A stretch of DNA of 63,920 bases from a virus (lineage: Duplodnaviria; Caudoviricetes): IMG/VR virus record IMGVR_UViG_3300044464_000029, positions 1 to 63,920 of that record; one strand, 5' to 3'. The position numbers and the translations under genes were made by a program. The notes beneath the pieces are model-generated. The model did no database searches, was not told the origin of the DNA, and saw only the letters and a list, made by a program, of their open reading frames with translations. Shown in pieces: positions 1 through 63,920 of the stretch (positions are counted from its first letter, which is position 1; every line of letters starts with the position of its first letter).

Positions 1-183
1 AGAGCTCGGTATATTGGTACTAACTAAAATCAATCTAAACAAAAACATTATTGGTACACTATGCCAATAACCAATAGTTGGCAAGTCATGAAGCCAATTT
101 GCATGTATAATTCCAACCATAAGCATGAAAATCCAGCCATAAAGCATAGAAAAAACCAATGCTAATGACCAAGATAGTGCCAT
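1..183 (-). CDS. Small hydrophobic (membrane) protein running off the window start
   Basis: ATG at 183, open to base 1; continues GAT TCA TCT TAG across the 63920/1 join if the window is circular. Confidence 0.45.
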   Translation of the reverse strand, partial: MALSWSLALVFSMLYGWIFMLMVGIIHANWLHDLPTIGYWHSVPIMFLFRLILVSTNIPSS

Positions 184-1113
184 TGCAAACAATAATAAAT
201 TCAGTTTTGCCTTGAAATCATTCATTCGTAGTTGTTTCCAATCCATTCATTATCTTCGAGATCAATGTGCGGCATTGGGTGGTTCATTTCACTAACACAG
301 TAATTGCCAGTTAAACGTGGATGTTCCATTCCGCACTCTGGTTCTGCGTCGTCGAGTAGTACCTGTGGGGTTTTTTGAGTTAGCATTTCAACCTTTGTTA
401 GGTGGTTAGGTCGATACCAATCAGGACAGTTACGCTTATGAAGTATGTATCCGTTCTTCGCCTTCGAATGGCAAATCAGGCACTTCATTCCACAACTTCC
501 TAACTTCTTCTCGACGGAGACTGAGCTTTTCAGCGACTTCGACAATTCGCTGTTGTGCCAACAGATTTTGATCTAGCTCAAATCGTCTACGTGCCGCCTT
601 TATGTATAACTTAACAAATTGTTCCATACCTAGCGTCATTTGAACACCTTAAGAAATAGTAGATAACCAATCAAAAGTGCTACTGGCCATGCCATAGTTT
701 CAATGATATCCATTTTTATCCTTTGTTAGTTGAGCAACACACCACAGGAACGAGTCCTGTAGCATGCAATTCAACTAAACCTCCAAAATACTAGGATTAT
801 AGTAATCCAAGTCAGTATACCGACACAAAGTGCCCAAAGCCATTTTTCTTTAGAAGCTGTTGGACGACCTATCAATGATAAAGCCATCAAAAATATAAGG
901 GTGAAAGTAAATATGATGTTGAATTTGATAGCATTATTCATAATCATGAATGGTAAGCAGCTTCGTCATCTATGTCATCAATAACTTTTAGCACATCAAG
1001 CACGGGTACATCGAGCAATGCTGCCATATAGGCAATCAAGCGTTCTAGCTCTCGATCTACAAATTTCATGTGTCCTTCGTACATTTCTTTAATCATGTGC
1101 TTTTTAACATCGT

Positions 1114-1872
1114 TCATCCGATTGCCCTACGTCCGCCACCTAGTCCAGTCTGACCAATGTTGGCACTACGTCCGGCAGACTGTCCAGCACCGTAAGCCGT
1201 ACCACTAGAAGCACGAGCATTCATATCAATGCGCCGGGTATGCGGATGATCGACATTAAACGCAGCCATGACGGCTACTTCTCGTGTCTTCAATACAAGC
1301 TCCATGCCACTACCTGTGTGGCTCTCACTGACATCGGACTTCGCTTTGCTATATGCTTTAATAACCCGATCAACTACAGTATCAACATAGCCAACTACAA
1401 ATGAACTATTGAAGGTTTTACCATGCATATGGGCAGGCTTATCCGCAGTAACCAGCGAAGTTGCCATCTGAATGTTCAAAGAACCATACAACATGAGAAT
1501 TTTCTCAATGTCACTTGGATAACCATAGATCTGCATGATGGTCTTAGGATCTGGCTCACGCTGTATACCATTGCGACGGCCAGGCTTCCTTTGCGACATA
1601 CCCATCATAATACCATGAGCACCAAACGTCTTAACAATTCCCCATAGAAGTGTGACCTTGGAATTAATGTACGGTGTCCCAATGGTGAATCTAACTGAAG
1701 TGACTACTTCAGGCTCCGCCTGTCCGGCATTCAGCATAGCTTGTTCAATGCCATGCTTGGCCATCAACGTAGTCATCATTTCTACAATGGAGTTACGCTC
1801 TTCCATCGTAGTAGCAGAGTTTTCAGCCTTTGCCATCATTTTTTGTAGAATTGTCAACCATTTATCGTCCAT
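1114..1872 (-). CDS. DUF2786-domain protein
   Basis: N-terminal KMMAKAE...EERNS...LMAKHGI pattern and C-terminal AYGAGQSAGRSANIG typical of the family; RBS GGAGG. Confidence 0.7.
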   Translation of the reverse strand: MDDKWLTILQKMMAKAENSATTMEERNSIVEMMTTLMAKHGIEQAMLNAGQAEPEVVTSVRFTIGTPYINSKVTLLWGIVKTFGAHGIMMGMSQRKPGRRNGIQREPDPKTIMQIYGYPSDIEKILMLYGSLNIQMATSLVTADKPAHMHGKTFNSSFVVGYVDTVVDRVIKAYSKAKSDVSESHTGSGMELVLKTREVAVMAAFNVDHPHTRRIDMNARASSGTAYGAGQSAGRSANIGQTGLGGGRRAIG

Positions 1873-4095
1873 TTATTTCCTCCATTTTATAGTTGTATAA
1901 CAATGTACTGGTGCTAGACCAGTACAAAGCAATGCAACTACTTGTTACGATTTTCTATCCAGCGAAGATAGCTCAACTTTTTAAAAATATATGGAGTAAT
2001 CAACGGCGAAAATATACGCCAATTGTATTCGTATTTTTCTGGATCTTCCTTGTAAAGAATAGCCCAAGCAATAAAGCCGAGAACTTGATCAAAAGCAAGA
2101 ATCCAAATGATTAACAAGATTACATCATCGCTCATGCTCGAATAGCTCTCTGGTAATAGAACCGATAAATCAGCATGATCGTACGTACGATAACCAGTAG
2201 TTGTAAGGCAAACATCCATACAAGCAAGAATGCCACATGTGGATGCATTACCGCTCGATTCGCTGACCAAAAGTTGGCGAACCAGGCCGCATATCCTTGA
2301 TGTGCGTGTACAAACTAGCAGGCGATAGCTTAGCCGAGGTAATACTACCCTTGGTCATGCCCTCATACGCACGAGTCTTCTTCTTCTGTGACTTTTTCTG
2401 CTTGGTACCGAACTTCCGACTCATTATTTATTCCAATCCTTCTGTTGTTTTATATGTGTGCCACGAGATCGTAAAAGCATTTCTAGGTTATCGCAACGCA
2501 ATTCCGCTGCTATTTGCAACTTACTTCTAGTTTCGGCATCTACGGCTACCTTCGCGCTGCCATCATTGGCACAAGAAGCGCAAGTTTCCGGTAGATGTCC
2601 ACGTCGAGAGGGAATTGCTTTCATTTCTTGACAATGTTTACAGAAAAAGAACGACATTTTCTCTTCTGTTACAAAAACTTCCATTTTAGTTTTCTCCTTT
2701 ATGTTTGAATAAATAGCACGCCTCCGGTAGGAAACACCCCACAGGAAGCATACTAGCTATTCAATTACGCAGTTGAAACTCAAAGAGGCAAGTACGCCAG
2801 TTGTCGTCATATCCACCGAAGTCTCGGCTTGGTGATAGTCGAGCCTGAATGACATCACGATCCCAGGGAGAATTACGCAATTCCCAAACTCCCATGGCAA
2901 GTGTACCATTCTTCAAATAGTCTTGCAATGCCTCTTCCAAGAATCTCTTACCAACTTTTCTAACTACTGCCCCCGTGCTTCTACTAACTGCAACGTACGT
3001 TTCCATTTTATTCCCCTATTTTCAATATTTTTAGGCGTCTTCTGTAAGAGCCATCAAAAGCTGGTAACCGTTCAGTTACAATTTTAGCCGTGAAACGTTG
3101 TCCAAACATTAATATAGCTGCACTATCCATTAATTCAGTCAATCTGAACCGATCTACCATACCGCCAAGAATAAGTTCTAGACTCTTTTTGTAGTGTACT
3201 GGGTTCATGTCAGAAATAATATGATAATATTCTGCATATTTGTATGGTCCATCATCTAAGACGATCAAAGTTAATGCGATATAGTATCTTTCTGTACTTC
3301 TGAATCTTTTTATTTCACTTTTGCTTACTTCGAATTGATATTTTCCGTCTGGTATGTACATTTTCACATCCCTTTTAGTAGTACAACACCACACAGATAC
3401 TAGATCTGTATGATGCAATTCTACTAAAGCGGTGGTTCTTCCCATTGTGGTACTACGTTATGTACAGTAGAACCAGGATCATTCAAATCGTCTAATTCAT
3501 CATTGATGTACTTGTCTATTTGCGAATCTTTGTAACGTTCACAAGCACTCATGTATGCGTCGAATCGATGTAGAAGATTCAAACAGCCATTATAAAAATC
3601 ATTGTCTGTCGTATTGCTACCAGGTCCATTTTCGCTAGAGAATTTCCGCAACAATACACGAAACTCAGTTGGAGTGAGCATCATTGCGTCTGAATGGAAC
3701 ATGATTTCAGTCATTTTTAGGTAAGATCTCCCAATCTAGTTTGATTACTAGTCTACGCTTAACGATCGTGTCAACTGATTTACCAGCTATTCCATCTATC
3801 CAGGCAATAGGACAAGTAGGATCTGCTCGATAGGAATTACGGTGCATATTTTCTTTCTTTGACCAGTGTTCCGCTGCATGCTGTGTTTCAAAATCTCGGA
3901 TCGGACTGTTAAAAATCCAAGCATCTTTTTCACTTATTTCTGCGAGGATATCGTCTTCATTCCACACCGAGTATTCATATTCAACTTTTGCATCTGGCAT
4001 ATTAAATCCTTGTCCGTTTTGTTATGATTGTACCGATGAAGACACAAATGTCCAATTCATGTCATCATAGCTGCAATCACTGGCTGTCTACAAAA

Positions 4096-4124
4096 ATCAT
4101 AGCGCACTTAAACACGTTCCGCAA
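4096..4124 (-). promoter_or_regulatory. Housekeeping-sigma promoter
   Basis: TTGCGG-17 bp-TATGAT on minus strand with upstream A/T tract. Confidence 0.6.
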
Positions 4125-7100
4125 GATACTCAAAAATTTATTTCTCCGTACAGTCACTGAGACTCCACCCTGCCCAAAGCCTTTTCTCGCGTCAGCGACC
4201 CGTACAGCAGGCGGCAAGCCCTATCCTGTGGGGTTCCACCAGCTACACCGTCAAGATCAACGATCTTGTTAACAGAACCCCACAGGTATGAACTAAGCCT
4301 TATTACCTGTTACATACTCAAAATGATTGCAAGCAAAGACATAACACTGAGTCCAGGTACATCCTCTATCTTGGGCGCTCTGTGCTGCATTCATAACTGT
4401 CTTGGTTAGTTCACTGAATTTGTAACCAAATGAAAGAGGTGTCTTACCTTCAATTTCTAGTAGTTGGTCAATAGTCCAACCAAGCTTTTCTAACACCCTG
4501 CCAATGAGACAGCTAGCACAACCATTATCTACATAGTAACACTTTGGCCACGAACGTTCGCCGTGTGCTATTCTTTGATAGGTAAAGTCACTACCTGCTT
4601 CATCAACAACTTCACGCATAATCCCTAAAACGTGCTTACACTCTTCAATAGTTTCATCACTAAACTTTGCCATTTTTTCTCCTACCTGTTACTTACTTTT
4701 TCAACGACTTCTTGGTCCCATTCTTCGTCAAGACCACCTACGCGAACAATAAGTCTACCGCGTGTTAGGATCTCTTGTACCTTGCCCCATGTCTTACCAG
4801 ACTTGACCATTGATCCTACATAGATCCTGTCCATTTTGCTCCTTATTAATAGTACATTACCACACTGGTGTCTAAACCAGCATGATAAAACACTATTAAA
4901 GCATAATAAGACTGCGCCACCTAATTTTATTGCACTTGGTGCAAGTCTTTTCTTGGTAGTGACAGATCACGTTCCATACCTTTATTTCGCTCCATTTTGT
5001 GTAATTATGCCAACAGAACATTAATATGTCCTCCGTGTCTTGACTTTACCACACTTAATACATTCTTTCTTTTGATAAAGATAAACTATGCTTAAGTCAG
5101 CAACAGGATCAAACCACTCTGTGTATTTATGCCAGCAAAACATTAATGCCTCCAATCACGATATCTACGAAAGAACAACCATAACACCCAATTTGGCGTC
5201 GAAATTATTATTCCATTGATTTTCTTCCAACTAATTTCGTCTTTCAATACTGCATGACCATTCTCTTCTGCGTATGACCAATGCAATCCGCGACTTATCA
5301 AATTCCAACGTGTTCGATGGAAATAATAGAATTTTTTAAGCAACGTAGTTTCCATTCTTGTCTACGTTCGCGAGCCGATGTCCGTCGACAAAGAATACGT
5401 AGTGTGTAAATGCTCTGTTCGTTTGGGTCTTGCGATCAACATTTTGTGCATTTACATTCTGGTAATAAACTTTTGGAACACCATTTGTATTCCATTCCAG
5501 TACAATGACCGCAGTATAGACATCCATTCGTTTGTGTTGACCATGCAGCGGTCCACCGGAAAAACGCATTGTTGAATAGGCAGGACCGCAATTTTTGATG
5601 TGTCTGGCTTCTGACTGTGACTCAATATAATCACCACAATCACAATTTTCCATACCATATTTACAGGACATTTACCACTCCAATATAGTTAGTTGTACAA
5701 CACAACGCAGGTGCTAGACCCACATCATGCAATGCAACTAAGTCCATTGCTTTGGATATGCTCCACCATTAATCAAATTTTCATCTAGTTGGTCAACCTT
5801 GCTACATAGTTCATAAGCGGCATTGTGCCATTCACTATCACTGTTAGTATTCTTCATTACTCCCAGAAGCTGCCTGATCTCTTCGAGCGTTTCTGTTGAA
5901 TTGAACTCAGCCATATTCTATATTCTTCCTCAGCTCTATAATGTTTCTGCCATAAATCCTTTATACCACTCATAGTGGTCATACCACAAGTACACAAATG
6001 CATAGTAACTCGGCCGAATAAGCCTACCTTTTTGACTGACACGAAATGTTCGTAAGCGGCCGTGTGCCACTCGTCTGGAATAAAACCCAAAAGCCTTACT
6101 CCTATCTATTAGATATCCAACACAACACAGGCATTGCTATCCTGTATCATGCAAAACATCTAAGCTAATCTCAACGCTTCCTGCTGGCCGTACACAGCAA
6201 GCGTGACATGCCAGCGATCATTCTCATGACGCCAACCTTCACTCCAACTGTCTTTGACATCATCACAGTATTGGATGAAGTCATTCAAAAATCGATGTGC
6301 ATGTCCATTCTTTAGTTCTACTTCAGTAAAGGTGAACTTAGCAATTACCTTTTCCATCACGGTACCGGATCATTCTTCGGCCATTCTCCGCTGGCTTGTA
6401 GCCGTTCTTTTTCTGCACGTCGTTCTACAGCTTCATTTTGTAGCTTCTGATTGCGCAAGAATTTTTCTTGTGCTTCATTAAGCTCTCGCTGTGAACGTTG
6501 TTCGTCTGTCTCATCAGCCACGATCAATTACCTCTGCATTTCTGCGGTTGCATTCTTCAGAAGCTTCTTCGTAAGTGTCAAAATCCACAAACACATAGGC
6601 AGTACCCTCTTCTATGTGTTTAGCCCACTCACTGAACAATGCTACACGGTACTTATCTGTTGGATTCGAAATGCTATTTTGAAAAAGAATCACATACGCA
6701 TCTGCTACTCCGTATGTGATTCTAGCCATTGGTATCTCCAACGTAAACATCTTGGGAGGTAACTGTTTCACTGAAGTCGACTTCTTCATATTCCATCGCT
6801 TCAGTAAAGAGATCCATTCTCTCATCATGACTAAGATCTCCCGTACACTTGATTGCTTCTTCAAGCGTCATATTAGGGTAATGTTCCTGATCGAACGGTA
6901 CCTTAGTAACAAGAGTAGCCGTTCTACGAATAACAATTTCCTTCTTTGTTTCCATTCTTATAACCTCTTCAACTTCGTTGTGATGTTTCCAAGGACAATT
7001 ACACCCACATCGGATGCAATCAGTACAGAAACACACGGGCCAGTCTGCATAATCCATTTTATCTCCTAACTAATAGTACATGACGGCACCCGCAGACACA

Positions 7101-8690
7101 AAGCCCACAGGTGCCATCAAATGCTATTAGTCAATACATCGTACATAGTGGTCGAGCGCCATCAACGCCTTGATATTATCAAAAACCAGGCAAGATGAAT
7201 GTCCTAGTTGGTCAATAATTTCAAAGCGAATGGCAGCCAAGAAATCATCTTTATCGAGGATAGTACCAGTACTAGCAAAGGCAGCGAATTGTATTCCTCG
7301 TACGCCACCATCAGCCCACCAAGATGCAATTTCCCGAGCTACTTCGGTGTGAATAATTTCCGTGAAGTATGGCCGCTTTATCCAGTGATCAACTTGCCTA
7401 ACAATGAACTCAGACGTATTGTCCATTGGACAAGGCTGCATATACTCTGGTGGTTTGTGATTCCCAGTACCACGCATTAGTTTCGACCTTTCCAGTTGAT
7501 AAAGAAGCTAGCAAACAACGCTCCGACGATAGCCATCAAAGCCAACATCGGACAGGCTATTGTCCAAAACTTATCCATTTTACTCCTCCTTATTAGTCGT
7601 ACATGAATGCGCTAGTTTACACTAGCACAAACAAATGCGGCTAATAATCAGACAATGCTACAATTTGCTTAAATGTATTCTCTGCCAACTTGTACACATC
7701 CCATGGCTTTCCATGAAAGGTATCAAATTCCACTTGCATCAAGGCCGCTTCAATGATCCTAGCAGCATCGCTTTCATCTACTCTAATAGTAATGCTCTTT
7801 GCCATTTTATTCCTCCATTATTAGTTATGCATGACGCTTCCCGAAGAACCCCACAGGAAGCATCAAACGCAACTACTCCGGCTGCACTAATACTTGTTTG
7901 ACCAAGTCTTGCGATGCTGTCTCATGTATGCCCTGCATCCACTGCATGACGTCGGGCCAGGATAGCCCCCGTTCCAGCCCGCTAGTACCATTACGCCAAA
8001 GTATTACCAGTGTGAATTTACCCACCGATTCCCTCCAATTGTTTCAATTCTTTAGGACTCTAATGTAATATCATCCACTGGGAACAGTTAGCAATGTAAT
8101 GAATCTCTGCTACACGCATGAGATCGCTAACACGTCCAGTTGTGATATTCAATTCGTAGTACGACAACGCAAAATCAAATTCTCTTTTGTAAATTACGTA
8201 ACCATTAGGCATTCTAGAAGTATAAGACTTCTTTCCGCCCAAAGGCTGGTAAGCGAACCATTCAATACCGTTGTCTATCACTTTGTCATCCTTTGGTCGA
8301 ACAACACGACACAGGATTGATCCTGTATCATGCAGAACGGCCAACTTTATTCTTGGTAGCTGTGTCCTTCAATCTTACCATGCCCACAACGGATGGCAGC
8401 AGAACCACCAGGACAATTGTACGGCACTTCGATGTTCATTACTACCATAATAAATTGATGTGCGTTCACTTGGCTATGTGCGGAACATCGAACTTCTTTA
8501 GTTCCGCCACTACACCACTTAGTTACTGTTTCTGCCATTACTACTAAACTCTCTTCCACTTAGTCAGTACAATACCGAGGGCAACCAACAGTCCACCGGT
8601 AACTACTGCACCAAGGTACAAAATTGCAGCTTCCATTTTATTTTCACCTTCTTACTTTAACTGTCAAAAACTTGACACAATTAGGTAAGC

Positions 8691-8730
8691 AAAAAGCCCA
8701 CAGGCAGGGTTCTTACCTATCCTATGAGCT
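8691..8730 (-). terminator. Intrinsic terminator after 8729-9100
   Basis: Stem GCUCAUAGG...CCUGUGGGC followed by UUUUU on minus strand. Confidence 0.65.
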
Positions 8731-9100
8731 AGATCCAACTACTTGGGTTGTCATTACTACCCGAACCGGACCACCATGAACCATGCCCTTGTCCGGTGTG
8801 ACCACTTACTTTCCTTGCTACGTCTTCGATTTTCTTCCGCATACTAGAACTGACCTTACCGCTTTTTGCCAATTTAGCTAATTCATCTGCCGCGTGCCTG
8901 CGTGCGTCGACAGCATACTGCGCTGCCCTTTTGGCACTGGTATTGCCCTTGGCGACTGAATTAGCTGCCCTGGCAACGGCAGTTTGATAGTCATTTAGTA
9001 GACTTTTGGCTATTGCCTTTGCTTTGTCATCATTGGATGCCAACTTAATTACCTTTCGTTGTTCTTTTTCTTTGTTGCTGAGTGGGCCAGGACAGCTCAC
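8729..9100 (-). CDS. Hypothetical basic, Ala/Lys-rich protein
   Basis: 123-aa ORF followed by terminator. Confidence 0.6.
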   Translation of the reverse strand: MSCPGPLSNKEKEQRKVIKLASNDDKAKAIAKSLLNDYQTAVARAANSVAKGNTSAKRAAQYAVDARRHAADELAKLAKSGKVSSSMRKKIEDVARKVSGHTGQGHGSWWSGSGSNDNPSSWI

Positions 9101-9154
9101 GCCATCCTGGCCCGCGATTTTGATTTGAGTCTGTTTCGTCAGACTTACTCTTTA

Positions 9155-9907
9155 CTATTCGTTGTCGTCCGGGATCTCGGTCCCGCCGTCAACCTCGTCG
9201 TCACTGACAACCTTGCCGTTCTTGGAGTTCTTAGCCTTTTCGGCCAGCTTCGCAGCCTTGTCCGTGTTGTAAGTGTCGGTGCCTTCCTGCACTGCCAAGT
9301 CCATTGTAGCTTCGTCAACGCCCTGAGTAGCAAGCATTGCCCGCTTCTTCTCAATGAGCTTGTCAGCCGCGTCGGACTTCGAAACCCACAGAGCAAGACG
9401 GTCCTTAGCATACAGTGCCTTACCGACTGCAACAGTCAGCAGGTTAAGGTTTTCCTCAGGAGTGCGGTTGCTCGCTCGTGTAGTACCACCACGAGTGGCA
9501 ATGTGCTCCCGACGTACCTTCCACCAGGCAAGGGCTTCATCGCGGAGAATGTAAACCCGCGCTTCGGTATCACCATCGGCCTTGACAAGAATGTGCGGAA
9601 TACGGTTCCTAGTAGCCTTAACGGTCTGGTAGACCGCCTGTGGCACTGTGTACTCAGAACCATCTAGGTCTTCCCCAGCGGCAATCTTCTCCCGCATGAG
9701 GTGCTGAGTAACATACGCGGCGAAATCAGTTACACTAAGTGCACCATCCGGCACACTAGATACTGTCTCGACGGGTACTTCTACTTCAGCTTCGACTGTC
9801 TGCTCCGCACTTTCACTTACAACATTGTCCGTGTTCTGCTCGCTGCTGTCTGTAGCTACAGCCTCTGGCGCATCGGCAATGTCGTCGAAAATGTCAACGT
9901 CACTCAT
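9155..9907 (-). CDS. Protein with acidic termini and a putative Xis/MerR-like winged HTH
   Basis: LSVTDFAAY...PQAVYQTVK...RIPH...RVYILRDEALAWW resembles excisionase-type wHTH; GC-richer codons than neighbours; directly downstream of a strong promoter. Confidence 0.5.
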   Translation of the reverse strand: MSDVDIFDDIADAPEAVATDSSEQNTDNVVSESAEQTVEAEVEVPVETVSSVPDGALSVTDFAAYVTQHLMREKIAAGEDLDGSEYTVPQAVYQTVKATRNRIPHILVKADGDTEARVYILRDEALAWWKVRREHIATRGGTTRASNRTPEENLNLLTVAVGKALYAKDRLALWVSKSDAADKLIEKKRAMLATQGVDEATMDLAVQEGTDTYNTDKAAKLAEKAKNSKNGKVVSDDEVDGGTEIPDDNE

Positions 9908-9993
9908 TGAATTGTCAACTTTCTGTTAGTTGTTGTTATTTCTGGTCTTACTTCTGTCTGGCTTTTGCCATCCATTTTTGTTCTTCTTGCTCT

Positions 9994-10022
9994 ACTGTAC
10001 TGCGTAACACTCACAATGTCAA
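9994..10022 (-). promoter_or_regulatory. Housekeeping-sigma promoter for 9155-9907
   Basis: TTGACA-17 bp-TACAGT with upstream A/T tract. Confidence 0.7.
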
Positions 10023-10271
10023 GCACATTTTCCCAGCTTTTAAAAATTTTTAGCTCGCTGGGTGCCTGGGGTAGGTCCCACAGGTGCTTACCTGTGGGTC
10101 TGTCTCGCAGGCATGTGATGTGCTCTCGGTCTTGCTGGTACGGTCCTGCGTCTTCTTTCTTATGACTCAAGTGTACCAGCAAGTCAGTCAACACACAACT
10201 TATAAGCCTAGATCAACTAGGTTTTTCTGGGTTTATTTTTGATCTTGTTTGGATGATGTGAAGATGTTACT

Positions 10272-11168
10272 TCAGAGTAGGTTGCGGTGTTGTAGATCTA
10301 GCAAAATACGCTCCCCGGGCGTTGACACCCGAATGATGTGCTTGGGTCGACCTCTGCCTGTCACATATGCTTTGAGTTCAACCAATCCATACCGAATTAA
10401 ATATCTTAGATCGGTACGGGCTTTTTGTCCGAATGTAGAAGTAGGCACATAAGCTTGGGCGCCTTGTGCACCATTATAGATCTGCGGTTGAAACTCCTGA
10501 TTCGGCGTGGCTACGTTAGCTCTAGTGTCTCTGATAGACACTACACCAATGTATGGCTTTTTGTCCGAATCTTGCTGTTGATTTGAATTTTCTGATTCTT
10601 CCGCATTCTCTGCTTTGTCTGAATTTTCTGAATTTTCTAATTCTAGCAATCTTTGCTGCTGTTGTACGGTTTGTGCTAATCTACCGTTTCGATGGATATC
10701 TTCCGCCTCTGCGGTTCCTCTACTAAGCATTTGAAGCATTTTTAGAGATCTAACTGGAATTGTCGCATTTATTATGATCTCGTCGGCACCTATCCAAGAC
10801 ATTGGTGTATAGGCATAATTTTCACGAAACTCGTTAACTTCCTGAATTATCTCAGAGACGAGTTCTGCCTTAATTCTGCCATCTTGGGTCATGTTGCCGT
10901 ATTCATCCCTCAATTGTGGAGTATAGCCACGTTCAGCGGCATTTTCCGATCTCTCCACAATTGCCCGAATTTGAGGCTGTCCTAAGAAATTGTTGAGACC
11001 TGTGAGTGCGTCCTGATCTCCGGACTCTTTGAGCCTTGTCCTACTTAGTTCGGCTTCTAGCCATATGGCTAGTTCCATGCTCATTTCGCCTAGTTCTAGG
11101 ACGTTTGGATGGTTACCTACTAATTTGTGCGCTATGAATATAGCTTGTCCGAAATTCATTATTGGCAT
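10272..11168 (-). CDS. Protein with C-terminal winged-helix DNA-binding domain
   Basis: RTDLRYLIRYGLVE...GRGRPKHIIRVSTPGERIL matches a wHTH recognition helix plus wing pattern. Confidence 0.55.
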   Translation of the reverse strand: MPIMNFGQAIFIAHKLVGNHPNVLELGEMSMELAIWLEAELSRTRLKESGDQDALTGLNNFLGQPQIRAIVERSENAAERGYTPQLRDEYGNMTQDGRIKAELVSEIIQEVNEFRENYAYTPMSWIGADEIIINATIPVRSLKMLQMLSRGTAEAEDIHRNGRLAQTVQQQQRLLELENSENSDKAENAEESENSNQQQDSDKKPYIGVVSIRDTRANVATPNQEFQPQIYNGAQGAQAYVPTSTFGQKARTDLRYLIRYGLVELKAYVTGRGRPKHIIRVSTPGERILLDLQHRNLL

Positions 11169-12459
11169 TTTTGTTCGTCACTCTCTGTGTTCATGAGGTA
11201 GCACAGGGCTTTAATTCGGTCTTATGCCTCATGCTACCACATGACTACAGGGGCTGTGTCAACGGCTCTCAGAGCAAGATCAAGATGTTAATTATTTTAA
11301 AGTTTCTTGTTCACGACTTTCAGAGCCGTCTTAAAGGCGTAGGAAAGCGGTTTCCTAGAGCAATATTTTGGTCTTAATGTATGTGTTGATCAACACATAT
11401 AACTAATATGGACGTGCTAAAGTTCCTAGATTTTTGTGACGCAATTAGGGTCCCAAGACCAGCGAACTTAAGACGCATGATCGGTAACTCTTGGCACCTA
11501 AATAAGTGTGTCTATCTTAGGACACCCCAATAAATAAGTAATTTTAGTACAATTGTACACGTGAGTTTGAAGGCAAATGCCCGTTTTCGTTCGAACATCT
11601 GTATTAAAACCCGATAATACATATTAGTTGATGTTTCTACTTTAGGGGGGTAGGTTTTTTGGGGGTTGAATACAGGTGGTACCTGTGTGTGAATGTGTGT
11701 GAATGGTTCTGATGTGTAGTTTGGGTGTTATGTCCGATTCCTTGATCATCCGCTGTTGAGAGCCCCGTGCTGGGCTCCAAAGATAGAAATAAGCTTTTAA
11801 GCGTATTAAGGAAAGGTCACCGATTCCCAGCAAAAGGGCCAATTCTTTAGGACCTGATGGGGTATGGTTAAAAATGTCCGAATTGCACCGTACACCGATT
11901 TGATGATCATCGATGTACGATGCTAAATCGTACATTTCACGTGCTATGTGCTATTTATGTCATTTTTATGGTGATTTGGGAATGATTAACCCATGTTGCA
12001 TAGATTGATTGTATCTATTACCAAATGAAGTTGTATCCAGCCAAACGGGTGGATGTAGATGGACCTGTGGCTGAAAGTCTCGCTTCTAGCTCTGGTGAAG
12101 CAATTACGCAGTCTGTGCCCTTACGGTAGATAAGTCCGATTTCGTTCGGTTGCTGCATAGATATCGGCTTTGATCCGTATGTGGTGAATGTGTGCTTTGT
12201 CCGCTTTCCCCGTTGTTTGGTGGTATAGGGCATAGGTACGGTTGGCTCATGTTCGGGCGTTGCCATGCTGTATGCTCCTAATGTCCGTTTTGATGCTGAT
12301 TGTCTTGCTGTTTGTTGATCTTGATGCACTGTGCTTGGTGCTAGCACCCTCCGATGGGTCTTAAGACCCATCTCAGAGGCTCGCTGGCTTGATTTCCTGC
12401 CGTCTCGGTCTCTCTGTATGGGTAATGATGTGGATCTTGTTAGGATTGCTCTCAGCGGG

Positions 12460-13413
12460 TTAGTCTCCGTGGATCAAGGTCCATTCGTACGTGTGTTCGT
12501 CAAACTGTACTACATTGTGCGGTGCGCCTATACCATCCCCATATGGATTGATTTGGTGAATAGTATGGTTAATTGGGTTGTTTGTTGGAATTGCGAAAAT
12601 TGAGATGATTAGTAGAATTAAGATAGTTAAATCACTCCTTAGGTAGACATTCGACATATGGGATTTTAATGTTGAATTCTGCCCATATGTCTGATGAGTA
12701 CCTAATTGTTGGTTTTCCACTGTATGTGATTCTTACCGCATTTGCACACTGTTTGTGCAATAATGTCCTTTTCGTACTGCTCTTCGATGAATAGGGCTGC
12801 ATCTTGCAATCCAGCCCTATAGGCACTATTTAGTGCGTTTGCAGCTTCTGTGGCGTTTTTCTTTGTTGTCCCTCCTATGACAGTTCCATTCATTTGTCCG
12901 TTTATGTACCTATCTACGTAGTATTGGCCATATCGACCGCCTACTTCGTATTTGGTACCTTCTGTGGGCTTTGTCATGAAATAGGCCCTTTCTAGGTAGA
13001 CATAATCTGGTATGTCCGTTTTGAGCGGACATACCAGATTAAATCCGACTAGCTGCTACCTGTGGATGCTTCCATGTACGTTTTGGCTTCATTCTTGCTG
13101 TTTGCCTCATGTACTAGTGTAAGAGACATTTCCTTGCTATTGTTCGAATTGAGTGTAATCTTACTTACACGCCATTTTTGACCAAAAGACTCCCTAATTG
13201 CCATGTATTTATCAATTACGAAGTATTCGCCTTCTGTGCTGTTTACCATGCTACTGTCCCCTTAAGTACTACCTTGTCTGCCTTTGTCCTAATAATTGCA
13301 GACTTAAGCAGAAAATGTAGATTGTCCGATTCCTGCTCATTTGCCCAATTCCTTAGGCTTGTATTAGCTTTTCGGATTTGTGACATTTTGAGCACTACCC
13401 GGGCCTTGTGCAT
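12460..13413 (-). other. Small hypothetical early genes (12460-12720, 12702-12977, 13049-13249 and an ORF starting at 13413)
   Basis: Packed minus-strand ORFs with RBS. Confidence 0.55.
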
Positions 13414-13478
13414 TTTTACTCCTATTAGGTGGACATGAATGCATATGTCCGTTGTGGCCCATATGCAAACAAATTCAC

Positions 13479-13649
13479 CTAGTAGATGCTGGAAAAGTCT
13501 TCTTCGTCGTAGATGTCCGAATCGTAGAATTCGTCGTAAGTATCCCGATCGTACTCTTCGTCGTCATCCTCCCAAATGTCCAAATCGTCTAGCAAATCGA
13601 CATTTCCGCCGTTTGCGTCTTCATACGCCGATTCGAGCCACTCATCCAT
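13479..13649 (-). CDS. 56-aa very acidic protein (possible DNA mimic)
   Basis: MDEWLESAYED...DEEDFSSIY; GGAG RBS before ATG at 13649. Confidence 0.65.
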   Translation of the reverse strand: MDEWLESAYEDANGGNVDLLDDLDIWEDDDEEYDRDTYDEFYDSDIYDEEDFSSIY

Positions 13650-13748
13650 TTTTGATCTCCAAATCGATGTCCAAAATGTGTTTGAAACTCTCCACTTAGG
13701 TGGATTTAACCACAGTGGGCCATTTTGACCCACTATGACTAGAACGAC

Positions 13749-14366
13749 CTAAACGTTCACTTTGTCCTGAATGTCGGGCTTTGTGGTATGAGGTACTGTT
13801 TTGCGAGGTGCACGCTTTACGGGTGGCTTTGTCTGTTTCTGTGGGGTTTGTCCTGAAACGACCGCTTCTTCCGGTTTGTCCACTTTTGTCGGCTTTGCGT
13901 TAGTTGACACCTTTTGAATCAGAATCGCCGTTGCTAGTGCAGTTGGGATATCTACGATGAATGGGTAGAATAAGGCAACAATCCAATGCTGTCCGTTTCT
14001 GACCGTTAACTCCCAAATGTGGAAGCCTGAAATCCCGAATGCTACTATAGCGACAAATCCCAACCCAAACCAGACTAAACCCTTCTCAAACTTGTTTTTC
14101 GGGGTATAGTAGGCAATTAGGTGAACTGTGCCAAAGAAGACAATTGTGGGCGCAACCGACGTAATGATCGGTTCCATGTTAATAGCCCCAGATCGGACAT
14201 TTGCATACGTACTGTATGCAAGCCCCAAAAGCATGACCACGAATGCGTACCTTTTCCCCTTTTGTAGCCTTGTGAGGGGAATTTTCCGCTTAGCCTCTTT
14301 TGTCCGATTAAACATTGTCTTGGCCCTTTCAGGTAGGGATGGCACAAAACGGACAGTTTCGTCCAT
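13749..14366 (-). CDS. DUF2637-like multi-pass membrane protein
   Basis: Four hydrophobic segments, VAIVAFGISGFHIWEL...YPFIVD motif, basic Pro-rich tail. Confidence 0.6.
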   Translation of the reverse strand: MDETVRFVPSLPERAKTMFNRTKEAKRKIPLTRLQKGKRYAFVVMLLGLAYSTYANVRSGAINMEPIITSVAPTIVFFGTVHLIAYYTPKNKFEKGLVWFGLGFVAIVAFGISGFHIWELTVRNGQHWIVALFYPFIVDIPTALATAILIQKVSTNAKPTKVDKPEEAVVSGQTPQKQTKPPVKRAPRKTVPHTTKPDIQDKVNV

Positions 14367-14599
14367 TCTGCACCATTTCTACCTGAAATGAGTGACATAC
14401 ACTATTTAGGTATTAATGTCCGATTTGCCAGCTTCGAGGTTCCCCTGTCAGCTCTGGCTCCCCGTTTTCGTTCTACTGCAAGTATACCATGTGCAAAATG
14501 GACATTATTATAATAAGCCATATACTGCACTGTGACTTGAGTCACATTCTGGTACAGGTAATATGTCCAGATTTAGGCTGCCATGCCTGATTTGTCATA

Positions 14600-14953
14600 C
14601 TAAAGGTGGTGAACAGAGCTAGGTGCCTCGATTTGGTACAGAAGATCTTGTATCCGACTTACCCATGCATATGCATCCAGATAGGTGAAATGCAGACTAC
14701 ACCAGACATAGAGTGCAGATCCGTCTTTTGCTGGTAAATGGTACGAAAGCTCCGAATCGTACTTCTCATACGGATTGTTGGTCACATGCCACAAAATCGT
14801 GACATGTCCGGTTTGTCCGATGAAGAAGTCATTCGACTGATTCGTAGCGCTTCCATCCCAACTGTCCCCATAACCGACAGGAAGTGCCGAATCGTCCATA
14901 ATGTCCGAATGGTAAGCCATTTCCGACATGTCGTGGATTTCGTTATTGTCCAT
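14600..14953 (-). CDS. Hypothetical protein (IR cassette 1)
   Basis: ORF with AAGGGG RBS enclosed by IR pair. Confidence 0.7.
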   Translation of the reverse strand: MDNNEIHDMSEMAYHSDIMDDSALPVGYGDSWDGSATNQSNDFFIGQTGHVTILWHVTNNPYEKYDSELSYHLPAKDGSALYVWCSLHFTYLDAYAWVSRIQDLLYQIEAPSSVHHL

Positions 14954-15032
14954 TTTTGCCCCTTTTGATGAGGCATGGCAGTCTAAAACTAGACATATGT
15001 AGATTTAAGTGGACATGTCCGCTTTTTCTAGT

Positions 15033-15299
15033 TTAGCGGGTTTGTCCGATTTCCCACAGATTGTCCATCTCTGTGGTAGTATGGGTGGGAATGTAATCTT
15101 GATGCCAATTGTACCGCATTGCGTGTAACATGCACAATTGCAGCCATCTGACCGTTACATCTACCTCTGCGTCGGTTTTGGCTCCGCCGTCTGGTTCGTG
15201 AAACTCTGTAATGATTCCGACGCAAACGCCCTGATTGCACGTTTTAATGTCATTGTCCAAATCGAACGGTGTGACCAAAGTTCCGATGTTAAGAGCCAT
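15033..15299 (-). CDS. Hypothetical protein (IR cassette 2)
   Basis: ORF with AAGGGG RBS enclosed by IR pair. Confidence 0.7.
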   Translation of the reverse strand: MALNIGTLVTPFDLDNDIKTCNQGVCVGIITEFHEPDGGAKTDAEVDVTVRWLQLCMLHAMRYNWHQDYIPTHTTTEMDNLWEIGQTR

Positions 15300-15386
15300 T
15301 TTGTCCCCTTTGATGAGGACATGCCCACATAGATCTACATATGTCTTACATGTACGGATATAAGGAGATATGGGCTAGATGTCCGA

Positions 15387-15644
15387 TTAGTTCTTTACGA
15401 TCCAGAATGTGATACCAGGTCCGTAAAATATGAATGCCCATTGGTCCGGATCATCCATAATGCCCTTGTCGCCGTAGATGTCGTTAATGTCCGAAATAAC
15501 TTGGATCCATTCTGGCATATTAGAATCATCCCGGGCAGTTAGGGCAAGGTTGCGCAAAATGCGCATACCCTTACGAAATGTGACATCTCCGGCGAAAGCG
15601 AAATCTTCATAGCCATCGTGCTCAAAGCCAACAGACCATGACAT
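15387..15644 (-). CDS. Hypothetical protein (IR cassette 3)
   Basis: ORF with AGGGG RBS enclosed by IR pair. Confidence 0.7.
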   Translation of the reverse strand: MSWSVGFEHDGYEDFAFAGDVTFRKGMRILRNLALTARDDSNMPEWIQVISDINDIYGDKGIMDDPDQWAFIFYGPGITFWIVKN

Positions 15645-15853
15645 AATAACCCCTGTCCGATTTTGTCAGCCCATATCCCCATATATCCGTACATGTCCCC
15701 CTCCCCCTATATGTCTGAATTTTGCCCATATAGTCGAGAATGCTACAGGGTCCGCCGATTCCTACCAAAAGTCCCAATTCCTTAGGACTCTTATAGGGGT
15801 TCCGCTCGGTATGCACCTTATGTGCACCCTGTGGGGTCTTATCCCTTTCGCCA

Positions 15854-15877
15854 CTTTTGAGTTCTTAAGTTACGATT
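15854..15877 (-). promoter_or_regulatory. boxA-like leader element (second copy 17892-17915)
   Basis: AATCGTAACTTAAGAACTCAAAAG vs AATCGTTACTTAATAACTAAAAAG (21/24 identical), each between a candidate -10 (TAGACT 15926-15931; TAGAAT 17996-18001) and the first cassette. Confidence 0.5.
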
Positions 15878-16055
15878 GTCCGCTTTGGGCGGGACTGCCC
15901 TTTTTCTTTTTTCTTTTTTCTTTTAAGTCTAGCACGGACGATGTCGGAAATTCCCGACTTATCATGCTAAACCGGACATTCTGAAAGTGTGAGTTAAATC
16001 ACACCCAAAATATCATGATTTAGGAGCTTTAGACCGTCATGTCCGGATTTATCAA

Positions 16056-16241
16056 TTACAGTGCGATTTGGGCGTTACGTCGAATTTGGTACATTTTGAC
16101 CACAATGTCCAATTGGCGGTCAATGACGTTAATGTGCGGTTCGTTCATTATGCACAGAAAGTTCTGCTTGTCCATTTTGTCCAAGAAGTCCATCATGCGA
16201 CGAAACTTCCCGATTGTGACTCTTTCTGCTGCTTTTTCCAT
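16056..16241 (-). CDS. Hypothetical protein (IR cassette 4)
   Basis: ORF with AAGGA RBS enclosed by IR pair. Confidence 0.7.
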   Translation of the reverse strand: MEKAAERVTIGKFRRMMDFLDKMDKQNFLCIMNEPHINVIDRQLDIVVKMYQIRRNAQIAL

Positions 16242-16336
16242 TTTTAGTCCTTTGTCCGATTTGGTCGGACATGACGGTTTAGAACTACTAAAGCATGAAT
16301 TATCCTGGTTTAGAAGGCTATGTCTGGTTTGTCGTT

Positions 16337-16552
16337 TTAGTCCTGTGAGCGGTTTTTGCGCCTTTCATCCCGAATTAAGACAAGTGCCCGGTATGTGGCC
16401 AAAACGTCGTCTTCGTCCTTAATGCCGGATTTGACTACTTCGTCGTAAATGGCCTCATTTGTCCAAGTTGAGAGCAATCGGCGTGATATGCCCGTATAGA
16501 CCTTCATGTGCACTTTTGGGGTGGATGTCCAGAGATATGGCAATGTTACCAT
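16337..16552 (-). CDS. Hypothetical protein (IR cassette 5)
   Basis: ORF with GGGAG RBS enclosed by IR pair. Confidence 0.7.
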   Translation of the reverse strand: MVTLPYLWTSTPKVHMKVYTGISRRLLSTWTNEAIYDEVVKSGIKDEDDVLATYRALVLIRDERRKNRSQD

Positions 16553-16646
16553 TTTAGCTCCCTATGTCCGATTTATCCAGACATAGCCCTTTAGACCAGG
16601 ATAATTCTGACTTACTACCTTTTGTCCGGCATGTCTGATTTGCGGA

Positions 16647-16799
16647 TTAATTCACTATAAGAGTGGAAGTGTCCGACATCGCCCAGATAAGCAACATAAT
16701 GAGTGCTATGTTGAACAATGCGGCAATTATTACTTCTACGTGCTTTGTCGCGAATGTCTGAATTGACCAGGTACGCACGTGCTTGCCGTGATATGCCAT
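16647..16799 (-). CDS. Small membrane protein (IR cassette 6)
   Basis: MAYHGKH...; one hydrophobic helix; AGGGG RBS; enclosed by IR pair. Confidence 0.65.
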   Translation of the reverse strand: MAYHGKHVRTWSIQTFATKHVEVIIAALFNIALIMLLIWAMSDTSTLIVN

Positions 16800-16911
16800 G
16801 GTATTCCCCTTTTGTCCGATTTTGGCTGTTTTGGCAGACATGCCGGATAAGAGGTAGTAAGTCTTTAATGTGCCACATGTACGGATATAGCAGGATATGT
16901 CCGATTTCGTC

Positions 16912-17148
16912 CTACTGTGTGATGTTTTGGAACGATTCGGCCGCATTCAGCCAGCTATGCGAAGAATGCCACCATTTGTCCGTTCTGTCCTCTGAGTCCC
17001 AAATGACCACATAGAACCCATTGCCCATATTGTCGCATATGTCCAATTTGACCACTACGACCGTATTGTCCGAATTGTAGTAGTGTGGCGCAAATGCCAC
17101 GATCTGCCCGTATTTCTCCATTTGCGCAATAACATCCAGAATGTCCAT
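16912..17148 (-). CDS. Hypothetical protein (IR cassette 7)
   Basis: ORF with AGGAG RBS enclosed by IR pair. Confidence 0.7.
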   Translation of the reverse strand: MDILDVIAQMEKYGQIVAFAPHYYNSDNTVVVVKLDICDNMGNGFYVVIWDSEDRTDKWWHSSHSWLNAAESFQNITQ

Positions 17149-17243
17149 CTTTGTACTCCTATGTCCGATTTATTCGGACATATCCTGTTAAATCCGTACA
17201 TGTCCAGAATTATCCAGGTTTGGGAGGGTATGTCCGTTTTATA

Positions 17244-17531
17244 CTAGACGCAGCCGATTCGCCACGGTTCGACGGATATAACACGACTTTCCGGGACAAT
17301 CTCCCATACAAGCCGCAATTCCGACTCAAGTGGTGCATCTGGGTACATTTGGAACGCTTCGCGCATTTCGACCATATCGCCCATATTGGGCAGATCAGTC
17401 ACAATGTAGACAAAGTTGGATTTTCCGTCCATAACGGACATTTCGTATTCTTCGAAGAATTCGGTAAAACCCACCGTTTCTCCGATTTTTACGGTATATC
17501 CGTTATTGTCCACAAATTCGCCAAGTTTCAT
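17244..17531 (-). CDS. Hypothetical acidic protein (IR cassette 8)
   Basis: Start MKLGEF at 17531 after GAGGAG; enclosed by IR pair. Confidence 0.7.
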   Translation of the reverse strand: MKLGEFVDNNGYTVKIGETVGFTEFFEEYEMSVMDGKSNFVYIVTDLPNMGDMVEMREAFQMYPDAPLESELRLVWEIVPESRVISVEPWRIGCV

Positions 17532-17632
17532 AATAACTCCTCTTATGTCCGATTTGTCGGACATACCCTCTCAGACCCGGATAATTCCGGTAAGACCTCC
17601 ATGTACCCTATAACCGACATGTCCGTTATTCC

Positions 17633-17818
17633 CTAGTTTGTCGGATTTAGCAGTTCTGCTAGCTCAATTCGGGCTTTTTCCTCTATTTGCGACATTTCCT
17701 TGTAAGTCGGGCATGTCGCCTTTTTACACCCCGAATGGGTCCGAATGTGGACATTTACCTTATCCACTAGGTTTTCCCAGATTATCACCTTTTTGGCGGT
17801 TTCTCCACGAAATACCAT
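17633..17818 (-). CDS. Hypothetical protein (IR cassette 9)
   Basis: Start MVFRGE at 17818 after GGGAG; enclosed by IR pair. Confidence 0.7.
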   Translation of the reverse strand: MVFRGETAKKVIIWENLVDKVNVHIRTHSGCKKATCPTYKEMSQIEEKARIELAELLNPTN

Positions 17819-18448
17819 GTTAACTCCCTCTATGTCCGATTTAGTGGACATGTCGGTTATGGGGCACATGTGGCCTTTGTCCGATTTTCCTCTTTTTAGT
17901 TATTAAGTAACGATTCGGGGGAATTTCACCGGTTTGCCGGAATTTTCCGGTATTTCCGTTTTCCACCTATTGTCTTGTTTTTCTGTTCTGCCTTAATTCT
18001 ACAGGGGCCCTATATGGGCCATATGTCCGATATAGGGTATATATCATGACATAGTGGGTCAAAAAATATACCCCTATGTACTACTATATACGGCATATCG
18101 GACATATACGGGCACAAGGCCCAAATGGGATGTTGATCTGTGACACAGGTCACAGTGTGGGTAGTATGTCAACATATAGTGCACATAACGGACATGTCGG
18201 ACAGGACATGTCATGATAAATCCGGACATACCGGACTGTGATGCTCGTCACAGTGATTTGGGTCACAGACAAAGTGGACATTTAGTAAATATTAACTATA
18301 TTATGTTATAAGAGGATAAAAAGGACATTTGGTACGTAAGAAGTAGATCAGAGTGGTAAAAAAGTGTTCGAAAGTTGACACTAATCATATATACGTTTTC
18401 CAAAATTTTATAAGGCTTTTCAGAAAGGTGTTAGAGACTTGACATGTG

Positions 18449-18477
18449 TTGACGAGATAGCCAAGACGTTGTACTCT
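18449..18477 (+). promoter_or_regulatory. Promoter for the virion operon
   Basis: TTGACG-17 bp-TACTCT upstream of AGGAGG and ATG 18506. Confidence 0.6.
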
Positions 18478-18505
18478 TGCCTTGAGGACTAACAGGAGGT
18501 GTGAC

Positions 18506-18838
18506 ATGTCCGCTGACTCTCTACCGTCGTTCGATGGCGAATGGAATCCGACCAGAGCACTTGAAAATCTGACTATGGAACGTGCTCTCAGTTCTACTGA
18601 GACACCACAGCAAATGGCTAAGAAGCTGCTAGAAGAAAACTTGCCCGTTGCTGTCATGGCCATTGCGCATCTTGCTACTTATTCTGAAACTGAGGTTATT
18701 CGGCTTAATGCCGCTAAGTTTGTTGTAGAACGCACTATGGGTCCTGCTGAGCGTGTTATTAACGAATCCGGCAAGCACGCATGGGATGATATCTATGACA
18801 ATGTAGTCGTAGAAGCACAGAATTACTTGAAGAGCTAG
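18506..18838 (+). CDS. Putative terminase small subunit
   Basis: First gene of the virion operon; helical SETEVIRLNAAKFVVER pattern; AGGAGG RBS. Confidence 0.5.
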   Translation: MSADSLPSFDGEWNPTRALENLTMERALSSTETPQQMAKKLLEENLPVAVMAIAHLATYSETEVIRLNAAKFVVERTMGPAERVINESGKHAWDDIYDNVVVEAQNYLKS

Positions 18839-18882
18839 ACCCACTCCTGTGGGGTTTTATCAAAAATCAGATTGGAGGAATT

Positions 18883-19389
18883 GTGGCTGTTAAGAGAGCA
18901 CTTCGTGGCGATAACGTAATCTATCGAAATGCTGCGGGCGATTCGATGGCCGTTATTATCACCGGTGGACAAGGTGATGCACCTAGTGTCGCTCCTGTGG
19001 GTGTGGGTAGTGGCACGGGTGGTTCACTAGCCGCTGGTACTTATTCTTATAAGTACAGTTACGTAAAAGATGGCGTTGAATCTCCAGTTTCAGCAGTTTC
19101 GAACAGTGTTGTGACTACTGGTTCTACCAGCAGCATAGCGGTTACGGTAACTGCGGTTACTGGCGCGACCTCGTATAAGATCTACGGTCGTGGTGTTGCC
19201 GCGTCGTATCTGCTAATGGCAACATTAACTGCACCAACTGTGCTCTATACTGATACCGCCGCTGATACGCCTGCTGGTGCTGCGATCGCTGCTAACTTCA
19301 ATGCGTCATTCAGAACTCCGTATACTGGTCACGCAGCGGTTACAGGCGTATTGCCTGGACTCGGTGCTTCGCAGTACCAGAAGATCTGA
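18883..19389 (+). CDS. Virion protein with FN3/Ig-like module
   Basis: GGSLAAGTYSY...VTGATSYKIY aligns with the insertion near the tail tube N-terminus. Confidence 0.55.
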   Translation: MAVKRALRGDNVIYRNAAGDSMAVIITGGQGDAPSVAPVGVGSGTGGSLAAGTYSYKYSYVKDGVESPVSAVSNSVVTTGSTSSIAVTVTAVTGATSYKIYGRGVAASYLLMATLTAPTVLYTDTAADTPAGAAIAANFNASFRTPYTGHAAVTGVLPGLGASQYQKI

Positions 19390-19505
19390 GGTTGGAAGAT
19401 GGCTGCGTATATTGCTGGCGGGAGTGGCAGCGGAAATACTTCTAATGGTGGCAAGCCGGTTAAGGTAGTAAAACCTAAGCCTAAGTCTAAGAAGGCGACC
19501 AAATA

Positions 19506-20112
19506 ATGGCAGGCTATGAAAAAGAAAAAGACCGTGTTCATGTGTTATTTGAGAATCATACGTTGCTGAGTGGTGCATCGGCTGATTCTGGTTATGTCAA
19601 ATTAGGTCGAAACACAATTGTGATTCTAAAGAAACACACCACAGGTACTTATGCTTTCACTATTGATTGGTCAGTTGATGGTACGAATTCACTAATTCAG
19701 GAAACTGTTACGTTAGTTGATTTCGTTGCAACTACAAAAACTGCCGTGGCACCATATGCTAAATTTACTGTTACTGCGAGCGTTGCGCAGTTTACTGTAC
19801 ATCAAACTATTGTGAGTGCTTAGGATGCAAACTTGGGACGACGCCATGAAGCAGTTTGATGAAAAAGAGCGGCCAGTTAATCTTAGTTATATGAAATTTG
19901 CTTCAGAAGAAATGCATTCTTTGTTCGTAGATATGTTGAAGAGACATAGAACTTTCAAAGAAAAAGATGTAATGGCATTTAAGGAACAGTACTTAGTGAA
20001 GTGTCCTGCTTGTGATGGTAGTAGAATTAGAATTTGGCAAGACGGCGATACTGAGTACAAGTGTGAATTTTGGATTAGAGCTGAGAAGTTGGGTTTAACT
20101 AATGGACTTTAG
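19506..20112 (+). other. Two hypothetical genes (19506-19823, 19816-20112)
   Basis: Overlapping plus-strand ORFs within the operon. Confidence 0.6.
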
Positions 20113-20371
20113 TCAAGCATTGTTAGCTCTGAAGCGACAAAAGAAATTAGTTCGAGATGGTTGGGCCGGTCGTGGTCTGTTTGTGTGTATGCAAAAAGGT
20201 TACCCTAATGGCATAAATATTAATCAGAACACGGCCGACGCAACTGGGTTTGCGGCTGGAGTGAGTTACACATTCTCGCCGTACTTTATGCTTTATAATG
20301 CAGGGAATTTTACACCATGGGTTCCTAGCACGGGGGATTTGATGGCAGAGGATTGGTTCATTATTGAGTGA
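20102..20371 (+). CDS. DUF2829 / Tad2-like anti-defence sponge protein
   Basis: MDFSQAL..LK...R.GW.G.G.F...WVPSTGDLMAEDW family signature. Confidence 0.75.
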   Translation: MDFSQALLALKRQKKLVRDGWAGRGLFVCMQKGYPNGININQNTADATGFAAGVSYTFSPYFMLYNAGNFTPWVPSTGDLMAEDWFIIE

Positions 20372-20549
20372 AGCTCCCTGTGGGCTCTCCATATCGAAGA
20401 GGCGATATTAATGACTGTCAATTTAGACTGGGTATTGTGGCTTCTGGCGGCAATAAGTTTCGCTGTTGGCGCTATTGGAGTAAATACTGGTCGAGTTAAC
20501 ATGATGCTGTTAGGTTTCATGTTCATTGCAATAACATTCTTGGTGTAAT

Positions 20550-22991
20550 ATGTTAACTGGTGGACGAGCGGTCTCTAAAGAAAAGTATTTTGAGCATATT
20601 GGCTATAAGCCACATGAGAAGCAACAACTGTTTCATGATAGCAACGCAAGATTTAAGATTCCTGTATGCGGTAGAAGATTCGGAAAACTTCTCGATGTAA
20701 ATACAATAATTCCAACAGTTAATGGTATGATTAAGATTGGCGATTTGTCTGTTGGAGATCAAGTATTTGATGAGAATGGTTTAGTTTGTAATGTTATAGG
20801 TGTAAGTGAAATACAGCACCGCGAAGATGTATTTGAGTTAACGTTCGACGATGGCAATACATTAGTTGCACATGGTGAACATGAGTGGCTAACATATGAC
20901 AAGAAAGCTCGAAAGACACGTGATTCTGTCGATAGCTTACATGCATCTGATAGTCGTAGAAAAATTGTACCCCCCGCAGTTAGAACTACAAACGAAATTA
21001 GAAACACATTAATTGCACTAGGAGAAACCAATCACGCAATTGAGCTGACTAAGCCAATTGAGTACCCAAAGCAAGATTTGCCTATAGATCCATATTTGCT
21101 AGGTGTTTGGCTTGGTGATGGTAGCACTAATGATGGCGTAATTACCTTGCCTGATTATGACGAATGGATCTTAAGCAAGATTCAAGATCGTGGTTATGAA
21201 ATTACAAGAACACAAAGCAAAGATCGTTGTCCGCAATGGCGTGTACTTGGCTTACGAACCTTGTTAAAAGATAATTTCTTACTTGGCAACAAAAGAGTTC
21301 CAGTTGCTTACTTGTATGGTAGTGTGGAACAACGTAGAGATCTACTACATGGCTTGATGGATACAGATGGTACAGTAGGAAATAATCATGTGGATTTTGA
21401 TAATACTAATGAAAAACTTGCTGCGGTTGTTGATTACTTGATTTGCTCTCTTGGCGGTCGAGTGACTAGATCAAAGCGCATTGGTAAGCTGTATGGTGTA
21501 GAAAAGAAAATGTGTTACAGAGTGCATACCGGAAACATAATTGATGTGTTTAGTTTGCCTAGAAAATTAGAAGCCCAACAGAAATTACCATTCAGAAATC
21601 GTTATTATAGATTCATAAAATCAGTTGAGCCTGCCACACCAAGACTGATGCGTTGTATTGCTGTAGATTCTCCTTCAAATTTGTATTTAGCTGGCAAAGC
21701 TTTCATTCCAACTCACAATACATACATGGGAGCAAGAGAGGCTGAACCTCTCTTGATGGTGCCGAATAAGCACATATGGATCGTTGGGCCAACTTATGAT
21801 CTTGGAGAGAAGGAATTCCGGGTCATTTGGCAAGATATGATTGTAAAACTGGGTATGGGTCGCGAGAAGCAAATTCGTAAAGCATTCAACAAACGTGCTG
21901 GCGATATGTTTATTGAATTCCCCTGGAATACTAGAATTGAAGTGAGATCTGCCGATCGACCGGAAACTTTGGTCGGTGATGCTTTAGATTATGTAATTAT
22001 GGCAGAAGCTGCTAAGCATACTAAAGAAACCTGGGATCGTTATATTAGACCAGCGCTAGCCGACCGCAGAGGTTCCGCAACCTTCAGTACGACACCCGAG
22101 GGTCAGAATTGGATTCATGATCTGTGGCAGCTTGGTCGTAACCCACTCTTCGATGATTATGAATCGTGGAGATTTCCATCTTGGGAAAACAAAGTAGTTT
22201 ATCCTGATGGTAGAAACGATAAAGAAATAATTCTACTTGAACGAACAATGCCGCCAGAATGGTTCTTACAGGAAATTGCGGCTGATTTTACTAGCTTCAT
22301 GGGTAAGATTTACTCGGAGTGGGATGAAATAACACATGTTAGGCCACATAAATATAACCCACTCTGGAAAAATTATATAGCATTTGACTGGGGTTTCGTT
22401 AACCCAATGGCCGCAGTAGAATTTCAAGTTGATCCAATGGATCGCATTCATGTTTGGCGTTTGCATTACAAGACACATACCAGACTTGAAACATTCTTAC
22501 ACCAAATGCAAGACAGAGAACAGCCTGAAGGTTATAAAATTGATCTTTGTTTCGGAGATGCTGCGGATCCTGAAGCAGTAGCAACAGTGTGCGCAAGGTT
22601 CGCTCCTTGCATTGCTGATCCGCTTTCAAAGTCAAATTGGCGAGAAGGCATAGATTTAGTAAAAAGTTTTCTCTCGACCCGTACCGTAGGGTACCTCGAC
22701 GAATTCGAAACACCGCTAGACGAGCCATGGCTATTTGTAGACCCTGCCTGTGGGGATTTGATCCGCGAGTTCAATAACTACCGGGCGGTTGCACCTAGTT
22801 CAGGTAAGCCGAGAAACCCGAGAGAAGACGCCCAGAAGTATGATGACCACGCACTAGACGCATTGCGCTACGCTTTAATGCATATTTTCAAACTTGGTGC
22901 AACCATGAGCTTGAGTGAAGTTATGATGGATCAGATAATGGAAGATAAACCAGCCACAGGTTACTTTACCTCAAATAAGGAATTTGTGTGA
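20550..22991 (+). CDS. terL: Terminase large subunit with intein
   Basis: Walker A CGRRFGK/T split by intein; TTPEG coupling motif; nuclease DWGF and DDHALDALRY motifs. Confidence 0.93.
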   Translation: MLTGGRAVSKEKYFEHIGYKPHEKQQLFHDSNARFKIPVCGRRFGKLLDVNTIIPTVNGMIKIGDLSVGDQVFDENGLVCNVIGVSEIQHREDVFELTFDDGNTLVAHGEHEWLTYDKKARKTRDSVDSLHASDSRRKIVPPAVRTTNEIRNTLIALGETNHAIELTKPIEYPKQDLPIDPYLLGVWLGDGSTNDGVITLPDYDEWILSKIQDRGYEITRTQSKDRCPQWRVLGLRTLLKDNFLLGNKRVPVAYLYGSVEQRRDLLHGLMDTDGTVGNNHVDFDNTNEKLAAVVDYLICSLGGRVTRSKRIGKLYGVEKKMCYRVHTGNIIDVFSLPRKLEAQQKLPFRNRYYRFIKSVEPATPRLMRCIAVDSPSNLYLAGKAFIPTHNTYMGAREAEPLLMVPNKHIWIVGPTYDLGEKEFRVIWQDMIVKLGMGREKQIRKAFNKRAGDMFIEFPWNTRIEVRSADRPETLVGDALDYVIMAEAAKHTKETWDRYIRPALADRRGSATFSTTPEGQNWIHDLWQLGRNPLFDDYESWRFPSWENKVVYPDGRNDKEIILLERTMPPEWFLQEIAADFTSFMGKIYSEWDEITHVRPHKYNPLWKNYIAFDWGFVNPMAAVEFQVDPMDRIHVWRLHYKTHTRLETFLHQMQDREQPEGYKIDLCFGDAADPEAVATVCARFAPCIADPLSKSNWREGIDLVKSFLSTRTVGYLDEFETPLDEPWLFVDPACGDLIREFNNYRAVAPSSGKPRNPREDAQKYDDHALDALRYALMHIFKLGATMSLSEVMMDQIMEDKPATGYFTSNKEFV
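20688..21719 (+). mobile_element. Class 3 intein with LAGLIDADG endonuclease (344 aa), Leu at position 1
   Basis: LLDVNT...; W in HEWLT, C in MRCIAV, T in THN; +1 Thr; LGVWLGDG and GLMDTDG motifs. Confidence 0.88.
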
Positions 22992-23126
22992 AAAAATATA
23001 CGCTCGATGGTGCAGAGATTACTGAGAATTACATTAAATGTGGAATTAATGGTTGTATTAGACATTACCTGCATAATCGATTTGGTACTCAGCATTGGAC
23101 CAAAGACGATTTGGTGGTGAAAGAAG

Positions 23127-23483
23127 ATGCGTTGTCCACGACGAATCGAGAATCCTAGCTCGGTTTGGCGTTATCCTGAAGATGATCACTGGCGTGATGA
23201 TGATACGTGTTCCTACTGTGGGTGTTATAATCCAGATTTACTTCTGGAAGCGATACGTAGCAATATGGTTGAGTTAGGACCCACAGATAAGAACTACAAA
23301 GTGTATTTGAAGTTTGAAGCTAATCGTGAAAAGAAGTTTTATTTTCAGCACTTCTCAGTTGAACAACAAAAAGAATTCATTTTATTGTTGAATTTAAAAG
23401 AAGCTGGTTTTTCAAAAATAAGGTTTGGTTATCCTGGTCATTTTTATGTCTTACCGTATTTTGCTAGCAAGGAAGGAGGGTAA
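23127..23483 (+). CDS. Hypothetical Cys-containing protein between terL and portal
   Basis: 118-aa ORF with CSYCG. Confidence 0.7.
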   Translation: MRCPRRIENPSSVWRYPEDDHWRDDDTCSYCGCYNPDLLLEAIRSNMVELGPTDKNYKVYLKFEANREKKFYFQHFSVEQQKEFILLLNLKEAGFSKIRFGYPGHFYVLPYFASKEGG

Positions 23484-23484
23484 G

Positions 23485-24999
23485 ATGACATCGCCAGAGG
23501 AACCTGAAGACATCATTAATGCAATAGAGCAGCAGCATGCGGAACGTCAGCGCTCATTCAGCGAATATATGTCTAAGTACGATACTGTCAATGCGGTATA
23601 TGATCCCGTGCACGGTTCATATGTTATCATGGCAGAACGTGATCCAAAGCTTGGATTAGATACTGCGTTTACTGAAATGGGTTACGCTTCACTATCTCCG
23701 TTTACATCTTGGACACGTGATGAGCGTGTAGGTGAGCTTAGAGATAAGCAAGGTATTCGTAAATATTATGACATGAAGCGAGCAGATGGTACTGTTCGTG
23801 GTGCATTAAGACTGGTTAAGACACCAGTGATGGCCGCTCGTTGGTTTATCGAACCAGCTAGTGATTCTGCAATTGACAAAAACATTGCCAAATTTGTAGA
23901 AGAGAACCTGTTTGAAGGGCTTAACATGCCTTTCGAACGTGTTCTTGAAGATGCTCTGCTCATGTGTGAATATGGTTATATGCCACTAGAAAAGGTCTAT
24001 GCTCTAAGTTCTGATGGCAAAATTGTTCTAAAGAAGTTGGCTCCACGGCATCCATTGGATATCCAGGAATGGTTATTCGATATGGAAGGTGGTCCTAACG
24101 GAATTATTATGGATGCAACTGAAGCTAACGGTTGGAATGCTTCTGCAATTCCAATTGAGAAGCTAGTTGTATTCACATTAGAGCAAGAAGCTGGCGACAT
24201 TCGTGGTATTTCCTTGTTAAGAAGTGCTTATAAGCACTATTATTACAAGGACACGCTCTATAAGATCGATGCAATTCAGAAAGAACGTCATGGTATTGGT
24301 ATTCCGATCATCAAGATGCCATTAGGCTATACAGCTGATGACAAAAGGCTCGCAGAAGATCTCGGCCGTAATCTTAGAACCAACGAGCGTGCACACATTA
24401 CTGTTCCAATGAACTGGGAGGTAGCATTTGCAAAGCTAGAAGGACAACCAGTAGATTGTCTACCGTCAATCAAGCACCACAATGATCAGATCATGGGAAA
24501 CATTCTTGCACCATTCTACAATGATCCAGGTGCTAAAGAAGATTCCATGACGATGTTCTACAAAGCCACTAGATACATTGCATCAACTATTGCTGGTACA
24601 TTCAATCGCTATGTTATTAAGCAGCTAGTTGATTTCAATTATTCCCGTGGAAAATACCCAATATTAAGAGCACGTCGTATCGGTGAAAATGAAGATCTAC
24701 GTACATGGTCGTTTGCTTTCCGTAACTTGGTTGGTACCGACGCAATTAGACCTGATGCACCGTTAGAAGCATTCTTACGTAAAGAACTCGATTTACCGCC
24801 AGCAGATCCAACAACTGTCCGTTTACGACCAACACCACAGGCACCAGGTGGCGGATCTGCTGACTCTCCTGGTAATACAACAAACCCAGCAGCTAATGTT
24901 GGACCACCAAAAATTGGTCCACCTAGACAAAAAACTACTCCTCCAGTTGGCACTCCAAAAGGTAATTCAGGTACCGACCGTTCTGGCGGAGGTAAGTAA
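23485..24999 (+). CDS. Portal protein (DUF935/Mu gp29-like)
   Basis: Position; YGYMPLEKVY, GISLLRSAY and ERHGIGIP motifs; GGAGG before ATG 23485. Confidence 0.85.
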   Translation: MTSPEEPEDIINAIEQQHAERQRSFSEYMSKYDTVNAVYDPVHGSYVIMAERDPKLGLDTAFTEMGYASLSPFTSWTRDERVGELRDKQGIRKYYDMKRADGTVRGALRLVKTPVMAARWFIEPASDSAIDKNIAKFVEENLFEGLNMPFERVLEDALLMCEYGYMPLEKVYALSSDGKIVLKKLAPRHPLDIQEWLFDMEGGPNGIIMDATEANGWNASAIPIEKLVVFTLEQEAGDIRGISLLRSAYKHYYYKDTLYKIDAIQKERHGIGIPIIKMPLGYTADDKRLAEDLGRNLRTNERAHITVPMNWEVAFAKLEGQPVDCLPSIKHHNDQIMGNILAPFYNDPGAKEDSMTMFYKATRYIASTIAGTFNRYVIKQLVDFNYSRGKYPILRARRIGENEDLRTWSFAFRNLVGTDAIRPDAPLEAFLRKELDLPPADPTTVRLRPTPQAPGGGSADSPGNTTNPAANVGPPKIGPPRQKTTPPVGTPKGNSGTDRSGGGK

Positions 25000-25020
25000 T
25001 ATGCGGAAAGGAGCAATATA

Positions 25021-25296
25021 ATGAGACCTGAACCGCCTACTTCTGTTCGTCAACGTAGGCTAACAGAACTAAAAGGCGAATCTTTGCAGACGGTCCGTCA
25101 GAAAACTATCATTGAGATGTCTGACCGGATGGTTAGAGGTTTCAAGAAAAACGCACAGAGGATTGCATCCAAGCAAGACATGCCTTACGATAGAGCTGCC
25201 GCTATCCTGGCTGCGGCTGCCCGCAAGGCGTCACCGGCGGCAAGACGCAAAAATCCTAACCTGAATAAGGTTAAGGGAAAAGGTGATAATAAATGA
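25021..25296 (+). CDS. Small basic hypothetical protein
   Basis: ORF between portal and protease. Confidence 0.6.
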   Translation: MRPEPPTSVRQRRLTELKGESLQTVRQKTIIEMSDRMVRGFKKNAQRIASKQDMPYDRAAAILAAAARKASPAARRKNPNLNKVKGKGDNK

Positions 25297-26414
25297 CGCT
25301 AGCTAGCTACTTGGTAGACGTAACAGGATTAGCGTTCGATGAACAAAATGGCGGAAAATCCACTTGGGTTCATGCGTTGCCTGTGGGGTCTTTCAAGCAC
25401 CCAATGTACGGCACCATCGATGTTAATTCTGATCGTGCAAAGCGATTTGCCGATGGTGTAAACAGTAAGGTACGTGGTATTGATCTTAGTATCAACTTCG
25501 TACACAACAACAATGATGTTGCCGCAGGTTGGGCCAAGAAGGCTGAAGCTCGCTCCGATGGAGTTTGGCTTTTTGTTGAATGGACCGATGATGCAGCACA
25601 GCAAATCAAAGAAAAGAAGTGGCGCTACTTCTCTTCCGAGTTTGAGGATGAGTGGGAAGACCCACAAGGTGCTAAGCACAAGGATGTCATGTTTGGCGGA
25701 GCACTAACTAACCGTCCATTCATGAAGAACTTAGTGCCAATTAATTTATCTGAAGCAGTATACGACAATGCATTTGAACTTGTCGCTGCTGTTCAGGGTG
25801 TTCCCGTCGACTCCTTGAAGGGGGGTAATACAGTGCCATTAAGCGAAGACGACCTTAAGAAGATCGTTGAAGGTGTATCAACAAAGCTGGCTGAGAACAA
25901 GGTAGCAAACCCGGATTCTACAGTTAAGAGACTAACCGAGATCCCGGAGCTGAAGGAACTAGCAGACGCAAACCCGCTAGTTAAGCTTCTAATCAGCCAG
26001 GTTGAAGCACAGAACATTGGAATCGCAACTAGTGCAAAGCAGCTTAAGGAAGCTGACATTGAGCGCAAGCTGGCAGATTTCGATCGTTCCAAGGTTATTC
26101 TAACACCAGTTGCACGTAAGCTTGCTTTTACTCTTGCGGAAGCAATTCCAGATGAGCTATCTGAGGCATTCTGGCAGTTGCTGACAGAAATGAAGAAGGG
26201 CACTTCGTTCCTGGTAGAACTTGGTGAGCGTGCTGGTGCAACTGTAAACTACGGTTCACACAAGACAGCGCATGCAATTCTTACTGAAGCTGCTGGTAAG
26301 ATTCGTAGCGAACGCAAGGATCTCACTGAGACCGATGCATTCGAAGCTGCTGTATCAGAAAACCCAGCTCTATATGCCCGTTATCGTCACGAGCTATTAG
26401 AAGGGGTTAAGTAA
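25293..26414 (+). CDS. Capsid maturation protease with scaffold region (Mu I-like)
   Basis: AAGW, VEWT, WRYFSSEF and GGALTNRPF motifs; helical C-terminus. Confidence 0.85.
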   Translation: MTLASYLVDVTGLAFDEQNGGKSTWVHALPVGSFKHPMYGTIDVNSDRAKRFADGVNSKVRGIDLSINFVHNNNDVAAGWAKKAEARSDGVWLFVEWTDDAAQQIKEKKWRYFSSEFEDEWEDPQGAKHKDVMFGGALTNRPFMKNLVPINLSEAVYDNAFELVAAVQGVPVDSLKGGNTVPLSEDDLKKIVEGVSTKLAENKVANPDSTVKRLTEIPELKELADANPLVKLLISQVEAQNIGIATSAKQLKEADIERKLADFDRSKVILTPVARKLAFTLAEAIPDELSEAFWQLLTEMKKGTSFLVELGERAGATVNYGSHKTAHAILTEAAGKIRSERKDLTETDAFEAAVSENPALYARYRHELLEGVK

Positions 26415-26849
26415 ATGGCTGGTACTGGCGCAAATACGGTCCTGGACAAGGCTCTTCCAGTCCTTGCGACATATAACTCTTCAGCAGCAGCAGGCGTACT
26501 TGCCAATCGGTTCGTTAAGTTTGGCGCTACCGCTGGAACTATTGATCTGAATGCAGCTACAACCACTCGTTCCATCGGTGTTGTTATGGAAAACATCGAT
26601 GCTACCAAGGTTGCGACTGGCAAGGCCACTGCTGATGTAAGAATGATGGGTATTGCTACTGTTATAGTTACAACAGCAACGTCTATTGTACTTGGTAGTC
26701 TTGTTATGTCATCATCAACTGGTGGTGCAGTTCTAGCTGCAACTACAGGCAACATACCTCTAGGTGTGGTTGTAGGCATTACTGGAACAATCACTGCTGG
26801 TGACTTAATTCAGGTTCTTCTTACCCCTGGCCTGCCGGCGATCCCATAA
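26415..26849 (+). CDS. Capsid decoration/cement protein (DUF2190-like)
   Basis: Ala/Gly/Thr-rich, ends AGDLIQVLL; sits between protease and capsid genes. Confidence 0.7.
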   Translation: MAGTGANTVLDKALPVLATYNSSAAAGVLANRFVKFGATAGTIDLNAATTTRSIGVVMENIDATKVATGKATADVRMMGIATVIVTTATSIVLGSLVMSSSTGGAVLAATTGNIPLGVVVGITGTITAGDLIQVLLTPGLPAIP

Positions 26850-27148
26850 TGGTAATGTTTCTAGAACGCAAAACCAGGGTGGCTGCTATACAGTGGACAG
26901 GATCGAATCTATCTGAAATAGAAGATTTTGTAGATCTTTTACCTAAGTTAGATTCGTTCTATGATATTTTCACTGGTATATCAGTTACAAACGCTGGATC
27001 TGATGTTACAATCTCATGGAGCGGTGGAACAAAGACTGCTTCACAGGATTGGTGGATAACTGAAGGTCTTCGCACTGGTAGTATAGCTAGTCTCGTTGAT
27101 GTTCTTGATGGTGATGGCGTAAAGCTATATCGTCAAGTTACTCCGTAA
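26849..27148 (+). CDS. Hypothetical protein (AIQWTG family; related start in 45174-45425)
   Basis: RKTRVAAIQWTGSN vs KKPEIVNAVQWDPQN. Confidence 0.6.
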   Translation: MVMFLERKTRVAAIQWTGSNLSEIEDFVDLLPKLDSFYDIFTGISVTNAGSDVTISWSGGTKTASQDWWITEGLRTGSIASLVDVLDGDGVKLYRQVTP

Positions 27149-27170
27149 TTTGAAGGGAGTGAAAAGATAA

Positions 27171-28142
27171 ATGGCGGCTTATAATCCATCTGGATCTGGT
27201 GGCGTTCATACTGACCAGGTGCTTACCAACATCAGTATTGGATGGCCGAACAACGGCTTAGTTGGGGAGAAGTTACTTCCTAGCGTACCAGTTCGGAAGC
27301 AGTCCGACAAGTACTACATTTTCGGCCGTGAAGGCTGGCTTCCAGAGGATGATGCACGTGCGCCTGGTACAGTAGCCAACGAAGTTGCTGGTCTTGCTGT
27401 ATCAACTGACACGTACTTTGCACGTGAACACTCTCTTCAGATTGCAGTTACTGATGAAGAGCGCGAGAATGTTGATTCTCCGCTAGCACCAGACCGCGAT
27501 GCAACTGAGATGATTACGTCTAAGATCATGCTTGGTCGTGAAGTTGCGATTAAGACTCTGGTCACGACAGCAGCCAACTACAACGCTGGTAACACGGCTA
27601 CACTAGCTGGTGCAGCACAGTGGAACTCTGCCAACTATGCTACGTCAGATCCGATTTCGGATTTGCGTACTGGTAAGGCTGCGGTTCACGCTAAGATCTT
27701 CATGGAGCCGAATACTCTGGTGATTCCTTACCAGGTTATGACAGCTCTGGAAGATCACCCAGACTTCCTAGAACGAATCAAGTACTCGGAGCGAGCAATT
27801 TTCTCTCCCGAGCTCCTTGCGTCAGTTCTTGGATTCAGCACAGTTGTTGTTCCAGGTGTAGGATACAACTCAGCTAACCCTGGGGCAACTCCTACGCTTG
27901 GTTACCTGTGGGGTAAGGATGTTGTAATGGCTTGGGTGCCACCGCGTCCAGGTCTAAAGATTCCTGCCTTTGGTTACGAGTTCACATGGGGAACTCAGTA
28001 TGTTGACCGTTGGCGTGAGGAACCACGTAAGTCTGATGTTATTAGGGCTGCGCGGCGTTATGACCTCAAGCTAACCGCACTAGACTCAGCAACGCCAGGT
28101 CTAGCTATTGCCGGTTACCTTATCAAAGCTGCAATCGCTTAA
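27171..28142 (+). CDS. Major capsid protein
   Basis: Size, position, DQVLTNISIG N-terminus, strong codon bias. Confidence 0.88.
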   Translation: MAAYNPSGSGGVHTDQVLTNISIGWPNNGLVGEKLLPSVPVRKQSDKYYIFGREGWLPEDDARAPGTVANEVAGLAVSTDTYFAREHSLQIAVTDEERENVDSPLAPDRDATEMITSKIMLGREVAIKTLVTTAANYNAGNTATLAGAAQWNSANYATSDPISDLRTGKAAVHAKIFMEPNTLVIPYQVMTALEDHPDFLERIKYSERAIFSPELLASVLGFSTVVVPGVGYNSANPGATPTLGYLWGKDVVMAWVPPRPGLKIPAFGYEFTWGTQYVDRWREEPRKSDVIRAARRYDLKLTALDSATPGLAIAGYLIKAAIA

Positions 28143-28157
28143 TAAGGGAGAGTCAAA

Positions 28158-28400
28158 ATGGCAAAGAAGATTTTTGCTGTTACCAATGTAAAAGTTGGTA
28201 GTGGTCCAGGAGAGTTTGTTGCTGCTGGTGATGAAATTGATTCAAATCTACCGGCTTTTGATCGAAAGACGCTACTCGAACTACATAGTCAAGGTGCTAT
28301 TGAGATTCGTGTAGTGGAAGAAGAGCCAGTTGCAGATGGATCTGTAGAGACACCAGATGGAAAAGGTCCAACTTCTTCAGAAACTGGTGCCAACGAGTAG
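28158..28400 (+). CDS. Small acidic head-associated protein
   Basis: Directly follows the capsid gene, with RBS. Confidence 0.6.
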   Translation: MAKKIFAVTNVKVGSGPGEFVAAGDEIDSNLPAFDRKTLLELHSQGAIEIRVVEEEPVADGSVETPDGKGPTSSETGANE

Positions 28401-28418
28401 TAAAGAAACCGAGGAGTA

Positions 28419-28871
28419 ATGGCTCGTATTACTCCAAGTGATGCACAAGGTTGGGCAGAGTCGACAAAACTGACTGTGTCCAACCTTGACGCATCATTAT
28501 TGGAACAAATAGAAGCAGAGATTATAGGTCGACTAAATAGCTTATTTACTACAACTGGCTGGATAGATCCATCAACCACGCCAGTTTTAGTTAAAGTTAT
28601 TATTGCTAAGACGTATGTTTCATGGGTATACGATAGACAATATAGCGAAAATCAAACCGAGGGCAATGATTATGCAGCACTGCTGCGACAAAATGCCGAA
28701 ATGCTAATGACAGGTTTGATTGATGGCACCATAGACATCCCTGGGGAAACTCCGGTGGGTGCTGGGGCAGGACCGAGCTTCTATCCTAATGATGCTTCTT
28801 CGGCTCAATGTCCTACATCAGATGATATGTCGCTAGGGCCAGCCAAATTCTCAATGAATCAACGGTTCTGA
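28419..28871 (+). CDS. Head-to-tail adaptor
   Basis: Synteny; Mu gp36-like length and helical pattern. Confidence 0.65.
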   Translation: MARITPSDAQGWAESTKLTVSNLDASLLEQIEAEIIGRLNSLFTTTGWIDPSTTPVLVKVIIAKTYVSWVYDRQYSENQTEGNDYAALLRQNAEMLMTGLIDGTIDIPGETPVGAGAGPSFYPNDASSAQCPTSDDMSLGPAKFSMNQRF

Positions 28872-28872
28872 A

Positions 28873-29454
28873 ATGGCTATTTTACGTAGCATCAGTGGTG
28901 CTGGCAATGGTATGCAAATCGGCAATCCATTCAGCTTTGGTGCAGGCAGTTTTGTTAGACAAGCCTATATTGATGCTACTGACATTGATAAATTAAGTTC
29001 AAGTGTAAAAAGCTTTCGTGAACCACTTACTTTATCATTGAATGCGGTTGTACAGCCAGCTATTGTATCCAATTTTGCTGACCAAGGTAGACCTAGATGG
29101 ACACCATTAGCAGCGACAACGTTAGCTAGTCGTAATCCTCAAAAAACTACTAAGAAAAATGCAAAAACGAAATCTAGTGGAAATAGGATACTAGATAGAA
29201 CAGGTAGATTAAAAAACATTGCAACACAAAAGAATCTATGGGAAATCAAAGACGATCAACTAACCTTCAGAGTCAACTTCTTCACTCAAAAAGTTATCTA
29301 TGGTGCATTCCATCAACTTGGTACTAGAAACATGCCAGCTCGTCCTTTTATTAGTATGACAGAAAAAGACGAAGATGATGTAGAAGATATCTTTGAGCTT
29401 TGGCTCCAAACTAGAATGGAAAAATATTGGGGAAGGAGTGGCACTGGTGAGTAA
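28873..29454 (+). CDS. Virion morphogenesis/tail completion protein
   Basis: WTPLA, ILDRTGRL and YGAFHQLGTRNMPARPF motifs. Confidence 0.8.
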   Translation: MAILRSISGAGNGMQIGNPFSFGAGSFVRQAYIDATDIDKLSSSVKSFREPLTLSLNAVVQPAIVSNFADQGRPRWTPLAATTLASRNPQKTTKKNAKTKSSGNRILDRTGRLKNIATQKNLWEIKDDQLTFRVNFFTQKVIYGAFHQLGTRNMPARPFISMTEKDEDDVEDIFELWLQTRMEKYWGRSGTGE

Positions 29455-29908
29455 TCCACATACAGATAATGACACAGTTGTTGCTCAAGCTATCTTTGAT
29501 TTAATTGAAGCGAACAAAGTGGATTTAGCTCTTGATGATGTTCTGTGGGGTAATCAAGAAATGATACCTCGCGCTTCCGCTGCAATAGTGATACCATTGG
29601 GCAAGCGGAGAGTACTAGCTGGAGTTACCGCTCCGGGTGGTAGAACCGAAAATACTTTGTTGGTGACAATTGAAATAAGTAGAAGCAAGGTTGGCACTGA
29701 AGCGGTAGAAAGAAAAGCAGTAGATGATACTGGTACGGCCATTGAATTATTAATTCATTCAGATACTACTCTTGGTGGAATAGTAATTCATGGGTTTGTG
29801 GAACAAACAGATCGTGGTGAAGTAACTATTACATCTGGTCAGTACAGAACGGTAAGATTGATGTACGCTGCGCGTACTAAGACATATCTTAGTGTTCCAA
29901 CAGCTTAG
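29447..29908 (+). CDS. Tail terminator
   Basis: Synteny; DTTLGG motif; GTG at 29447 after AAGGAG. Confidence 0.6.
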   Translation: MSNPHTDNDTVVAQAIFDLIEANKVDLALDDVLWGNQEMIPRASAAIVIPLGKRRVLAGVTAPGGRTENTLLVTIEISRSKVGTEAVERKAVDDTGTAIELLIHSDTTLGGIVIHGFVEQTDRGEVTITSGQYRTVRLMYAARTKTYLSVPTA

Positions 29909-30103
29909 GAGTGCCATGTACTTCGAAGTCGAATCGGACAGGGATGTCACTGTTAATGCCATTGGGCTTCTAGAGGCAGGCGTTCCTGTAAGAATAGATG
30001 ATAACACACGAACATTGTTCACACGTGAACATGGTGTAGATATCACACAAGCAAATTTCCCAACCTTTGTTCAAGTAACTGCTGTGGTGGAGGAGGATAA
30101 CTA

Positions 30104-31366
30104 ATGAGCATCGGTATTGGTGCTGCTGGCATAGCCGGCATTGCTGTAGAACAGTTAACACCTCCAGTATTAGCAGGATCTGCCACTGCTGGTGGTGCTC
30201 TAACTGCTGGTGTGTATAAGTACTATGTAACCGCAATAAATGCTAATGGTGAAACTACCGTTAGCAATGAAATTACTGTTACTACTTCTGCCGGTGACCT
30301 AACTGCTGCATTAACTTGGGCTACGGTTACCGGTGCTACAGGTTATAAAGTATATAGAACAGCCGCTGCTGGTGCAACTGATACAGAATTACTACGAGCA
30401 ACACTTGGTGTTGTTCTTCTATACAACGATACAGCAGTAGGTGCTCCGGCTGGTGCTTTTCCAACTACAAATACAGCGGAAGCTCCTGGTACTTACGTAG
30501 CACCAACTAAGTTTTTCCCATTCAACAGTGAATCGATTAGCTCAACCAACGAAACGATTTGGCGTAGACCAATTCGTCAATCAGCTGATATCATCGGTGC
30601 TGTTGCTGGTAACTATCACGCTGAAGGCGATCTTGAACTTGAATCGCTTGAAGATGTTGTTATCTACTTCCTGTGGGCCTCTCGTACGACCGTAGTGCGA
30701 ACAGGTACAACTCCAAACTGGATTTATACAATTACACCTACATCAGCAGCTACGGCAAATAAAACCTTCTCGTTGACGATTGTCCGTAATGGTATTGTGT
30801 TTGGTTATGTTGGTATTGTTACATCCAGTTTCAAGTTTGGTATTGATAGTGGATTGCTTACTTTCGGCGTAACTCTAATGGGTACGGATGAAGCAGTGCA
30901 ATCACTACCTACACCGACTTGGCCAACTACTGTTCCATTTGGTGCTGGATCTTACACTGTCGAAGTACCCACAGGATCAACCGTACTAGACACAGATACA
31001 TTTGAATTCTCGGTAGAGGATAACGCTGAAGCACAGTTCAGACTTAAGTCTACCGGACGTGGAGCACAGTTCATTAAGTATGGTGAGCGAAACTCAACTC
31101 TGAACATGGAACGTGACTTCGAATCTCGTACTGATTACGATGCATTCAAGGCTGTTACTTCTCAAAGCGTAACATTAACTGCATCTAAGGGAGCTAACAA
31201 CTCCATATCTATTCTGGCACCGGTAGCGATCAAAGACACATTCGAAGTAAATAATGGTGGACAAGGTGACCTGGTTCGTGCGACAATTGCTTACCAGAAC
31301 ATCATTGATGGTACAGGCAAGTCTTGGCAAATCACAATCAAGACACAGGAAACAATCATTCCATAG
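30104..31366 (+). CDS. Major tail tube protein with FN3-like insertion
   Basis: Synteny; GIAVEQ...YVAPTKFFPFNSES tube N-terminus interrupted by a beta module. Confidence 0.8.
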   Translation: MSIGIGAAGIAGIAVEQLTPPVLAGSATAGGALTAGVYKYYVTAINANGETTVSNEITVTTSAGDLTAALTWATVTGATGYKVYRTAAAGATDTELLRATLGVVLLYNDTAVGAPAGAFPTTNTAEAPGTYVAPTKFFPFNSESISSTNETIWRRPIRQSADIIGAVAGNYHAEGDLELESLEDVVIYFLWASRTTVVRTGTTPNWIYTITPTSAATANKTFSLTIVRNGIVFGYVGIVTSSFKFGIDSGLLTFGVTLMGTDEAVQSLPTPTWPTTVPFGAGSYTVEVPTGSTVLDTDTFEFSVEDNAEAQFRLKSTGRGAQFIKYGERNSTLNMERDFESRTDYDAFKAVTSQSVTLTASKGANNSISILAPVAIKDTFEVNNGGQGDLVRATIAYQNIIDGTGKSWQITIKTQETIIP

Positions 31367-31485
31367 GATGTTAAATGGGTTGGCATGCTATATATGAATT
31401 GCTGATCTTTCAAACAAAAATTTTTATACCGTTTTTAGTTGGCTACCTATATGCCAAATCCAAGTTTCAATACAGGAGTTATAAC

Positions 31486-32096
31486 ATGCCTAGTGCAGTA
31501 GTTACAGATAACGTTAGTGACAAAATGCCGTTGAAGTCATTACCACCAGACGGTTTCGTTATCGTGCGCAGAATGAACTATGGAGAAGAACTATCTCGCA
31601 GTTCAAAAGCTACTAAACTTCTAGTTGGTGGTGGAGACAACAAGAACAACAAAGATAATTTCCAAGGTGAAGTTGACATCCAGACTGAAGCCATTGCTCT
31701 GTGGGACTTTGCTAACTTGGTTGTTGATCACAACTGTGAAGATGCTGATGGACGCAAGTTGAATTTCAAAAATATTGCAGATGTAAAGAGACTAGATTCC
31801 AGAGTTGGAAAAGAAATTGGCCAAATCATTGATGACTTCAACAACGTGGAAGATTCCGAAGAAGTAAAAAACTCCTAAGCGAGATCAGGAAGGGGATAAT
31901 AGTTCCGAAAGCTATAATAAAACAAGAAGCAATTAATGTAATAAATTTGGTAAACTGGTGTGAAAAATTTTCAACCATGCCTCGTGCAGGTGGAATTTTA
32001 GATCAAGATAAATTGTTTGTACATGTAATGAATTATGTGTTGTTGTGGAAATCTCAACGAGAAGAGTTAGATAGTAAGAAGTCAGGCAACCACTAG
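31486..32096 (+). CDS. Tail assembly chaperone with programmed -1 frameshift (short form ends 31878)
   Basis: Slippery A AAA AAC at 31866-31872; -1 frame open to TAG 32094-32096 and encodes MPRAGGILDQD; precedes tape measure. Confidence 0.85.
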
Positions 32097-32109
32097 CTAA
32101 GGTAACAAA

Positions 32110-35100
32110 ATGCCATTCAGTGCAACGCGCGATCTTTGGTTGGTTCTCAAGGCCCGTGATGAAGGTGCACGGGCCATGCGAACGTTTGCCAGAGACGTTC
32201 GCATGGTTGGCGATAGTGTAACCCAAGCAAACATGCAAGCGGCTAGATCAGCATTACGAAACCAGCTAGCAATGCAGCGTATGACTGGTGCAACACAGGC
32301 TGATCAAATTGCTACTATGAAGCGCATTCAAACCATTGATCAACAGATCAATCAATCTAAGATTCATCGTGCTTCTCTGGAAGAAACCAGAATAAGTGCA
32401 CAGAAGCTTAGTAGTGCTATGAGTGGTGCAGCAGCCACCATGACCGCAGTTGGTACCGGTATGGTGGCTGCTGGAGTGCTCGGTGTAGCAGGCATAAAGA
32501 GTCTTGTAGATAGTGCAATTGACTATCAGAAGCAAGCCAGTCTGACTCGTACTCAGGTTGATAAATTCGCAGCATCTTTGAAGGATATCGAAGATATTGG
32601 TCTAAGAGTAGCGAATAAAATTGGTGTGCCGTTTGCCCAGATTCAACCAGCGTTGTTCGATATCTTCTCATCTTTGGAAATTGGCACCAAAGATGCAGAA
32701 AGATTATTGGAAATTTTTGCTAAGGCTGCTGTTGCTGGACAAACAGATATTCAATCAGCATCTCGTGCTACTATTGGTATATTGAACGCTTTCCAACTGC
32801 CTCTGACTTCTGTAAATCACTTAATGGATTTGCAGTTCCAGTTGGTTCAGGAAGGTGTTGGTACATATGAGGAATGGACCCAAAGAATCGGTCTAGTATC
32901 ACCGTCAGCGGTTCGTGCTGGACAGTCTGTCGAGACAATGTTGGCAGCACTAGCAGCAACTACCCGTCAGGGTATTTCAGCCGCTAGGTCTGGTACTGCG
33001 GTAGCTCGTGCTTTCGATGCTATGTCCAATCCCAATGCTGTTGAAGCTATGAAAGCAATGGGTGTTAATGCACTTGATGCTTCAGGTAAGTTCCGTCCAA
33101 TCATTGATGTTCTAGGTGAATTCCGTACACAGATAACTAAGCTACCACAATCAGAACGAATTGCTAAAATTCTTGAAGTCTTCAAGGGTGCCGGTGGAAC
33201 TATTGAAGCACGAAGATTCCTTCAGAACATGCTTCTTACGCCTGGAAACCTTGAACAGTTCAAGTCTATTTTCGAAGAAATGAGCAATGAGTCAGGTTCA
33301 TTCGAAAAAGCTTATTCTATTATGGCTGAATCAGCTGCAACTAAATCTGAATTATTATCTAACAAGTGGGAAACACTTAAGGTCAAAGCTGGCGAAGCAC
33401 TTATACCAACGTTCTTGAAGGTAGTTGGCGCACTAGGATCCTTGTTTGACTGGTTTAACAAACTAGATCCAAGCACTCAGAGTATGATTGCTACCAGCAC
33501 TGCATTATTCTTAGCATTAACAGGTGTTGGTGGTATTCTATTGATATTGGTAGGAACGCTCGCCGCATTTATTGCTGCGGTGGTTGTAGCAGGATCATCA
33601 TTGTTTGTTGTTCTTGGTATACTATCAGCAGTAGGTATAGCTGTTGTTGCTTTTGGTGTTGGTTTAGCAATAGCTTGGAAGAATAGTGCCAACTTCCGAG
33701 GTATAATCCAAGACCTTGGCAAGAAGATGGAAGATTTCTACAAGAATTACATAGTGCCAACAGGGCTTGCTATTAAAGAAGCTTGGGAAAAGAACATGCA
33801 GCCAGCGCTCTCAGCGCTTGCTGATATAATTGAACACAAGATCTTACCTGTGGTGCGTGACTTCAACAATTTCTTGGCTAGTGAACTATTTAAGTCAGCA
33901 ATGGAAGTTGGCAACAATATTAAGGACTTCCTAGTATTTGCATTTGAAAAGCTTGGCTCAATTATTAACACAATGATTATACCAGTCATTCAAAAACTAA
34001 CTCAATACTACCATGACCATGAAGAAACCATTAAGCAAGTTGCAACATGGATGATTTTCCTTGGAAAGTGGATCGCAAAGATAGCTTTGATATTCGGAGC
34101 CATTCTTGCTGTAGTACTAATTGGACCAGTAGTGGCAGCCTTTGTGGCTGTTATCGCTGTTATTGGTGCTGTGATTGGTATCATTGTATTCTTGGTAGAA
34201 GCTGTAAAAGCAATAATACATTGGTTCGGCACTGAAGTTCCAAAGGCTTGGGGTGCTCTAGTAGATGCAGCAAAGGCTACTTGGAATGCTATAGCAAGTT
34301 TCTTCGTTGAATTATGGAATAACATTGCTAGCTTCTTTGTAGGCGTTTGGAATAACATCGTTGGAATCTTCAATACAGTTATGGGAGTACTTGCCGCTGC
34401 CTGGAACACTTTCTGGAATAGTTCCATTGGTGGTTTGATTAAAGCAGTCCTAGGTGCTATATGGGCATTCATAAAATTGATCTTTGTAAGCATTCAATTT
34501 ACAATTCTAGTTGTACTTAAAGCTATTGAAGACGCTTGGAATTTCACTTGGAATGCAATGAAGAATGGTGCCATGATTATCTGGAACTTCATCTTCCCAT
34601 TCCTAAAGGATACTTGGGAAAAAATATCTGGCGGAGCTAAATTAATTTGGCAATCAATTTCAGATTTTTGGAATTTCATTTGGACTGGTGTTAAAAACGC
34701 AGCAACTGTAATTTGGAATGCTACCGTTGGATTTATAATTGGAAAATGGAATGAGATCAAAGCGGCTGCTTCTGCAATCTGGAATGCTGTTCATGCTGGT
34801 ATAGTTGGTCCAGTAGATAAATCAAATGATAAAATCGTTAGTGTATGGAATAGCATAAAAGAGTTCTTCTCTAACACTGGTAGTTGGCTCTTCAACGCTG
34901 GTAAGAATTTGATTCAAGGTCTTATTGATGGTATCACAAGCATGGTTAACAAAGTAACGGACAAGATTAACGAGATAACTCAAAAAATCAAAGATCACTT
35001 CCCACACTCACCAGCGAAGATTGGTCCATTGTCTGGTAAGGGTGGTATGTATTTTGCTGGACAAAATATTACCAAGCAGCTTTATCAAGGTATGCAAAGT

Positions 35101-35286
35101 AACATGAGTTTAGTAGCAAATGCATCTAGCTTAATTGCATCAGCAGTTGGTCCGACTACCCCTGGTGTAAATGGTTCTACGGCTACTGGACGAACATATA
35201 ACCAGCAAATTACAATCAATACGCAAGAAATTAATCCACGACGTCAAGCCGCTGAACTTGGTTGGCTTCTACAAGGGAGGGCCTAG
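32110..35286 (+). CDS. Tape measure protein
   Basis: 1058 aa; TP901-type core, Trp-spaced repeats, hydrophobic segments, PHSPAKIGPLSG. Confidence 0.92.
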   Translation: MPFSATRDLWLVLKARDEGARAMRTFARDVRMVGDSVTQANMQAARSALRNQLAMQRMTGATQADQIATMKRIQTIDQQINQSKIHRASLEETRISAQKLSSAMSGAAATMTAVGTGMVAAGVLGVAGIKSLVDSAIDYQKQASLTRTQVDKFAASLKDIEDIGLRVANKIGVPFAQIQPALFDIFSSLEIGTKDAERLLEIFAKAAVAGQTDIQSASRATIGILNAFQLPLTSVNHLMDLQFQLVQEGVGTYEEWTQRIGLVSPSAVRAGQSVETMLAALAATTRQGISAARSGTAVARAFDAMSNPNAVEAMKAMGVNALDASGKFRPIIDVLGEFRTQITKLPQSERIAKILEVFKGAGGTIEARRFLQNMLLTPGNLEQFKSIFEEMSNESGSFEKAYSIMAESAATKSELLSNKWETLKVKAGEALIPTFLKVVGALGSLFDWFNKLDPSTQSMIATSTALFLALTGVGGILLILVGTLAAFIAAVVVAGSSLFVVLGILSAVGIAVVAFGVGLAIAWKNSANFRGIIQDLGKKMEDFYKNYIVPTGLAIKEAWEKNMQPALSALADIIEHKILPVVRDFNNFLASELFKSAMEVGNNIKDFLVFAFEKLGSIINTMIIPVIQKLTQYYHDHEETIKQVATWMIFLGKWIAKIALIFGAILAVVLIGPVVAAFVAVIAVIGAVIGIIVFLVEAVKAIIHWFGTEVPKAWGALVDAAKATWNAIASFFVELWNNIASFFVGVWNNIVGIFNTVMGVLAAAWNTFWNSSIGGLIKAVLGAIWAFIKLIFVSIQFTILVVLKAIEDAWNFTWNAMKNGAMIIWNFIFPFLKDTWEKISGGAKLIWQSISDFWNFIWTGVKNAATVIWNATVGFIIGKWNEIKAAASAIWNAVHAGIVGPVDKSNDKIVSVWNSIKEFFSNTGSWLFNAGKNLIQGLIDGITSMVNKVTDKINEITQKIKDHFPHSPAKIGPLSGKGGMYFAGQNITKQLYQGMQSNMSLVANASSLIASAVGPTTPGVNGSTATGRTYNQQITINTQEINPRRQAAELGWLLQGRA

Positions 35287-36149
35287 TGACTATTGGGCTT
35301 TCTGACTATCAATTTCAATTGAATGATACAGGCGTCTTGCTCAATGGTAACGATTCAGCAACTCCATTTGTAGATGTTGAACGAGTGGCCGGGTTAGATT
35401 CACCGCCGTTTCGTGAGACGGTTCGAGATCATGAAGGCGTAGATGGTGGTTTCATTGATGCAGAATTTGAAAAAGGTAGAGAAATAGTTATAGAAGGTAC
35501 AGCATATTGTGATATAAGTAGTGTTGAACCTTTCATTGATGATCTAAAAGCAAATTATGCTCCAGTAACCACACCTATACCACTCTATTTCAAATCTTCT
35601 GGAGTTGATGAACGAGTCATTTTTGTTAAACCAAGAGGTGCTAGGTTTGACTGGGAAACAATGCGTCGACTTGGTATGACTGCAATTCAATTCTTAATGT
35701 ACGCCGAAGATCCTCGAATTTATACAAATTCACTAAGTTCAACAACAATTAATTATGGTGGAGATACTGGAATAGGTTTTGCTTTCAGTGTTGCTTTTAG
35801 CCTCGATTTTGGTGGTGGAGCAACACCTGGTGGTGCCAATGTTACCAATGATGGAAATAGACCAAGTCCTTGTGTTCTAACCATCACTGGTCCGGTTATA
35901 AATCCAGTAATTTACAACAACACCACAGGTAACGTTATCAGATTTACAATTGAACTTGCTGCCATGGATACACTCACCATAGATACTGGTAATAGAACGG
36001 TGTATCTTAATGGTAGTATAAATAGACGCAACACAATGACCAATCCAGATTGGTTCTTCATCATTCCTGGTGTTAATCAAATCTTGTATGGTGGACTAAC
36101 TGGTACTGGTAGTACGCTAAATGTCGCATTCAGATCTGCTTGGCGTTAG
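35286..36149 (+). CDS. Distal tail (Dit) protein
   Basis: Follows tape measure; AEDPRIY, ITGPVINP and C-terminal FRSAWR. Confidence 0.8.
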   Translation: MTIGLSDYQFQLNDTGVLLNGNDSATPFVDVERVAGLDSPPFRETVRDHEGVDGGFIDAEFEKGREIVIEGTAYCDISSVEPFIDDLKANYAPVTTPIPLYFKSSGVDERVIFVKPRGARFDWETMRRLGMTAIQFLMYAEDPRIYTNSLSSTTINYGGDTGIGFAFSVAFSLDFGGGATPGGANVTNDGNRPSPCVLTITGPVINPVIYNNTTGNVIRFTIELAAMDTLTIDTGNRTVYLNGSINRRNTMTNPDWFFIIPGVNQILYGGLTGTGSTLNVAFRSAWR

Positions 36150-36158
36150 GAGAATAAA

Positions 36159-37211
36159 GTGACAGTTGCAAACCCTCCTGGCTTCTTGCAGAATGCCGGA
36201 GCTACACATACTGCTGAACAGTTTCGCAACTGGACCAGTATGGAATATGCAGGTAAGAATGGTGCTACATCATTAATTACTCGTGGTGGGGTAAATCCTA
36301 ATCTTGGAAATCAACTTAGTGTAACACAAACAGGTTCACCGTCTATGGCAGTTATAGTTAAAAATGGTCATGCTGTTATTCCAGGCACAGAAGGTTCCAA
36401 GCAAGGTGGATATTCTGTATTCAATGATGCTGATGTCACACTAAGCATTGGTGCGGCACATGCTTCTTTGAACCGTATTGATAGTATTGTTTTCAAAGTT
36501 GAAGACTCTGCTTATTCTGGTGCCAACAACACAAGCTCGTTGGTCGTTGTAGCTGGCACACCAGCATCATCACCAGCCGCACCTACCTTACCAGCTAATT
36601 CAATAGAGCTTGCTAGAGTTTCTATTCTTGCTAACGACACTTCAATAACAACTGGTGAAATCACAGATCGGCGATTCTTCCTCTGTGGGCTCGGTGGCAT
36701 TATTATCGCTACCAGCTCAACAAGACCCGCTGGTACCACCGTTGCTGAAGGTCAAACAATCTACGAAACTGATACTGATTCCATTTATTCTTATGACGGC
36801 GCAACTTGGAATCTTGTTTGGATTCTTGGTGCTTGGACTACTTATGCTACGACATGGACGTCTACTGGTACTGCTCCTGCTATCGGCAATGGAACACTAG
36901 TTTCCAAATATCGTCAAATAGGTAAAACCGTACATGTACGAATTACAATAACGATGGGTTCCACAACTACTTATGGTGGAGCTAACTTCTGGACACTTTC
37001 GCTACCTGTTACTGCTGTAGCAGATAAGCAATGTGGAGTTGCTGTGTACGAGGATATAGGCATTCTCGATAGGTGCGGTGCTGTATACACCTTCTCGACG
37101 ACTCAACTGGCAATGGTGACCTCGGCCGGTGGTGTTGTAACTAGTACGACGCCGCACACCTGGGGCAACACAGATGTACTTATAGTGAATATAACTTACG
37201 AGGCAGCCTAA
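36159..37211 (+). CDS. Minor tail protein
   Basis: RIDSIV...VVAGTPASSPAAPTLP...ITDRR pattern of actinophage minor tail proteins. Confidence 0.8.
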   Translation: MTVANPPGFLQNAGATHTAEQFRNWTSMEYAGKNGATSLITRGGVNPNLGNQLSVTQTGSPSMAVIVKNGHAVIPGTEGSKQGGYSVFNDADVTLSIGAAHASLNRIDSIVFKVEDSAYSGANNTSSLVVVAGTPASSPAAPTLPANSIELARVSILANDTSITTGEITDRRFFLCGLGGIIIATSSTRPAGTTVAEGQTIYETDTDSIYSYDGATWNLVWILGAWTTYATTWTSTGTAPAIGNGTLVSKYRQIGKTVHVRITITMGSTTTYGGANFWTLSLPVTAVADKQCGVAVYEDIGILDRCGAVYTFSTTQLAMVTSAGGVVTSTTPHTWGNTDVLIVNITYEAA

Positions 37212-37212
37212 A

Positions 37213-38349
37213 ATGGTAGAATCATTAGAGCTGTTAAGTATTTTAGATCCAATAGATACACCTCCAATAGAATACAGATACATCTATGGTAGCATGCTGA
37301 CAGAAGAAGTTATCGAAGAGATTCCAACTTATGGCGTTTTCATGGATATGGAAATGAATAAGGGTGGACAATTCCAAGGTACATATCAACTAGATCAAAC
37401 TGGAAAAAGCAATGAGAGCTTAGTTGCTGCTAGTATTCCAGGTAGAACTTGGGTTGCGGTAGAACGCAATGGAGTTTGCATTTGGCATGGTTATATTTGG
37501 AGTAGAGTATACTCTGCACAGTCAAAATCACTACAGCTATATGCGCTTTCGTTTGAAAATGTTCCTTCAAAAAGATTAATTCGATATGATTTGAATTACA
37601 CTGCAATCGAGCAACGAAACATATTTAGAGATTTATGGACAAATATGCAAACTGGCACTAACTGCAATGTTAACGTAAACGTACCAACAGCTTTTAGCGA
37701 TGTTGTTTTGAAAGATTTAACTGGATTTGCTACTGACTTCAAATATTATGATGAAGCAATGACACAAATTGCTGATTCTGTAGATGGTTTTGATTGGTTT
37801 GTTTCTGTTACTAAAGATGGTACTAACTATCGAAAAGATTTGAACATAGGATATCCAACTCTTGGTATCAATCAAGCAAACAGCACAATAGTATTTGAGT
37901 ATCCTGGTAACATAATTCAATATTATCTAACCGAAAGCATAATCGACGCTGGCACAAATGTATTTGTTATTGGTGGCGGTGAAGGTTCTAACATGATCAC
38001 TGCGGAAGTTGTTGATCCAGACATATTTAGTCAAGGTTGGCCAAGGTGGGATGTAGACATCACAAGGAAAGATGTTAGTTCATCTGATGATATCACTGCA
38101 TTAGCAAATCAAATGTCACAAATTAGAAAACCTCCAATGAGTGTGATAAAAGTTACGATCAAAGCTAACCTAGCACCAGAATTTGGTAGTTACAGTTTGG
38201 GAGATACTTGCCAAATTGTCATCAAGGATCCACGTAATCCAACGATATTTAGTCAGTACAAAAGAATTCTAAAATGGGAATTGCATCCAGCATCTTCAGA
38301 TTCTGTTGAAGAAGTTAATCTAATATTCGAAGGTGATCCAGATGTTTAG
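37213..38349 (+). CDS. Minor tail / baseplate hub protein (ReqiPepy6 Gp37-like)
   Basis: ERNGVCIWHGYIW, FEYPGNI and GGGEG motifs; synteny. Confidence 0.75.
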   Translation: MVESLELLSILDPIDTPPIEYRYIYGSMLTEEVIEEIPTYGVFMDMEMNKGGQFQGTYQLDQTGKSNESLVAASIPGRTWVAVERNGVCIWHGYIWSRVYSAQSKSLQLYALSFENVPSKRLIRYDLNYTAIEQRNIFRDLWTNMQTGTNCNVNVNVPTAFSDVVLKDLTGFATDFKYYDEAMTQIADSVDGFDWFVSVTKDGTNYRKDLNIGYPTLGINQANSTIVFEYPGNIIQYYLTESIIDAGTNVFVIGGGEGSNMITAEVVDPDIFSQGWPRWDVDITRKDVSSSDDITALANQMSQIRKPPMSVIKVTIKANLAPEFGSYSLGDTCQIVIKDPRNPTIFSQYKRILKWELHPASSDSVEEVNLIFEGDPDV

Positions 38350-38354
38350 GAGTT

Positions 38355-39074
38355 ATGATGGCTGACACAGGTAGATATCGCACTGAACCTGAAGATCTTC
38401 TTACTAAAATACGTAACTTGGAAAAGCGAATATCCAAGCTAGAACGCAGCCCACAGCTACCATCATCGGCTATTGATTCACAAGGAATTGATATTTTCGA
38501 TGGTGCTATTCGGGCACGTGATGCTAGTGGAACAATTGTAGCACAATTTGGAAAGCAAGACGATAGTACCTATGGTGTAACAGTACTTGAAAATGGCGAA
38601 ATGGTTCCACCAGCAGCACTGCTGAATCATTATGTTTATGCAGATACTGTATCAGTACAGGAAACCTATACTTCAACTAGCTTTGGTGATTTAGCTACCT
38701 TTGGTCCACAAGTTACTGTACCAGTTAGATCAACTGGTAGAATCTTGGTTATCTGTACAGCACAAATGCAGTGGGTCTCTACTGCATTTGGAATTTCAAT
38801 TGCGGGTGGTGGTTGGACCACGATACAGATGGATGGTCCAGCAAACTTTATGACTACAGCAACAGCATCAGTAGTATTACTTCCGTCATTCAACGCAACA
38901 CATACTGTTACTGCTGGTACAATTGCCGATGCTAACCAAGTTACCACTACTGCGGCAGAAGTTTTTGATGGATTGAATCCTGGTGAAACAATCATCACTA
39001 TGAAATATCGTAACCAAATTGGTGGTCAGAACATTGACTATGGACGACGCACGTTAGTAGTCATTACTTTGTAA
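38355..39074 (+). CDS. Minor tail protein
   Basis: N-terminal coiled coil LEKRISKLER followed by beta-rich domain. Confidence 0.7.
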   Translation: MMADTGRYRTEPEDLLTKIRNLEKRISKLERSPQLPSSAIDSQGIDIFDGAIRARDASGTIVAQFGKQDDSTYGVTVLENGEMVPPAALLNHYVYADTVSVQETYTSTSFGDLATFGPQVTVPVRSTGRILVICTAQMQWVSTAFGISIAGGGWTTIQMDGPANFMTTATASVVLLPSFNATHTVTAGTIADANQVTTTAAEVFDGLNPGETIITMKYRNQIGGQNIDYGRRTLVVITL

Positions 39075-39126
39075 TTCATTTGGCATAGTAACATCCAACC
39101 CCATCTAGAAAGTCTGAGGATTATGG

Positions 39127-39786
39127 GTGGACAGATGGGTCAAAAATACTGTCATGCTAGCAGTATTGTTAGTGTGGTTCGTATATATGTTAACGAACTT
39201 GGTAAGAGGTGTCCTGCCTGAACCAGCCCTGTGGGGCGTTCCAGGTGGGATTTGGCTCGCTTTAAATCCTCCATTTATTGGACGCTCCAATAAAACTCAG
39301 GAGATTGAAAAGTGAGCTATGTGACTCAATCCCTCGTATACGTCGTGTTATTTTTAGCGCTTGGTGCGCTAATAGGTTTCATTGGTGTTGTTGCCAAGGA
39401 ATCTAAAAGGAGGACAAATGGCGGTAAACGTTAAAAGATGGATAGGCAGCGATATAGTCGAAGTTATTATCAGAATAATTGTCATATTAACAGTATGCGC
39501 TGCACTATTCCTCTTTTTTAGGCAAAACAGTATAGCTACTTGTCAAAGTGCGTATAACCAATCGTATGCAGAATATGCACTCGATGCAAGAAATGTTCGC
39601 GATTCTGACGATAAAGTCAGAGACGAATTATTCAGAACATTATATGCAGCTAGAACTCTTGACAGTGTTGCAGCACAAAAGCAAATAGACGCGGCATTCG
39701 TGAAATATTTTACCACAATCGAATTAACAAATAAACAAAGACAAGAGAATCCTGCACCAGCGTTACCTAATGATTATTGCGGGTGA
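39127..39786 (+). other. Three small membrane-protein genes (39127-39315, about 39312-39434, 39418-39786), possible lysis accessory cluster
   Basis: Each has 1-2 hydrophobic helices; overlapping start/stop codons. Confidence 0.55.
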
Positions 39787-39790
39787 TGAC

Positions 39791-40141
39791 ATGACAGCTA
39801 CTAGACTAGATATCTCAATTGAACAAGGTGCCAAGTTCGAACGTAATATTCTTGTTAAAAACAACAATGGCACTGTTAAAGATCTAACTGGATATTCAGC
39901 TAGAATGCAGATTAGACCAACGTTCGCTTCCGATACAGTTTTATTAGAAGCGACTACCACCAATGGTCTAATAAGCATTAACAGTCCTGGTGGTGTTGTC
40001 ACCATTAGCTTGACGGCTGATGTAACAACAACTTTGGATTGGAGTGTTGCTGTATACGATCTAGAAATATACAGCAGTGTAACGGAAGTAATTCGCATTC
40101 TAGAAGGTAGTGCTTCTCTCAGTTTGGAAGTGACTCGATGA
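39791..40141 (+). CDS. Virion Ig-like (BppU N-terminal-like) protein
   Basis: IEQGAKF...DLTGYSARMQIR...YDLEI pattern. Confidence 0.65.
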   Translation: MTATRLDISIEQGAKFERNILVKNNNGTVKDLTGYSARMQIRPTFASDTVLLEATTTNGLISINSPGGVVTISLTADVTTTLDWSVAVYDLEIYSSVTEVIRILEGSASLSLEVTR

Positions 40142-40998
40142 ATGGTTTATTCGAAAAAGGACGTGAAGGATTCCTCGATGGCAGCATCGATTGGGATACT
40201 GACACGATCAAGGCAGCCCTGCTTGACCTTGGTACCGCTGATACTGGTATCAAGGCAATTGTAAGCTCGACAAATGCTACTCCAATTGTAGTAACAGTGA
40301 CATCACATGGATTTACTAACGGTGACTTTGTATTCATTGATGGGCATACAACCAACACTGCTGCCAATGGTTATTGGAAGGTTGCTAATCAAGCTACCAA
40401 CACAATTGAATTAACTCGCCCGGATGGTACAAACTCTGTGGGGAATGGTGTCGGTGGTGCTACTGGCTACGCCGTCAACTATGGTCCTAGTACTTCTGGC
40501 GACAACTATGATGACTTCAATGGTGCTGTAGTTGGTACCGATCAAACTCTTGGCACAAAAACAGTAGTTGCAGGTGTAGCTGACGCTGCCGATGCTACTT
40601 TCACATCAGTTACTGGTAACTCAGTTGAAGCAGTACTACTCTACAAAGACACTGGTACACCATCGACATCAAGAGTAATTGGTCTTATTACAGGTAAGCA
40701 GATTGTTACTTGTGCAGTACAGGCTGCATCATCTTCTACTTCTATTGTAGTTGATGCACTGACGTATGCAATTCCTTCCGGAACTGTATTAGCATTTAGC
40801 AATGGTGCTTCTGCAACACTATCTTCACTTGCTACGGCTGGAGATCGTTCCATTGCAGTCTCTTCTACTGCTGCAACGATTACGGCAAACTCACGTGCTC
40901 TTGCACCTATTACAGGTTCTGGACTTCCTGTAACTCCTAATGGTGGTAACATCGTGGTTACGTGGGATAACGGGGCAAATAAGATATTCAAACTGTAA
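40138..40998 (+). CDS. Tail-associated structural protein
   Basis: IDWDTDTIKAAL...LPVTPNGGNIVVTW...IFKL pattern with inserted beta modules. Confidence 0.7.
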   Translation: MNGLFEKGREGFLDGSIDWDTDTIKAALLDLGTADTGIKAIVSSTNATPIVVTVTSHGFTNGDFVFIDGHTTNTAANGYWKVANQATNTIELTRPDGTNSVGNGVGGATGYAVNYGPSTSGDNYDDFNGAVVGTDQTLGTKTVVAGVADAADATFTSVTGNSVEAVLLYKDTGTPSTSRVIGLITGKQIVTCAVQAASSSTSIVVDALTYAIPSGTVLAFSNGASATLSSLATAGDRSIAVSSTAATITANSRALAPITGSGLPVTPNGGNIVVTWDNGANKIFKL

Positions 40999-41017
40999 AG
41001 ATAAAATATAAAAGAAT

Positions 41018-41527
41018 TTGCTGATCAAGATGATATCAAATGATTTCAAAATTGGATGGATTGTAGGAATAATAGAAGGAGAAGGATGGATAGGCAGTGA
41101 CAAAGATGGTAGACCTAAAGTTCAAGTTGCAATGACTGATAGAGATACAATATACAAATTACTGGAGTGGGCAGAAACTGGAATAGTATCAGAGTCAGAT
41201 TGTGGAACTATTACTGGTAAAAGAATTTGGAAATGGGCAATCTATGCTAGAGAAGATGCAGGAAAATTTATTGAGAAAATATTACCTTATCTAGGTACAC
41301 GTAGGAGCGAAAGAGCTATAGAAGTTTTAAACAAATGGAAACTCTTAAAACCAAAACATGGTACCTCAACAACATGTAAACGTGGTCATGAATTGTCTGG
41401 AGAAAACTTATATATTGATGTTAGCCAAGAAAAATATCCTAGACGGCGTTGTAAGAAATGTATGGCCATAAGAGTCAATCAGTACAAGGAAAGATGGAAG
41501 GAGAGGTTGCAACATGCTTCGAGGTAA
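41018..41527 (+). mobile_element. Free-standing LAGLIDADG-type endonuclease with C-terminal Cys/His domain
   Basis: WIVGIIEGEGWI motif; VAMTD; ILPYL; CKRGH...RCKKC; AT-rich; flanked by duplicated target-gene end. Confidence 0.8.
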
Positions 41528-41576
41528 CGGAGCGAACAAAATTTTCAAACTCTAGTGAAAATGGTGAGGTGCTACC

Positions 41577-43748
41577 ATGGCCACACCTCCTACCGTTGTA
41601 AGTAGTGGTGTATTAACTGGGTCAACTTCATGGGGAACTGATAAACCAAAGACAGCTTCCGTGACTGTCGCCTCTGGTAACATACTAGTAGTGTGTGGTA
41701 TTGGAGGCGACTACGGTAGTGCGGGTGATGATTTCTCAACCCCCACAGGGGGCGGACTCACTTACACATTAGCGCAACAACATCAGCTAACTCTAAACTC
41801 ATTTCCATGGACTTGGACCGCAATAGGTAATAGCTCTACACCATTCACATTGTCTTTGACTGTACCAACAAATTCACCAAGATATGGTTGCTTCTACGTA
41901 GTTCTATCCGGGTCTGATGGTGTTGGTGCAAGTGATAAAAACAACGGGTCCGGCGCTTCTACCGTAAGCTTAACAACTACTCAGGCCAATTCACTAGTGA
42001 TTTGTTCTGTGGGAGACTGGGATGCTACCAATGGTGATGCGACAAGAGTATATCGAACTGTAAATGGTATAACACCTGTTCGTGCTGGTGCTGGTGAAGT
42101 TACTTATAACAGAACTAGTGGTGAATATACAGCTTATGGTGCGTATTGGACAGATGCTGGTGCTACTGGTTCTAATGCCTATGGTTTCACTACGCCATCG
42201 GCTGGTGTCAAATATACCACAATTGCAATTGAAATCAAAGGTTCAGCTGCTGGTGGCACACAAACAATTAATGCAAATGGAATAGTGTCTGGTGAAGTAT
42301 CTGGTACGGCAACGATTTCAGCAACTTATACAGTAGATGCCAATGGTGTAATATCTAATGAAGTAGCTGGTTCACCTACAGTTTCTGCTACTTATAACAT
42401 CGTTGATAATGGAATTACATCTGGTGAAACTATCGGAGCTGCCACATTAACTACTAATTACACAGCTAACGTAAATGGTATAGTTAGTAGCGAAACACCT
42501 GGTTCTCCAACTGTAACATCAATTTACAACATTGGCGACACTGGTATTGTTACTGGTGAAACGTTTGGTTCTCCAACAATAACTACAACTTATACATTAG
42601 ATGTACAAGGAATAATTAGCCAAGAAATTACTGGTAACAATCAAGCAGTTGCTGGTGCTGCAACTATTCTTGCTAATGGCATTGTTAGTCAAGAAATAAC
42701 TGGCACACCAAGTATAATAAACGCATTCTCACTTAACACTGATTACATTGGAAGCAGCGAAAGATTTGGTGCTACTGCTGTTACAGCCGGAGATGCAACA
42801 ATAGCTGCTGGTGGAATTGTAAGCCAAGAATATATTGGTGATAATCAACTAACAACTACAATTACAATTGCACTAAATGGAATTGTCAGCCAAGAATTAT
42901 TTGGCACCGCTACAAGTACTGCATCGGTTGATGCTAATGGAATAGAATCTGAAGAGAATTTTGGTTCTCCAGCTATAACAACTACAGCGACGATAAGTGC
43001 AAGTGGTATAATTTCTAATGAGCTTTATGGCAACAACAATGTTTCAACGGGTATTGCTCCTGTAACGGTTGATGGGATCGCAAGCCAAGAACTTTTTGGC
43101 AGTCCAATACTGTCGGCAACTTATACAGAAAATGCCAATGGTATACCAACAAATGAACAATTTGGTGCTACATCTATTACAACTATTTATACACTAAATA
43201 CAGAAGGAAAGACAACAGATGAAAAATTTGGTTCCGCAGTAGTATCTGCAACCTACAGTGCTGCAATAGCTGGAATAGATTCTACAGAGAAATTCGGTTC
43301 ACCAACAGTTACGCCAGGTAGTTTGACAATAAATGCTGGTGGAATCAATTCTGATTCTAGCTTTGGTTTACCAAGTTTTGCTGAAACTGTCACCATAAAT
43401 GCTAGTGGCATTATATCCACAGAATTATTTGGACGGCAGGTAGTAGGAGCCACCTACGAGTTAATTGGGTCGGGAGTCGAGAGCTCGGAGCGGCTAGGCA
43501 ACGCGCTGGTGATGGCAGGATCGTTCACTGCCTCTGTTAGTAGTGCGGTTAGCGGCGAGATTTTCGGCAATGCCACAGCAGTACTAGGAGAAGTTCCACA
43601 AAGCATATTTGCGAATGGAATTAAAACTAGCGAATTTGTTGGTACACCACACACTGGCAAGCAAGTATCAATAGATGCAGTAATGACTCTACCAAGCGAC
43701 ATAATTTCTATTGTGATGGAAGACGATGTCTTGGTCACAATAAGCTAA
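41577..43748 (+). CDS. Tail fibre/adhesin with tandem ~22-aa GIxSxExFGxPT repeats
   Basis: About 20 degenerate repeats visible in the C-terminal two thirds. Confidence 0.75.
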   Translation: MATPPTVVSSGVLTGSTSWGTDKPKTASVTVASGNILVVCGIGGDYGSAGDDFSTPTGGGLTYTLAQQHQLTLNSFPWTWTAIGNSSTPFTLSLTVPTNSPRYGCFYVVLSGSDGVGASDKNNGSGASTVSLTTTQANSLVICSVGDWDATNGDATRVYRTVNGITPVRAGAGEVTYNRTSGEYTAYGAYWTDAGATGSNAYGFTTPSAGVKYTTIAIEIKGSAAGGTQTINANGIVSGEVSGTATISATYTVDANGVISNEVAGSPTVSATYNIVDNGITSGETIGAATLTTNYTANVNGIVSSETPGSPTVTSIYNIGDTGIVTGETFGSPTITTTYTLDVQGIISQEITGNNQAVAGAATILANGIVSQEITGTPSIINAFSLNTDYIGSSERFGATAVTAGDATIAAGGIVSQEYIGDNQLTTTITIALNGIVSQELFGTATSTASVDANGIESEENFGSPAITTTATISASGIISNELYGNNNVSTGIAPVTVDGIASQELFGSPILSATYTENANGIPTNEQFGATSITTIYTLNTEGKTTDEKFGSAVVSATYSAAIAGIDSTEKFGSPTVTPGSLTINAGGINSDSSFGLPSFAETVTINASGIISTELFGRQVVGATYELIGSGVESSERLGNALVMAGSFTASVSSAVSGEIFGNATAVLGEVPQSIFANGIKTSEFVGTPHTGKQVSIDAVMTLPSDIISIVMEDDVLVTIS

Positions 43749-43749
43749 A

Positions 43750-43773
43750 GGCCGCCTACTAATGTAGGCGGCC
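43750..43773. terminator. Terminator hairpin between convergent modules
   Basis: GGCCGCCTAC-TAAT-GTAGGCGGCC perfect 10-bp stem. Confidence 0.8.
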
Positions 43774-43797
43774 AATAGTTTGTCTATATTCAAAAAT

Positions 43798-44175
43798 TTA
43801 GCATGGTCGAGCAAGAGAACGGCATCCAATCACAGTGCCCGATTTGTTTCTTACTTCAAGATATGGCACTAAGAAGTCTAACCTGCCGACAGCTAATGCA
43901 GTAGCAAGAGATACAATATAGTAGGTACCTGTTACCTGTGGGGGTGTGCTTGATAAATGTCCATATTCAATACGTTCTATATTAATTTCATCAATCTTGT
44001 ATGAACCAAGTTCGATTTCTACAAGTCTCGCTGGTGGATATTCTGTTGATTTTGGAATTATCTTGCACCAACTAATGATCCATTTGTCTGTTGCTTCGAT
44101 CCAGCCTTCACCTTCCAAGATTGGATGATCTGCTGGAAAGATCACTATAGGATGTGGAGTTAAATTTATTAGCAT
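43798..44175 (-). CDS. Conserved phage hypothetical protein
   Basis: LINLTPHPI N-terminus and VIGCRSL C-terminus. Confidence 0.7.
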   Translation of the reverse strand: MLINLTPHPIVIFPADHPILEGEGWIEATDKWIISWCKIIPKSTEYPPARLVEIELGSYKIDEINIERIEYGHLSSTPPQVTGTYYIVSLATALAVGRLDFLVPYLEVRNKSGTVIGCRSLARPC

Positions 44176-44528
44176 GCTTCACCGTTAATGGTTGCTCTTG
44201 GACTACCAAGATATGGTCTAAGACAGGCAGGACATATTGCTGGATTGTTTACTGCGGTAGAAGTTTCAAGTGATTCTACCCAAGTCAATGCTACATTAGC
44301 AACTTGGATAAGCTCCTTGACAAGATGATCCTTGCCTTCATCTCCATCATAAGTAAGAGCTCGACCAACTTCACCTATCTCTTCAACCAAGGCAGCGAGT
44401 TTAGCCAGCGTACTCATATTAGGATCGAAGATTGAACCACCATGGTCTTTGTGCTTTATGTGTGCTCTTATTGACTCAGCTCTGACTGCCTGTAGAGTCA
44501 AATCAGACAACATTAGTAAATCATCCAC
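44169..44528 (-). CDS. MazG-like nucleotide pyrophosphohydrolase
   Basis: LVEEIGEV...KELIQVA motif. Confidence 0.75.
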   Translation of the reverse strand: MDDLLMLSDLTLQAVRAESIRAHIKHKDHGGSIFDPNMSTLAKLAALVEEIGEVGRALTYDGDEGKDHLVKELIQVANVALTWVESLETSTAVNNPAICPACLRPYLGSPRATINGEAC

Positions 44529-44977
44529 TATAAATTTTCCTTCAACTTCTGAAGTGTTGTTTCATTGAAGATTTTGTTATGTTTCATTTCATAAGACATC
44601 ATTAAACGCATGGCATCGTTACCGTGAACATGACCTTTGTTGAACACGTTTACAACCTTAAGTTTTCGGTCATCCCAAAAACCTTTACCATACGCTGGTG
44701 TAACTAGAATCTTATCAATGTACTTTAATTGACAATAAAGCTCAATTACACCAATGAACTCTACACCTGTAAAAACCACACCAGTCATTCCCTGACGGAA
44801 ATGGAACTGTTCATAGATGACTAGTTTTGGTTGTAGATTACAAAGCATATCATATAATGACTCATGCGGATGCGGGTACTCATCTGGTCTAATATGAAAA
44901 GATCGATATCGTCCATCTTCTTTAGTTGCTACTCCTGTGGTGGTTCCAGGATCTAACGCAACAATTTCAACTGACAA
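44528..44977 (-). CDS. RuvC-like Holliday junction resolvase
   Basis: IVALDPGTTTGVA, VIYEQF and HGNDA acidic motifs. Confidence 0.75.
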   Translation of the reverse strand: MSVEIVALDPGTTTGVATKEDGRYRSFHIRPDEYPHPHESLYDMLCNLQPKLVIYEQFHFRQGMTGVVFTGVEFIGVIELYCQLKYIDKILVTPAYGKGFWDDRKLKVVNVFNKGHVHGNDAMRLMMSYEMKHNKIFNETTLQKLKENL

Positions 44978-45647
44978 GTTAGCTCCTTATATCTTATAAA
45001 ATTCTAATCTAAGTTTAGCTTCTTTTGGACCACCATATAATCCTCGTTCGTATGATAAATCCATACTAAACATTTTACCCCCAAAAGCAACGTTATCCGA
45101 TTCAATCAAAATGACTTCAGTTTCAAGATCTCTAAGATCAATCTTTATTACCTTTGGAGATTCTTTACGCTTATTAAACAATTTCCTCATATAAGTCACT
45201 CATATCTTGTGCACTCTGTGTGAATGATATTAGACCGCGTGTGATTACTACGTAAGTACCTATAGGAACCAATCTAAACGCGAAAGCCGAAAATATTCTT
45301 AATACATCATCGATGAGAGTATATTCAACTTCCTTTTCTACAAGGAGATCTATCATCGGCTGTTGATTCTGTGGATCCCACTGAACAGCATTGACAATTT
45401 CTGGCTTCTTCTCGTAGAGTGTCACGCGGCAACCCTTCCTTTGGTGGAATATCTGATCTGTCGATTCTTAACTCTAATAGCTTCGGTCTCTGCAAAGAGC
45501 TTTGCTTGTCCATCGCAATCACCACAGCCACAGAGTTTAGCAATGGTTGCAGTTGTATGACAGGTCCAGCAATGTCCGCTATTTGCTAGACAACACTTAC
45601 AACTAGTACACAATGCGGCTATCACTTCGCCACCAACTGTTGGAAGT

Positions 45648-46250
45648 TTATTCATTTGATCCTCCTGACGCTCTGGCAGCTTCAACTATATCCTTAGTAG
45701 TTGCCGTCGTAGTAGCATCACCAGCTTCTACAATCTCTGGTGCATTAACTGGATCTGGGACAAGGACTGCGACTCGTGCATTTGCAGTTACTGCCGGTCT
45801 GGTCCACAAAGCCTGGACAATAGCTAGCACCGTTGCAATAAAGCCGATCAAAGAATTAGGTACTTCTGGTGAAACCAAAATTCCAAGTGAAGACAGCAAT
45901 AGTACTGCTGCCATAATCAAACCCCGTAATAGTGTTGGATCCAAATGAACTAGCTTCCACCAAAATGTGTCTGTGGGCTCTTCCACTTTATGTTCCTCTT
46001 CTCTATATACTGGCATGATTGAATCAGATACTAGCTCAATCATTCTAACCTGTTCACTGATTTGAAGATATCTTGGATGCTGATAGAAAGTCTCATAGAA
46101 AATAAATTCTATGTTTTCGTTCTTCAATACGCCATGCAGTTGCTCTTCGCTATTAACATATACAAAACTCTGAGATCTCGGATTTACTCCATTTTGCTTG
46201 GCACAGTACATTGCATGTGACAAATTAGCTGCAAAAATATAATATCTCAT
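45648..46250 (-). CDS. Holin-like membrane domain (internal GTG 45986 with GAGGA RBS) in frame with an upstream soluble domain
   Basis: Two hydrophobic helices then WTRPAVTANARV, similar to actinophage holins. Confidence 0.5.
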   Translation of the reverse strand: MRYYIFAANLSHAMYCAKQNGVNPRSQSFVYVNSEEQLHGVLKNENIEFIFYETFYQHPRYLQISEQVRMIELVSDSIMPVYREEEHKVEEPTDTFWWKLVHLDPTLLRGLIMAAVLLLSSLGILVSPEVPNSLIGFIATVLAIVQALWTRPAVTANARVAVLVPDPVNAPEIVEAGDATTTATTKDIVEAARASGGSNE

Positions 46251-46600
46251 GATGAGTAACAATCATCATACACAATATCTCCAAAACCTACAAACATTTT
46301 GTTGCCTGATTGTAGAGATGGAACATGTGGAACAACAGTGATTCTATTATTTCTTGCATAGACAAGATCCGCTTTTAGTACATTCATTTCTTTGTCATAA
46401 AATGACACCATGCCAGATACTTCATTTAGGAAATTATCCATGGGAAAACTTAGAGTCCAGAAACCTCTGCCATATGTAGTTGTTCTAGCGAATTCAATCC
46501 ATATTGAAAGACTTCTGCTCATATCATAGACGCCGTTTATAGATCCATTGGCTATCGTTGGATGTATTTGTGATCCAAGCCATACTGGTATATACTTCAT
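46247..46600 (-). CDS. Stand-alone homologue of the C-terminal domain of minor tail protein 36159-37211
   Basis: PTIANG...TTTYGRGFWTLSFP vs PAIGNG...TTTYGGANFWTLSLP. Confidence 0.6.
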   Translation of the reverse strand: MKYIPVWLGSQIHPTIANGSINGVYDMSRSLSIWIEFARTTTYGRGFWTLSFPMDNFLNEVSGMVSFYDKEMNVLKADLVYARNNRITVVPHVPSLQSGNKMFVGFGDIVYDDCYSS

Positions 46601-46995
46601 AATCTCTCGATTTCACAATTTGGCATAAACATAAATCGTTCTACTTTTTTACCTATTCTTTCTGCATGATCCGCAGTCCAACCAGATCCATATGTCTTTG
46701 AAGCAAAGTGCCGAACACAGACAAGTCTGGTGCAAGTGCTAGCTATTTCAATATTGCGTGCTTTGTAACCGTCTGGTTCCCAACGTTTATTTTCTGGCAA
46801 GAAATTTCTGTAATGAACTTCTAGCAAATTGGCAATTTGAATTCCAATTGTATCCAAGCCTGATGCACCACCAGATATAACTTCGTCAGGTAGTTGTTCA
46901 CTTACATAGTTAGCCAGGAAATTGAATGCCACGTAAGAGGCATGAGTGTCGCTTTCAAATTTGGTGCTTCCTACGATAGCTAGTATGTCACCCAT
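46597..46995 (-). CDS. SLOG-family (YspA/DUF2493-like) protein
   Basis: LAIVGS, ISGGASGLD and ARN motifs. Confidence 0.75.
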   Translation of the reverse strand: MGDILAIVGSTKFESDTHASYVAFNFLANYVSEQLPDEVISGGASGLDTIGIQIANLLEVHYRNFLPENKRWEPDGYKARNIEIASTCTRLVCVRHFASKTYGSGWTADHAERIGKKVERFMFMPNCEIERL

Positions 46996-47642
46996 TATCC
47001 TTACCTACAGTTATTTCTTTCTTGGCCTTCAATTCATGCATAGCAATCAAACCAAGAACTTGATACCAAGGCATGTCGCCATTGGACATGAACATTGGAT
47101 ATTCTGTTACAACTACACCTTCAGGCCATAGCTGTTGCATCGTTGTTAATACAACGAAATTAACCAAAGTGTATTGACTAGCATGTTCTGGCATGTATGC
47201 TTCAAGACAACCTTGTATAGCTAAGGACAATACTTCGTCTGCCTTAACTTGCGCTTCATTTCTAACTTCAGTCATTGATTGCACCTACTAATTCGGTTTT
47301 GATAACTTCTCCTAGTAATTGCTCTTCATAATATTCTAATGGCATGATACATATATTCAATTCGAAATCCCAAATAGATCCTGATAGTGTGCAGAACACA
47401 TCCACAGAATGTCTCATCTTCACTAGATCTTCTGGTGGTGCATCTTTGTGTTCTTCACAACCAAAACCGCCAGGATGCAAACCTTCTTCATCAAGAGTGT
47501 CAAACATGAAATGAACCACCACAGGAAGCGCATCACAGTCTAAACTAGGATCGTAGGACTCGCCAGGAATACCACTGTTGTATCCACAAGAAGGTCTGTC
47601 TCTCAATGCACCAACTCGATTATCCATTACAACTCCGACCAT
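46988..47642 (-). other. Two hypothetical genes (46988-47284, 47268-47642)
   Basis: Overlapping minus-strand ORFs. Confidence 0.6.
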
Positions 47643-50600
47643 CTTTTGCCAATTGACGCATCGACCACAAATGGTACGTAGTTGGTGAATGCTCGTCCTG
47701 CTGCTGTCATCTCTTCATTGATGATTGAAGTTACTTCATCTGCATCTGTTTCTTTGCATTCTACGATTAATGCATCATGGATTGTTAAACGTATAGTGGC
47801 TAAATCGTGTAGTCTCGGTTGTAGTTTAATAAGAGCGGTGAGGGTAATATCTGATGAGATGGATTGTGGTAGGAAGGAAAGAGCTTCGTTGATGACATCT
47901 GCTCGATTTTGGTCGGTAATAAGCCAGAAGGAACGCTTACGACCGAATGACGTCGTGAGATCTTCCCCAGCCAAGATCTTGTGCGTAATTGATGCTTGCC
48001 ACGATACCGTAGCTGGGATGAGCGCCTTGAAATTTGCAAGTAGTTCACGGGATTCCTCGATTGGTATTCCTAGTTCCGTTCCAATAGAGGCAGCACCTCT
48101 ACCGTAACTGTTGCCAGTCAAAACTGTTAACCCATTTTGATGCATAGTCCAAGTACCTAATTCAGTCTTTACACACCAAACATCTGTTTTACGTGGATTA
48201 TATCTGTGAATCATTTGCCCAGTAAGAATCGGTTTTGCGAGTCTATGTTTAAAATGATTTTTAGTTTGTGTTTCACTTGAATTATCCAAACGGGATTTTA
48301 CCAAATACCCTTCTAAATATCCAATAATTTTTATTACCTCATTTAACCAGCCACTACTTTGTGAAATTATATTGGTTGATTTTGTTCCTTCCGCTTGATC
48401 TACTGCATTAAAAAATGCTTTTCTTTGTAAGTTACTCATTGATAATGCAAATTGCACCGGATCACATTTATCGATCAAATTGGCTCTTATTAGTAAATCA
48501 CGAGCAGTTTCAGCAGGAATATTCCACCATACTTGCGATCTGTTTTCATATTCATACTTGGTATTATTGTATCCGATTAATAATTCATTAATTGTTTTAT
48601 AGTGCTCACTAGTTTTGTCTTGACAAATACGTAGCTTGACGCCTCTACGCCTGCCATCAAGACCTTGTGCTGTTGTATTATTGATTGATTTTATATCAAC
48701 ACTTCCATCACTATAAGCCCAACCCAAAATTGCAGCTTCTTGTTCAGTTATATCTATCTTAGAATCAGAATCAAAATCAAATGCTAATAACAATCGCGTA
48801 TCATTATTTATATTTTTTGTGGTAGTAAATTGTTGAACCCATGTACGCTTTCCATTTATACTTTTACGTTGTTCACTAATCCAACGGTGATTTGGTGTTG
48901 TTTCAAACGTAATATTGCTATGACCAAAACTATAAACATCTGCATCATTATAAGTTAGTACTTCTTCAATTTTGGTCCATCTAGACTTGGCCAAATTTTT
49001 ATCATATCCAATTGTTTCATCTACACCTGGTATAACTTTATCATAAGTTAGCCAACCACGGCGTGTCAAAATTTTTGTATCGATTGGCACACACAATCCA
49101 TAAAAGACAGATTTTATTTTTACTCGTTCTTCTTTGTTCCAGACACTTCCATAAATCTGTTCTGTTAATTCATTGAAGATATCTCGGGTTGGATCTCGGA
49201 AAATACTAGCCAAATATTCATCATGTGCTAGTGTAGTGATTACTCGACCTTCAGATTGCTTTTGATCAACTTGAATTAAAACATTTTCCGGATGAGATAC
49301 TGTAAATTGCTTTTTAATTCGCTTATCACGGACGATGTTTTGTAGGTTGGGATTCTTCGAAGCGAGCCGCCCCGATGTCGTCCCGTGTAATGTGTAGGTC
49401 GTGAAGACTCGGCCTTTATAGACTCGCTTCTGGAAGCCCTTAACATACGTTCCGTCGAGCTTCGTTCGCCTTCTGTGAAGTAGGAGTTGTTCAATGAATG
49501 TCCTTATGTTATCTTTCAATCCCTGACGTGCTAGGACAGCTTCCAATGTATCTGCATTAGTAGTTTCTAATCTAAAACCTTCATCAGCAAACCATTTTAA
49601 AATTTGCATCGGCGATCTAGGATTTAGATTCCTACCTGTGGTGCCTGATATTTGCACTTCAAGATCATATAGTTCTTTATCAAACATTTCATGCAGTTCT
49701 TCACTATATTTCTCATCAAAAGTAATGCCAGCCCGTTCCAAACCCATCAAAGCGTTGGAGGCTTGAATGAGAAAATCGTGTTGCTTTCGTTCTCTATCTC
49801 CAAACTTACTGGAGAACAACTCGTACAGATCCCAAGTTGCACCAACATCGAAAGCATTGTATTTATAAAGAATGTGCTTTGGAATTGCACCGTAATCTTT
49901 CCCACGGGGAATGTATTGCTTGATAGCTGCTTCCCAGTCTGGTGCTCCCAATAGTTCAATTGCAAGCTTCTTAAGTCCATGAAGTCCTGGCCGTTCATCT
50001 AGGCAATAACTCATGAGCATGGTATCCGCGAATAATTCTAATTCACCGAATACTGGAAACATACCATTCAGATCGAACTTACCATTATGTCCAATGAGTT
50101 TTTTAGTTCTGAAAAGCTTCTTAAGAACTTCAACAACACGTGCTACATATAGTGCAGCACCAGCAAATACAACTGCTCTACCACGGGCATACGCAATACC
50201 AACACAAAGTAAAGTGTAATGTTCAGGATGGGCGAAAGAAAAGTCTTTATCCATTCCTGCTTCGATGTCGATGATTAATGGACCATCAAGTTCCATTAGT
50301 CTATTGGCAGCTTCAATGATTGTGTCTTCAGTGGTGAACACACGATACTTTGGTTCATTCCATTTCTCGTATATTCTACCTTTTAGTTTTCCTGTATCTG
50401 ATACGAATGATGGAAAGTTATCAGGAGAACGTAAGCAATAAGCTGGGTGCCATGATGCTACAACTTTAACTTCTGGATTCTCAATGTATGGTTTAGGTGG
50501 GCCAACACGCAATGCTGAGATTTTCTTTTTCGGATCGATCAGCACGCTGGCTGCGGTACCACCTACAGCTAAAATCTTGTCTACGCCGCTGTGAGCCAGC

Positions 50601-50914
50601 TCCGCGTCCAGTCTGGGCTTGCAGGCGGCAACCGCTGCCTTGGGTGGATCATCGTTATTTTGTGGTCTACACAAACAGACATTTGTTACCATAACTTCAG
50701 AACGTTCGTATCCATGATGACTAAGTACTTGATCTAACAACCTACCCGACGGTCCTGTAAATGGAATACCTCGACCGGCTTCATAAGCACCTGGCGCTTC
50801 ACCTACTACCGCGAGCTTAGCTCTTGGCTGTGGGTTCTGTGTTGGAACAAATGGTGCTTTTTCAAATGGACATTTTTCGCAAATTGCTAATGGGTGTTTT
50901 CTGTGCACCGTCAC
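47627..50914 (-). CDS. Family A DNA polymerase with N-terminal family-4 uracil-DNA glycosylase domain and intein
   Basis: GEAPG, HPAY and Fe-S Cys pattern; exonuclease DIE, HNGKFD, YNAFD; TTSGRLAS.NPNLQN; motif B K..FYGL/SYG; TIHDA. Confidence 0.92.
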   Translation of the reverse strand: MTVHRKHPLAICEKCPFEKAPFVPTQNPQPRAKLAVVGEAPGAYEAGRGIPFTGPSGRLLDQVLSHHGYERSEVMVTNVCLCRPQNNDDPPKAAVAACKPRLDAELAHSGVDKILAVGGTAASVLIDPKKKISALRVGPPKPYIENPEVKVVASWHPAYCLRSPDNFPSFVSDTGKLKGRIYEKWNEPKYRVFTTEDTIIEAANRLMELDGPLIIDIEAGMDKDFSFAHPEHYTLLCVGIAYARGRAVVFAGAALYVARVVEVLKKLFRTKKLIGHNGKFDLNGMFPVFGELELFADTMLMSYCLDERPGLHGLKKLAIELLGAPDWEAAIKQYIPRGKDYGAIPKHILYKYNAFDVGATWDLYELFSSKFGDRERKQHDFLIQASNALMGLERAGITFDEKYSEELHEMFDKELYDLEVQISGTTGRNLNPRSPMQILKWFADEGFRLETTNADTLEAVLARQGLKDNIRTFIEQLLLHRRRTKLDGTYVKGFQKRVYKGRVFTTYTLHGTTSGRLASKNPNLQNIVRDKRIKKQFTVSHPENVLIQVDQKQSEGRVITTLAHDEYLASIFRDPTRDIFNELTEQIYGSVWNKEERVKIKSVFYGLCVPIDTKILTRRGWLTYDKVIPGVDETIGYDKNLAKSRWTKIEEVLTYNDADVYSFGHSNITFETTPNHRWISEQRKSINGKRTWVQQFTTTKNINNDTRLLLAFDFDSDSKIDITEQEAAILGWAYSDGSVDIKSINNTTAQGLDGRRRGVKLRICQDKTSEHYKTINELLIGYNNTKYEYENRSQVWWNIPAETARDLLIRANLIDKCDPVQFALSMSNLQRKAFFNAVDQAEGTKSTNIISQSSGWLNEVIKIIGYLEGYLVKSRLDNSSETQTKNHFKHRLAKPILTGQMIHRYNPRKTDVWCVKTELGTWTMHQNGLTVLTGNSYGRGAASIGTELGIPIEESRELLANFKALIPATVSWQASITHKILAGEDLTTSFGRKRSFWLITDQNRADVINEALSFLPQSISSDITLTALIKLQPRLHDLATIRLTIHDALIVECKETDADEVTSIINEEMTAAGRAFTNYVPFVVDASIGKRWSEL
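48110..49093 (-). mobile_element. Intein in polymerase motif B (328 aa)
   Basis: Starts CVPIDT, ends LTGN, +1 Ser; TPNHRW block B; degenerate LAGLIDADG (LGWAYSDG, VDQAEG). Confidence 0.88.
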
Positions 50915-50934
50915 ATTATCTCCAACAAGTTTTA

Positions 50935-51542
50935 TTAGAACATTTTAGCTTGCGTAATTAACCACAATGATGCACCCAGTAATAGCAAGCCAGGTAAAAT
51001 GCTGATGGTTGATTCTACAAAATCTTTAGTTACATAAAACAGAGTTACAAGTCGGTCATATATTGGAGCAAAAAATGTTACCATTAATAGTATTAGAGAA
51101 ACTACTTTGGCAACACGTGCCGCTCTTTTACGCTTGACTACGCTGTGCTTGCTGCTATATGATAATCTATGTAGAAGACTTCCACCCGTGTGATATAAAT
51201 CTGGACCGAGCATATTAGCGAATGCATGTGTGGACATTACGTAGTTACCTTCTCTGCGGAAGAGCCATACATGGCTCCATCATTTGATATAGTTTCGACC
51301 TGAGTCCAGACTACACCCTCTCCATTAACATAATGCTTACAAAGATCATCTGCAAGCCAATCGCAAATACTATAAATACCATCTGAAGTAGTGTAAGAGA
51401 GTTTGTAATCTTTTAGGAATTTATATACTTGTTGTTTTAGATCTTCAACTGCAATATGATCAATGTTTCTTGGACCGTGTAATCGTACTGAAAAATCCGT
51501 AGATAAATATCTTAATCTTACGCCAATGTATGGCATTCTCAT
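50935..51542 (-). other. Two hypothetical genes (50935-51237 membrane, 51237-51542)
   Basis: Overlapping minus-strand ORFs. Confidence 0.6.
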
Positions 51543-54500
51543 TTCCCAACATATCTAGGTTGACCTCCAAAGCTGGAGAGAAATAAGAGTCGACGCTGAT
51601 TGATTGTTGTTAGCAACAGTTCTGCACGTCTGGAATCTAGTCTGAACTTTCTCATGATGTCGGAACGACCAACGCCCATTGGGCCTGCTTGAATAGAAAA
51701 ATCAACAATTGCATCAATCATACGCTCGTCAGAACTCTTACCAATGCCATTAACCATTTCGCTTGCATATACGTGCCAGTGTCTACAGTAATAAATAGCA
51801 TGAACAATATCTCTTTCTTCTACAGTTACAGATCCTCCATCTAGTTGTTGCGATGCTGCAATCAATATTGCTGCTTTGAGTGTTGACTTTGCCAACCTGT
51901 CATATACTGGAGTCAAATGTGGCAGTCCAGTATCTAGTGCGGCATTTGTTAAAGTGTTTTCCAATTGATTGTACCGTTCCCAAGCCTCTGGTGTCAACGT
52001 TGCATCGAATTCAGGACGCAAACTCGCTGTTGATTTTCCATCTGGCATGAGAACCATACGAGGACTATTATATTGCATGTCTATGTTTATTAATTCATCC
52101 TTGATTAGATTACGCTCTTCATGAGTTACTTTAACTGGCGGGCCCACAGGGCGTACTCTGTCTCGATCTGCTACTGCGGTAATGAATACAAATCTTGGAA
52201 TGAATCCACTATTTACATGTTCTTCACTCAACAACATTTGCATCTTTGTCTTGACACCACCAGCAAAGATGATGAGTCGTGGATCTCTGATTGAAATTTC
52301 TTCTTTACGAAGCAAACGCTTTAGGTTTTGTCCGTCGTAAAGCTTAGTTAGTTGTTCGCCCAAACCAGCCATGTAATCTTTGTGAGCCATCTGCTCGATT
52401 AGACCAGTGAACTCATCACGCAAATAGATTGATGGCTTCTTTGGCCTATCCTTCATTGCAGATAGAATACCTTCAGGTGAACCATCGGTACCCATAATGG
52501 CATCGGGATTGACTTCATCCAACAATGACATTGCAATATTCATGGCAGTAGTATTATGCGTTAGAATAAAATCATCTGTAATGTACAAACCATCTTCGTT
52601 GTCTACTTTAATACATTGCATTGGTTTTTGTCCAACGTGTTCTATTTTTTTAATAACACGTGGACGAGCCCACGATCTGTTATTTAGTCTTATTGCTTTT
52701 CTTGATAAAGAAAATGGATTAATTCCCATTGGCATTGATACACTAACCAAATGGCTATCTTTGCATTTTATAAAATTGCCATCTATATCATTATATCCAG
52801 CTTCATGTCCTCCATCATATTTGCTCCAACCTCCAAGAGATCTCACCAAATATTGAACCTGCAATGCAAGTTTCTTAGAGCTTGAAGCAAAATTTGTAGA
52901 TCTGTTTTCTCCGACCCATCCATCAGTATCCATTAGTCCACGAAGTAGAGCTAATCTTTGATCTGCCGATCCTAACCAATAATTTTTAGGTATAAATTTC
53001 TCATGACTATGAGTTCCACGTAGACCCAAAACTTTTATTGCATTACTAACATAATTTTCTTTACTCCAACGGCTCATTCTTGTAGTTATTCTATAATCAA
53101 CACCATCATTTGATACTTTATCCAAATACAATTCATGTTCTTTTATTTTTTCTCTAATTGTAAATAGTACTTCTTCGTCAATACCTGAAAATCTTATGCT
53201 ACCATCATCGTAAAATGTGCCATTACCAAGAAGCAATCCTAACAAATATGGATCTAATATTAAATCTTGAGTTGGCAATTGAACTGGTTCAACCATTGGA
53301 ATTTGTCTAACCCATGTGCCATTATGATCTTGTAGTGGTGTAGACATTAGTTTTTTTAATGTCCAAGTAGACCATTTAGATTTTTTTCCTGGACGTTTGT
53401 GTGTCCATAGATGATCACTAGAACATTCAGTTTTTGCTCCATCATTAAATGTAACTTTATAGTTTTGTTTGACACCTTGAGGATAAATACCTAGAACTGT
53501 TGTAGGTTTACCATCACTACCAATTACTTGTTCCCCAATTTTAATATCACCCATCAACTTCCAACCGTTAATGGTCAAAATCTTTGCATCTAATGGTTGT
53601 GCTTTTCTTGTCAATGTTGTATCTGCAACAATCATAAACCAAAGATTAGGAATTACCATACCGAATGATGTATCGAGTTTAATTGCTCCACAGAGTATTG
53701 CACTGAGAATAACGAACGCACCAGCTTGATGGTACTGTGGCGCTGCGTCAGTTAGATCTGACGCCCACTTTATATATTTTTCTACAAAGGTTACTCTAGC
53801 CTGAACTTGCTTAACTTCCTCTTCTGAGATTAGTTCAGGAATCACTGCTGTGGGGGTTGGTATTAAGTTATGTGATTCAAATTCTTTTACATATACCTTC
53901 TTGATTTCAGCCCACAAATCTTTCTGTGGTCTACCATCTCGGGCATATTTGTTGCATGCAGCACTGCGTACTACAGAGAATGTTTCTTCTGGAGACATTC
54001 CAGCCTCGCTACAAAGCTTAGCGAGCTTCCACTGTAGCTTGCTCCAATCATCTTGTTCAGTTGGTTCTTCAACAAACAGACTATACGCACTTGGATGCAA
54101 CACCATGCGATAGCGTTGCATGATGTCTTCGGGGTTTTCCTGTGGGAGATCTTCAGGAAGCGGCACCGGATTATCAACGAACTTTAATGCATCATATGCT
54201 GGATATGCAACGAAATCTGAAGGACGATATAGAGCCGACGTTGTTGTCAGAACGGTAACAATAGGAGCAGTATGCAAATCACCATACTTGTAATTTGGCG
54301 TATAAGGCACACGCATTAGTTGAGTAAGATCCCAACCACTACGATCGGCGCCTTGATCTGCATGGAAATAAGCGATTTTCATGCATAATGTTTGTGCAGC
54401 GTCAGGCGATAGTGATTCTTCCATTCGCCAAAACGCTTGCCATCTTCCAGTACTAGATTGAACAACAATAGAAGCCGGCACTTGTAGAACCTGCGGATTG

Positions 54501-54811
54501 CAAGAATCTAGATCAGCCCAAAGTACTGGGCACCTGACAACATTCTCCTTTTTTCTCCTCTTGGCACCATCTAGAAGTTGAGGGCAAAAATATACGTGTG
54601 TAAGAGTCAAAGCTTTTTTGTCAATATCCGCACACATCTCTTCGAGCTGTGATGGATAGTGAAAGAACTTCTCAGTCATTCCCTTATCGAGATGACTCTT
54701 ATACGCTATACATACGTACCCAGATTCTTCGCCAAAAATGAGACGGAAGAAGTCATAGCGCCGTTTCTCTGTGTGTTCAACTGCATCCCGGAAGGTGGAG
54801 TATGCTGTCAT
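51539..54811 (-). CDS. Primase (RepB/AEP-like) fused to DUF3987-type P-loop helicase, with intein
   Basis: LWADLD, QSSTGRWQAFW, MRVPYTPNYK; TRK/TT P-loop variant; YLRDEF; SGFIPRF. Confidence 0.82.
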   Translation of the reverse strand: MTAYSTFRDAVEHTEKRRYDFFRLIFGEESGYVCIAYKSHLDKGMTEKFFHYPSQLEEMCADIDKKALTLTHVYFCPQLLDGAKRRKKENVVRCPVLWADLDSCNPQVLQVPASIVVQSSTGRWQAFWRMEESLSPDAAQTLCMKIAYFHADQGADRSGWDLTQLMRVPYTPNYKYGDLHTAPIVTVLTTTSALYRPSDFVAYPAYDALKFVDNPVPLPEDLPQENPEDIMQRYRMVLHPSAYSLFVEEPTEQDDWSKLQWKLAKLCSEAGMSPEETFSVVRSAACNKYARDGRPQKDLWAEIKKVYVKEFESHNLIPTPTAVIPELISEEEVKQVQARVTFVEKYIKWASDLTDAAPQYHQAGAFVILSAILCGAIKLDTSFGMVIPNLWFMIVADTTLTRKAQPLDAKILTINGWKLMGDIKIGEQVIGSDGKPTTVLGIYPQGVKQNYKVTFNDGAKTECSSDHLWTHKRPGKKSKWSTWTLKKLMSTPLQDHNGTWVRQIPMVEPVQLPTQDLILDPYLLGLLLGNGTFYDDGSIRFSGIDEEVLFTIREKIKEHELYLDKVSNDGVDYRITTRMSRWSKENYVSNAIKVLGLRGTHSHEKFIPKNYWLGSADQRLALLRGLMDTDGWVGENRSTNFASSSKKLALQVQYLVRSLGGWSKYDGGHEAGYNDIDGNFIKCKDSHLVSVSMPMGINPFSLSRKAIRLNNRSWARPRVIKKIEHVGQKPMQCIKVDNEDGLYITDDFILTHNTTAMNIAMSLLDEVNPDAIMGTDGSPEGILSAMKDRPKKPSIYLRDEFTGLIEQMAHKDYMAGLGEQLTKLYDGQNLKRLLRKEEISIRDPRLIIFAGGVKTKMQMLLSEEHVNSGFIPRFVFITAVADRDRVRPVGPPVKVTHEERNLIKDELINIDMQYNSPRMVLMPDGKSTASLRPEFDATLTPEAWERYNQLENTLTNAALDTGLPHLTPVYDRLAKSTLKAAILIAASQQLDGGSVTVEERDIVHAIYYCRHWHVYASEMVNGIGKSSDERMIDAIVDFSIQAGPMGVGRSDIMRKFRLDSRRAELLLTTINQRRLLFLSSFGGQPRYVGK
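52553..53602 (-). mobile_element. Class 3 intein with LAGLIDADG endonuclease (350 aa)
   Basis: Starts AQPLDA; W in HLWT, C in MQCIKV, T in THN; +1 Thr; GLMDTDG. Confidence 0.88.
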
Positions 54812-54897
54812 ACTTACCCCTTAGGATGACAGAAGCCAGCCCATACCTACTATCAATAGATATGGACTGGCCTCTTAAACAATTAACGATTTAGATA

Positions 54898-55362
54898 TTA
54901 AGGGAGAATTGAAGAGCTTGCAGCTTTTGCAGTTGTCTTATTTGCTTTCTTGTATCCCTTGATTTCAAATCGTTCAGAGAGCTCTTGACCATCTGGAAGA
55001 GTGCGAGGAGGCATCTTCTGTCCACGTACGTTTACAACCTTGCCGATAACATCATCTAGATCTGGAACTACAAAGTCACCAGAAGTAATGTCATAATCGA
55101 GTGCCTTCATGAGCTGCGCGAAAGAATAGAGCGCACCATCGAAAAGCATGATTGAACTCATAAGGGAAACGCCGTCGTATTGACCTTCTTGAATGACCAT
55201 CTTGATCTGCCAAAACGGCTTGCCAGTGTTCTTACGACCCGGCTTAACTTCCTTGAGTTCTCCGTCAGTAATCGCGACGGTGTACTCTCCAGTGGGAGGA
55301 ATCTCTCTTACAGAAGAACCAGCTTCTTCACTAGAAAAGTTAACCTTGAGTGGTTGAGTCAT
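54898..55362 (-). CDS. DUF669-like ssDNA-binding protein
   Basis: IPPTGEY.V.I pattern; adjacent to AAA_24 ATPase. Confidence 0.7.
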   Translation of the reverse strand: MTQPLKVNFSSEEAGSSVREIPPTGEYTVAITDGELKEVKPGRKNTGKPFWQIKMVIQEGQYDGVSLMSSIMLFDGALYSFAQLMKALDYDITSGDFVVPDLDDVIGKVVNVRGQKMPPRTLPDGQELSERFEIKGYKKANKTTAKAASSSILP

Positions 55363-56101
55363 TTTCTTTTAACCCCTTGATCGTATTCCAGATATCTGAC
55401 ATTGTTGGTTTTTGTATTACTTGTTCTAGCCTGCCGGTGCGGTCTTTAGCTACGTTGTCTTGGGTTGCACCACACAGTAACATTCGCGTTTGCTCCCCGT
55501 CGACCTCCTTGGTATATAGATAAGCTACTATATCAAGAAAGCCTGCTACCTCGTCCGCAACTTTACCTGATAAAGATGGTTTGGTTTTACTAGCCCCAGT
55601 ACGTTGATTTTTATCTGTTTTAGCTAGAGCCGTGAATACTGTGTTTAATGGCAGATCTCGTAATGCACGAACAAACTTCCGAGTTTGTTCGATATTAATG
55701 TTCCACTCGCGAATGCCTGGTACGTCTGCGTCACGCTCTTCATGTTCTTTAATGAGCCTGCGCATGACTTCATCCATCGACATCTTTTGTGCTTCAGTTA
55801 GACTATCAACTACAATGGTGTTGTAACCATGATTCCCATTGGCCAACTCATCGTAGACACTCTGCATATCTATCCATGACCTGATTCGAACAGCATCTAC
55901 ATTTGGATAGATTGACTTTAAAGAAAGAAGTCCACCTTCAATATCCAAGACTAGAACTTTACGCATTTCAGGTACGGCATCTGATGATCCGGATAATGTG
56001 GTTTTACCTGCACCAGATTCTCCGTAAATCATCATATTCACATGAAATGGTTGTTCTGAAACTCTTGTAACTGGTAGACCTGCGATGGCATTCAGCGACA
56101 T
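55340..56101 (-). CDS. AAA_24 / Sak4-like ATPase
   Basis: YGESGAGKTT, LDIEGG, VVDSLTE and AKDR motifs. Confidence 0.85.
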   Translation of the reverse strand: MSLNAIAGLPVTRVSEQPFHVNMMIYGESGAGKTTLSGSSDAVPEMRKVLVLDIEGGLLSLKSIYPNVDAVRIRSWIDMQSVYDELANGNHGYNTIVVDSLTEAQKMSMDEVMRRLIKEHEERDADVPGIREWNINIEQTRKFVRALRDLPLNTVFTALAKTDKNQRTGASKTKPSLSGKVADEVAGFLDIVAYLYTKEVDGEQTRMLLCGATQDNVAKDRTGRLEQVIQKPTMSDIWNTIKGLKENDSTTQG

Positions 56102-56234
56102 TGAAATTCCTTAATATCACTTTTGTCCGAATTGATACGATTCAGGTGTGTATTCTTTGGTCCCTTAGTCTACCATCGCAGGGCTGACCAGCGCAAGAGG
56201 CCATTGATCAGTTTCTGTCTATGCAATTTTTGCT

Positions 56235-56408
56235 TTATTCTTCGTCTTCTTCGTCATCATCTTCTTCGTCATCGTCTTCAGTTTCTTCATCGTCGTCTTC
56301 ATCGTTGCCTTCAGCAACGTCGTTCTCATTGTCTTCGATAGGACTGAGATTGAACGGTCTAACCTCAGCAACTTCATTCATGTTCTTAGATGGATCCTGT
56401 TCACTCAT
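56235..56408 (-). CDS. 57-aa protein with poly-acidic tail (not in ORF track)
   Basis: MSEQDPSKN...DEDDDEETEDDDEEDDDEEDEE; AAGGA RBS. Confidence 0.65.
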   Translation of the reverse strand: MSEQDPSKNMNEVAEVRPFNLSPIEDNENDVAEGNDEDDDEETEDDDEEDDDEEDEE

Positions 56409-56843
56409 TTATTTCTTCCTTTACTTCAGTTGTAATAGTTGTTACTACAATAGGCAATCTATGTAGGCAGTCACACCAGGTGCCACCCTTACAATTCTTG
56501 GGTTGCCCTTGATGGACAACACCCTTGCAAGCATTGCAAACCATATTACCTCCCAGTTGGGTTTTCCAAGTCTGTATAACGCTTGTGCCATTTGCTAAGT
56601 CTAGCTGCTTCTCTTTCATCTTCCATCTGAGTATAAAGATGAGACATGCAATACGTACCACTCTTAGCATAACGACTGTTTCGTAATGCAGTAAATCTCC
56701 AGTAAGCAATAGCTCTACAAGCAAATCTCAAAGTGATTTCTGCACGTTGTTCATCAGTGCCTGTATACAACTTTAGTGGTGCATTGTGTCTTGTCGAATC
56801 ACAAGTAGTTGAATTCTTAAGTCGCTTTATCCAAGGTACTTTT

Positions 56844-57365
56844 TCAAGAAAAATTCTTCGAGTTGACATTGCTAATGTGATACCACGCTTCCTTTAACCA
56901 TTGTGCATCAGCCAAAGCATCGTGTGCCCCCTGTGGGTCCTGTACAGGTAGCTCTGGATTTCCTTGATAGTACTGAAAGGTCTTAAGATCATTGGTGAAC
57001 ATCGGAAAACCATTGGGCAGTTCCATCATTCGACCAAAGAGCTGACACAACACTACGTGATCGTAAGCACCATAGTAAGCCCACAGACGTGGGTTGGTTT
57101 CGCGAAGAACGAAGTTTCGCACTTCTTCCGCAATCAAGCTACGACTCTTCACATCAGGGTGATTGAAATCAAGCATTGTATCTTTGGTTGGCAGATGTGG
57201 AACTACATTCTCCACCAACCAATCGTACTTGAGAATATCACTCCATGGCATGGTTGAATTAATTGCATAGTAAGTATCACCATACTCATTAACCATACCA
57301 ATTGAGATCAACTCGATCGTCTTACCATTCTCAAGGAATTCTGTATCATAAAAAATCTTACCCAT
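56844..57365 (-). CDS. DEDD 3'-5' exoribonuclease (Rv2179c/RNase AS-like)
   Basis: FYDTEF, LISIG, AYYGAYD and HDALADA motifs. Confidence 0.85.
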   Translation of the reverse strand: MGKIFYDTEFLENGKTIELISIGMVNEYGDTYYAINSTMPWSDILKYDWLVENVVPHLPTKDTMLDFNHPDVKSRSLIAEEVRNFVLRETNPRLWAYYGAYDHVVLCQLFGRMMELPNGFPMFTNDLKTFQYYQGNPELPVQDPQGAHDALADAQWLKEAWYHISNVNSKNFS

Positions 57366-58125
57366 TATTCTCCTAATAAGGCTCGACGTAGATTTAATGT
57401 TTTGTTCTGTGATTTCTTACGATCAAGTGTACCAATGATAACTTGTCCAGGTGACAAAGCATCATGACTCCAGGTTCCATCACGAAGTCTCCAAATTACC
57501 AACTGAAGATGTGGCCAGATTGGATGCACTGTTTGTGCAACAAACGTGTGACCATCGATAATAGAGCCTGGCACTAAATCAATCACCTTCAATTCTGAAT
57601 TTCCTAAAGCTATTCGTGCTTCAACAAGCTTCTGTAGTTCGTCTTTCTCTTCTAGGAGCTCTGCATATAAACGAGGTACTTTTGGAAAATCTCTATCAGA
57701 CATTATTATCCTATCTTATTAATCCCAAAAGCAATCTTCAATGCTACTATAAGCCTAGTAACTTCTTCCTCATTGATTGTATCAACACCTGTTAGAACAT
57801 GAATCTTTATTCCTGTTGGACCTGTTGATAATTCAGTTCGACCAGATTCAGAACGAAACAATAGTCGAGTTGGATTTTCGTTTTCATTACTAAGTGGCTG
57901 TGTCATTCAGTGTTCACTTTCTTCAATTAATGCTTTATGCATCACCGTAACTAGTCTGGCAAGTGCACTCAATGGAGAATCACCATCTGCATCCCAATTA
58001 CCATCGTTGGTACATGCATACCAATAACCTTGAGGATGCATTCTGGTTTCATTGTCAGCAAATGTGAGTTCAAAACCTGGTTTATCTTTATCCATTATTC
58101 TGTACTCGCTTCTTTCTCCTCCCAA
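57365..58125 (-). other. Three hypothetical genes (57365-57703, 57706-57906, 57907-58125)
   Basis: Packed minus-strand ORFs. Confidence 0.6.
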
Positions 58126-59378
58126 TAATGTAGCGTTTTCTTATCAAAAAGCGTTTTTAATGTATAAACAAAATCTTCACCCATGTTGAGTCCAAGACAT
58201 GGCTGCTTAAACATGCACCAGTTACAACTGAATCGTCCTGGCATAGGATACACCCGAGGATTGCCAATCATATCTTTGGCTTCGAGTGCAATAACTTCAC
58301 CAACGTTTTTGATTTCATTTGCATTCTTGTGTATCTTATTACGTTGTGTAAACTTTGGTCCATCAGTTTGTAGCCAACTTAAATACTTATCATACAAACC
58401 CATTTGCCAACCATCAGGATCACCCTTTTGAAAGATTGGTTTGGCTAATTCATACGTAGTCATAAACTGTCTAGATGTTGAATACAGCTTGCCTTGATAT
58501 TTGCGAGTGAGCAGTTCTGGCTCCATTGGATATGTCTTCTTGATTTCAACATAAACAAAGCCAGCACAATCGATACCATATTTATGTAGAGCCCACAGGT
58601 AAGTTGCTACTTGATCGTCTAATTGTAGAAAGGACGCTTCAGCGTCTTCATCTAGAAGTCTAGCCGTCGTTTTCCAATCAGCAATCCAATATCTTCCAGT
58701 ATCATCTTGGAACAAGGCATCCAGACGTCCACCGTATGTTACCGGCAATCCATTCCAAACAACATTTCTATACAATTTTTCGTTAAGAGCTACTTCTCTG
58801 TCTTCAGCACTTAAGCTCTCTTGCCATTTGTCGTGATGTTCAATGCCTGCCTGAGATTTCTGCCAACGCTTCCAGCATGGATCACACTTACACCACATCT
58901 GTGTACCAGTATCAGGATCATCCAATGGTACTTCAAATGATACTTCTACTCTAACGGGTGTCCAACCCTTGTCATAGTGTGGCGTCATGTTGTTACAATA
59001 GTATTTGATCATGTTTAGACCAAGTTCAAGACGATCCTTATACGATTGAAGAATTAGCACGTCTGGATCTATGTTCATTTTTCGGTAGCTTTTTAGCTGT
59101 TCTGCGCACTTCCGCTTGAAGGCTACCAACGCCAGTCCGGTACGAATTTCCAACGGGTCGGTCCAGGTACGGGGCTCGTAAAAAATTTCCATAGCTTCAT
59201 GGAAAGCCACCCCAAACTCTAATGGTTCAGGCGTTGTCTGCGGATAATACATATCCCGATAGACCCATGACCATCTTCTACGACAAGAACGCCAAGCTCG
59301 ACGCTCTGACGTGTGGATTTGATGGGACAGATGCCTATCTAAATACCACTGGATTTCTTCAGGAACTACGAGAGGCAT
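58095..59378 (-). CDS. PD-(D/E)xK Cas4/RecB-like exonuclease
   Basis: FGVAFH, GRLD, IADWKT, Q..TY and C-terminal CNWCMFKQPC. Confidence 0.85.
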   Translation of the reverse strand: MPLVVPEEIQWYLDRHLSHQIHTSERRAWRSCRRRWSWVYRDMYYPQTTPEPLEFGVAFHEAMEIFYEPRTWTDPLEIRTGLALVAFKRKCAEQLKSYRKMNIDPDVLILQSYKDRLELGLNMIKYYCNNMTPHYDKGWTPVRVEVSFEVPLDDPDTGTQMWCKCDPCWKRWQKSQAGIEHHDKWQESLSAEDREVALNEKLYRNVVWNGLPVTYGGRLDALFQDDTGRYWIADWKTTARLLDEDAEASFLQLDDQVATYLWALHKYGIDCAGFVYVEIKKTYPMEPELLTRKYQGKLYSTSRQFMTTYELAKPIFQKGDPDGWQMGLYDKYLSWLQTDGPKFTQRNKIHKNANEIKNVGEVIALEAKDMIGNPRVYPMPGRFSCNWCMFKQPCLGLNMGEDFVYTLKTLFDKKTLHYWEEKEASTE

Positions 59379-59769
59379 TTGTTATCCTTTGTTAAGTTTC
59401 CATGACCACACATAGGTTGTCCTATGTATGATCAAAGCAACTTATTTTGCTAGATTGTGCATCTTATCATAGTGTCCGATGTGGAATGGAACGTTGTTCA
59501 TGGCGGGTCTATATGGATTAGCATTTAGATCATATCTTTGTATCTTTTGCCAAAACCATATCTTCTTACCACACTGCCCACAAATCATATTACACCTTAG
59601 AATGGTTTATTTGTATCTGTTCTTCCATCGCCTTCATCATACTTGATGTGCTTGTCAGATGCTAGATCTGCTTTCCAAGCGGCAGCACTACCAGAATGAC
59701 CACAAGAACATATCCAATAGCATCGTTCATCTTTGTCTTCTGGATAAGTATATATTTTATGTTCAGTCA

Positions 59770-60792
59770 TTATGCTGCCAGATAAAGATACTTAGTGCCA
59801 GCCTTCAACTTACGATTGACAGAAGTAGACTGTACGTATACTGCATAGTCGGCATTGAAATCTGGTCTAACGCGAACTTCTGCATCTGGTAGATTAAGCA
59901 TGTTACGAGCATCTGCACCTACATAAACCTTAGCACGCGGACCACGTTCTACAATTGCGATGACCTTCTGTGGCTGAATAGTTTCAGTCTTACTCAGCTC
60001 ATAGAAGCCCTGGCCAATAATGTATTGGAACCCACAGTCAACAGTGAACTGTCTAATCTCTACATCATATGGAACTGGTACTAGCTTATACTTACTAGCA
60101 GCAAGAGGTTTGAGTCCTGCCTGCTTGATTGTAATCTTGTTAACAGTCTGGGCATCTGTTGAGAATAGTCCTGTGGTGGATCGAATACCAGTTGCCCGAC
60201 TAGTCATGTAATTGTCAGTAGCAACGCGGATACGCTTGCCAACCTCTTCAACACCAAGCTTGGAAGTTGCATCCCAAATCTCAATGTTGCCTGGAGGAAA
60301 TCCAAAACGCTTTGCTTCGAACTTTCCATGTGAATCTGGAACTAGTGCTGCAAGAGTCCAATTGTCTGGAAGTTTCTCGATATGTTCCTTAAGACTACTT
60401 GATGTACTATCGCTACCATTCTCCTGTCCATCAGTCAGAACGTAGACAAGGAATGAGTGGTCGCCATAACGTTCTGGAATTTCTTTTAAATCATCAATAG
60501 TCTTGACAGTAGCATCGATTAACGCAGTGTTTCCATATGGCTTATAGTAGTTAGCAATACTTGGAAGTCGTAGTACATCCATATCCCATACAACACAATT
60601 AATATCGTGAGTATAGGAGAAGGTCCAAACTGAGATCCTTGTTTCTTGATCTAGTTCCTTTGAACGCTGAGCTAGATAAGAAATCTGCGCATCAGCAACT
60701 TGGATGAGACTTTGTGCTACGTTAGTCATTGAGCTAGAAGCATCCAGTACTAGCCCGATGTGATTGATAATGTTTGCTGGTTTGTTTTTCAT
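59770..60792 (-). CDS. vWA-domain protein
   Basis: MIDAS motif VLDASSSM, TALIDA, LTDGQEN; start after AAGGA. Confidence 0.8.
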   Translation of the reverse strand: MKNKPANIINHIGLVLDASSSMTNVAQSLIQVADAQISYLAQRSKELDQETRISVWTFSYTHDINCVVWDMDVLRLPSIANYYKPYGNTALIDATVKTIDDLKEIPERYGDHSFLVYVLTDGQENGSDSTSSSLKEHIEKLPDNWTLAALVPDSHGKFEAKRFGFPPGNIEIWDATSKLGVEEVGKRIRVATDNYMTSRATGIRSTTGLFSTDAQTVNKITIKQAGLKPLAASKYKLVPVPYDVEIRQFTVDCGFQYIIGQGFYELSKTETIQPQKVIAIVERGPRAKVYVGADARNMLNLPDAEVRVRPDFNADYAVYVQSTSVNRKLKAGTKYLYLAA

Positions 60793-61027
60793 ATTTTTCC
60801 TTAATGTTAAAGTGTCCATGTGCACGTACGTACTCATTAAATCAAATGTGCACGTACGTGGTCAAAGAAACTTTACGTTGCTGGTGTTTGTATATTTAGA
60901 ATCCAATTCCAGAACCCAGCCCAAACCTCTGGTACTCCGGCCCTGATCATGACCAATATTGCTAGAAATCCAATTACCATTAGGATCTTCTTGAAAGTTC
61001 CCAAAATTCATATCCAATCTTAAATTG

Positions 61028-61237
61028 TTATTTCTTAATTATAATGCTAACAGAAGGTTGTGGACCACTTGGACTAGTGTTAGGTTTACCTGTTTGATTC
61101 GGACAGGCATTGTCTGCACCGGGTGGTGGATGACAAATTGTATCATCGCCACACTTAGCTGCCATACCAAGCACAGTAAGTACTAATGCTGTAATGGCAA
61201 TTGAGATCTTAGTGATCTCCTTTTTCCCAATAGCCAT
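61028..61237 (-). CDS. Small secreted/lipoprotein-like protein
   Basis: Basic N-terminus, hydrophobic helix, MAAKC then Pro-rich tail. Confidence 0.45.
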   Translation of the reverse strand: MAIGKKEITKISIAITALVLTVLGMAAKCGDDTICHPPPGADNACPNQTGKPNTSPSGPQPSVSIIIKK

Positions 61238-61927
61238 GACTTGGTCCTTCCTCTTCCCAGTCCTGTTGTAGTTCATCTTCGTCTGCATCTGGCTTAGCGG
61301 TCGATTCTTTTTCACCATTGTCAAATGCTTTGACTACATCTTCAACTGGTTCATCTTCTTCGTAGAAATCATTGACTACAGTATCGTCGTCACGTTGCAA
61401 ATATTCCGCAACACCTTCAACATCTACAGCAGTTGAATCATTCTCCACTACTACACCAGCGAACTCAAGCTTAGCAGCTTGAATACCTTGATAGTTTTCA
61501 CATTCGACTGGACCACTATACCAGGTAAACGAGCAACCGCAACCAGCTTCACCTTTGACGTGATTCCAACCACCTGCTACGTGCGCGATCCACTCGGTAG
61601 TACCGCTGGCGCCAAAAAATTTCTGTATAAATTCTATCCAATTTTCATTAGTAATCATTTTTCCGACTTCTTTTTAGGTAAGTGAGTTGCTAATTCAACA
61701 AGAGATTCACAAAAATTTACAATTGCATCATTGAATTGATCTCTTACTTGTTTTCTTTCAAGCCATTCATTATGTAACTCAACGATATGTTCAGCTAGTT
61801 CTTTGGTATCAAACTCAGAAATTAAATAATGTAAATTTTCCGAACTCATCACTAGCCATCTTGATTCGGATTCGAATTCTGAATCAGATTGCAACCACCA
61901 TTGACAATTTATATCGTCACGCATCAA
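61209..61927 (-). other. Two hypothetical acidic genes (61209-61658, 61655-61927)
   Basis: Overlapping minus-strand ORFs. Confidence 0.6.
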
Positions 61928-63334
61928 TCATCATCCTCATCACTAATTTCTTCAAGCTCTGGATCGAACTTGCTATCACCAATCAGTCTTCGAATCCATT
62001 GCCATTTTTGTTGAATTACCTTGATACGTTTGCCATCGATAGTATCTTTGGCAATGATATCAATAACTTGAACGGCTGATTTCTGTCCGATTCGGTGTAG
62101 TCTATCTTCAGCCTGAAGATTCAATGCATTGGACCAAGATCTGTCTGTGAAAATAACAATACTAGCGGCAGTAAGTGTGATACCAACCCCACCAGCAGCA
62201 ATAGTGCCAGCAAATACCTGTATCTTGCCATCTTGGAAGCCAGAAATGATTCTAGAACGTTCATCACTCGGCGTTTCTCCAATGAACTTCCCACAGGTAA
62301 TACCCTTCTTCTCCAGCCGCTTAGCTAACAGTTTTATTACCTGAGCAAATTGGCTGAACACTACAACTTGTTGTCCTGTGGACTCTATTACATCCATGAC
62401 AGCATCGAGCTTACTTGATGGTTCAGATAGCATCATCTTTTGACGTTCATTGTCCCACTCAGCAAATGCACAAGCAAACTGTTGTAGACGAGTAAGCTGG
62501 GCAATAACTACTGGGGCAACTACCGGCAAATGTTCTTGCTCACCGATCCAAGCTAACATATCATTCTTCATTGAGTTATATGCTCGACGTTGCTGTGGGT
62601 GTAACTCTACATCTATCTGGGTATAATATTTCTCAGGTAGATCAAACAGCACATCTTCCTTCTTTCTACGAATGTAGAAAGCTTCCATTTCTTGCTGTAA
62701 TCTTTCAGGATTGTTAACTCCAACAATTGTTTTATAACCATTGAAGTTATCAAACATAATATGATCATTATAGTATTTCCAATAGCTGGACCAATACTTA
62801 GGATACAACCAATTTAGAATACTCCAGAGATCATCTGGCTTATCAAATGCTGGTGTACCTGTTAGTGCACTTTTATATCCAGCAGGAATTTCCTTTAGAG
62901 CTATGGACTGCTTGGACTTTCTATTCTGAATTGCGTGTGCTTCATCTGCTATTACGTGAAACCACTTTACCTCTGTTAGTTCAGGCATAAGCCGAAGAGC
63001 TGGCCAGTGACAAATGAATACATCATATGCGTCTCCGGCCAGCTCTTCTACAAAATAGCTTCGATCTTTATTATTGATAGGTAAAATCCGCAAGTCAGAT
63101 GACCAAGCAAACCATGCCCTAGTCCAAGTAGAAACCATAGCTAGTGGGCAGATAACTAGTGTCTTAAGTTTGTGATTTGGAAAATCTGATCTACGCTTAA
63201 GATCCAATGCAATTGCCTCTATAGTTTTCCCGAGGCCCAGGTCTCATGTCGTCACCTATGAGAACGGATTTAACCCTCTCAAGTTTTTCAATACATTCCT
63301 TCTGAAAAGGAAACAATTTTAATGGTGACGACAT
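61924..63334 (-). CDS. SNF2-family helicase; frame broken by 7 extra nt in Walker A
   Basis: DEAH, LTGTP and QAEDRLHRIGQ motifs; N-terminus MSSPLKLFPFQ...LIGDDM lies in a different frame from GLGKTIEA. Confidence 0.85.
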
Positions 63335-63336
63335 TT

Positions 63337-63873
63337 TTACATCACCTCCCCAGCTCGGAAGCGTCTAACCGCTTCATACCGACATGTTCTACATTCTCGC
63401 CATCCTCTTGGATCAACATAGATGTTTTCACCAAAAAAGTCATGACCATTTATACATTCTGTTTTCAAAATTCCGTTCAAACCTCGCCTTTGATTTTCTT
63501 TATGTGTCACAGCTTCTAAATCATGAGGACTTACACATTCATGAACACGACACAAATGATCTATGATCAAACCATCTGGAATTAATCCATGGAAAATCAT
63601 ATAAGTTATTATATGCGCTGGACGTTGATTCTTACGTTGATTGTTGAACTTATCTCGATAGCGCCAAGCATATGTTCCATAAAGAGCAGAACCACCTAGT
63701 GCACCGGTCCAAATCCAACAACCATCGTCGTTTAATCTGATTTTCTTTAGGAAGAGTTCTATTCTCATTCCAAAAAGTGGACCTGGTTCATCATAATCAC
63801 CAATTAGTACTGCCTTTACTCGTTCTAGTTTCTCAACTGCCTCTTTTTGGAATGGGAACAGTTTCACGATCAC
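63337..63873 (-). mobile_element. HNH endonuclease fused in frame to a duplicate helicase N-terminus
   Basis: GCWIWTGA, IDHLCRVHECVSPHDLEAVTHKEN; C-terminal CINGH...ECRTC; first 26 aa match the helicase start. Confidence 0.85.
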
Positions 63874-63920
63874 CTCCTAACGGGTTTCTCCACCTGTTAA
63901 TGTCTGATCTAAGATGAATC

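Follow-up and report, generated by a model that had tools for sequence, protein, structure and literature searches.

Covarying RNA hairpins with a conserved mid-helix weak box between stop codons and ribosome-binding sites of a siphovirus-like phage

The early and replication genes of a siphovirus-like phage are interspersed with R1, a family of hairpins that the evidence supports as RNA-level structures of the transcribed strand, whose compensatory changes are genuine and whose mismatch geometry is fixed. R1 is a new sequence family of an already known kind of element. The window, i.e., the whole stretch of DNA analysed, corresponded to the entire 63.9-kb record of this phage. An inverted-repeat search combined with RNAfold delineated 16 R1 hairpins of about 55 nt each on its minus (gene) strand, among them every hairpin described in an earlier note on this DNA. 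Twelve were located in 0.7-8.3 kb, where the note had counted eleven within a total of about 15, and four further copies were found at 12990, 13423, 59390 and 60806. By module, 14 copies belonged to the early region and two to the replication module. A covariance model was trained on these 16 window hairpins alone, the bit scores listed here being those of training members, and z-scores were obtained from each fold against 200 dinucleotide shuffles per hairpin. The copies, and one stop-to-SD hairpin of another type, were as follows.

724..780 (paired 726-778), minus strand: R1 hairpin, 58.4 bits, z -6.76; upstream stop UGA at +5
1887..1943 (paired 1890-1940), minus strand: R1 hairpin, 59.7 bits, z -4.53; stop UAG at 0, SD at +7; precedes a conserved 252-aa gene whose homologue in the related phages G006 and G007 is likewise preceded by a hairpin
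2703..2766 (paired 2705-2764), minus strand: R1 hairpin, 41.5 bits, z -7.85; A-U replaces U.U, apex carries CCUGUGGG
3373..3429 (paired 3374-3428), minus strand: R1 hairpin, 66.1 bits, z -6.73
4022..4082 (paired 4025-4079), minus strand: R1 hairpin, the weakest member, 37.1 bits, z -2.98; A-U in place of U.U, holds the promoter-like TTGGACA-N16-TACAAT
4844..4901 (paired 4846-4899), minus strand: R1 hairpin, 59.3 bits, z -5.84
5687..5743 (paired 5688-5742), minus strand: R1 hairpin, near the family consensus, 61.4 bits, z -4.22
6107..6165 (paired 6109-6163), minus strand: R1 hairpin, 55.7 bits, z -6.62
7068..7132 (paired 7069-7131), minus strand: R1 hairpin with a long upper stem and apex CCUGUGGG, 55.7 bits, z -9.70
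7591..7646, minus strand: R1 hairpin, 59.6 bits, z -4.51
7819..7878 (paired 7822-7875), minus strand: R1 hairpin with apex CCUGUGGG, 50.6 bits, z -7.08
8291..8346 (paired 8293-8344), minus strand: R1 hairpin, 53.1 bits, z -5.91
12990..13054 (paired 12992-13052), minus strand: R1 hairpin, 43.4 bits, z -9.07
13423..13484 (paired 13426-13481), minus strand: R1 hairpin, 48.7 bits, z -4.47
59390..59447 (paired 59393-59444), minus strand: R1 hairpin, 55.9 bits, z -6.68; SD +4, ATG +15; upstream of the PD-(D/E)XK exonuclease gene of the replication module
60806..60877 (paired 60808-60875), minus strand: R1 hairpin, 47.5 bits, z -6.97; upstream of a 340-aa vWA-like gene
4225..4286, minus strand: stop-to-SD hairpin outside R1, of another sequence type (inverted-repeat search); perfect 12-bp base formed by CCUGUGGGGUUC and its complement; occupies the sole long operon gap without an R1 copy

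R1 hairpins shared one architecture. From the base upwards, 7 bp lead to a first mismatch, which 2 bp separate from a U.U mismatch; above the latter stand at least 13 bp and a loop of 4-7 nt. The U.U lay at step 11 in 14 of the 16 window copies; the earlier note had placed it about 11 nt from the base everywhere except in 2705-2764, to which 4025-4079 has to be added as a second exception. It was kept in 31 of 34 copies from three phages and in 22 of 23 distinct metagenome copies. Three steps before it, the second mismatch position, also noticed earlier, was unpaired in 25/34 copies (C.A in 17), with exactly two pairs between the two mismatches, both interruptions being symmetric 1x1 mismatches and not bulges. 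The helix comprised about 24 steps (22 modelled pairs and two mismatch steps), i.e., two turns, and the 22 modelled pairs were free of indels across the 34 and the 23 copies. A conserved weak box occupied the middle of the helix (5'-R U U N N A U facing 3'-Y G U N' N' U G), made in this order of a U.G wobble, the U.U, two pairs that vary, an A-U and a second U.G wobble; U.G was present in 26/34 copies at each of its two positions, and A-U in 29/34. Copies also had in common 7-nt inverted ends and a core, about half of them displayed the loop sequence CUAGY, and GC content ranged from 0.31 to 0.48 among the 16 window copies.

Both the folding of single copies and the pairing across copies exceeded shuffled controls. 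Fold energies of the window hairpins ranged from -17 to -39 kcal/mol, with z-scores from -2.98 to -9.70, and none of 200 shuffles folded equally well for 15 of the 16 hairpins (1/200 for 4025-4079). Among the 16 window copies, 93.2% of cells were paired vs 65.7% when shuffled, with compensatory changes in 19/22 pairs; the corresponding values were 94.0% vs 66.8% and 21/22 for the 34 copies of three phages, and 95.6% vs 75.7% and 18/22 for the 23 distinct metagenome copies, bearing out the compensatory changes reported in the note. Slid controls paired at 27-44% in the window and 23-49% over all sets. Cells with G.U/U.G outnumbered those with A.C/C.A by about 9:1 (112 vs 13, and 93 vs 9), which designates the mRNA strand as the folding strand and agrees with the G-U pairs seen earlier on the transcribed minus strand. 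The minus-strand RNA folded more stably in 15/16 cases, 13426-13481 slightly favouring the plus strand, and the R1 model scored 37-66 bits on the gene strand vs 10-21 on the opposite one. Since covariation was specific to the two arms of each hairpin, local folding is favoured over pairing among neighbouring hairpins. A single code shared by early and middle genes and by gene-enclosing stems had been proposed; of this, the presence of one family in both the early region and the replication module was borne out, while the link to enclosing stems gained no support, covariation being that of each hairpin's own arms.

R1 hairpins lay between the stop codon of one gene and the ribosome-binding site of the next, as had been described. 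The upstream stop codon began 0 to +5 nt into the stem in 14/16 copies (-5 and +11 in the others). An SD was located by script 0-10 nt past the stem in 13/16, and for the remaining three a start codon was read by eye within about 15 nt. Between 0.2 and 8.6 kb, 19 gene junctions were overlapping or at most 8 nt long, and all 13 gaps of 48-76 nt contained a hairpin. Promoter-like sites in the stretch were not above shuffles (45 vs 42.5); they overlapped only 4025-4079 and 6109-6163, the promoter part being missing in 14/16, and the phage's own GGACA-type promoter-like motif occurred in the early stretch at 5031 and 4053 only. The 14-18 kb stretch was promoter-rich. No U-tail followed the stem (15/16 copies had 1-2 U among the 10 nt downstream, and one had 4), and a terminator-like scan picked two of the 16 hairpins, as sub-stems with weak tails. 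On tail composition and GC content, intrinsic (Rho-independent) terminators were rejected as an identity for R1, in line with the note. The early proteins were almost all ORFans, most of the 84 minus-strand ORFs having no family match. Among the 84 (Pfam) and 65 (PHROGs) minus-strand ORFs searched, there was no RNase III, dsRBD or other RNA-processing protein, no KH, S1, Cas6-like or RNase family match, and no integrase or recombinase.

The family extended to related phages, as displayed by the scan with the covariance model that the note had suggested. The window-trained model matched 12 hairpins in G006 and 13 in G007, both complete phages, in their early regions (E<1e-4, 80 kb searched), and matches followed the gene strand, minus in G006 and plus in G007. 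Metagenomes added 27 copies (23 distinct) over 14 loci, bringing the family to more than 60 distinct copies on at least 15 phage contigs. In a relative with an 80%-identical helicase (L009), a hairpin at 2623-2696 occupied the place matching 60808-60875 of the window. Genes flanked by the hairpins were mostly not common to G000, G006 and G007, while the hairpins persisted. Phages of a sister clade (G001, G003, G004) shared this layout but had a 3x3 internal loop (UCA/UAA), with compensatory changes in 20/21 pairs over 13 copies; the box type thus tracked phage lineage, the R1 type being that of G000, G006 and G007. The comparison with Rfam 15 gave no match at gathering score for the whole window, and none at E<=1 for 600-8500.

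By analogy with T7, the most probable role of R1 hairpins, at about even odds, is that of RNase III processing and stabilising signals. The acting enzyme, its cleavage and any consequence for mRNA stability or translation are inferred from that likeness in geometry. The hairpins would be structured elements of long polycistronic early and middle phage messages. Host RNase III, a double-strand-specific endonuclease, would bind the helix and cut at or beside the weak box, which would divide the operon message into units of one to three genes, and the partial stem left on the cut ends may protect them from exonucleases, as at the T7 early RNase III sites. It counts against this reading that the stop codon lies within the stem: a ribosome that terminates there has to open both lower stem and box, so that RNase III cutting would compete with translation.

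The T7 early RNase III sites, which we take to be R0.3, R0.5, R1, R1.1 and R1.3, resemble the hairpins of the window in several respects. In both, similar hairpins measuring some 50-60 nt separate the early cistrons of a single long message; each has a helix in two tiers, of about two turns, with an interruption close to the middle, and lacks a U-tail. The spacer between T7 genes 0.4 and 0.5 likewise folds in two tiers, its 5' arm containing the stop and the SD following the hairpin by a few nt, a layout that matches the phage R1 hairpins and places both in the intercistronic stop-to-ribosome-site setting of T7-type signals. Sequence homology was absent, the R1 model reaching at best 7.7 bits (E 6.7) over T7 400-8200 with filters off. 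R1 also differs in form, since T7 has a larger, asymmetric internal loop where the window has U.U and a second 1x1 mismatch with conserved wobbles, in number (16 copies vs five in T7) and in belonging to a siphovirus-like genome; moreover, the T7 sites are cut by RNase III, the R1 hairpins putatively so. According to parts of PMC1540722, E. coli RNase III substrates usually span two helical turns, as R1 does, a figure that holds for E. coli, which is probably not the host. The same parts state that internal loops or bulges can confine cleavage to a single bond, so that a protective 3' hairpin remains, and that a strong G-C pair beside the scissile bond suppresses cutting, R1.1 of T7 having U.C there (PMC1540722); R1 carries weak pairs and an interruption at the target site, in a form unlike the asymmetric T7 loop. 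The A-U and U.G steps of R1 are of the same pair types as the E. coli UA/UG distal box, in another order (PMC1540722, in part), and cleavage sites are given as two stem positions apart in an excerpt of PMC6212723, the same spacing as the exactly two pairs between the R1 mismatches. The earlier note had cited SPO1 as precedent; in a portion of PMC4838370, the Bacillus phage that carries RNase III sites is instead SP82, and SP82, likened here by description only, has conserved early-message hairpins that are non-native targets of host RNase III.

Uncut, passive intercistronic structures are credible, if unlikely, as an alternative. They might stop 3'-5' exonucleases once distal parts have decayed, shield each ribosome-binding site from the sequence that precedes it, or couple translation, the helix base juxtaposing stop and next SD and a terminating ribosome opening the lower stem. 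Such roles agree with the stop and SD placement, the stable folds and the filling of all long operon gaps; yet a barrier or insulator profits nothing from weakening mismatches, while U.U and both U.G wobbles were kept, and constant distances without indels suggest a reader that measures the helix. RNase III is usually less demanding of sequence than the conservation of the R1 box, and a sequence-specific partner is conceivable because the box is conserved base by base and about half of the loops are CUAGY. Box and loop could be bound by an RNA-binding protein or nuclease of the phage itself, encoded among the unannotated small early genes, for instance a translational repressor beside the SD shutting off early genes; we regard this as distinctly unlikely. 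The adjoining SD, the box difference between sister clades, which co-evolution with a phage protein would explain as well, and the number of ORFans among early proteins leave room for such a partner; against it, the Pfam and PHROGs searches offered no candidate, and the lineage pattern could equally mirror differing hosts. It is similarly improbable that a clade-wide "stop-hairpin-ribosome site" code is read by a dedicated phage protein (an ORFan early gene) and not by RNase III; this protein would recognise the U.G/U.U/A-U/U.G box and CUAGY loop, the box co-evolving between sister clades, and would act as a common switch on the translation or stability of every early cassette.

A DNA-level role, as recombination points or mobile cassette ends shuffling early genes, appears very unlikely. 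The inverted ends and common core, and hairpins that outlast their flanking genes, recall PeSL cassettes, described in part of PMC4122927 as composite terminator/promoter DNA motifs that mediate recombination in T4-type phages, with short conserved stem-loops recurring among the variable small early genes of plastic regions. R1 departs from them by the missing promoter part and U-tail and by a strand-specific signal at the RNA level, the G.U excess and the stop/SD link being features of RNA and translation. Homology breakpoints were not in excess at hairpins either, with 8/72 internal HSP ends within 20 nt in a zone making up 8.3% of bases (a low-power test on diverged DNA). PeSL identity was rejected on the two promoter matches and these HSP ends. 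The integron integrase acts on attC, where single-stranded DNA folds with extrahelical bases; attC identity was rejected as well, given no integrase among the 84 ORFs, symmetric mismatches and wobbles on the mRNA strand. Terminators or attenuators devoid of a U-tract, grading expression along the operon, are the kind of element that a stable hairpin right after each stop codon might suggest, but they are extremely improbable here: besides the U-poor tails and the sub-stem matches of the scan, 13 in series over 8 kb, served by just two promoter-like sites, would silence the distal genes.

R1 adds an uncatalogued RNA family, with strong covariation and no Rfam match, that is ready for curation. 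T7-style punctuation of early operons by interrupted hairpins appears to extend to a clade of uncultured siphovirus-like phages, whose mismatch box is different and highly regular. If the cutting by RNase III is true, this box would be a compact, portable processing or insulating element, and would open a way to the substrate rules of the host's RNase III. Combined with the promoter-rich 14-18 kb stretch, R1 provides a first map of the early expression organisation of this phage.

Inverted-repeat searching and folding recovered imperfect long hairpins (51-68 nt) at every place named in the earlier note, whose count of eleven between 0.7 and 8.3 kb rose to twelve and whose four outliers (12992-13052, 13426-13481, 59393-59444 and 60808-60875) all stood. 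Read on the minus strand, the gene strand here, these 16 copies were built alike. A 7-pair lower stem, often UUAGUUG paired with CAACUAA, is followed by a 1x1 mismatch; after two further pairs comes a U.U mismatch, and above it stand an upper stem of 13 or more pairs, variable in sequence between copies, and a 4-7 nt loop. Exactly two pairs separated the mismatches, and the U.U lay near the centre of the helix, at step 11 of a total of 24. The fixed mismatch geometry described from the sequence alone was borne out, with U.U in 14 of the 16 window copies; 2705-2764 and 4025-4079 have A-U instead. Compared with dinucleotide shuffles, fold z-scores ranged from -2.98 to -9.70, and for 15 of the 16 copies none of 200 shuffles folded equally well.

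The window's 16 copies alone served to build a covariance model, R1, whose name is also used for the family. As its training set, they scored 37-66 bits on the minus strand; on the plus strand they reached only 10-21 bits. Further window candidates were weak only (18031-18077, 13694-13754 and 14327-14388). The other long hairpins, not of the R1 family, were the following:

4225-4286, 12-bp perfect base made from the region of the 8-mer CCTGTGGG and its complement; fills a stop-to-SD gap
11179-11256, long hairpin
13693-13755, long hairpin, weak R1 score (17.3 bits)
14327-14388, long hairpin, weak R1 score (13.8 bits)
54831-54875, long hairpin

R1 hairpins lay between genes. The upstream stop codon started 0 to +5 nt inside the stem in 14/16 copies, and similarly in G006 and G007, two related complete phages that carry R1 hairpins. 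TAG accounted for 8/16 of the hairpin-associated stops against 26/111 genome-wide (crude gene calls). The SD started 0-10 nt past the stem in 13/16 copies when scored by script; in the remaining three, judged by eye, the start codon lay within ~15 nt. Junctions between 0.2 and 8.6 kb were bimodal, with 19 overlapping or at most 8 nt long, one of 34 nt and 13 of 48-76 nt. All 13 long gaps held a hairpin, twelve of them R1 and one of another type (4225-4286).

Covariation in the window was assessed by aligning the 16 copies with MAFFT and applying a structure hand-written from one member. The compensatory changes claimed in the earlier note were confirmed, 19 of 22 pairs having changed on both sides (n=16), and RNAalifold independently gave 19/20 compensatory pairs. 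Sliding the partner by 1-3 columns left 27-44% pairing. Since the shuffle control (93.2% of cells pairing against 65.7% shuffled) is not a probability and the 16 copies are paralogues, the argument for covariation rests on the slid controls and on independent sets.

G006 and G007 were located with an IUPAC pattern derived from three of the copies, and whole-record searches confined the matches to one region in each. There R1 (filters off, 80 kb, E<1e-4) found 12 copies in G006 and 13 in G007, lying without exception on the minus and the plus strand, respectively. A further pattern scan, this time of metagenome contigs, returned 16 stretches, two of which were G006 itself; in the remaining 14 loci, 35 kb searched with filters off, R1 found 27 copies (23 distinct), 11 of the 27 lying outside the pattern selection. 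In alignments fitted to the model, which somewhat favours the structure, pairing reached 94.0% against 66.8% shuffled for 34 copies from the three phages (21/22 pairs compensatory) and 95.6% against 75.7% for the 23 distinct metagenome copies (18/22 pairs compensatory). Homologous genes in different phages were preceded by hairpins with very different stem sequences, as upstream of a conserved 252-aa gene in the window, G006 and G007. Comparison of the window with Rfam gave no match to a known RNA family, and a limited literature search found no paper on hairpins of the R1 type. By sequence R1 is a new family, and the kind of element is already known.

The mismatch region formed a conserved box. 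U.U was present in 31/34 copies of the three phages and in 22/23 of the metagenome set; the second mismatch position was unpaired in 25/34 copies, as C.A in 17. Pairs around the U.U were kept by type (U.G in 26/34, two covarying pairs, A-U in 29/34 and U.G in 26/34), and loops were CUAGY in about half of the copies. Wobble cells outnumbered A.C/C.A cells (112 against 13 and 93 against 9), and the elements lay on the gene strand in all three genomes. This wobble excess and gene-strand placement are a signature of selection acting on the mRNA rather than on the DNA duplex or the other strand. The earlier proposal that the hairpins act at the RNA level, on the transcribed strand, agrees with the wobble excess and with the more stable fold of the minus-strand RNA in 15/16 copies.

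Several readings of the hairpins were set aside. As terminators they would lack a U-tail, as the earlier note had also seen, with only 1-2 U in the 10 nt past the stem in 15/16 copies. Promoter-like sites in 1-19 kb were not more frequent than after shuffling (45 against 42.5), and they overlapped only two hairpins. The phage's own GGACA-N16-17-xATAAT motif was frequent at 16-18 kb; its sole occurrences in 0.2-8.6 kb were at 5031 and within 4025-4079. Recombination boundaries found no support in a comparison of low power between diverged sequences, where 8/72 internal HSP ends fell within 20 nt of hairpins, a zone that holds 8.3% of bases.

RNase III-type processing and stabilisation of transcripts at the hairpins is ranked first, with about an even chance of being right, because of the 24-step helix, the weak central U.U with its wobbles, the two-pair spacing and a layout like that of T7. 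Structure, strand, placement and conservation are observed; we infer the enzyme and the cut from the geometry and layout of the hairpins. The RNase III sites of the T7 early transcript are the nearest precedent; the T7 record's feature table leaves them unannotated. Folded here, the T7 0.4 to 0.5 spacer gave a two-tier hairpin that enclosed the stop codon in its 5' arm, and the SD followed the 3' arm by a few nt. According to PMC1540722, Escherichia coli RNase III substrates typically span two helical turns; cutting can be confined to a single bond by an internal loop or bulge, whereby a protective 3' hairpin stays in place, and a strong G-C pair beside the scissile bond suppresses cutting (R1.1 has U.C there). 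The two cuts in vivo lie two stem positions apart, as stated in PMC6212723. The Bacillus phage precedent was verifiable for SP82, which has RNase III sites (PMC4838370), and not for SPO1, which the earlier note had cited.

Two other roles were weighed against RNase III-type processing. That the hairpins remain uncut and serve as a barrier, an insulator or a coupling element appears unlikely. Somewhat more doubtful still is a dedicated phage-encoded binder, which would suit a box conserved base by base, a loop that is conserved in part and a box variant that differs by lineage; searches of 84 (Pfam) and 65 (PHROGs) minus-strand ORFs returned no RNase III, dsRBD or integrase and no further RNA-processing protein, which is weak negative evidence about a phage-encoded partner because most of these ORFs are ORFans. 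The earlier proposal of one processing signal shared with gene-enclosing stems is not favoured, since the covariation is arm-specific.

The window, a whole virus record (63,920 bp), is classed as linear and ~84% complete. Late genes (terminase, portal, major capsid, tape measure and tail genes) occupied the plus strand at 18.4-43.7 kb, and the minus strand carried all non-late genes, including family A DNA polymerase, primase-helicase, a Sak4-like ATPase, a PD-(D/E)XK exonuclease and a helicase, together with dozens of small ORFan genes. A 173-aa DEDD exonuclease was encoded at 56844-57365 (minus strand; Pfam Rv2179c-like 3'-5' exoribonuclease, E 2e-13; PHROGs RNase H). Three genes probably contain inteins or homing-endonuclease inserts:

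20550-22991, plus strand, terminase; weak LAGLIDADG match at 261-310
47627-50914, minus strand, DNA polymerase; N-terminal uracil-DNA-glycosylase-like domain and a ~320-residue gap between two polymerase matches
51539-54811, minus strand, primase-helicase; Hint and LAGLIDADG matches at residues ~419-671

Among the runs listed, window DNA was present only in sediment-metagenome DNA runs and in no RNA run. Megablast of window positions 1-9000 gave no match among cultured phages, to which capsid and helicase showed only 30-35% identity (at most ~35%), and a viral-contig search with the 252-aa protein as query gave no confirmed relative. G006 (80.2 kb) and G007 (75.8 kb), both complete virus records with terminal repeats, are the window's nearest relatives on tblastn identities (capsid 84%, terminase 84-85%, helicase 80%, polymerase ~70%). 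Their hairpin regions were collinear with the window's early region, and the small genes were mostly unshared. Capsid-gene relatives also occurred on MAG contigs labelled Chitinophagaceae (L056 and L057; 75% and 54% identity) and Candidatus Sumerlaeota. A Chitinophagaceae host is weakly hinted at by this binning only; strong SD motifs ahead of genes argue against a Bacteroidota host, and an R1 search of two Chitinophagaceae-labelled genomes gave no match.

Other sequence signals were observed alongside the hairpins. The most over-represented octamer, CCTGTGGG, occurred 26 times in the window against ~0.9 expected (reversed control, 1+1), for example at 362, 2738, 4225, 4279, 7104, 7850, 8697, 10077, 10091, 18846 and 27905. 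It occurred 47 times in G006, 38 in G007 and at most three times in G001, G003 and G004, three more distant relatives. Occurrences fell in every reading frame and on either strand, with 17 sense and 9 antisense in the window, which marks the octamer as a signal at the DNA level. It was kept at 4/8 (G006) and 5/10 (G007) homologous alignable sites, and lay in several hairpin apexes (2705, 7069, 7822 and copies in other contigs). A Chi-like site or a protein-binding site are guesses at its role; literature matches were to unrelated primers only.

A second punctuation system was seen at 11700-18250 on the minus strand, where AAATCGGACA, which in many cases forms the 3' half of a short hairpin (TGTCCGA-N5-TCGGACA), stood immediately ahead of the SD in many genes at 14-18 kb. 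Several genes so marked had GGACA-N16-17-GATAAT promoter-like sites upstream, and TGTCCGAT was among the top octamers also in G003, G004 and G007. The whole stretch resembles an immediate-early region rich in promoters, unlike the operon at 0.2-8.6 kb, where hairpins are the punctuation.

Hairpins extended to the wider clade in another form. With default filters R1 gave no match in the more distant relatives; with filters off, a search of five of their seven loci gave weak matches only, and whole-record searches of G001, G003 and G004 (capsid ~70% identical) gave single matches of 20.8 to 36.6 bits, the highest in G003. In the early regions of these three genomes, a family-blind stem finder showed similar long hairpins clustered on the gene strand. 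Thirteen of them, hand-picked for a common motif from ~40 listed and thus illustrative and not a census, had a 9-pair lower stem, a 3x3 internal loop (invariant UCA opposite UAA) and a 12-pair upper stem, with 20/21 pairs compensatory (n=13). These relatives carry a sister family in place of R1; the layout is therefore older than R1 as a sequence family, and its interruption can take the form of a true internal loop.

What the first reader, a model, noticed from the sequence alone, without database searches (positions are those of the whole stretch)
14561..17870. Nine tandem early genes, each enclosed in its own 25-33 bp inverted repeat: candidate rRNA-style processing into end-paired mRNAs
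Seen: every gene from 14600 to 17818 is flanked by a gene-specific inverted-repeat pair (coordinates in features). Within each operon neighbouring pairs lie within about 13 nt of each other or overlap. Folded as minus-strand RNA, each pair closes the whole gene into a loop. Imperfections are G-U wobbles plus mismatches in a fixed register: in six of nine cassettes a C.A or U.U, then 2 bp, then an A.C or U.U, with 12-14 bp on the gene side (e.g. 16609-16637/16835-16863 and 17208-17236/17558-17586). Cassette 9 keeps the first mismatch, cassette 3 has one U.U near the second position and cassette 1 is off-register. The register is kept although arm sequences differ, which points to selection on structure. 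Established: RNase III cuts dsRNA with a 2-nt stagger and releases 16S/23S rRNA from leader-trailer stems. Inference: cutting at the mismatches would release each gene as a monocistronic mRNA whose ends stay paired by about 13 bp, exonuclease-resistant and possibly ligatable. I know of no described phage array like this. Arms of cassettes 5/8 and 3/7 resemble each other, suggesting flanks are reused with different cargo genes.
Basis: partly seen in the sequence, partly recalled or inferred. Interest (0 to 1): 0.93.

Follow-up and report, generated by a model that had tools for sequence, protein, structure and literature searches.

The report
RNA stems enclosing phage early genes
In this uncultured phage and its relatives, each small early gene lies between two flanks that pair into a 30-base-pair RNA helix with a fixed central defect, probably so that one long message is cut into single, end-clamped messages; no paper I found describes this layout.

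Summary
Nine inverted-repeat pairs of 25-33 nt each enclose one minus-strand gene at 14561-17870. Simulated sequence gave 0.02 such pairs per window.

It is a family trait. All 8 related IMG/VR loci with enough upstream DNA carry arrays. A second phage group has the same layout with unrelated arm sequences.

The helix is 29-30 bp and two-fold symmetric: 13 bp, C.A, 2 bp, A.C, 12-13 bp. Stray non-Watson-Crick pairs outside the centre are mostly G.U on the mRNA strand: 65 against 18 A.C in group 1, and 24 against 1 in group 2. This points to selection on the sense RNA.

The RNase III reading is plausible and geometrically coherent, but untested. No RNA run holds this phage, the host is unknown, and the window has no RNase III gene. 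One caveat: the central C.A pairs would be G.U in antisense RNA.

New points:
- Both arms carry CUAA.
- A conserved pre-RBS motif competes for the 5' arm.
- Cassettes are also DNA-level units of gain, loss and cargo swap.

This scan has already noted the same layout on other phage genomes. Eight literature searches found no description.

The parts
17892..17952 (-). Leader of array A. It holds a small hairpin (17935-17952) followed by a conserved 24-nt element (17892-17915), about 20 nt upstream of the first 5' arm.
   Evidence: the element recurs at the head of arrays or sub-arrays in 9 of 10 group-1 loci. There are 14 copies at 5 or fewer mismatches; one of them, 14402-14425, lies behind the array. 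One search lists the hairpin. The resemblance to rrn boxB/boxA is recalled, not tested.
17600..17870 (-). Cassette 9: 5' arm 17846-17870, ORF 17633-17818 (61 aa), 3' arm 17600-17624.
   Evidence: The helix is 25 bp with one C.A. 24 of 25 pairs are in the MFE fold.
17204..17590 (-). Cassette 8: 5' arm 17558-17590, ORF 17244-17531 (95 aa), 3' arm 17204-17236.
   Evidence: The helix is 33 bp with C.A, 2 bp, A.C and two G.U. 31 of 33 pairs are in the MFE fold.
16875..17203 (-). Cassette 7: 5' arm 17174-17203, ORF 16912-17148 (78 aa), 3' arm 16875-16904.
   Evidence: The helix is 30 bp with U.U, 2 bp, A.C. 28 of 30 pairs are in the MFE fold. Contigs of run X3 carry about 590 other letters in its place.
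16609..16863 (-). Cassette 6: 5' arm 16835-16863, ORF 16647-16799 (50 aa, hydrophobic), 3' arm 16609-16637.
   Evidence: The helix is 29 bp with C.A, 2 bp, A.C. 27 of 29 pairs are in the MFE fold.
16297..16607 (-). Cassette 5: 5' arm 16577-16607, ORF 16337-16552 (71 aa), 3' arm 16297-16327.
   Evidence: The helix is 31 bp with C.A, 2 bp, A.C and one G.U. 29 of 31 pairs are in the MFE fold.
16013..16298 (-). Cassette 4: 5' arm 16266-16298, ORF 16056-16241 (61 aa), 3' arm 16013-16045.
   Evidence: 27 of 33 pairs in the MFE fold. In an X3 contig 16055-16231, which is the ORF, is replaced by 160 other letters while the arms and the RBS region stay.
15854..15900 (-). Leader of array B: hairpin 15887-15900 and the same conserved 24-nt element at 15854-15877.
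15348..15696 (-). Cassette 3: 5' arm 15668-15696, ORF 15387-15644 (85 aa), 3' arm 15348-15376.
   Evidence: 28 of 29 pairs in the MFE fold. An X5 contig joins 15345 directly to 15697, so the whole cassette with both arms is absent there.
14991..15346 (-). Cassette 2: 5' arm 15317-15346, ORF 15033-15299 (88 aa), 3' arm 14991-15020.
   Evidence: 24 of 30 pairs in the MFE fold. The end of the 5' arm can also pair locally with the Shine-Dalgarno sequence itself.
14561..14998 (-). Cassette 1: 5' arm 14968-14998, ORF 14600-14953 (117 aa), 3' arm 14561-14591. Its 5' arm overlaps the 3' arm of cassette 2 by 8 nt.
   Evidence: 15-17 of 31 pairs in the MFE fold. Its mismatches are off-register.
12998..13046 (-). 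An 'empty frame': a local hairpin of the same kind, with the same gene-proximal motif, a U.U at the first central position and a 7-nt loop in place of a gene.
   Evidence: (pair I16).

Best explanation
The leftward early transcript of this phage folds so that the two flanks of every small gene pair with each other across 200-380 nt. This forms a 29-30 bp helix that starts about 25 nt before the start codon and about 11 nt after the stop codon.

The helix is two-fold symmetric: 13 bp on the gene side, a C.A mismatch, two A-U pairs, an A.C mismatch, then 12-13 bp on the outer side. Both strands read CUAA at the centre.

Inferred: the host's double-strand RNase (RNase III, a symmetric dimer that cuts with a 2-bp stagger) binds each helix and cuts on the 5' side of the mismatched A on both strands. 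That would release each gene as a single-gene message whose 5'-phosphate and 3' end stay clamped by 13 bp, which would shield it from exonucleases.

The same flanks make each gene a portable DNA module, because whole cassettes and cargo genes are swapped between related phages.

Shown: the helices, their symmetry, their conservation and the wobble bias on the sense strand. Inferred: the cutting, the enzyme and the benefit.
For: 1. Nine of nine ORFs in 14.56-17.87 kb are enclosed, against 0.02 pairs expected by chance.

2. Arrays of 6-15 cassettes occur in all 8 relatives with TerL at least 73% identical and at least 5 kb of upstream DNA. They also occur in a second group (L032, L041, L042, L044, L046, L049) whose arms are unrelated in sequence.

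3. In 70 anchored helices, C.A occupies position -10 in 47 and A.C occupies position -7 in 53. U-A and A-U lie between them (58 and 52 of 70). The centre of the helix is at -8.25 and the dyad of the motif is at -8.5.

4. With a strand-neutral finder, interior non-Watson-Crick pairs outside the centre are 65 G.U, 18 A.C and 29 other on the mRNA strand (p = 2e-7). In group 2 the counts are 24 G.U, 1 A.C and 4 other. The flanking sub-helices are more stable as sense RNA than as antisense in 51 against 3 of 70.

5. Cognate arms pair at 98% of 18 variable positions. Non-cognate arms pair at 54% (4,830 combinations).

6. All nine helices appear in the MFE fold of the 3.4-kb sense RNA.

7. Known biology:
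- RNase III cuts long-range mRNA duplexes of 10-36 bp, up to 505 nt apart, with a 2-bp stagger in B. subtilis (PMC11780869, section 24 read).
- T7 early mRNA is matured and protected by RNase III sites (PMC8708148, passages).
- A natural pre-16S stem with an A-C pair next to the cut is cleaved by Aquifex RNase III (PMC3074117, passage).
Against: - There are no RNA data of any kind.
- The host is unknown, so its RNase III preferences cannot be compared.
- In mapped B. subtilis sites the positions next to the cut are paired in over 90% (PMC11780869, section 24). Cutting at mismatches would therefore be atypical. Some internal motifs let RNase III bind without cutting, or limit it to one strand (PMC3074117, passage).
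- The central C.A pairs would be G.U in antisense RNA. The full helix is computed to be more stable as antisense in 50 of 70.
- The cassette set was found by searching for complementarity. The pairing percentages are therefore partly circular. Only the wobble asymmetry, the geometry and the 9-of-9 coverage are free of that.
- Cassettes and cargo move as DNA modules. Co-inheritance of arms can therefore keep complementarity for some time without selection.
- The window, which is 84% complete, has no RNase III or dsRBD gene.
Confidence: 0.5

Rival explanations
1. The helices form in the mRNA but are not cut. They act as structural clamps. They would insulate each cistron, bring stop and start together for ribosome recycling, hide intergenic RNA from Rho or RNase E/Y, or license translation only once the 3' arm has been made. 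The last idea arises because the end of the 5' arm otherwise pairs locally next to or on the RBS.
For: - The helix begins just outside the expected ribosome footprint. The median distance is 25 nt from arm to start codon and 11 nt from stop codon to arm.
- In 71 of 81 cassettes the nascent end of the 5' arm forms a local hairpin with the 5' UTR, against 43% for shuffled UTRs. In 31 of these the pairing touches the Shine-Dalgarno sequence.
- Central mismatches can block RNase III cleavage (PMC3074117, passage).
Against: - A fixed, centred, two-fold symmetric defect is not needed for a passive clamp.
- A 12-13 bp outer half beyond the defect would be superfluous.
- The local hairpin is not clearly enriched in group 2: 11 of 20 against 37% in shuffles.
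Confidence: 0.24
2. This is a DNA-level feature only. The repeats are the borders or scars of a cassette-shuffling mechanism, comparable to recombination at PeSL motifs in T4-type phages, and have no role in RNA.
For: - One relative lacks cassette 3 exactly from arm to arm.
- Another has 263 extra letters exactly between cassettes 8 and 9.
- The cargo of cassette 4 is replaced inside unchanged arms.
- 87 cassettes carry 49 cargo clusters in different orders.
- Arms and cargo are uncoupled. Mean arm identity is 0.36 for same-cargo pairs and 0.32 for different-cargo pairs.
- The motif before the RBS is repeated at the start of the 3' arm, so each ORF sits between short direct repeats.
Against: - It does not explain the G.U excess on one strand.
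- It does not explain the centred C.A/A.C motif, or its recurrence with unrelated sequences.
- It does not explain the fixed distances to start and stop codons.
- I found no recombinase among the 20 larger proteins scanned.
- None of the 15 joints shown (of 22) is of a strand-change kind, so no inversion was seen.
- Arms differ between cassettes, unlike transposon ends.
Confidence: 0.1
3. The conserved gene-proximal heptamer and its local palindrome upstream of each RBS are binding sites for a phage or host DNA-binding regulator (operator or roadblock sites), or the arms are promoters. The long-range complementarity would then be a by-product.
For: - The heptamer occurs 34 times against 5 expected, and 33 of the copies lie in 5.4-18.5 kb. 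It clusters in the divergent control region at 18.0-18.3 kb.
- The 3' arms of cassettes 5 and 8 score as sigma-70-like sites, 9 of 12.
Against: - Only 2 of 9 3' arms look promoter-like.
- A protein site does not need 20 further private, complementary base pairs.
- Group 2 lacks the heptamer but keeps the helices.
Confidence: 0.08
4. The functional helices form in antisense (+ strand) transcripts, where the two central pairs are G.U.
For: - The full helix is more stable as antisense in 50 of 70.
- Terminator-like hairpins with T runs lie on the + strand at 15887-15910 and 17935-17961, at the far end of each array. A + strand promoter-like site lies at 14499-14526.
Against: - Outside the centre the antisense helices would carry A.C mismatches where the sense helices carry G.U.
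- 12 of 117 central pairs are U.U, which is A.A in antisense.
- The helices are positioned relative to sense-strand start and stop codons.
Confidence: 0.04

Closest known systems
Leader-trailer (processing) helices around 16S and 23S rRNA in bacterial rrn operons, cut by RNase III
   Same: Sequences flanking a long RNA pair over hundreds of nucleotides into a helix of 17 to about 44 bp that loops the RNA out. Several such units follow each other in one transcript. A leader with a hairpin and a conserved box precedes them (PMC10250234, abstract and passages).
   Different: Here the loops are translated protein genes of 50-117 aa. There are 6-15 units in a row, the arms are private to each unit, and the helix has a fixed central C.A/A.C motif. 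Cutting is not shown. The likeness of the leader box to boxA is recalled only.
RNase III sites in phage T7 early mRNA (R0.3-R1.3; R1.1 as the model)
   Same: A phage early polycistronic RNA with a double-strand element between every pair of genes. An internal non-Watson-Crick region lies at the cut. The role is maturation and protection of mRNAs (PMC8708148, passages).
   Different: T7 sites are local hairpins between genes. Here the two strands of the helix lie on either side of the gene, so both ends of the message would stay paired. This phage also has local hairpins of the T7 kind further downstream.
Long-range intramolecular mRNA duplexes cut by RNase III in Bacillus subtilis
   Same: Duplexes of 10-36 bp with up to 505 nt between the two cuts and a 2-bp stagger (PMC11780869, section 24).
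   Different: Those are scattered single cases in host mRNAs, mostly paired at the cut. They are not an array that brackets every cistron.
PeSL regulatory cassettes of T4-type phages
   Same: Short conserved motifs between small ORFan genes in hyperplastic early regions that mediate modular shuffling (PMC2839356, abstract).
   Different: PeSLs are direct repeats of a promoter plus a terminator hairpin. Here the repeats are inverted, differ between cassettes and pair across the gene.
5'-3' UTR pairing of icaR mRNA in Staphylococcus aureus
   Same: The two ends of a bacterial mRNA pair, and RNase III is named in the paper (PMC3868564; search listing and start of the abstract only).
   Different: It is a single host gene, and the pairing covers the RBS to repress translation. 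Here the RBS lies outside the helix.

Membership tests
RNase III processing helices (rrn leader-trailer, T7 sites, long-range mRNA duplexes) | A double-stranded RNA of about two helical turns or more, formed by the flanks of the RNA to be released | tested here: met
   The helices are 29-30 bp. All nine are present in the MFE fold of the sense RNA.
RNase III processing helices (rrn leader-trailer, T7 sites, long-range mRNA duplexes) | Selection on pairing in the RNA strand (covariation, wobble pairs) | tested here: met
   G.U against A.C is 65:18 and 24:1 outside the centre. There are 3-6 pair types per variable position, and cognate pairing is 98% against 54% for non-cognate arms. Caveat: the set was ascertained by complementarity, and the centre reads as G.U in antisense.
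RNase III processing helices (rrn leader-trailer, T7 sites, long-range mRNA duplexes) | Two cuts on opposite strands with a 2-nt 3' overhang | not testable with these tools
   No RNA run holds the stretch. The symmetric motif with 2 bp between the mismatches fits, but it is geometry only.
RNase III processing helices (rrn leader-trailer, T7 sites, long-range mRNA duplexes) | Positions next to the cut are usually base-paired | tested here: inconclusive
   If the cut lies at the motif, the nucleotide on the 3' side of each cut is mismatched in 47-53 of 70 helices. This is atypical for host sites (PMC11780869, section 24), but it has a precedent in the Aquifex pre-16S stem (PMC3074117, passage).
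RNase III processing helices (rrn leader-trailer, T7 sites, long-range mRNA duplexes) | Processing depends on the rnc gene | not testable with these tools
   The host is unknown. The window has no RNase III or dsRBD gene.
PeSL cassettes of T4-type phages | Direct repeats of a strong sigma-70-like promoter plus a terminator stem-loop | tested here: not met
   The repeats are inverted and private to each cassette. Only 2 of 9 3' arms are promoter-like at 9 of 12 matches, and no sense-strand terminators are listed.
PeSL cassettes of T4-type phages | Gain, loss and replacement of ORFan genes at the motifs between close relatives | tested here: met
Integron gene cassettes (attC) | A local imperfect palindrome (attC) at the 3' end of each cassette, with an integrase beside the array | tested here: not met
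   The two arms lie on opposite sides of the gene, and adjacent arms of neighbouring cassettes are not complementary. No integrase was found among the 20 larger proteins scanned; that scan was not exhaustive.
Miniature TIR transposons | The same terminal inverted repeats in all copies, plus target-site duplications | tested here: not met
   The arms differ between cassettes. The conserved part is at the inner ends, not the outer ends. The clean cassette-3 deletion joint has no shared letters (both = 0).

The most novel reading that the evidence does not exclude
This would be a widespread, undescribed phage mRNA grammar. Every host-takeover gene is written as a self-contained module whose private 30-bp helix carries a symmetric C.A/2 bp/A.C mark. 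The host RNase III cuts at that mark and releases single-gene messages with clamped ends. The same arms make the gene a plug-in DNA cassette that can be swapped between phages without losing its expression context.
Probability: 0.4. Interest if true: 0.9.

Novelty: new variant of a known kind. Interest (0 to 1): 0.8.

Why it matters
If the helices are cut, this is a third way to organise a polycistronic message, beside local RNase III hairpins (T7) and rRNA processing stalks. It would give bacteria-style mRNAs whose two ends are paired, a form so far known only from single cases.

It would explain how phages keep dozens of fast-evolving ORFan genes individually expressed and exchangeable.

It offers about 100 natural, orthogonal helix pairs with a defined central motif as a ready test set for RNase III specificity and for synthetic operon design.

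The layout recurs in unrelated uncultured phages, so it may be a common feature that gene-centred annotation overlooks.

Tried and rejected
RNA evidence. The look-up of sequencing runs listed no RNA holder. This says nothing about expression.

Cultured relatives.
- blastn of the region against 50,697 phage records gave no match.
- tblastn of TerL, DNA polymerase and portal gave identities of at most 28%, 34% and 30%.
- No cultured relative was found and no host could be named.

Known RNA families and tRNAs. The Rfam search gave one chance-level miRNA hit at E = 0.65. No tRNA was found.

Cargo function. 0 of 9 cargo proteins matched Pfam. 1 of 9 gave a weak PHROG match (head-tail adaptor, E = 2.6e-5), which I do not trust.

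Phage-encoded RNase III or dsRBD. None was found. The record is 84% complete.

Breakpoints. blastn against the IMG/VR relatives failed to resolve them, because the relatives are only 66-83% identical and mostly the junctions align.

The RNA-switch idea. The idea was that a local hairpin competes with the long-range helix and licenses translation. It is enriched in group 1 (71 of 81 against 43% in shuffles) but not clearly in group 2 (11 of 20 against 37%). I keep it only as part of a rival explanation.

Promoter reading of the arms. Only 2 of 9 arms fit.

Other readings. Integron, MITE and PeSL membership are rejected; see the membership tests.

boxA likeness of the leader. I could not test it. 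The boxA consensus is recalled, and the passages I saw in PMC10250234 give no sequence.

Rows dropped before counts:
- Of 89 candidate cassettes, 2 failed the stop-to-arm distance filter, leaving 87.
- Six are L032 and were treated separately, leaving 81 in group 1.
- 11 of those 81 could not be anchored on the gene-proximal motif and are left out of the position profile.
- One L032 pair that joins the arms of two neighbouring cassettes was left out.

Supplements of papers were closed. Tables S3, S5 and S6 of PMC11780869, which list the RNase III sites, might bear on the mismatch question.

Full report
WHAT THE WINDOW IS. The window is a whole IMG/VR virus record of 63,920 bp, classed as linear and 84% complete. 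It encodes a tailed phage. It has a large terminase, portal, protease and tape-measure protein on the + strand at 20.5-44 kb. It has a DNA polymerase, primase-helicase, exonuclease and helicase on the - strand at 44-64 kb. The stretch 0.7-18 kb holds small - strand genes that run away from a divergent control region near 18.0-18.4 kb, so I take them to be early and middle genes. No cultured phage is close: TerL is at most 28% identical, the polymerase at most 34% and the portal at most 30%. blastn of the region found nothing. The host is unknown.

No other pair of this kind occurs anywhere in the window. A strand-neutral finder of my own returns the same nine (at least 24 nt, at least 80% Watson-Crick, 100-700 nt apart). 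One hundred first-order Markov simulations of the window gave a mean of 0.02 and a maximum of 1. Each pair encloses one - strand ORF of 50-117 aa with a Shine-Dalgarno sequence. Neighbouring arms abut (0-11 nt apart) or overlap (2 nt; 8 nt for cassettes 1 and 2). Six of nine helices have mismatch, 2 bp, mismatch in the same register. The arms of cassettes 5/8 and 3/7 are 77-88% alike. In the minimum-free-energy fold of the whole 3,391-nt sense RNA all nine helices form.

THE GRAMMAR. Read on the mRNA strand, every junction has the same order:
- the stop codon;
- 6-38 nt, median 11, that are A-rich;
- the 3' arm, which begins with a conserved heptamer;
- 0-3 nt;
- the 5' arm of the next gene, which ends with the complement of that heptamer;
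- about 5 nt;
- a second copy of the heptamer, present in 61 of 81 cassettes;
- the Shine-Dalgarno sequence;
- the start codon, a median of 25 nt after the arm.

So the helix sits just outside the start and stop codons, and each ORF lies between two direct copies of the heptamer. The heptamer occurs 34 times in the window against 5 expected, and 33 of the copies lie in 5.4-18.5 kb.

IT IS A FAMILY TRAIT. A TerL search of IMG/VR gave 29 loci. All 8 loci with TerL at least 73% identical and at least 5 kb of upstream DNA carry arrays of 6-15 such pairs in the same place and orientation. These are L010, L011, L013, L016, L017, L019, L020 and L025. L015, with 3 kb upstream, has two. Loci without arrays mostly lack the upstream DNA. 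Four more distant loci with full flanks (L026, L034, L036, L037) have none. L032 (TerL 52% identical) has an array whose arms are unrelated in sequence. A search with its TerL found five further loci with such helices, 20 in all: L041, L042, L044, L046 and L049. The other 41 loci had none, and many of them are short.

THE HELIX IN DETAIL. I anchored 70 of the 81 group-1 cassettes on the gene-proximal motif. The other 11 lack a clean anchor and are left out.
- The helix runs from position -22/-23 to +6.
- At -10 the pair is C.A in 47, Watson-Crick in 18 and U.U in 4.
- At -7 it is A.C in 53, U.U in 8 and Watson-Crick in 9.
- Between them lie U-A (58) and A-U (52).

Both arms therefore read CUAA. 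The motif is two-fold symmetric, and its dyad (-8.5) coincides with the centre of the helix (-8.25). The layout is 13 bp, 4 positions, 12-13 bp.

In this group the register is kept because a tetranucleotide is conserved in both arms, not by structure alone. Group 2 settles the point the other way, though. Its arms have other sequences, yet 7 of 20 helices have a double central mismatch 2 bp apart. Three of these are C.A then A.C, with different bases between. Eight have a single central mismatch and 5 have none. The gene-side part is 11-17 bp.

RNA OR DNA? Sporadic departures from Watson-Crick pairing are the neutral indicator.
- With the strand-neutral finder, 86 helices in 10 loci have 65 G.U, 18 A.C and 29 other interior non-Watson-Crick pairs outside the two central positions on the mRNA strand (binomial p = 2e-7). 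The A.C and 'other' counts are inflated by central pairs of unanchored helices.
- In group 2 the counts are 24 G.U, 1 A.C and 4 other.
- Base composition does not favour G.U. On the sense strand A exceeds T and G only slightly exceeds C.
- The two sub-helices beside the centre are more stable as sense RNA than as antisense in 51 against 3 of 70.

Against this, the central C.A pairs would be G.U in antisense RNA, so the whole helix is computed to be more stable as antisense in 50 of 70. I read the centre as a designed defect in the sense RNA for two reasons. First, 12 of 117 central non-Watson-Crick pairs are U.U, a mismatch on either strand. Second, the helices are positioned relative to sense-strand codons. 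The ambiguity is nonetheless real.

Cognate arms pair at 98% of 18 variable positions, with 3-6 pair types per position. Non-cognate arms pair at 54%. Because the set was found by complementarity, this shows that the arms are private. It does not show that pairing exists.

HOW IT MOST LIKELY WORKS. RNase III is a symmetric dimer that needs about two turns of double-stranded RNA. It cuts both strands with a 2-bp stagger (PMC3074117 introduction passage; PMC8708148 passages).
- A 29-30 bp helix with a two-fold symmetric mark exactly at its centre, and 2 bp between the marked positions, is what such an enzyme would fit.
- The only symmetric pair of cuts with a 2-nt 3' overhang lies on the 5' side of the mismatched A on each strand.
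- The gene would be released with a 13-bp clamp joining its 5'-phosphate end to its 3' end.

Precedents exist:
- B. subtilis RNase III cuts long-range mRNA duplexes of 10-36 bp, up to 505 nt apart (PMC11780869, section 24).
- T7 early mRNAs are matured and protected by RNase III sites with internal non-Watson-Crick regions (PMC8708148, passages).
- The Aquifex pre-16S stem is cut although an A-C pair lies beside the cut (PMC3074117, passage).

Against the reading: host sites are usually paired next to the cut (PMC11780869, section 24). Some motifs allow binding without cutting (PMC3074117, passage). I have no RNA data; no RNA run was listed. The window encodes no RNase III or dsRBD, so the enzyme would be the host's.

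Downstream, between the larger genes at 0.7-8.3 kb, this phage has about a dozen local hairpins of 22-32 bp. They are G.U-rich and have a weak spot 9-12 bp from the base. One local hairpin at 12998-13046 is of exactly the cassette kind, with a 7-nt loop. The same element therefore exists with and without a gene in its loop.

THE DNA SIDE. I laid contigs of four metagenome runs on the region.
- An X5 contig about 93% identical joins 15345 directly to 15697. Cassette 3 with both arms is absent there, and no letters are shared at the joint.
- An X3 contig has 263 extra letters exactly between cassettes 8 and 9.
- The X3 contig has about 590 letters in place of cassette 7.
- The X3 contig has 160 other letters in place of the cassette 4 ORF, while its arms and RBS region stay.
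- No strand-change joint was among the 15 listed; 7 more were not shown.

Across the IMG/VR relatives, 87 cassettes hold 49 cargo protein clusters in differing orders. Arms and cargo are uncoupled. Mean arm identity is 0.36 for 101 same-cargo pairs and 0.32 for 3,640 different-cargo pairs. Arms up to 94% alike carry unrelated cargo, notably the first frame after the leader.

So the cassette, and within it the ORF between the two heptamer copies, are units of exchange. In effect this resembles PeSL-mediated shuffling in T4-type phages (PMC2839356, abstract), but the architecture is different. This does not replace the RNA reading. It means that the helix travels with the gene, or that the gene is dropped into a ready frame.

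OTHER PARTS. The nascent 5' arm can pair locally with the heptamer before the RBS. In cassettes 1 and 2 it pairs with the Shine-Dalgarno sequence itself. This occurs in 71 of 81 group-1 cassettes against 43% for shuffled UTRs, but in only 11 of 20 against 37% in group 2. It may be a placeholder or a switch, but the support is limited to group 1.

Each array starts with a small hairpin and a conserved 24-nt element. The window has copies at 17892-17915 and 15854-15877, and the element is found in 9 of 10 group-1 loci. Another first-stage note calls it boxA-like. I could not test that. The cargo proteins have no known family.

NOVELTY. Eight full-text searches found no description of gene-enclosing helix arrays in phage mRNA. 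This scan has already reported the same layout on other phage genomes (e1-6100174, e1-5922724, e1-6083415, e1-6095936, e1-5933338, e1-6108995, e1-5927092, e1-6191977). Those are unchecked AI notes without RNA data. They show recurrence. They are not independent proof.

The principle is known: flanks that pair to form a processing helix. The array on protein genes, the central motif and the double role as a DNA module are not known. I therefore class it as a new variant of a known kind.

VERDICT. The RNA-helix reading is well supported by comparative evidence. RNase III cutting is a coherent inference, which I put at about even odds. Interest is 0.8.

Noticed in passing
window 20550-22991 (+) and 51539-54811 (-): TerL is 813 aa, while the TerL of relative L032 is 486 aa and aligns to residues 5-800. 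The same three 'terminase' PHROGs (19299, 36964, 15) match TerL residues 18-396 and primase-helicase residues 392-760. Both genes probably carry an intein-like insert.
   Followed up: no
window 726-7875 (-), about 12 sites; also 13693-13755, 14327-14388, 59393-59444, 60808-60875: Local intergenic hairpins of 22-32 bp, rich in G.U on the sense strand, with a weak or mismatched spot 9-12 bp from the base. They look like T7-type processing sites between the larger genes.
   Followed up: partly
window 17892-17915 and 15854-15877 (-), with hairpins 17935-17952 and 15887-15900: A conserved leader element at the head of both arrays and of the arrays in 9 of 10 related loci. On the + strand the hairpins are followed by T runs and score as terminators pointing against the early genes.
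   Followed up: partly
window 18020-18300: The divergent control region is packed with copies of the heptamer in both orientations and holds a 24-37 bp hairpin at 18020-18108. It may be an operator cluster.
   Followed up: no
window 56844-57365 (-): A 173-aa protein with an Rv2179c-like 3'-5' exoribonuclease domain (E = 2e-13). It is the only RNA-nuclease-like gene I saw in the window.
   Followed up: no
window 17209-17236, 16299-16326 (-) and 16578-16605, 17558-17585 (+): The arms of cassettes 5 and 8 score as sigma-70-like sites (a -35-like hexamer, 16 nt, GATAAT; 9 of 12 matches) on both strands. The other seven cassettes do not.
   Followed up: partly
window 63337-63873 (-): An HNH endonuclease gene (Pfam HNH_3, E = 4e-11) beside the helicase gene. 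Other first-stage notes discuss homing-endonuclease effects here and at 41 kb.
   Followed up: no

Follow-up and report, generated by a model that had tools for sequence, protein, structure and literature searches.

The window, by which we mean the whole stretch of 63,920 nt that was analysed, is phage DNA, and the neighbourhood that holds the insertion described here is a tail module. All features discussed lie on the plus strand. Gene X (40138-40998) is an ORF for a conserved phage tail-module protein of 286 aa that matches phrog_644 with an E value of 1.9e-22. According to the alignment, it is built of a roughly 133-aa core, two inserted domains and a very conserved C-terminus (...VTWDNGANKIFKL), and the C-terminal 28 aa are 75-82% identical at the gene ends in phages of Mycobacterium, Pseudomonas, Shewanella, Pseudoalteromonas and Bacillus. 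The structural model of the gene X protein has a pLDDT of 89. Its fold matches are weak, among them the Bxb1 tail tip chain 9d93_Ra with an E value of 0.027, and none in the PDB reached an E value of 0.001 or better. A search of IMG/VR for a 37-mer of gene X gave no exact hit. The end of the gene product, ...WDNGANKIFKL, is kept across the phages of many hosts and is the kind of sequence that homing endonucleases target. Carriers of this motif include F116-like Pseudomonas phages and mycobacteriophages of laboratory strains. Behind the stop codon of gene X follow an A+T-rich spacer of 31 nt (40999-41029), whose last ~15 nt resemble the spacer of a related endonuclease locus (L086), and a gene predicted from profiles and the fold model to encode a free-standing homing endonuclease of 165 aa (41030-41527). 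A second copy of the gene X end (41526-41555) overlaps the end of this gene. It is followed by a native-looking spacer (41556-41576) with the ribosome-binding-like sequence GGTGAGGTG ahead of the next gene, which resembles spacers in relatives without the endonuclease, such as GGGGGTGCTAC-ATG of L005. The next gene (41577-43748) is a tail-fibre-like ORF of 723 aa with many NGIVSxE-type repeats and a match to phrog_13352, minor tail protein. This gene varies among the relatives, which it matches with 27-40% identity in its repeat part alone, and no relatives of its N-terminal 220 aa were found in IMG/VR. The downstream genes of the window and of L003, a related metagenomic phage, could not be aligned as DNA and gave no tblastn match.

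The endonuclease ORF starts at ATG 41030 or at the in-frame TTG 41018 and comprises one LAGLIDADG domain, a C-terminal Cys/His module and a helix. The LAGLIDADG motif GWIVGIIEGEGW (41054-41089) covers residues 9-20 and includes the acidic E16 and E18; E16 G17 E18 G19 W20 I21 are invariant in all 12 of the 12 aligned relatives (motif GIIEGEGW). With Pfam LAGLIDADG_3 the window protein scores 21.6 bits, just under the cut-off of 22.5, which the L003 homologue clears with 26.7 bits; phrog_5046 is matched with an E value of 2.6e-17. Profile comparison with the PDB returned I-HjeMI (2.8e-11), bI3 maturase (1.5e-10), I-AniI (2.2e-10) and I-CvuI (6.5e-4). The AF2 model (pLDDT 88.5) has the element order alpha-beta-beta-alpha-beta-beta-alpha (H4-18, E19-23, E29-35, H38-48, E52-57, E65-71, H74-87), and its best Foldseek matches are I-CreI, I-CvuI and I-MsoI with E values of about 1e-5 and a probability of 1.00. 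The initial annotation of this locus had called the ORF a LAGLIDADG gene from the letters alone, and both the PDB profile matches and the I-CreI-like fold model bear this out. Since the protein has one LAGLIDADG domain, the enzyme probably works, by analogy with its family, as a homodimer. The Cys/His module (C116, H120 ... C141, C144; 41375-41461) lies in the part of the protein, residues 108-162, that is matched by phrog_1492 and phrog_826, and the model gives this region two short strands and a long helix. It is predicted to bind DNA and also occurs at the C-terminus of HNH-type phage endonucleases; one such protein with Pfam HNH_3, P0006, shows 58% identity across 22% of the query. A comparison of the endonuclease genes of window and L003 gave a pN of 0.25 and a pS of 0.76, and the ORF is intact and under purifying selection.

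Non-coding sequence ahead of the endonuclease ORF is confined to 31 nt in the window and is missing in L003, and neither locus has any behind the ORF. A search of 40000-42200 against Rfam with E values up to 1 gave 0 matches, and a scan for tRNA genes found none. Scanning 39700-42000 for promoters and terminators yielded one promoter-like and one terminator-like site, not above the level of shuffled sequence; the promoter-like site (41045-41073) falls inside the endonuclease ORF, and the spacer at 40999-41029 holds none. By eye, no convincing pseudo-palindrome was found around either junction, nor one common to the empty alleles. As the upstream copy of the gene end completes gene X with the canonical C-terminus of the family, no splicing is required; this part of the initial annotation is upheld, also by the negative Rfam search and by the lack of room for a ribozyme.

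Copy A, the functional gene end (40969-40998), consists of the last 9 codons of gene X and its stop and reads AAC GGG GCA AAT AAG ATA TTC AAA CTG TAA. Copy B (41526-41555) reads AAC GGA GCG AAC AAA ATT TTC AAA CTC TAG, and the endonuclease stop TAA (41525-41527) shares two bases with its first codon. Both copies translate as NGANKIFKL-stop, 7 of the 10 codons (7 of 30 bases) differ and every change is silent. The duplicate had been described in the initial annotation, and sequence and repeat finder agree on it: the repeat stretches to 37 nt (40968-41004 versus 41525-41561, 76% identical), taking in the stop and ~6 bases beyond, whereas identity to A upstream of 41525 is at chance level. In a six-frame translation of the whole 63,920-base window merely three nine-residue peptides are present twice, and the other two belong to inverted repeats in the DNA around 15.4-16.9 kb. 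When the window is scanned with a 15-residue profile made from the gene end of the family, copy B ranks second of 127,752 positions with 9.6 bits, after copy A with 58.9; the best position after A and B scores -5.2. The match between A and B is not a chance event. Copy B is most likely an untranslated relic of a gene X end. A speculative micro-ORF of 13 codons (MLRGNGANKIFKL, 41514-41555) can be read in its frame, with GGAGAGG at 41500-41506, 7 nt ahead of the ATG at 41514. We dropped the idea that copy B reaches upstream under the endonuclease tail, since this tail (ERWKERLQHASR) resembles that of a distant homologue in L093 and so belongs to the enzyme. A frameshift fusion of endonuclease and copy B was dropped as well: copy B is offset from the endonuclease frame by +1 in the window but by -1 in L003, and no frameshift route is common to both.

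Two public sequencing runs touch the locus; no RNA run is listed as holding it. A 151-nt contig of run X2 is 100% identical to the window over 41498-41648, running from the end of the endonuclease through copy B into the next gene; X2 may share the sampling campaign of the window, and the contig is therefore not independent support. In run X3 one 151-nt contig fits A and not B over 24 nt, continues with 7 other bases and then follows the downstream gene with ~94% identity. It would join 40998 to 41563, but its left side of 24 nt is below the 31 needed, and it was not counted as a bridge. No X3 contig covering 41070-41480 was found. If the X3 phage is without the endonuclease, copy B is not simply the window phage's own displaced gene end.

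We surveyed the loci of the gene family in the best 80 of 110 relatives. Among these, 77 of the 79 loci L004-L082 have no endonuclease match, each of the 79 shows a single strong gene end, and for 75 of them the view extends over at least 700 nt of downstream DNA. Two gene ends occur in the window and L003 only. Relatives free of the endonuclease that nevertheless carry both copies would have spoken against the initial annotation. Within the same best 80 of 110 relatives, a second gene end is present at 0 of the 77 endonuclease-free loci, and the duplicate goes with the endonuclease. Altogether, five intact copies of the enzyme gene (window, L003, L014, L085 and L086) and one remnant (L016) lie 0-52 nt past the same gene end. 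The gene X stop overlaps the endonuclease ATG in L003, gene stop and endonuclease start also overlap in L014, the endonuclease begins 17 nt past the stop in L086 and 52 nt past it in L085, and a 33-codon C-terminal remnant follows the stop in L016. These loci span 41% to 70% G+C, and the enzyme family is found behind both long and short forms of gene X. Copy B is present at only two of the four intact endonuclease loci whose downstream DNA is visible; L014 and L085 are without it, as is the remnant locus L016. The duplicate is thus a by-product of some insertions and not a fixed part of the element, and the replacement gene end that the initial annotation had proposed as built into it is not supported in that form. 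A supposed decayed copy B in L085 (TFNDGVQVIIEI) proved unsupported, as it was not among the best scores in the profile scans.

The layout of L003 is the same as that of the window, its endonuclease is 62% identical to that of the window and its gene X 81%, and for both enzyme and gene X each of the two is the other's closest relative. Their neighbouring genes are syntenic with about 50% identity. Over the last 57 codons of gene X, window and L003 have a similarity of 0.78-0.85 with a mild rise toward the cassette, compared with 0.56-0.78 for six endonuclease-free relatives and 0.59-0.68 for the endonuclease-bearing L086. Nearly identical transfer tracts between window and L003 were not seen, and there is no sign of recent transfer. 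In L003, copy A (VTFDNGPNKIFKL) and copy B (VTWDNGVNRIFKL) differ in amino acids too, and every variant residue occurs among endonuclease-free alleles. These amino acid differences indicate two alleles of different descent and not a designed recoding. Comparing the B copies of the two loci, 9 of 10 third codon positions differ but only 4 of 20 first and second positions, which looks like the mark of coding constraint. At both loci B is degenerate where it adjoins the cassette and pristine further away. The enzyme family itself is rare. Neither a single-protein scan of IMG/VR nor a scan of GTDB genomes found further copies; with alignment A2, IMG/VR returned the L003 contig alone and with A5 the L003 contig and the distant L099 and L100. 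In cultured phages the endonuclease has relatives only in LittleE and NATL2A-133 (27-34% identity), and a collection of 5.8 billion proteins gave 6 matches, the query itself among them.

The silent differences between A and B had been interpreted in the initial annotation as recoding that protects the element from its own enzyme and from loss by recombination. However, a difference of this size is background. Synonymous sites are saturated between all gene X alleles, with a pS of about 0.75 in every gene pair. The 34 distinct natural 30-mers for NGANKIFKL-stop form 561 pairs that differ at 5.3 codons on average. In 27% of these pairs, and in 36% of those between low-G+C loci, at least 7 of the 10 codons are different. 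For these reasons the recoding is nothing special, and the silent changes that separate A from B amount to what two alleles normally accumulate when each is under protein-level selection. A-like and B-like spellings are both present in endonuclease-free phages, within 3-4 mismatches. An apparent immunity signature, in which close empty relatives read ATC TTC AAG CT and all six endonuclease-linked copies deviate silently, was dropped because the spelling tracks genome G+C in 80 gene ends and low-G+C empty loci deviate likewise. As a side effect, A and B are too unlike for easy recombination, with a longest identical run of 8 nt, or of 7 nt in the case of L003. Free-standing phage endonucleases are known to spare their own genome via differences in the target sequence. 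A gene end that was re-spelled under selection to block self-cutting and repeat recombination would be in line with this, with the short identical runs and with the purely silent differences in the window. Still, we regard adaptive recoding as unlikely given the saturated synonymous sites and the frequency of equally different natural pairs, the dependence of the spelling on G+C at endonuclease-free loci as well, the protein-level differences between the L003 copies, and the presence of the enzyme with one ordinary gene end in L014 and L085.

We lean towards the view that a predicted free-standing homing endonuclease gene has settled just past the stop codon of a tail gene, that copy B is a relic of its target and that the cassette arrived via break repair. 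The initial annotation spoke of an element that repairs the gene it invades; the cassette, however, is free-standing and follows the stop codon without entering the gene. In the window and in L003 the last 30-48 bases of gene X occur on both sides of the cassette as a diverged direct repeat. After cleavage of an empty allele, the cassette would have been copied into the cut genome through break repair, with homology on the gene side and little or none on the far side, where the variable fibre gene lies. Owing to this lack of far-side homology, the cut-off gene end of one parent may have stayed behind the cassette, and copy B would be this left-over fragment. What the data show is the layout of the locus, the fold and family of the enzyme, where among the relatives it occurs and a divergence of ordinary size; the cleavage, the repair route and the parent of each copy are what we infer. 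As the two loci with copy B are closest relatives, a single ancient event inherited by both is possible; and as B looks coding-constrained, the break-repair account would need the event to have happened separately in each, or B to have exchanged sequence with functional alleles afterwards.

Tentatively, copy B could be more than debris and serve as the right-hand homology arm of the cassette. Since the fibre gene behind the site is hypervariable, the conserved gene end is the sole sequence on the right side that nearly all target phages share. A cassette with such an arm could home into phages with unrelated downstream genes and could outlast exchanges of the fibre module whose crossover falls in the conserved gene end. 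Every such exchange would swap the far part of B for sequence of a functional allele, and this would account for a protein-constrained B, for its degenerate proximal and pristine distal parts and for a junction that differs between window and L003.

More generally, copy B might be functional and kept by selection, be it as a coupled short ORF, as a ribosome relay giving the fibre gene back the native stop context ahead of it, or as a homology arm. Its coding-like divergence with the stop in place and the pristine far part at both loci agree with such a role, as does an in-frame ATG for B where the endonuclease ORF ends, located at 41514 with GGAGAGG in the window and one base before the stop in L003. 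However, the ATG of L003 has no ribosome-binding-like sequence upstream, the differing frame offsets leave no common frameshift route, three loci with the enzyme or its remnant (L014, L085 and L016) do without B, and there are two examples only; we therefore find a selected function doubtful. Another scenario is one ancient insertion with duplication in the ancestor of window and L003, followed by vertical descent, in which the endonuclease would be immobile and B a decaying fossil. The sister relationship of the two loci for enzyme and gene X, the syntenic neighbours at about 50% identity and the lack of nearly identical transfer tracts would be expected from it. Yet neutral sites are saturated between window and L003, so that a neutral fossil of 30 nt should not retain 7 of 9 residues and the stop, as B does. 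Moreover, the enzyme is intact and under purifying selection, and the same enzyme family sits at the same gene end in phages from 41% to 70% G+C and behind long and short gene forms, all of which makes this scenario quite improbable. That a group I intron or another self-splicing element bears the endonuclease, with B as the true last exon, has a precedent in the putative group I intron of a distant relative (LittleE gp14, 27% identical) but is extremely improbable here, as Rfam gave no match at E values up to 1, copy A already supplies the canonical C-terminus and stop, and at most 31 nt are non-coding. An assembly artefact fusing endonuclease-bearing and endonuclease-free strains, conceivable in a metagenome-assembled record, is hardly credible in view of the same layout with different sequence on an independent contig of another sample and of the X2 contig that crosses both junctions of copy B without mismatch.

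One very conserved tail-module site thus displays the life stages of a homing endonuclease in phages from 41% to 70% G+C: the intact gene accompanied by a relic of its target, the intact gene on its own, the gene reduced to a decayed remnant, and the empty site. A rare LAGLIDADG-plus-Cys/His family is tied to the end of the phrog_644 gene, and as this putative target is defined, short and almost universal, the specificity of the enzyme should be easy to test. Here a conserved gene borders on a variable fibre gene, and phages swap modules at this point. A second gene end that is indeed a homology arm would provide a selfish gene with a simple route across mosaic genomes, which would also be relevant to the engineering of phage tail modules. 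For annotation, a short second gene end and the label 'HNH endonuclease' given to members of this family are likely to mislead.

The arrangement of gene, endonuclease and duplicate is known from fungal mitochondria and unusual in a phage. In the open literature that was searched we found no phage in which a duplicated 3' end of the target gene flanks the endonuclease. The homodimeric single-motif enzymes I-CreI, I-CvuI and I-MsoI have fold and motif in common with the window enzyme at 16-19% identity; they are intron-encoded in organelle rRNA genes and are without the C-terminal Cys/His module. Among phages, free-standing endonucleases and intronless homing in T4-like phages are reportedly the subject of work by Belle et al. 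from 2002. The T4-like SegF, SegB and MobE are free-standing homing endonucleases that move by 'intronless homing' (PMC2988022, PMC2790892, PMC2330249). They resemble the window enzyme in being encoded between genes, without intron or intein, and in occurring in some related phages but not in others. The window enzyme would be expected to spread in the same way, through a cut in a conserved gene close by and co-conversion of the flanks. Unlike the window enzyme, SegF, SegB and MobE are of the GIY-YIG or HNH type, and the portions of these accounts that we consulted mention no duplicate of the target gene's end. LittleE gp14, an endonuclease of the Cluster J mycobacteriophages (PMC3706429), is encoded within a putative group I intron of the capsid gene according to its annotation. 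It is a distant homologue of the window enzyme (27% identity over 74% of the query) and passes LAGLIDADG_3, but it is intron-borne, lies on the opposite strand and has another target gene. An rps3/LAGLIDADG case of Sethuraman et al. from 2009 is said to belong with the fungal mitochondrial duplicates. In the mitochondrial cob and atp6 genes of Endoconidiophora resinifera a homing endonuclease ORF is followed by a partial C-terminal duplicate of the gene (PMC6279837), and an atp6 intron of Ophiostoma minus comes with a partial duplicate of the downstream exon (PMC7902536). The fungal cases differ from ours in several respects: here the genome is that of a phage, the target is a tail-module gene, the enzyme is intact with a single motif and a Cys/His module, the duplicate is only 30-48 nt long and related loci hold the enzyme without it. 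What the phage locus has in common with them is the order of gene, LAGLIDADG ORF and duplicated 3' piece, with an upstream copy that is whole and requires no splicing.

The end of a conserved tail-module gene is present twice in the window, once in the gene itself and once immediately behind an endonuclease gene that follows it. The locus lies on the plus strand in the phage tail module of this 63.9-kb virus record, downstream of genes that PHROGs assigns to a Dit-like protein (35262-36149), minor tail proteins (36159-39074) and a 123-aa protein (39770-40141, phrog_1084). Gene X (40138-40998, 286 aa, phrog_644) ends with copy A, AAC GGG GCA AAT AAG ATA TTC AAA CTG TAA (40969-40998), and is followed by a spacer of 31 nt and by the endonuclease ORF of 165 codons (ATG at 41030, stop codon TAA at 41525-41527). 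Copy B, AAC GGA GCG AAC AAA ATT TTC AAA CTC TAG (41526-41555), overlaps this stop codon by two bases and precedes the gene of a repeat-rich fibre-like protein of 723 aa (41577-43748, PHROGs). Both copies read NGANKIFKL-stop, although 7 of 10 codons differ, every difference being silent; the duplication reported in the initial annotation is exact by sequence, translation and repeat finder. The repeat extends over 37 nt with 76% identity (40968-41004 and 41525-41561), so that the stop codon and a few bases behind it belong to it. The peptide match is far beyond chance. Only three peptides of nine residues occur more than once when the window is translated in six frames, NGANKIFKL among them, and the remaining two originate from inverted DNA repeats. 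In a window scan with a profile of the gene X family's end, copy B ranked second of 127,752 positions.

The window also contains inverted repeats arrayed in at least five pairs (15348-17200) with arms of 27–33 nt that are 85–93% complementary and separated by 197–291 nt. These share motifs, e.g. ACATGTACGGATAT and GGACATG. The AT skew of the region is strongly negative, and the pairs resemble stem-forming boundaries repeated around small units. The 723-aa protein comprises about 25 tandem units of about 17–20 residues each of the type NGI(V/E)S(Q/G)E..G.., and its relatives match the repeat part only.

Over its last 28 residues, gene X shares 75–82% identity with protein ends in Mycobacterium, Pseudomonas, Shewanella, Pseudoalteromonas and Bacillus phages. 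Across 80 of 110 IMG/VR relatives, the genomes of which range from 32% to 70% G+C, the gene end reads ...(D/N)I(I/T/V)V(T/Q)WDNGANKIFKL-stop. The protein consists of a family core of roughly 133 aa and two inserted domains (about residues 32–110 and 200–258). Its model is confident (pLDDT 89) with weak structural matches: the first insert (residues ~32–110) has a weak fold likeness to the FCCH-like barrel of ubiquitin-activating E1 enzymes, and a 105-residue chain of the Bxb1 tail tip was matched weakly (E 0.027). The role of gene X remains that of a tail-module protein, no finer.

Motif, profile and fold agree with the initial assignment of the ORF between the copies as a LAGLIDADG endonuclease gene. 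Residues 6–84 match LAGLIDADG_3 (Pfam) at 21.6 bits, just below the curated cut-off of 22.5, and the homologue in L003, a 110-kb IMG/VR contig, lies above it with 26.7 bits. The GIIEGEGW motif is invariant in 12 of 12 aligned relatives, and a profile of 12 enzyme relatives matches the solved LAGLIDADG proteins I-HjeMI (2.8e-11), bI3 maturase, I-AniI and I-CvuI. The AlphaFold model (pLDDT 88.5) has the order alpha-beta-beta-alpha-beta-beta-alpha, with the single-motif homodimeric enzymes I-CreI, I-CvuI and I-MsoI as best fold matches. By these three lines, the enzyme is a LAGLIDADG family member and a predicted homing endonuclease. The part C-terminal to the nuclease domain consists of a Cys/His module (C116, H120, C141, C144; 41375-41524) together with a long helix. 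HNH-type phage endonucleases end in this module as well: it is matched by phrog_1492 and phrog_826, and one Pfam HNH_3 protein shares 58% identity with it. It looks as if this predicted DNA-binding module had moved between the LAGLIDADG and HNH nuclease families. Enzyme relatives carry the annotation 'HNH endonuclease' despite being LAGLIDADG proteins. Purifying selection acts on the ORF (pN 0.25, pS 0.76, window versus L003). Its G+C content (41030-41524) is 36% versus 45% in gene X and about 41% in the window, and a deficit of 6–10 points likewise exists in L003 and in a further locus, L086.

The enzyme family is rare: a collection of 5.8 billion proteins yielded six matches, query included, and the only matches from cultured phages were LittleE gp14, which is located in a putative group I intron, and a cyanophage protein (27–34% identity). 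A distant homologue (30% identical) lies in a lysis cassette of the locus L093 (2700-3734), flanked by a spanin-like ORF with a membrane anchor and by a lipoprotein-like ORF; for the wider enzyme family, this is another kind of target context. Two other loci, L089 and L090 (913-2130), hold two-domain LAGLIDADG ORFs with a Cys-rich N-terminal region; in the copies of this type in L091, L094 and L096 the second half is broken by several stop codons.

Gene X of L003 is 81% identical to that of the window. There, an enzyme homologue of 157 aa (62% identical) begins with an ATG that shares bases with copy A (...VTFDNGPNKIFKL-TGA) and ends with a stop inside copy B (5325-5372), which reads I M V T W D N G V N R I F K L-TGA. 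The two copies differ in protein too (F/W, P/V, K/R), and each variant residue is also found in endonuclease-free alleles. Outside the set L003-L082, which comprises 80 of the 110 gene X relatives, stand L085 and L086. In L085, 52 nt separate ...TFDSGANKIFKL-stop from the start of the enzyme (43% identical), and profile scans recognised no second gene end behind the enzyme; in L086 the enzyme starts 17 nt behind the gene X end and the contig ends within it. A tblastn search with three enzymes against L003-L082 (80 of 110 relatives) revealed two further cases. L014 (70% G+C) encodes an intact enzyme of 154 aa (384-850), the ATG of which overlaps the stop of the gene X homologue (TGATG); a second gene end was not found by profile scan. 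With 0.69, the G+C content of this enzyme matches that of its surroundings, which indicates an old association. In L016, the last 33 enzyme codons (..NLKICDGGRRRCRKCAAAR..AA-stop, 4403-4501) lie directly behind the stop of the gene X homologue, in frame; this piece is a decayed enzyme remnant that marks loss in progress.

By tblastn, 77 of the 79 loci from L004 to L082 gave no enzyme match. Each of the 79 has a single strong gene end, defined in the profile scan as at least 21.7 bits plus a stop, and at 75 of them at least 700 nt of downstream DNA are in view; seven extra hits scored 5.5–6.4 bits, had no stop and lay upstream or on the other strand. The replacement gene end proposed in the initial annotation is upheld in part: no relative without the enzyme among L004-L082 has both copies, but copy B occurs in only two of four intact enzyme loci with visible downstream DNA.

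The element is free of splicing, as had been supposed. No Rfam match with E up to 1 was found across 40000-42200, the 31 nt ahead of the endonuclease ORF are the sole non-coding sequence of the window's cassette, and copy A supplies gene X with the C-terminus common to all aligned relatives. In L003, where gene X stop and endonuclease ATG overlap and the endonuclease stop falls inside copy B, there is no room for a ribozyme.

The recoding had been regarded as a special feature preventing self-cleavage and loss by recombination; the silent difference between the copies is in fact of the ordinary level among natural alleles. Synonymous divergence has reached saturation in every allele comparison made for gene X and the enzyme (pS 0.69–0.80). 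The exact NGANKIFKL-stop end is present at 46 of 79 loci (among 80 of 110 relatives) in 34 distinct spellings; over 561 pairs of natural spellings, a mean of 5.3 of 10 codons differ, and 27% of all pairs (36% among low-G+C loci) differ in at least seven. Endonuclease-free phages hold spellings with at most 3–4 mismatches to copy A, and likewise to copy B. A candidate immunity signature in the gene-end spelling was gone after accounting for G+C. Identical runs between the copies reach at most 8 nt in the window and at most 7 nt in L003. This low similarity should hinder deletion by recombination and needs no special selection to be explained.

The common state would be a free-standing endonuclease gene right behind the gene X stop, the arrangement of L014, L085 and L086. 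Phages without the enzyme are probably cut by it within their conserved gene end or right beside it, and the break would then be repaired from the endonuclease-bearing genome. Gene X would provide good homology on the left, whereas a fibre gene that differs between relatives lies on the right: the downstream genes of window and L003 were not alignable as DNA and gave no tblastn match, and in IMG/VR the N-terminal domain of the window's fibre gene is without relatives. If the break is repaired by homology on the gene X side and joined with little or none on the fibre side, the severed gene end of one parent would remain beyond the cassette, which agrees with the observed layout; we infer this to be the most likely origin of copy B. 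The B junctions are unlike, as the window keeps 9 codons and L003 at least 15, perhaps up to 35 by tblastn. The tail of the window enzyme is genuine because it resembles that of the L093 homologue.

Since window and L003 are sister loci, one ancient event is possible for both B copies. This sits uneasily with the way the two differ: third positions are changed in 9 of 10 cases, first and second positions in only 4 of 20, and the stop is kept, a pattern that points to divergence under protein-level constraint. The pattern could result from two separate events, from occasional exchange of copy B with functional alleles of other phages, or from a function of copy B itself. A role of copy B as a homology arm refreshed by such exchange is a tentative idea that we consider rather doubtful. 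In a public sequencing run (X3), contigs of a very close relative (gene X with 0–5 mismatches per 150 nt, downstream gene about 94% identical) include one of 151 nt with 24 nt fitting copy A and not B, then 7 other bases, then 41563 onward; as these 24 nt on the left side are too short to count as a bridge, the contig does no more than hint that an A-like end can border on the window's downstream gene. A function of copy B itself is improbable: a B-frame ATG is present at the very end of the endonuclease ORF in both loci, but L014, L085 and L016 are without copy B. In the window (41500-41555), this ATG stands behind GGAGAGG and opens a 13-codon ORF, and in L003 (5328-5372) it lies one base ahead of TGA and opens a 14-codon ORF, both ending in the conserved peptide.

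The presumed life style of the window enzyme matches that of the free-standing endonucleases of T4-like phages. A phage case of a duplicated target end was not found in the open literature searched and may be in print elsewhere. In cob and atp6 of E. resinifera, endonuclease ORFs are described behind the gene and are followed by a C-terminal gene duplicate (PMC6279837). These fungal mitochondrial cases have the same layout of gene, endonuclease ORF and duplicated gene end, and the finding is a variant of this known arrangement, here in a phage.

Follow-up and report, generated by a model that had tools for sequence, protein, structure and literature searches.

A mobile HNH endonuclease cassette in the Walker A motif of a phage SNF2 helicase gene

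Described systems and how the helicase locus compares

Free-standing endonucleases of T-even phages, such as SegG, home without an intron ("intronless homing"), and in organelle genomes endonuclease genes can replace the terminus of a gene, as in the C-terminal replacement of Allomyces atp6. To our knowledge, programmed translational bypass has long been known from one natural system, gene 60 of phage T4 with the nuclease MobA, plus a few candidates. According to the available part of the account by Manning & Atkins (10.1101/2022.08.31.505936), in which Bonocora et al. 2011 is reference 19, the MobA element combines an insert-encoded homologous replacement region (HomR) with a bypass gap that blocks nicking by MobA. 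This gap, 50 nt long in T4 gene 60, makes its carrier immune to MobA and stays when the nuclease is lost, as it often is; the same account mentions MobE, which splits nrdA in phage Aeh1. Short UUA-led gaps of 10 nt, or 7 nt in a prophage, occur in the Hau3-type terminase genes of Streptomyces phages, and for gaps of 7-10 nt in these genes the available part of Antonov et al. (RNA Biol 2023, PMC10732093) gives experimental support for bypass.

The window analysed here is a whole stretch of 63,920 nt of phage DNA (IMG/VR record IMGVR_UViG_3300044464_000029). Near its end, a SNF2 helicase gene is interrupted in its Walker A (motif I) codons by a mobile HNH_3 cassette. As in T4 gene 60, so far as that system is covered by the source cited above, a conserved enzyme gene houses an HNH nuclease gene, a diverged version of the target segment comes with the element itself, an insertion that is (or would be) left untranslated stands at the 3' end of this version in a highly conserved coding site, and the upstream host ORF is extended in-frame into element sequence. 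In both systems the gap is retained although the nuclease has often decayed to a pseudogene or disappeared, and insertions are recent and repeated, beside near-identical empty alleles. In the window, the element-encoded target copy (copy B, 63334..63245) is part of a 556-nt cassette, and the untranslatable insertion at its end measures 7 nt (5-8 nt elsewhere). The targets differ, SNF2 helicase motif I here and the Toprim domain of a topoisomerase there, and the target segment is duplicated here whereas it is deleted and replaced there. Besides, the upstream piece is here only ~29 codons long and joined to the nuclease ORF, the downstream gene encodes a whole enzyme where T4 has one half of a split one, and the gap of 5-8 nt, against 50 nt in T4, comes with no recognised stem-loop or nascent-peptide signal and with a bypass that is putative. 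The HNH nuclease has no likeness to T4 MobA in a comparison with gp60.1, a fragment of the mobA pseudogene and not the intact protein (BLASTP E = 0.87). Since there is no sequence likeness to this MobA remnant, the parallel is one of design and not of descent.

The other described systems each share part of this organization. Like the Hau3-type terminase gaps (PMC10732093), the helicase gaps are very short non-coding blocks at a conserved site of a phage enzyme that is intolerant of extra residues, and two of their types, that of L176/L181 and that inferred from database proteins P0048-50, likewise start with TTA. However, the terminase gaps are presented in the available part of the source without a link to homing endonucleases, as proposed sensors of the host state, whereas the helicase gaps come with an HNH cassette and the window gap opens with AGA, which this phage uses commonly. 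As for the Seg and Mob free-standing endonucleases, the nuclease gene lies beside or inside the target gene and would spread when an unoccupied allele is cut and repaired and its flanks are co-converted; locus L220, where the HNH gene stands between the upstream gene and the helicase without a copy A, has the plain intergenic form. Immunity of the Seg/Mob type usually comes from point polymorphisms or from the insertion itself, whereas here the gene start is rebuilt and a frame-breaking gap is added. As in organelle terminus replacement, the endonuclease ORF arrives with a foreign gene end, and a short duplicate is what remains of the displaced original end. Here, however, it is the 5' end that is replaced, so that the displaced end is still translated, as a leader of the nuclease, and a coding gap is added. 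The earlier note had seen the same strategy in an element at 41 kb of the window and spoken of two nuclease families. This element is indeed a counterpart, yet it has the C-terminal form known from organelles, and "two families" needs a qualifier, both nucleases sharing a C-terminal module (36% over 42 residues, E = 8e-6).

Helicase P-loop codons are also a hot spot for inteins and group I introns. In this helicase family, inteins were observed at motif I in L193, at motif II in L199 and at motif VI in L254. For the window, an intein reading was rejected, as HNH_3 was found there and no Hint domain. A group I intron reading was rejected as well, with no relevant Rfam match at E<=1 in 61000..63920 and an ORF that fills the element. 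Indeed, the HNH stop codon lies 2 nt before the next ATG, which leaves no room for a ribozyme.

Layout of the locus and authenticity of the assembly

All features of the locus lie on the minus strand. The 3' end of the upstream gene (..LDQTLTGGETR, 63877..63918, stop TAG at 63879..63877) was read from the sequence; this gene runs off the contig end, the contig stopping 47 nt upstream of copy A. Its end resembles the C-terminus ..YDQTLTPGSETH of the gene preceding the helicase in L181, hence copy A occupies the ancestral position of the helicase start. The AGGAGG ribosome-binding site (RBS) of the resident helicase start (63873..63878), which has a like in the empty allele L001 (GGGAGGTGAATC-ATG), now drives an HNH fusion ORF of 176 aa (63337..63867). 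This ORF, the same as database protein P0001, begins at GTG 63867, 5 nt after AGGAGG, with an alternative GTG start at 63873 in the ORF list, and ends with TAA at 63339..63337. According to the codon table, copy A (63778..63864) consists of the resident helicase N-terminus KLFPFQKEAVEKLERVKAVLIGD, which spans 63864 to 63796, and the junction codons YDEPGP, and continues in-frame into the HNH_3 ORF ending at 63337. N-termini of the copy A type are also carried by the intact helicases P0016 and P0015. The HNH_3 catalytic domain was located at 63487..63621 (Pfam PF13392, E = 3.8e-11, residues 85-129 of the 178-aa ORF) with a score of 42.9 bits for a cutoff of 24.8, and the fusion ORF matches PHROG 826, "HNH endonuclease", at E = 1.7e-41. 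No purine-rich site precedes the internal ATG at residue 34 (followed by RIELFLKK). The nuclease is without start signals of its own: as the earlier note had claimed, the HNH ORF has taken over the RBS, the start and the first 29 or so codons of the resident helicase gene.

The recoded N-terminus that had been described behind the HNH gene likewise has its own, cassette-borne signals. A GGAGG RBS (63345..63349) lies within the last HNH codons and ATG 63334 opens copy B, the replacement N-terminus MSSPLKLFPFQKECIEKLERVKSVLIGDDM (63245..63334), which reads MSSPL-KLFPFQKECIEKLERVKSVLIGD with KLFPFQKECIEKLERVKSVLIGD extending from 63319 to 63251. The HNH stop TAA stands 2 nt ahead of this ATG. The RBS stretch GGAGGTGATG..ATGTCGTC is kept in L183, L257 and L220, and looser forms of it occur in L176 (GGCGGTGATC) and L004 (GGAGGTGGTG). 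Between the ATG coding for the Met of DDM and the codons GGC CTC GGG AAA ACT (GLGKT), 7 nt are inserted, AGACCTG (63238..63244). Comparison with L001, with the empty-allele joint and with P0015 places the helicase body in the +1 frame relative to copy B. This body is an intact ORF from GLGKT to the stop codon (61924..63237) with Pfam matches to SNF2-rel_dom (1.7e-29) and Helicase_C (5e-18), and it is 98.4% identical to the intact helicase P0015 over residues 25-463. In the zero frame, copy B runs through the gap codons RPG into a short tail (..PRENYRGNCIGS, stop; 63197..63237) that overlaps the start of the body.

No other feature of the locus is as informative as this 7-nt break of the frame at Walker A. 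Full-length helicase can be made from the interrupted gene only if ribosomes skip those bases. The helicase frame has a TGA just before GAC CTG GGC and no ATG, GTG or TTG before GLGKT, its first usable start being TTG 63207, past the P-loop. No second helicase of this kind, which could compensate, was found in the contig. The same insertion is present in P0014, of which the three residue differences from the window all fall in the zero-frame tail and are all synonymous in the helicase frame according to decoding by hand; one of them, 63229 C>T, is also recorded in the contig comparison.

That the duplication and the frameshift are false, through an assembly chimera or a sequencing indel, is highly improbable, and the chimera considered in the earlier note as a possible refutation was not borne out. 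Two points speak for an artefact, namely the proximity of the contig end to copy A and the joint between copy A and the HNH gene (~63778..63800), which is spanned solely by a contig of the probable source sample. However, this separately built contig agrees with the window throughout 61900..63885 (0 differences), the stretches 63149..63384 and 63196..63363, with the gap, copy B and the HNH end, are covered ungapped by contigs of two other studies, and P0014, from a different contig, carries the same frame break. The joint itself is corroborated by seven homologous fusion ORFs from other assemblies, and locus L004 has the same layout. No terminal overlap or circularity of the window contig was found.

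Empty alleles, recurrence and short gaps in related helicases

Presence and absence of the cassette at one fixed site could be compared directly. An empty-allele contig (depth 9.1; one contig, the shorter side 42 nt) joins 63796 to 63239 with TATC between them, giving a cassette extent of 63240..63795, i.e., 556 nt that replace 4 nt. On the minus strand the joint reads GTA CTA ATT GGT GAT GAT ATG GGC CTC (VLIGDDMGL, further VLIGDDMGLG). Intact helicases are found in P0015 and, at 80% identity, in L001. Of 80 IMG/VR helicase loci surveyed, 69 were uninterrupted, one had the motif I intein, five were not judgeable and five had a short motif I insertion, so that 69 of the 75 judged relatives lack any interruption; hallmarks of the cassette accompanied all five short insertions. 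A full HNH gene is present at L220 and L251 (= L004), a remnant of its tail at L176/L181, and the conserved RBS with an MSS-type N-terminus but no HNH gene at L183. L004 repeats the arrangement of the window with copy A, an HNH gene (64% identical), copy B and a 7-nt motif I insertion, in front of a helicase that is ~54% identical.

The design is thus recurrent and not a one-off, in line with the earlier claim of a general strategy. Among database proteins, the homologues of the HNH ORF at 57-78% identity all begin with a helicase-type N-terminus (7/7), in contrast to none of those at <=49% (0/5), and L019 displays a similar design in another gene family. In the suggested survey for duplications flanking endonucleases, L013, L019 and L070 were convincing among the 80 HNH loci listed, and the other high scores were rejected as low-complexity reads of GC-rich DNA. 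Scanning IMG/VR with the HNH alignment gave L013 (= the L004 contig) as the only close match; the metagenome scan yielded, among the at least 80 matching loci listed, sequences all <=47% identical and no further helicase cassette. A pattern scan with GACGACATG, 4-9 nt and the GLGKT codons as query returned five matches in viral contigs, all of them SNF2 motif I sites and including the new loci L254 and L257. In prokaryote genomes none of its 19 matches, about the estimated chance number, lay in a helicase; hence no cultured host or prophage was found. A blastn search of GenBank phages with the 2-kb region gave no match.

On the helicase tree (quick maximum likelihood, 47 helicase bodies, 14 distant rows dropped by the anchor filter), nine gap-type alleles are interspersed with intact ones, and five times the nearest neighbour is intact: window-P0015, P0017-P0018, P0062-P0024, P0048-P0034 and P0043-P0045/46. 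Truncated or odd N-termini were called in eight of 67 related database helicases, most likely as a result of motif I gaps.

In addition to the 7 nt of the window, gaps of 5-8 nt were found in motif I of L004, L176/L181, L183, L220, L254 and L257; two gap types, that of P0048-50 and that of P0017/P0043, were seen at the protein level only. A zero-frame stop directly follows the last normal codon in four of seven gap types (P = 1.5e-4), and the last three gap bases match the preceding codon at two or more of three positions in five of seven (P = 1.5e-3). Exact codon repeats end the gaps of L254 (GGC-TAA-GGC) and L220 (ACT-TG-ACT), and skipping the gap restores the wild-type motif in the cases with a matching end codon. 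These repeats could be leftovers of small tandem duplications rather than a product of selection for hopping. The pattern of stop and landing codon is seen in L254, L220, L004 and L183/L257, the last two reading ATG-TAG-CTG. In L176/L181, with a gap of 8 nt, a matching landing codon is missing, and this gap is expected to be bypassed poorly or not at all; TTA, with which it begins, makes up 3% of the Leu codons in L181. The window gap contains no stop codon, and its first codon, AGA, accounts for 31% of the Arg codons in this phage, so that a "hungry codon" idea was rejected for it. As landing candidates, AUG and CUG match there at two of three bases, and an exact GAC/GAC pair would change Met to Leu. 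No RNA structure is common to the gap regions, with Z-scores of -3.2 to +1.1 and equally good folding of the empty allele L001; small hairpins that are not consistent across gaps occur in the window (AGGU..ACCU) and in L176 (GGUGAC..GUUACC).

Gaps are kept after loss of the nuclease, with intact helicase bodies, in L181, where the HNH tail remains, and in L183 and L257, where the RBS and the MSS-type N-terminus remain. L254 combines a gap and an intact body with no HNH gene nearby, no HNH trace and neither of these two marks. At the DNA level, at least seven distinct gap-bearing helicase bodies are full-length open frames, and the nuclease of L004 is frameshifted.

Origin of the two N-termini and possible readings of the frame break

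The earlier note had proposed selection for maximal DNA divergence between copies A and B. Its counts were reproduced: 20 of 23 residues are identical, 17 of these 20 codons differ, and so do 9 of 11 two-fold codons. The likeness even runs six codons further (..PGP), which brings the identical residues to 23 of 29 and the differing codons to 20 of 23; the DNA is identical at 53/87 positions in register. Selection of this kind, which would stop recombination from deleting the nuclease gene, seems unlikely, although 11.4 differing codons are expected at saturation under the codon usage of the window and the binomial test that had been suggested gives P(>=17 of 20) = 0.006, with 0.002 for the extended count (>=20 of 23) and 0.016 for two-fold sites alone. 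The divergent fraction also exceeds that between the bodies of the window and L001 (176/330; Fisher P = 0.005), and the longest run shared by the copies is 5 nt. However, among real pairs of related helicase N-termini with at least 12 identical residues (n = 457; mean 0.61, 95th percentile 0.846), 14 reach 0.85 or more, and with this empirical tail of ~3% the excess over saturation is marginal. Likewise, the copies do not differ from a saturated pair, the bodies of the window and L257 (125/189; P = 0.13), and those of L004 are at the level of saturation (11 of 17 codons). Ordinary saturation alone leaves no run long enough for homologous recombination. Descent within the cassette lineage is a simpler cause of the copy B sequence: between the window and L181, 5 of 19 codons are different in copy B, against 190 of 333 in the helicase bodies. 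Indeed, synonymous sites of copy B follow the cassette lineage, i.e., this copy moves with the cassette.

For the locus as a whole, we lean slightly towards a homing cassette at motif I whose short insertion confers self-immunity and whose helicase is made by a short ribosomal hop or a +1 shift. The HNH nuclease would cut or nick the conserved motif I DNA of helicase genes that lack the cassette, and repair would copy the cassette in, with homology arms formed by the resident N-terminal codons and the upstream gene on the left and by the helicase body on the right. Thanks to the replacement N-terminus, a complete helicase gene would persist downstream of the nuclease, and the short insertion would break the nuclease's own target, which is otherwise rebuilt in copy B, so that the carrier would be immune. 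A hop or a +1 shift is supposed because the P-loop cannot take extra residues. In a hop, the peptidyl-tRNA would re-pair at the repeat of its codon and wild-type enzyme would be made from interrupted DNA. For the window, re-pairing of AUG at CUG 7 nt on would give ..LIGDDM|GLGKT, re-pairing of GAC at GAC 7 nt on ..LIGDD|LGLGKT, and a +1 shift ..DDMRPGLGKT; these products would be distinguished by the junction peptides ..SVLIGDDMGLGK, ..SVLIGDDLGLGK and ..SVLIGDDMRPGLGK.

It is possible, if rather doubtful, that the same cassette spreads without recoding, the insertion killing a helicase that is dispensable or backed by the host and remaining as a repair scar or immunity mark of a parasitic element. 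This would fit the window allele, with no stop, rare codon or exact landing codon giving the wild-type product, the absence of a landing match in L176/L181, and gap lengths of 5, 6, 7 and 8 nt that have no frame preference. Young insertions would also leave the pattern of the quick tree, where gap alleles are mixed with intact ones and five have an intact nearest neighbour. Since the window body is only 1.6% different from intact P0015 and gap alleles stand beside intact relatives, intact bodies may mean recent insertion only, and as proof of selection they are weakened by this tree. Against a dead helicase stand the open, full-length frames of at least seven gap-bearing bodies, including those of the nuclease-deleted L181, L183 and L257 and of L004 with its frameshifted nuclease. 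Every cassette, moreover, has retained an RBS, a start codon and, in its replacement N-terminus, the residues conserved in the family (..F.FQ..LIGDDM), which would be pointless if the gene were dead; stops are enriched at gap starts and codons repeated at gap ends, and the differences between the window and P0014 just past the gap are silent in the helicase frame (3/3). A helicase in two pieces, in which a 45-residue N-terminal peptide with the Q motif would associate non-covalently with a body re-initiated near motif I, is quite improbable. Candidate restart codons do exist in L220, where TTG overlaps the stop (ACT TGA / TTG ACT GGT AAG ACG), and in L183 and L257, where CTG directly follows TAG; gene callers begin P0017 and P0043 at MGLGKT, and split, reassembling products are known for the MobA and MobE elements (10.1101/2022.08.31.505936, available part). 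However, the window has no start codon before GLGKT, L004 and L254 have none after the stop, and a P-loop split between its glycines is unlikely to work.

Returning to the reading with a hop, we propose more tentatively that HNH cassettes may protect themselves by 5-8-nt Walker A gaps that were born as cut-site duplications and are hopped over, often across a stop, which would make them a second independent nuclease-plus-bypass system after T4 MobA/gene 60. Among the papers listed in literature searches, none was on an HNH cassette or a short coding gap in SNF2 helicase motif I; supplementary files may list further bypass-like cassettes. The logic of nuclease, target-segment replacement and untranslatable insertion is the same as in T4, in a nuclease lineage, a target gene and a phage group that are all unrelated to those of T4. 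With at least six distinct natural variants at one P-loop, matched empty alleles and gaps short enough for simple reporters, two questions become testable, namely whether a coding gap is a general means of homing immunity and what minimum size and signals bypass requires. If the helicases are dead, a homing element repeatedly inactivates a widespread phage replication gene and yet spreads. If instead the hop takes place, very small coding gaps of conserved phage genes, with the Hau3 terminase as an example, may be general footprints of homing-endonuclease immunity.

Structure and authenticity of the HNH/helicase locus

All parts of the HNH/helicase locus lie on the minus strand of the window, which is one entire 63,920-bp contig of a phage-like genome. 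The upstream gene ends at a TAG (63879..63877) overlapping a strong AGGAGG site, which precedes the GTG (63867) of an open reading frame that begins with a helicase N-terminus (copy A, KLFPFQKEAVEKLERVKAVLIGD-YDEPGP), runs unbroken into an HNH nuclease (Pfam HNH_3, E = 3.8e-11; PHROG 826, E = 1.7e-41) and stops at 63339..63337. The internal ATG of the nuclease part, before RIELFLKK, is without a ribosome-binding site. Within the final nuclease codons stands a GGAGG site (63349..63345) for a second helicase N-terminus (copy B, MSSPL-KLFPFQKECIEKLERVKSVLIGDDM), whose ATG at 63334 lies 2 bases past the HNH stop. The counts of the earlier note were exact (20 of 23 residues identical, with 17 of these 20 codons and 9 of 11 two-fold codons different), and the likeness extends six codons further, to PGP (23 of 29 residues identical, 20 of 23 codons different).

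A feature absent from the earlier note is that copy B is out of frame with the helicase. Past DDM, its zero frame continues as RPGPRENYRGNCIGS up to a stop at 63197, and the SNF2 helicase body (SNF2-rel_dom, 1.7e-29; Helicase_C, 5e-18) occupies the +1 frame from 63237 (GGC CTC GGG AAA ACT, GLGKT) to 61924. Among relatives whose gene is uninterrupted, L001 (80% protein identity) is the closest in DNA, and its motif I reads GAC GAT ATG GGC CTC GGG AAG ACT. Therefore, the window carries a 7-nt insertion, AGACCTG (63244..63238), which separates the Met codon from the P-loop. In the helicase frame, GLGKT has a TGA just upstream and no ATG, GTG or TTG before it; no ordinary start yields a helicase with Walker A.

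The assembly chimera named as a possibility in the earlier note was not borne out. In the probable source sample, an independently assembled contig matches the window over 61900..63885 without a single difference, and contigs from other studies are free of indels at the gap: one from a second study, covering gap, copy B and HNH end (63149..63384), differs by 2 substitutions and has no indel, and one from a third study (63196..63363) differs by 4 substitutions. A 45-residue ORF of another contig (P0014) shows a frame break identical to that of the window; its three differences, including 63229 C>T, found too in the contig comparison, are amino-acid changes in the zero frame and silent in the helicase frame when decoded by hand. 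Besides, one third-study contig joins 63796 straight to 63239 with 4 other bases between (minus strand GTA CTA ATT GGT GAT GAT ATG GGC CTC, VLIGDDMGL). This joint represents an empty allele: its N-terminus resembles copy A and runs directly into the helicase. Taken with an intact database helicase (P0015, 463 residues, 98.4% identical to the window body over residues 25-463), it identifies copy A as the resident start and ~556 nt (63795..63240) as the insert.

Just after 63685, the HNH gene of a related contig from another study is longer by 15 nt, inserted in frame. The window contig breaks off within the gene upstream of the helicase (63877-63920); its two ends do not overlap, and the rest of this gene is absent from the opposite end (1-260), so that the genome is probably incomplete, or has fixed ends here.

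Recurrence of the cassette and short motif I insertions

The replacement-terminus design that the earlier note took to be general recurs in other sequences. In each of the seven database HNH homologues at 57-78% identity (P0002-P0008), an N-terminus of helicase type comes first and a conserved joint, DD-xx-PGP-LYG or a shortened version of it, comes next, and none of the five at 49% identity or less has such a leader. The leader of P0008 shares 24 identical residues (ELYDFQ...LLGD) with the N-terminus of another helicase clade (L186). The helicase of the IMG/VR locus L004 is only ~54% identical to that of the window, yet the layout is the same: an upstream gene stop, copy A (MELFDFQAETVNKLEPK..RGSLIAH) leading into an HNH 64% identical to the window's, an HNH stop with the start codon of copy B (ATG; MLLFDFQQETVDRLESKRGALIAHDMGTG) immediately next to it, and a 7-nt insertion inside motif I (ACA GGT TGA A GGA AAA ACG). 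In its copy A, a perfect 17-nt tandem duplication (two copies, 2358-2391) breaks the copy A-HNH frame; the nuclease is decaying, or else the assembly slipped here. The related loci L003, L005 and L006 hold no cassette. The HNH cassette is thus a recurrent, mobile design.

Among 80 IMG/VR loci retrieved with a helicase alignment, the N-terminus and motif I were uninterrupted in 69, an intein occupied motif I in one (L193), and five were unjudged (four cut by contig ends, one matched only from a motif II intein onward). The remaining five carried a short insertion at motif I: L176 and L181, which are equal (ATG TTACCTCG GGT, 8 nt, final HNH codons alone left); L183 (ATG TAG CTG GGT, 6 nt with an in-frame stop, HNH gone); L220 (ACT TGACT GGT AAG ACG, 5 nt), preceded by an entire HNH (43% identity over 90 residues) but by no copy A; and L251, equal to L004, where the HNH is present with a broken frame. 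A scan of IMG/VR for GACGACATG followed by 4-9 nt and GLGKT codons returned five places, all in SNF2 motif I, two of them new: L257 (ATG TAG CTG GGC) and L254 (ATG GGC TAA GGC CTC), a larger SNF2 gene with an intein inside too. The same pattern in 596 Gb of prokaryote genomes gave 19 matches, none in a helicase, for a chance number of ~26 by our own estimate. Proteins P0048-P0050 begin ..TTCYLGLGKT, which is what ..GDDM with seven further bases gives in the +1 frame, hence protein data point to another 7-nt gap, beginning TTA. Equally long source contigs underlie P0049 and the HNH protein P0003, and likewise P0017 and P0002; truncated or odd N-termini occur in 8 of 67 related helicases at the protein level. 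The loci from which the nuclease was lost retain a conserved GGAGGTGATG..ATGTCGTC stretch and the 'MSS' N-terminal extension typical of cassette-borne copies. Across these sequences, an association of the short motif I insertions with the cassette is shown.

Copy B itself belongs to the cassette: between the window and L181, it differs at 5 of 19 synonymous-comparable codons, against 190 of 333 for the helicase bodies (Fisher P = 0.015). In a quick ML tree of 47 bodies (careful search unfinished; 14 distant rows removed by the anchor filter), nine gap-type alleles were scattered among intact ones, with an intact nearest neighbour in the five clearest cases (window-P0015, P0017-P0018, P0062-P0024, P0048-P0034, P0043-P0045/46), a pattern of repeated recent invasion. 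Four intact helicases (P0030, P0052, P0070, P0072) carry a cassette-type N-terminal extension (MSSPMKLYPFQ.., MSPPLKLYPFQ..) and may be ex-carriers minus nuclease and gap, or the source lineage of copy B. The HNH leader of P0007 is also cassette-type (MSSTMRLYPFQ..DDMGPGP), which hints at serial invasion.

The divergence of copies A and B had been ascribed to selection beyond saturation. The excess was nominally significant (P = 0.006; 0.002 in an extended count); the L004 copies, differing at 11 of 17 codons, show no excess over saturation. Ranked among real pairs of helicase N-termini, the window pair stands near the 97th percentile (14 of 457 reach ≥0.85), and comparison with two saturated helicase bodies shows no difference (P = 0.13). 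Descent of copy B in a long-diverged cassette lineage suffices as an explanation; additional selection against shared words is no more than a possibility.

Proposed mechanism and known systems

The established anatomy, empty alleles, recurrence and insertion-cassette association can be accommodated, with modest confidence, by a cassette that combines an immunity gap with recoding of the helicase. The nuclease would attack unoccupied helicase genes at the conserved motif I DNA; the left end of the cassette and the copy B gap fall at the same codons. The cassette would be copied in by repair, with the resident N-terminal codons and upstream gene as left arm and the helicase body as right arm, and the replacement N-terminus would restore a complete gene below the nuclease, and with it the nuclease target. 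Because the P-loop has little room for protective mutations, a short insertion may act as the immunity mark; the helicase would then have to be made by skipping it. Several gaps carry sequence signs of such a hop. In L254 (GGC TAA GGC), L220 (ACT TGA CT -> ACT), L004 (GGT TGA A GGA) and L183/L257 (ATG TAG CTG), a stop immediately follows the last normal codon and the gap ends with the same or nearly the same codon, such that peptidyl-tRNA re-pairing and resuming at the next codon gives the exact wild-type motif. Of the seven gap types, four open with a stop (P = 1.5e-4) and five have a landing match at 2 or more of 3 positions (P = 1.5e-3), two being exact. The gap types located at ATG|GGC may have a common ancestor, and the repeated codons may be what is left of 5-7-nt tandem duplications from which the gaps arose; the window's GACATGA-GACCTGG resembles such a duplication. 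The window gap itself lacks a stop and opens with AGA, a common codon (31% of Arg codons). No landing codon matches in the L176/L181 gap, and no RNA structure common to the gaps was found.

Alternatively, the insertion may simply knock out a helicase whose loss the phage tolerates, which we consider less likely. Intact helicase bodies are weak evidence of selection given the young insertions in the tree; full-length bodies persist where the nuclease is lost or broken (L181, L183, L257, L004 and perhaps L254).

For T4 MobA/gene 60, Manning & Atkins (10.1101/2022.08.31.505936) describe an insert-encoded homologous region with 67-81% DNA identity to the target, frequent loss of the nuclease with retention of the gap, and immunity by insertion together with skipping, shown or argued. 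By analogy, the HNH helicase cassette may work as the MobA/gene 60 cassette does. However, it has another target and gap length, duplicates the target segment rather than replacing it, and fuses the displaced start to the nuclease; the HNH nuclease shows no likeness to the T4 MobA remnant and is not a member by descent. In Streptomyces phage Hau3-type terminase genes, PMC10732093 reports UUA-led gaps of 10 nt and 7 nt, with bypass in E. coli supported by mass spectrometry. An intein or intron identity of the cassette was rejected by domain and Rfam searches. Literature searches turned up no HNH cassette or coding gap in SNF2 motif I.

Related elements at gene ends and in SNF2 genes

On a 66% G+C phage contig (L019, 2177-3405), another HNH_3 ORF starts ..SEALKFTLPVTVGRIAMHVDRS and is directly followed by a host gene starting MSEPLRFTLPVTVGTIRMHVDRS, in frame with its body and with no gap; here an unrelated gene has had its start taken over in the same way. 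In the window, an element at 41 kb (40969-41555, plus strand) replaces a C-terminus and leaves the displaced end behind: DNGANKIFKL-stop closes the gene 40138..40998, the next ORF (41018..41527) encodes a nuclease, and an out-of-frame second copy, NGANKIFKL-stop (41526..41555), differs at 6 of 9 codons and the stop. The N-terminal half of this ORF is LAGLIDADG-like (Pfam E = 2.8e-4, narrowly short of the cutoff), the ORF matches PHROG 5046, annotated 'HNH endonuclease', and it has in common with the 63-kb HNH a C-terminal 42-residue module (36%, E = 8e-6). A similar C-terminal duplication is present at L070 (1565-2710), where an HNH_3 gene lies behind an integrase-like ORF and a diverged copy of the last 31 residues of that ORF stands just past the nuclease.

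The larger SNF2 gene of L254 is split just after the Q motif (4180-4340, ..LPFQKAAIDYCLRCFGEI-stop-stop), and a new RBS and start (MKFMDTNLKGGQTPCCRGVLIADDMG) stand ahead of its GGC-TAA-GGC gap; no nuclease lies nearby, and the split possibly represents the remains of a different cassette. In helicases of this family, inteins occur in motif I (L193, 2501-4345, ..THN|TVTAIALD), motif II (L199, 2501-3544, ..VHN|CHGLQNRK) and motif VI (L254, 4375-7185, ..VHN|CHRIGQ). Three kinds of mobile element share this helicase gene as a hot spot.
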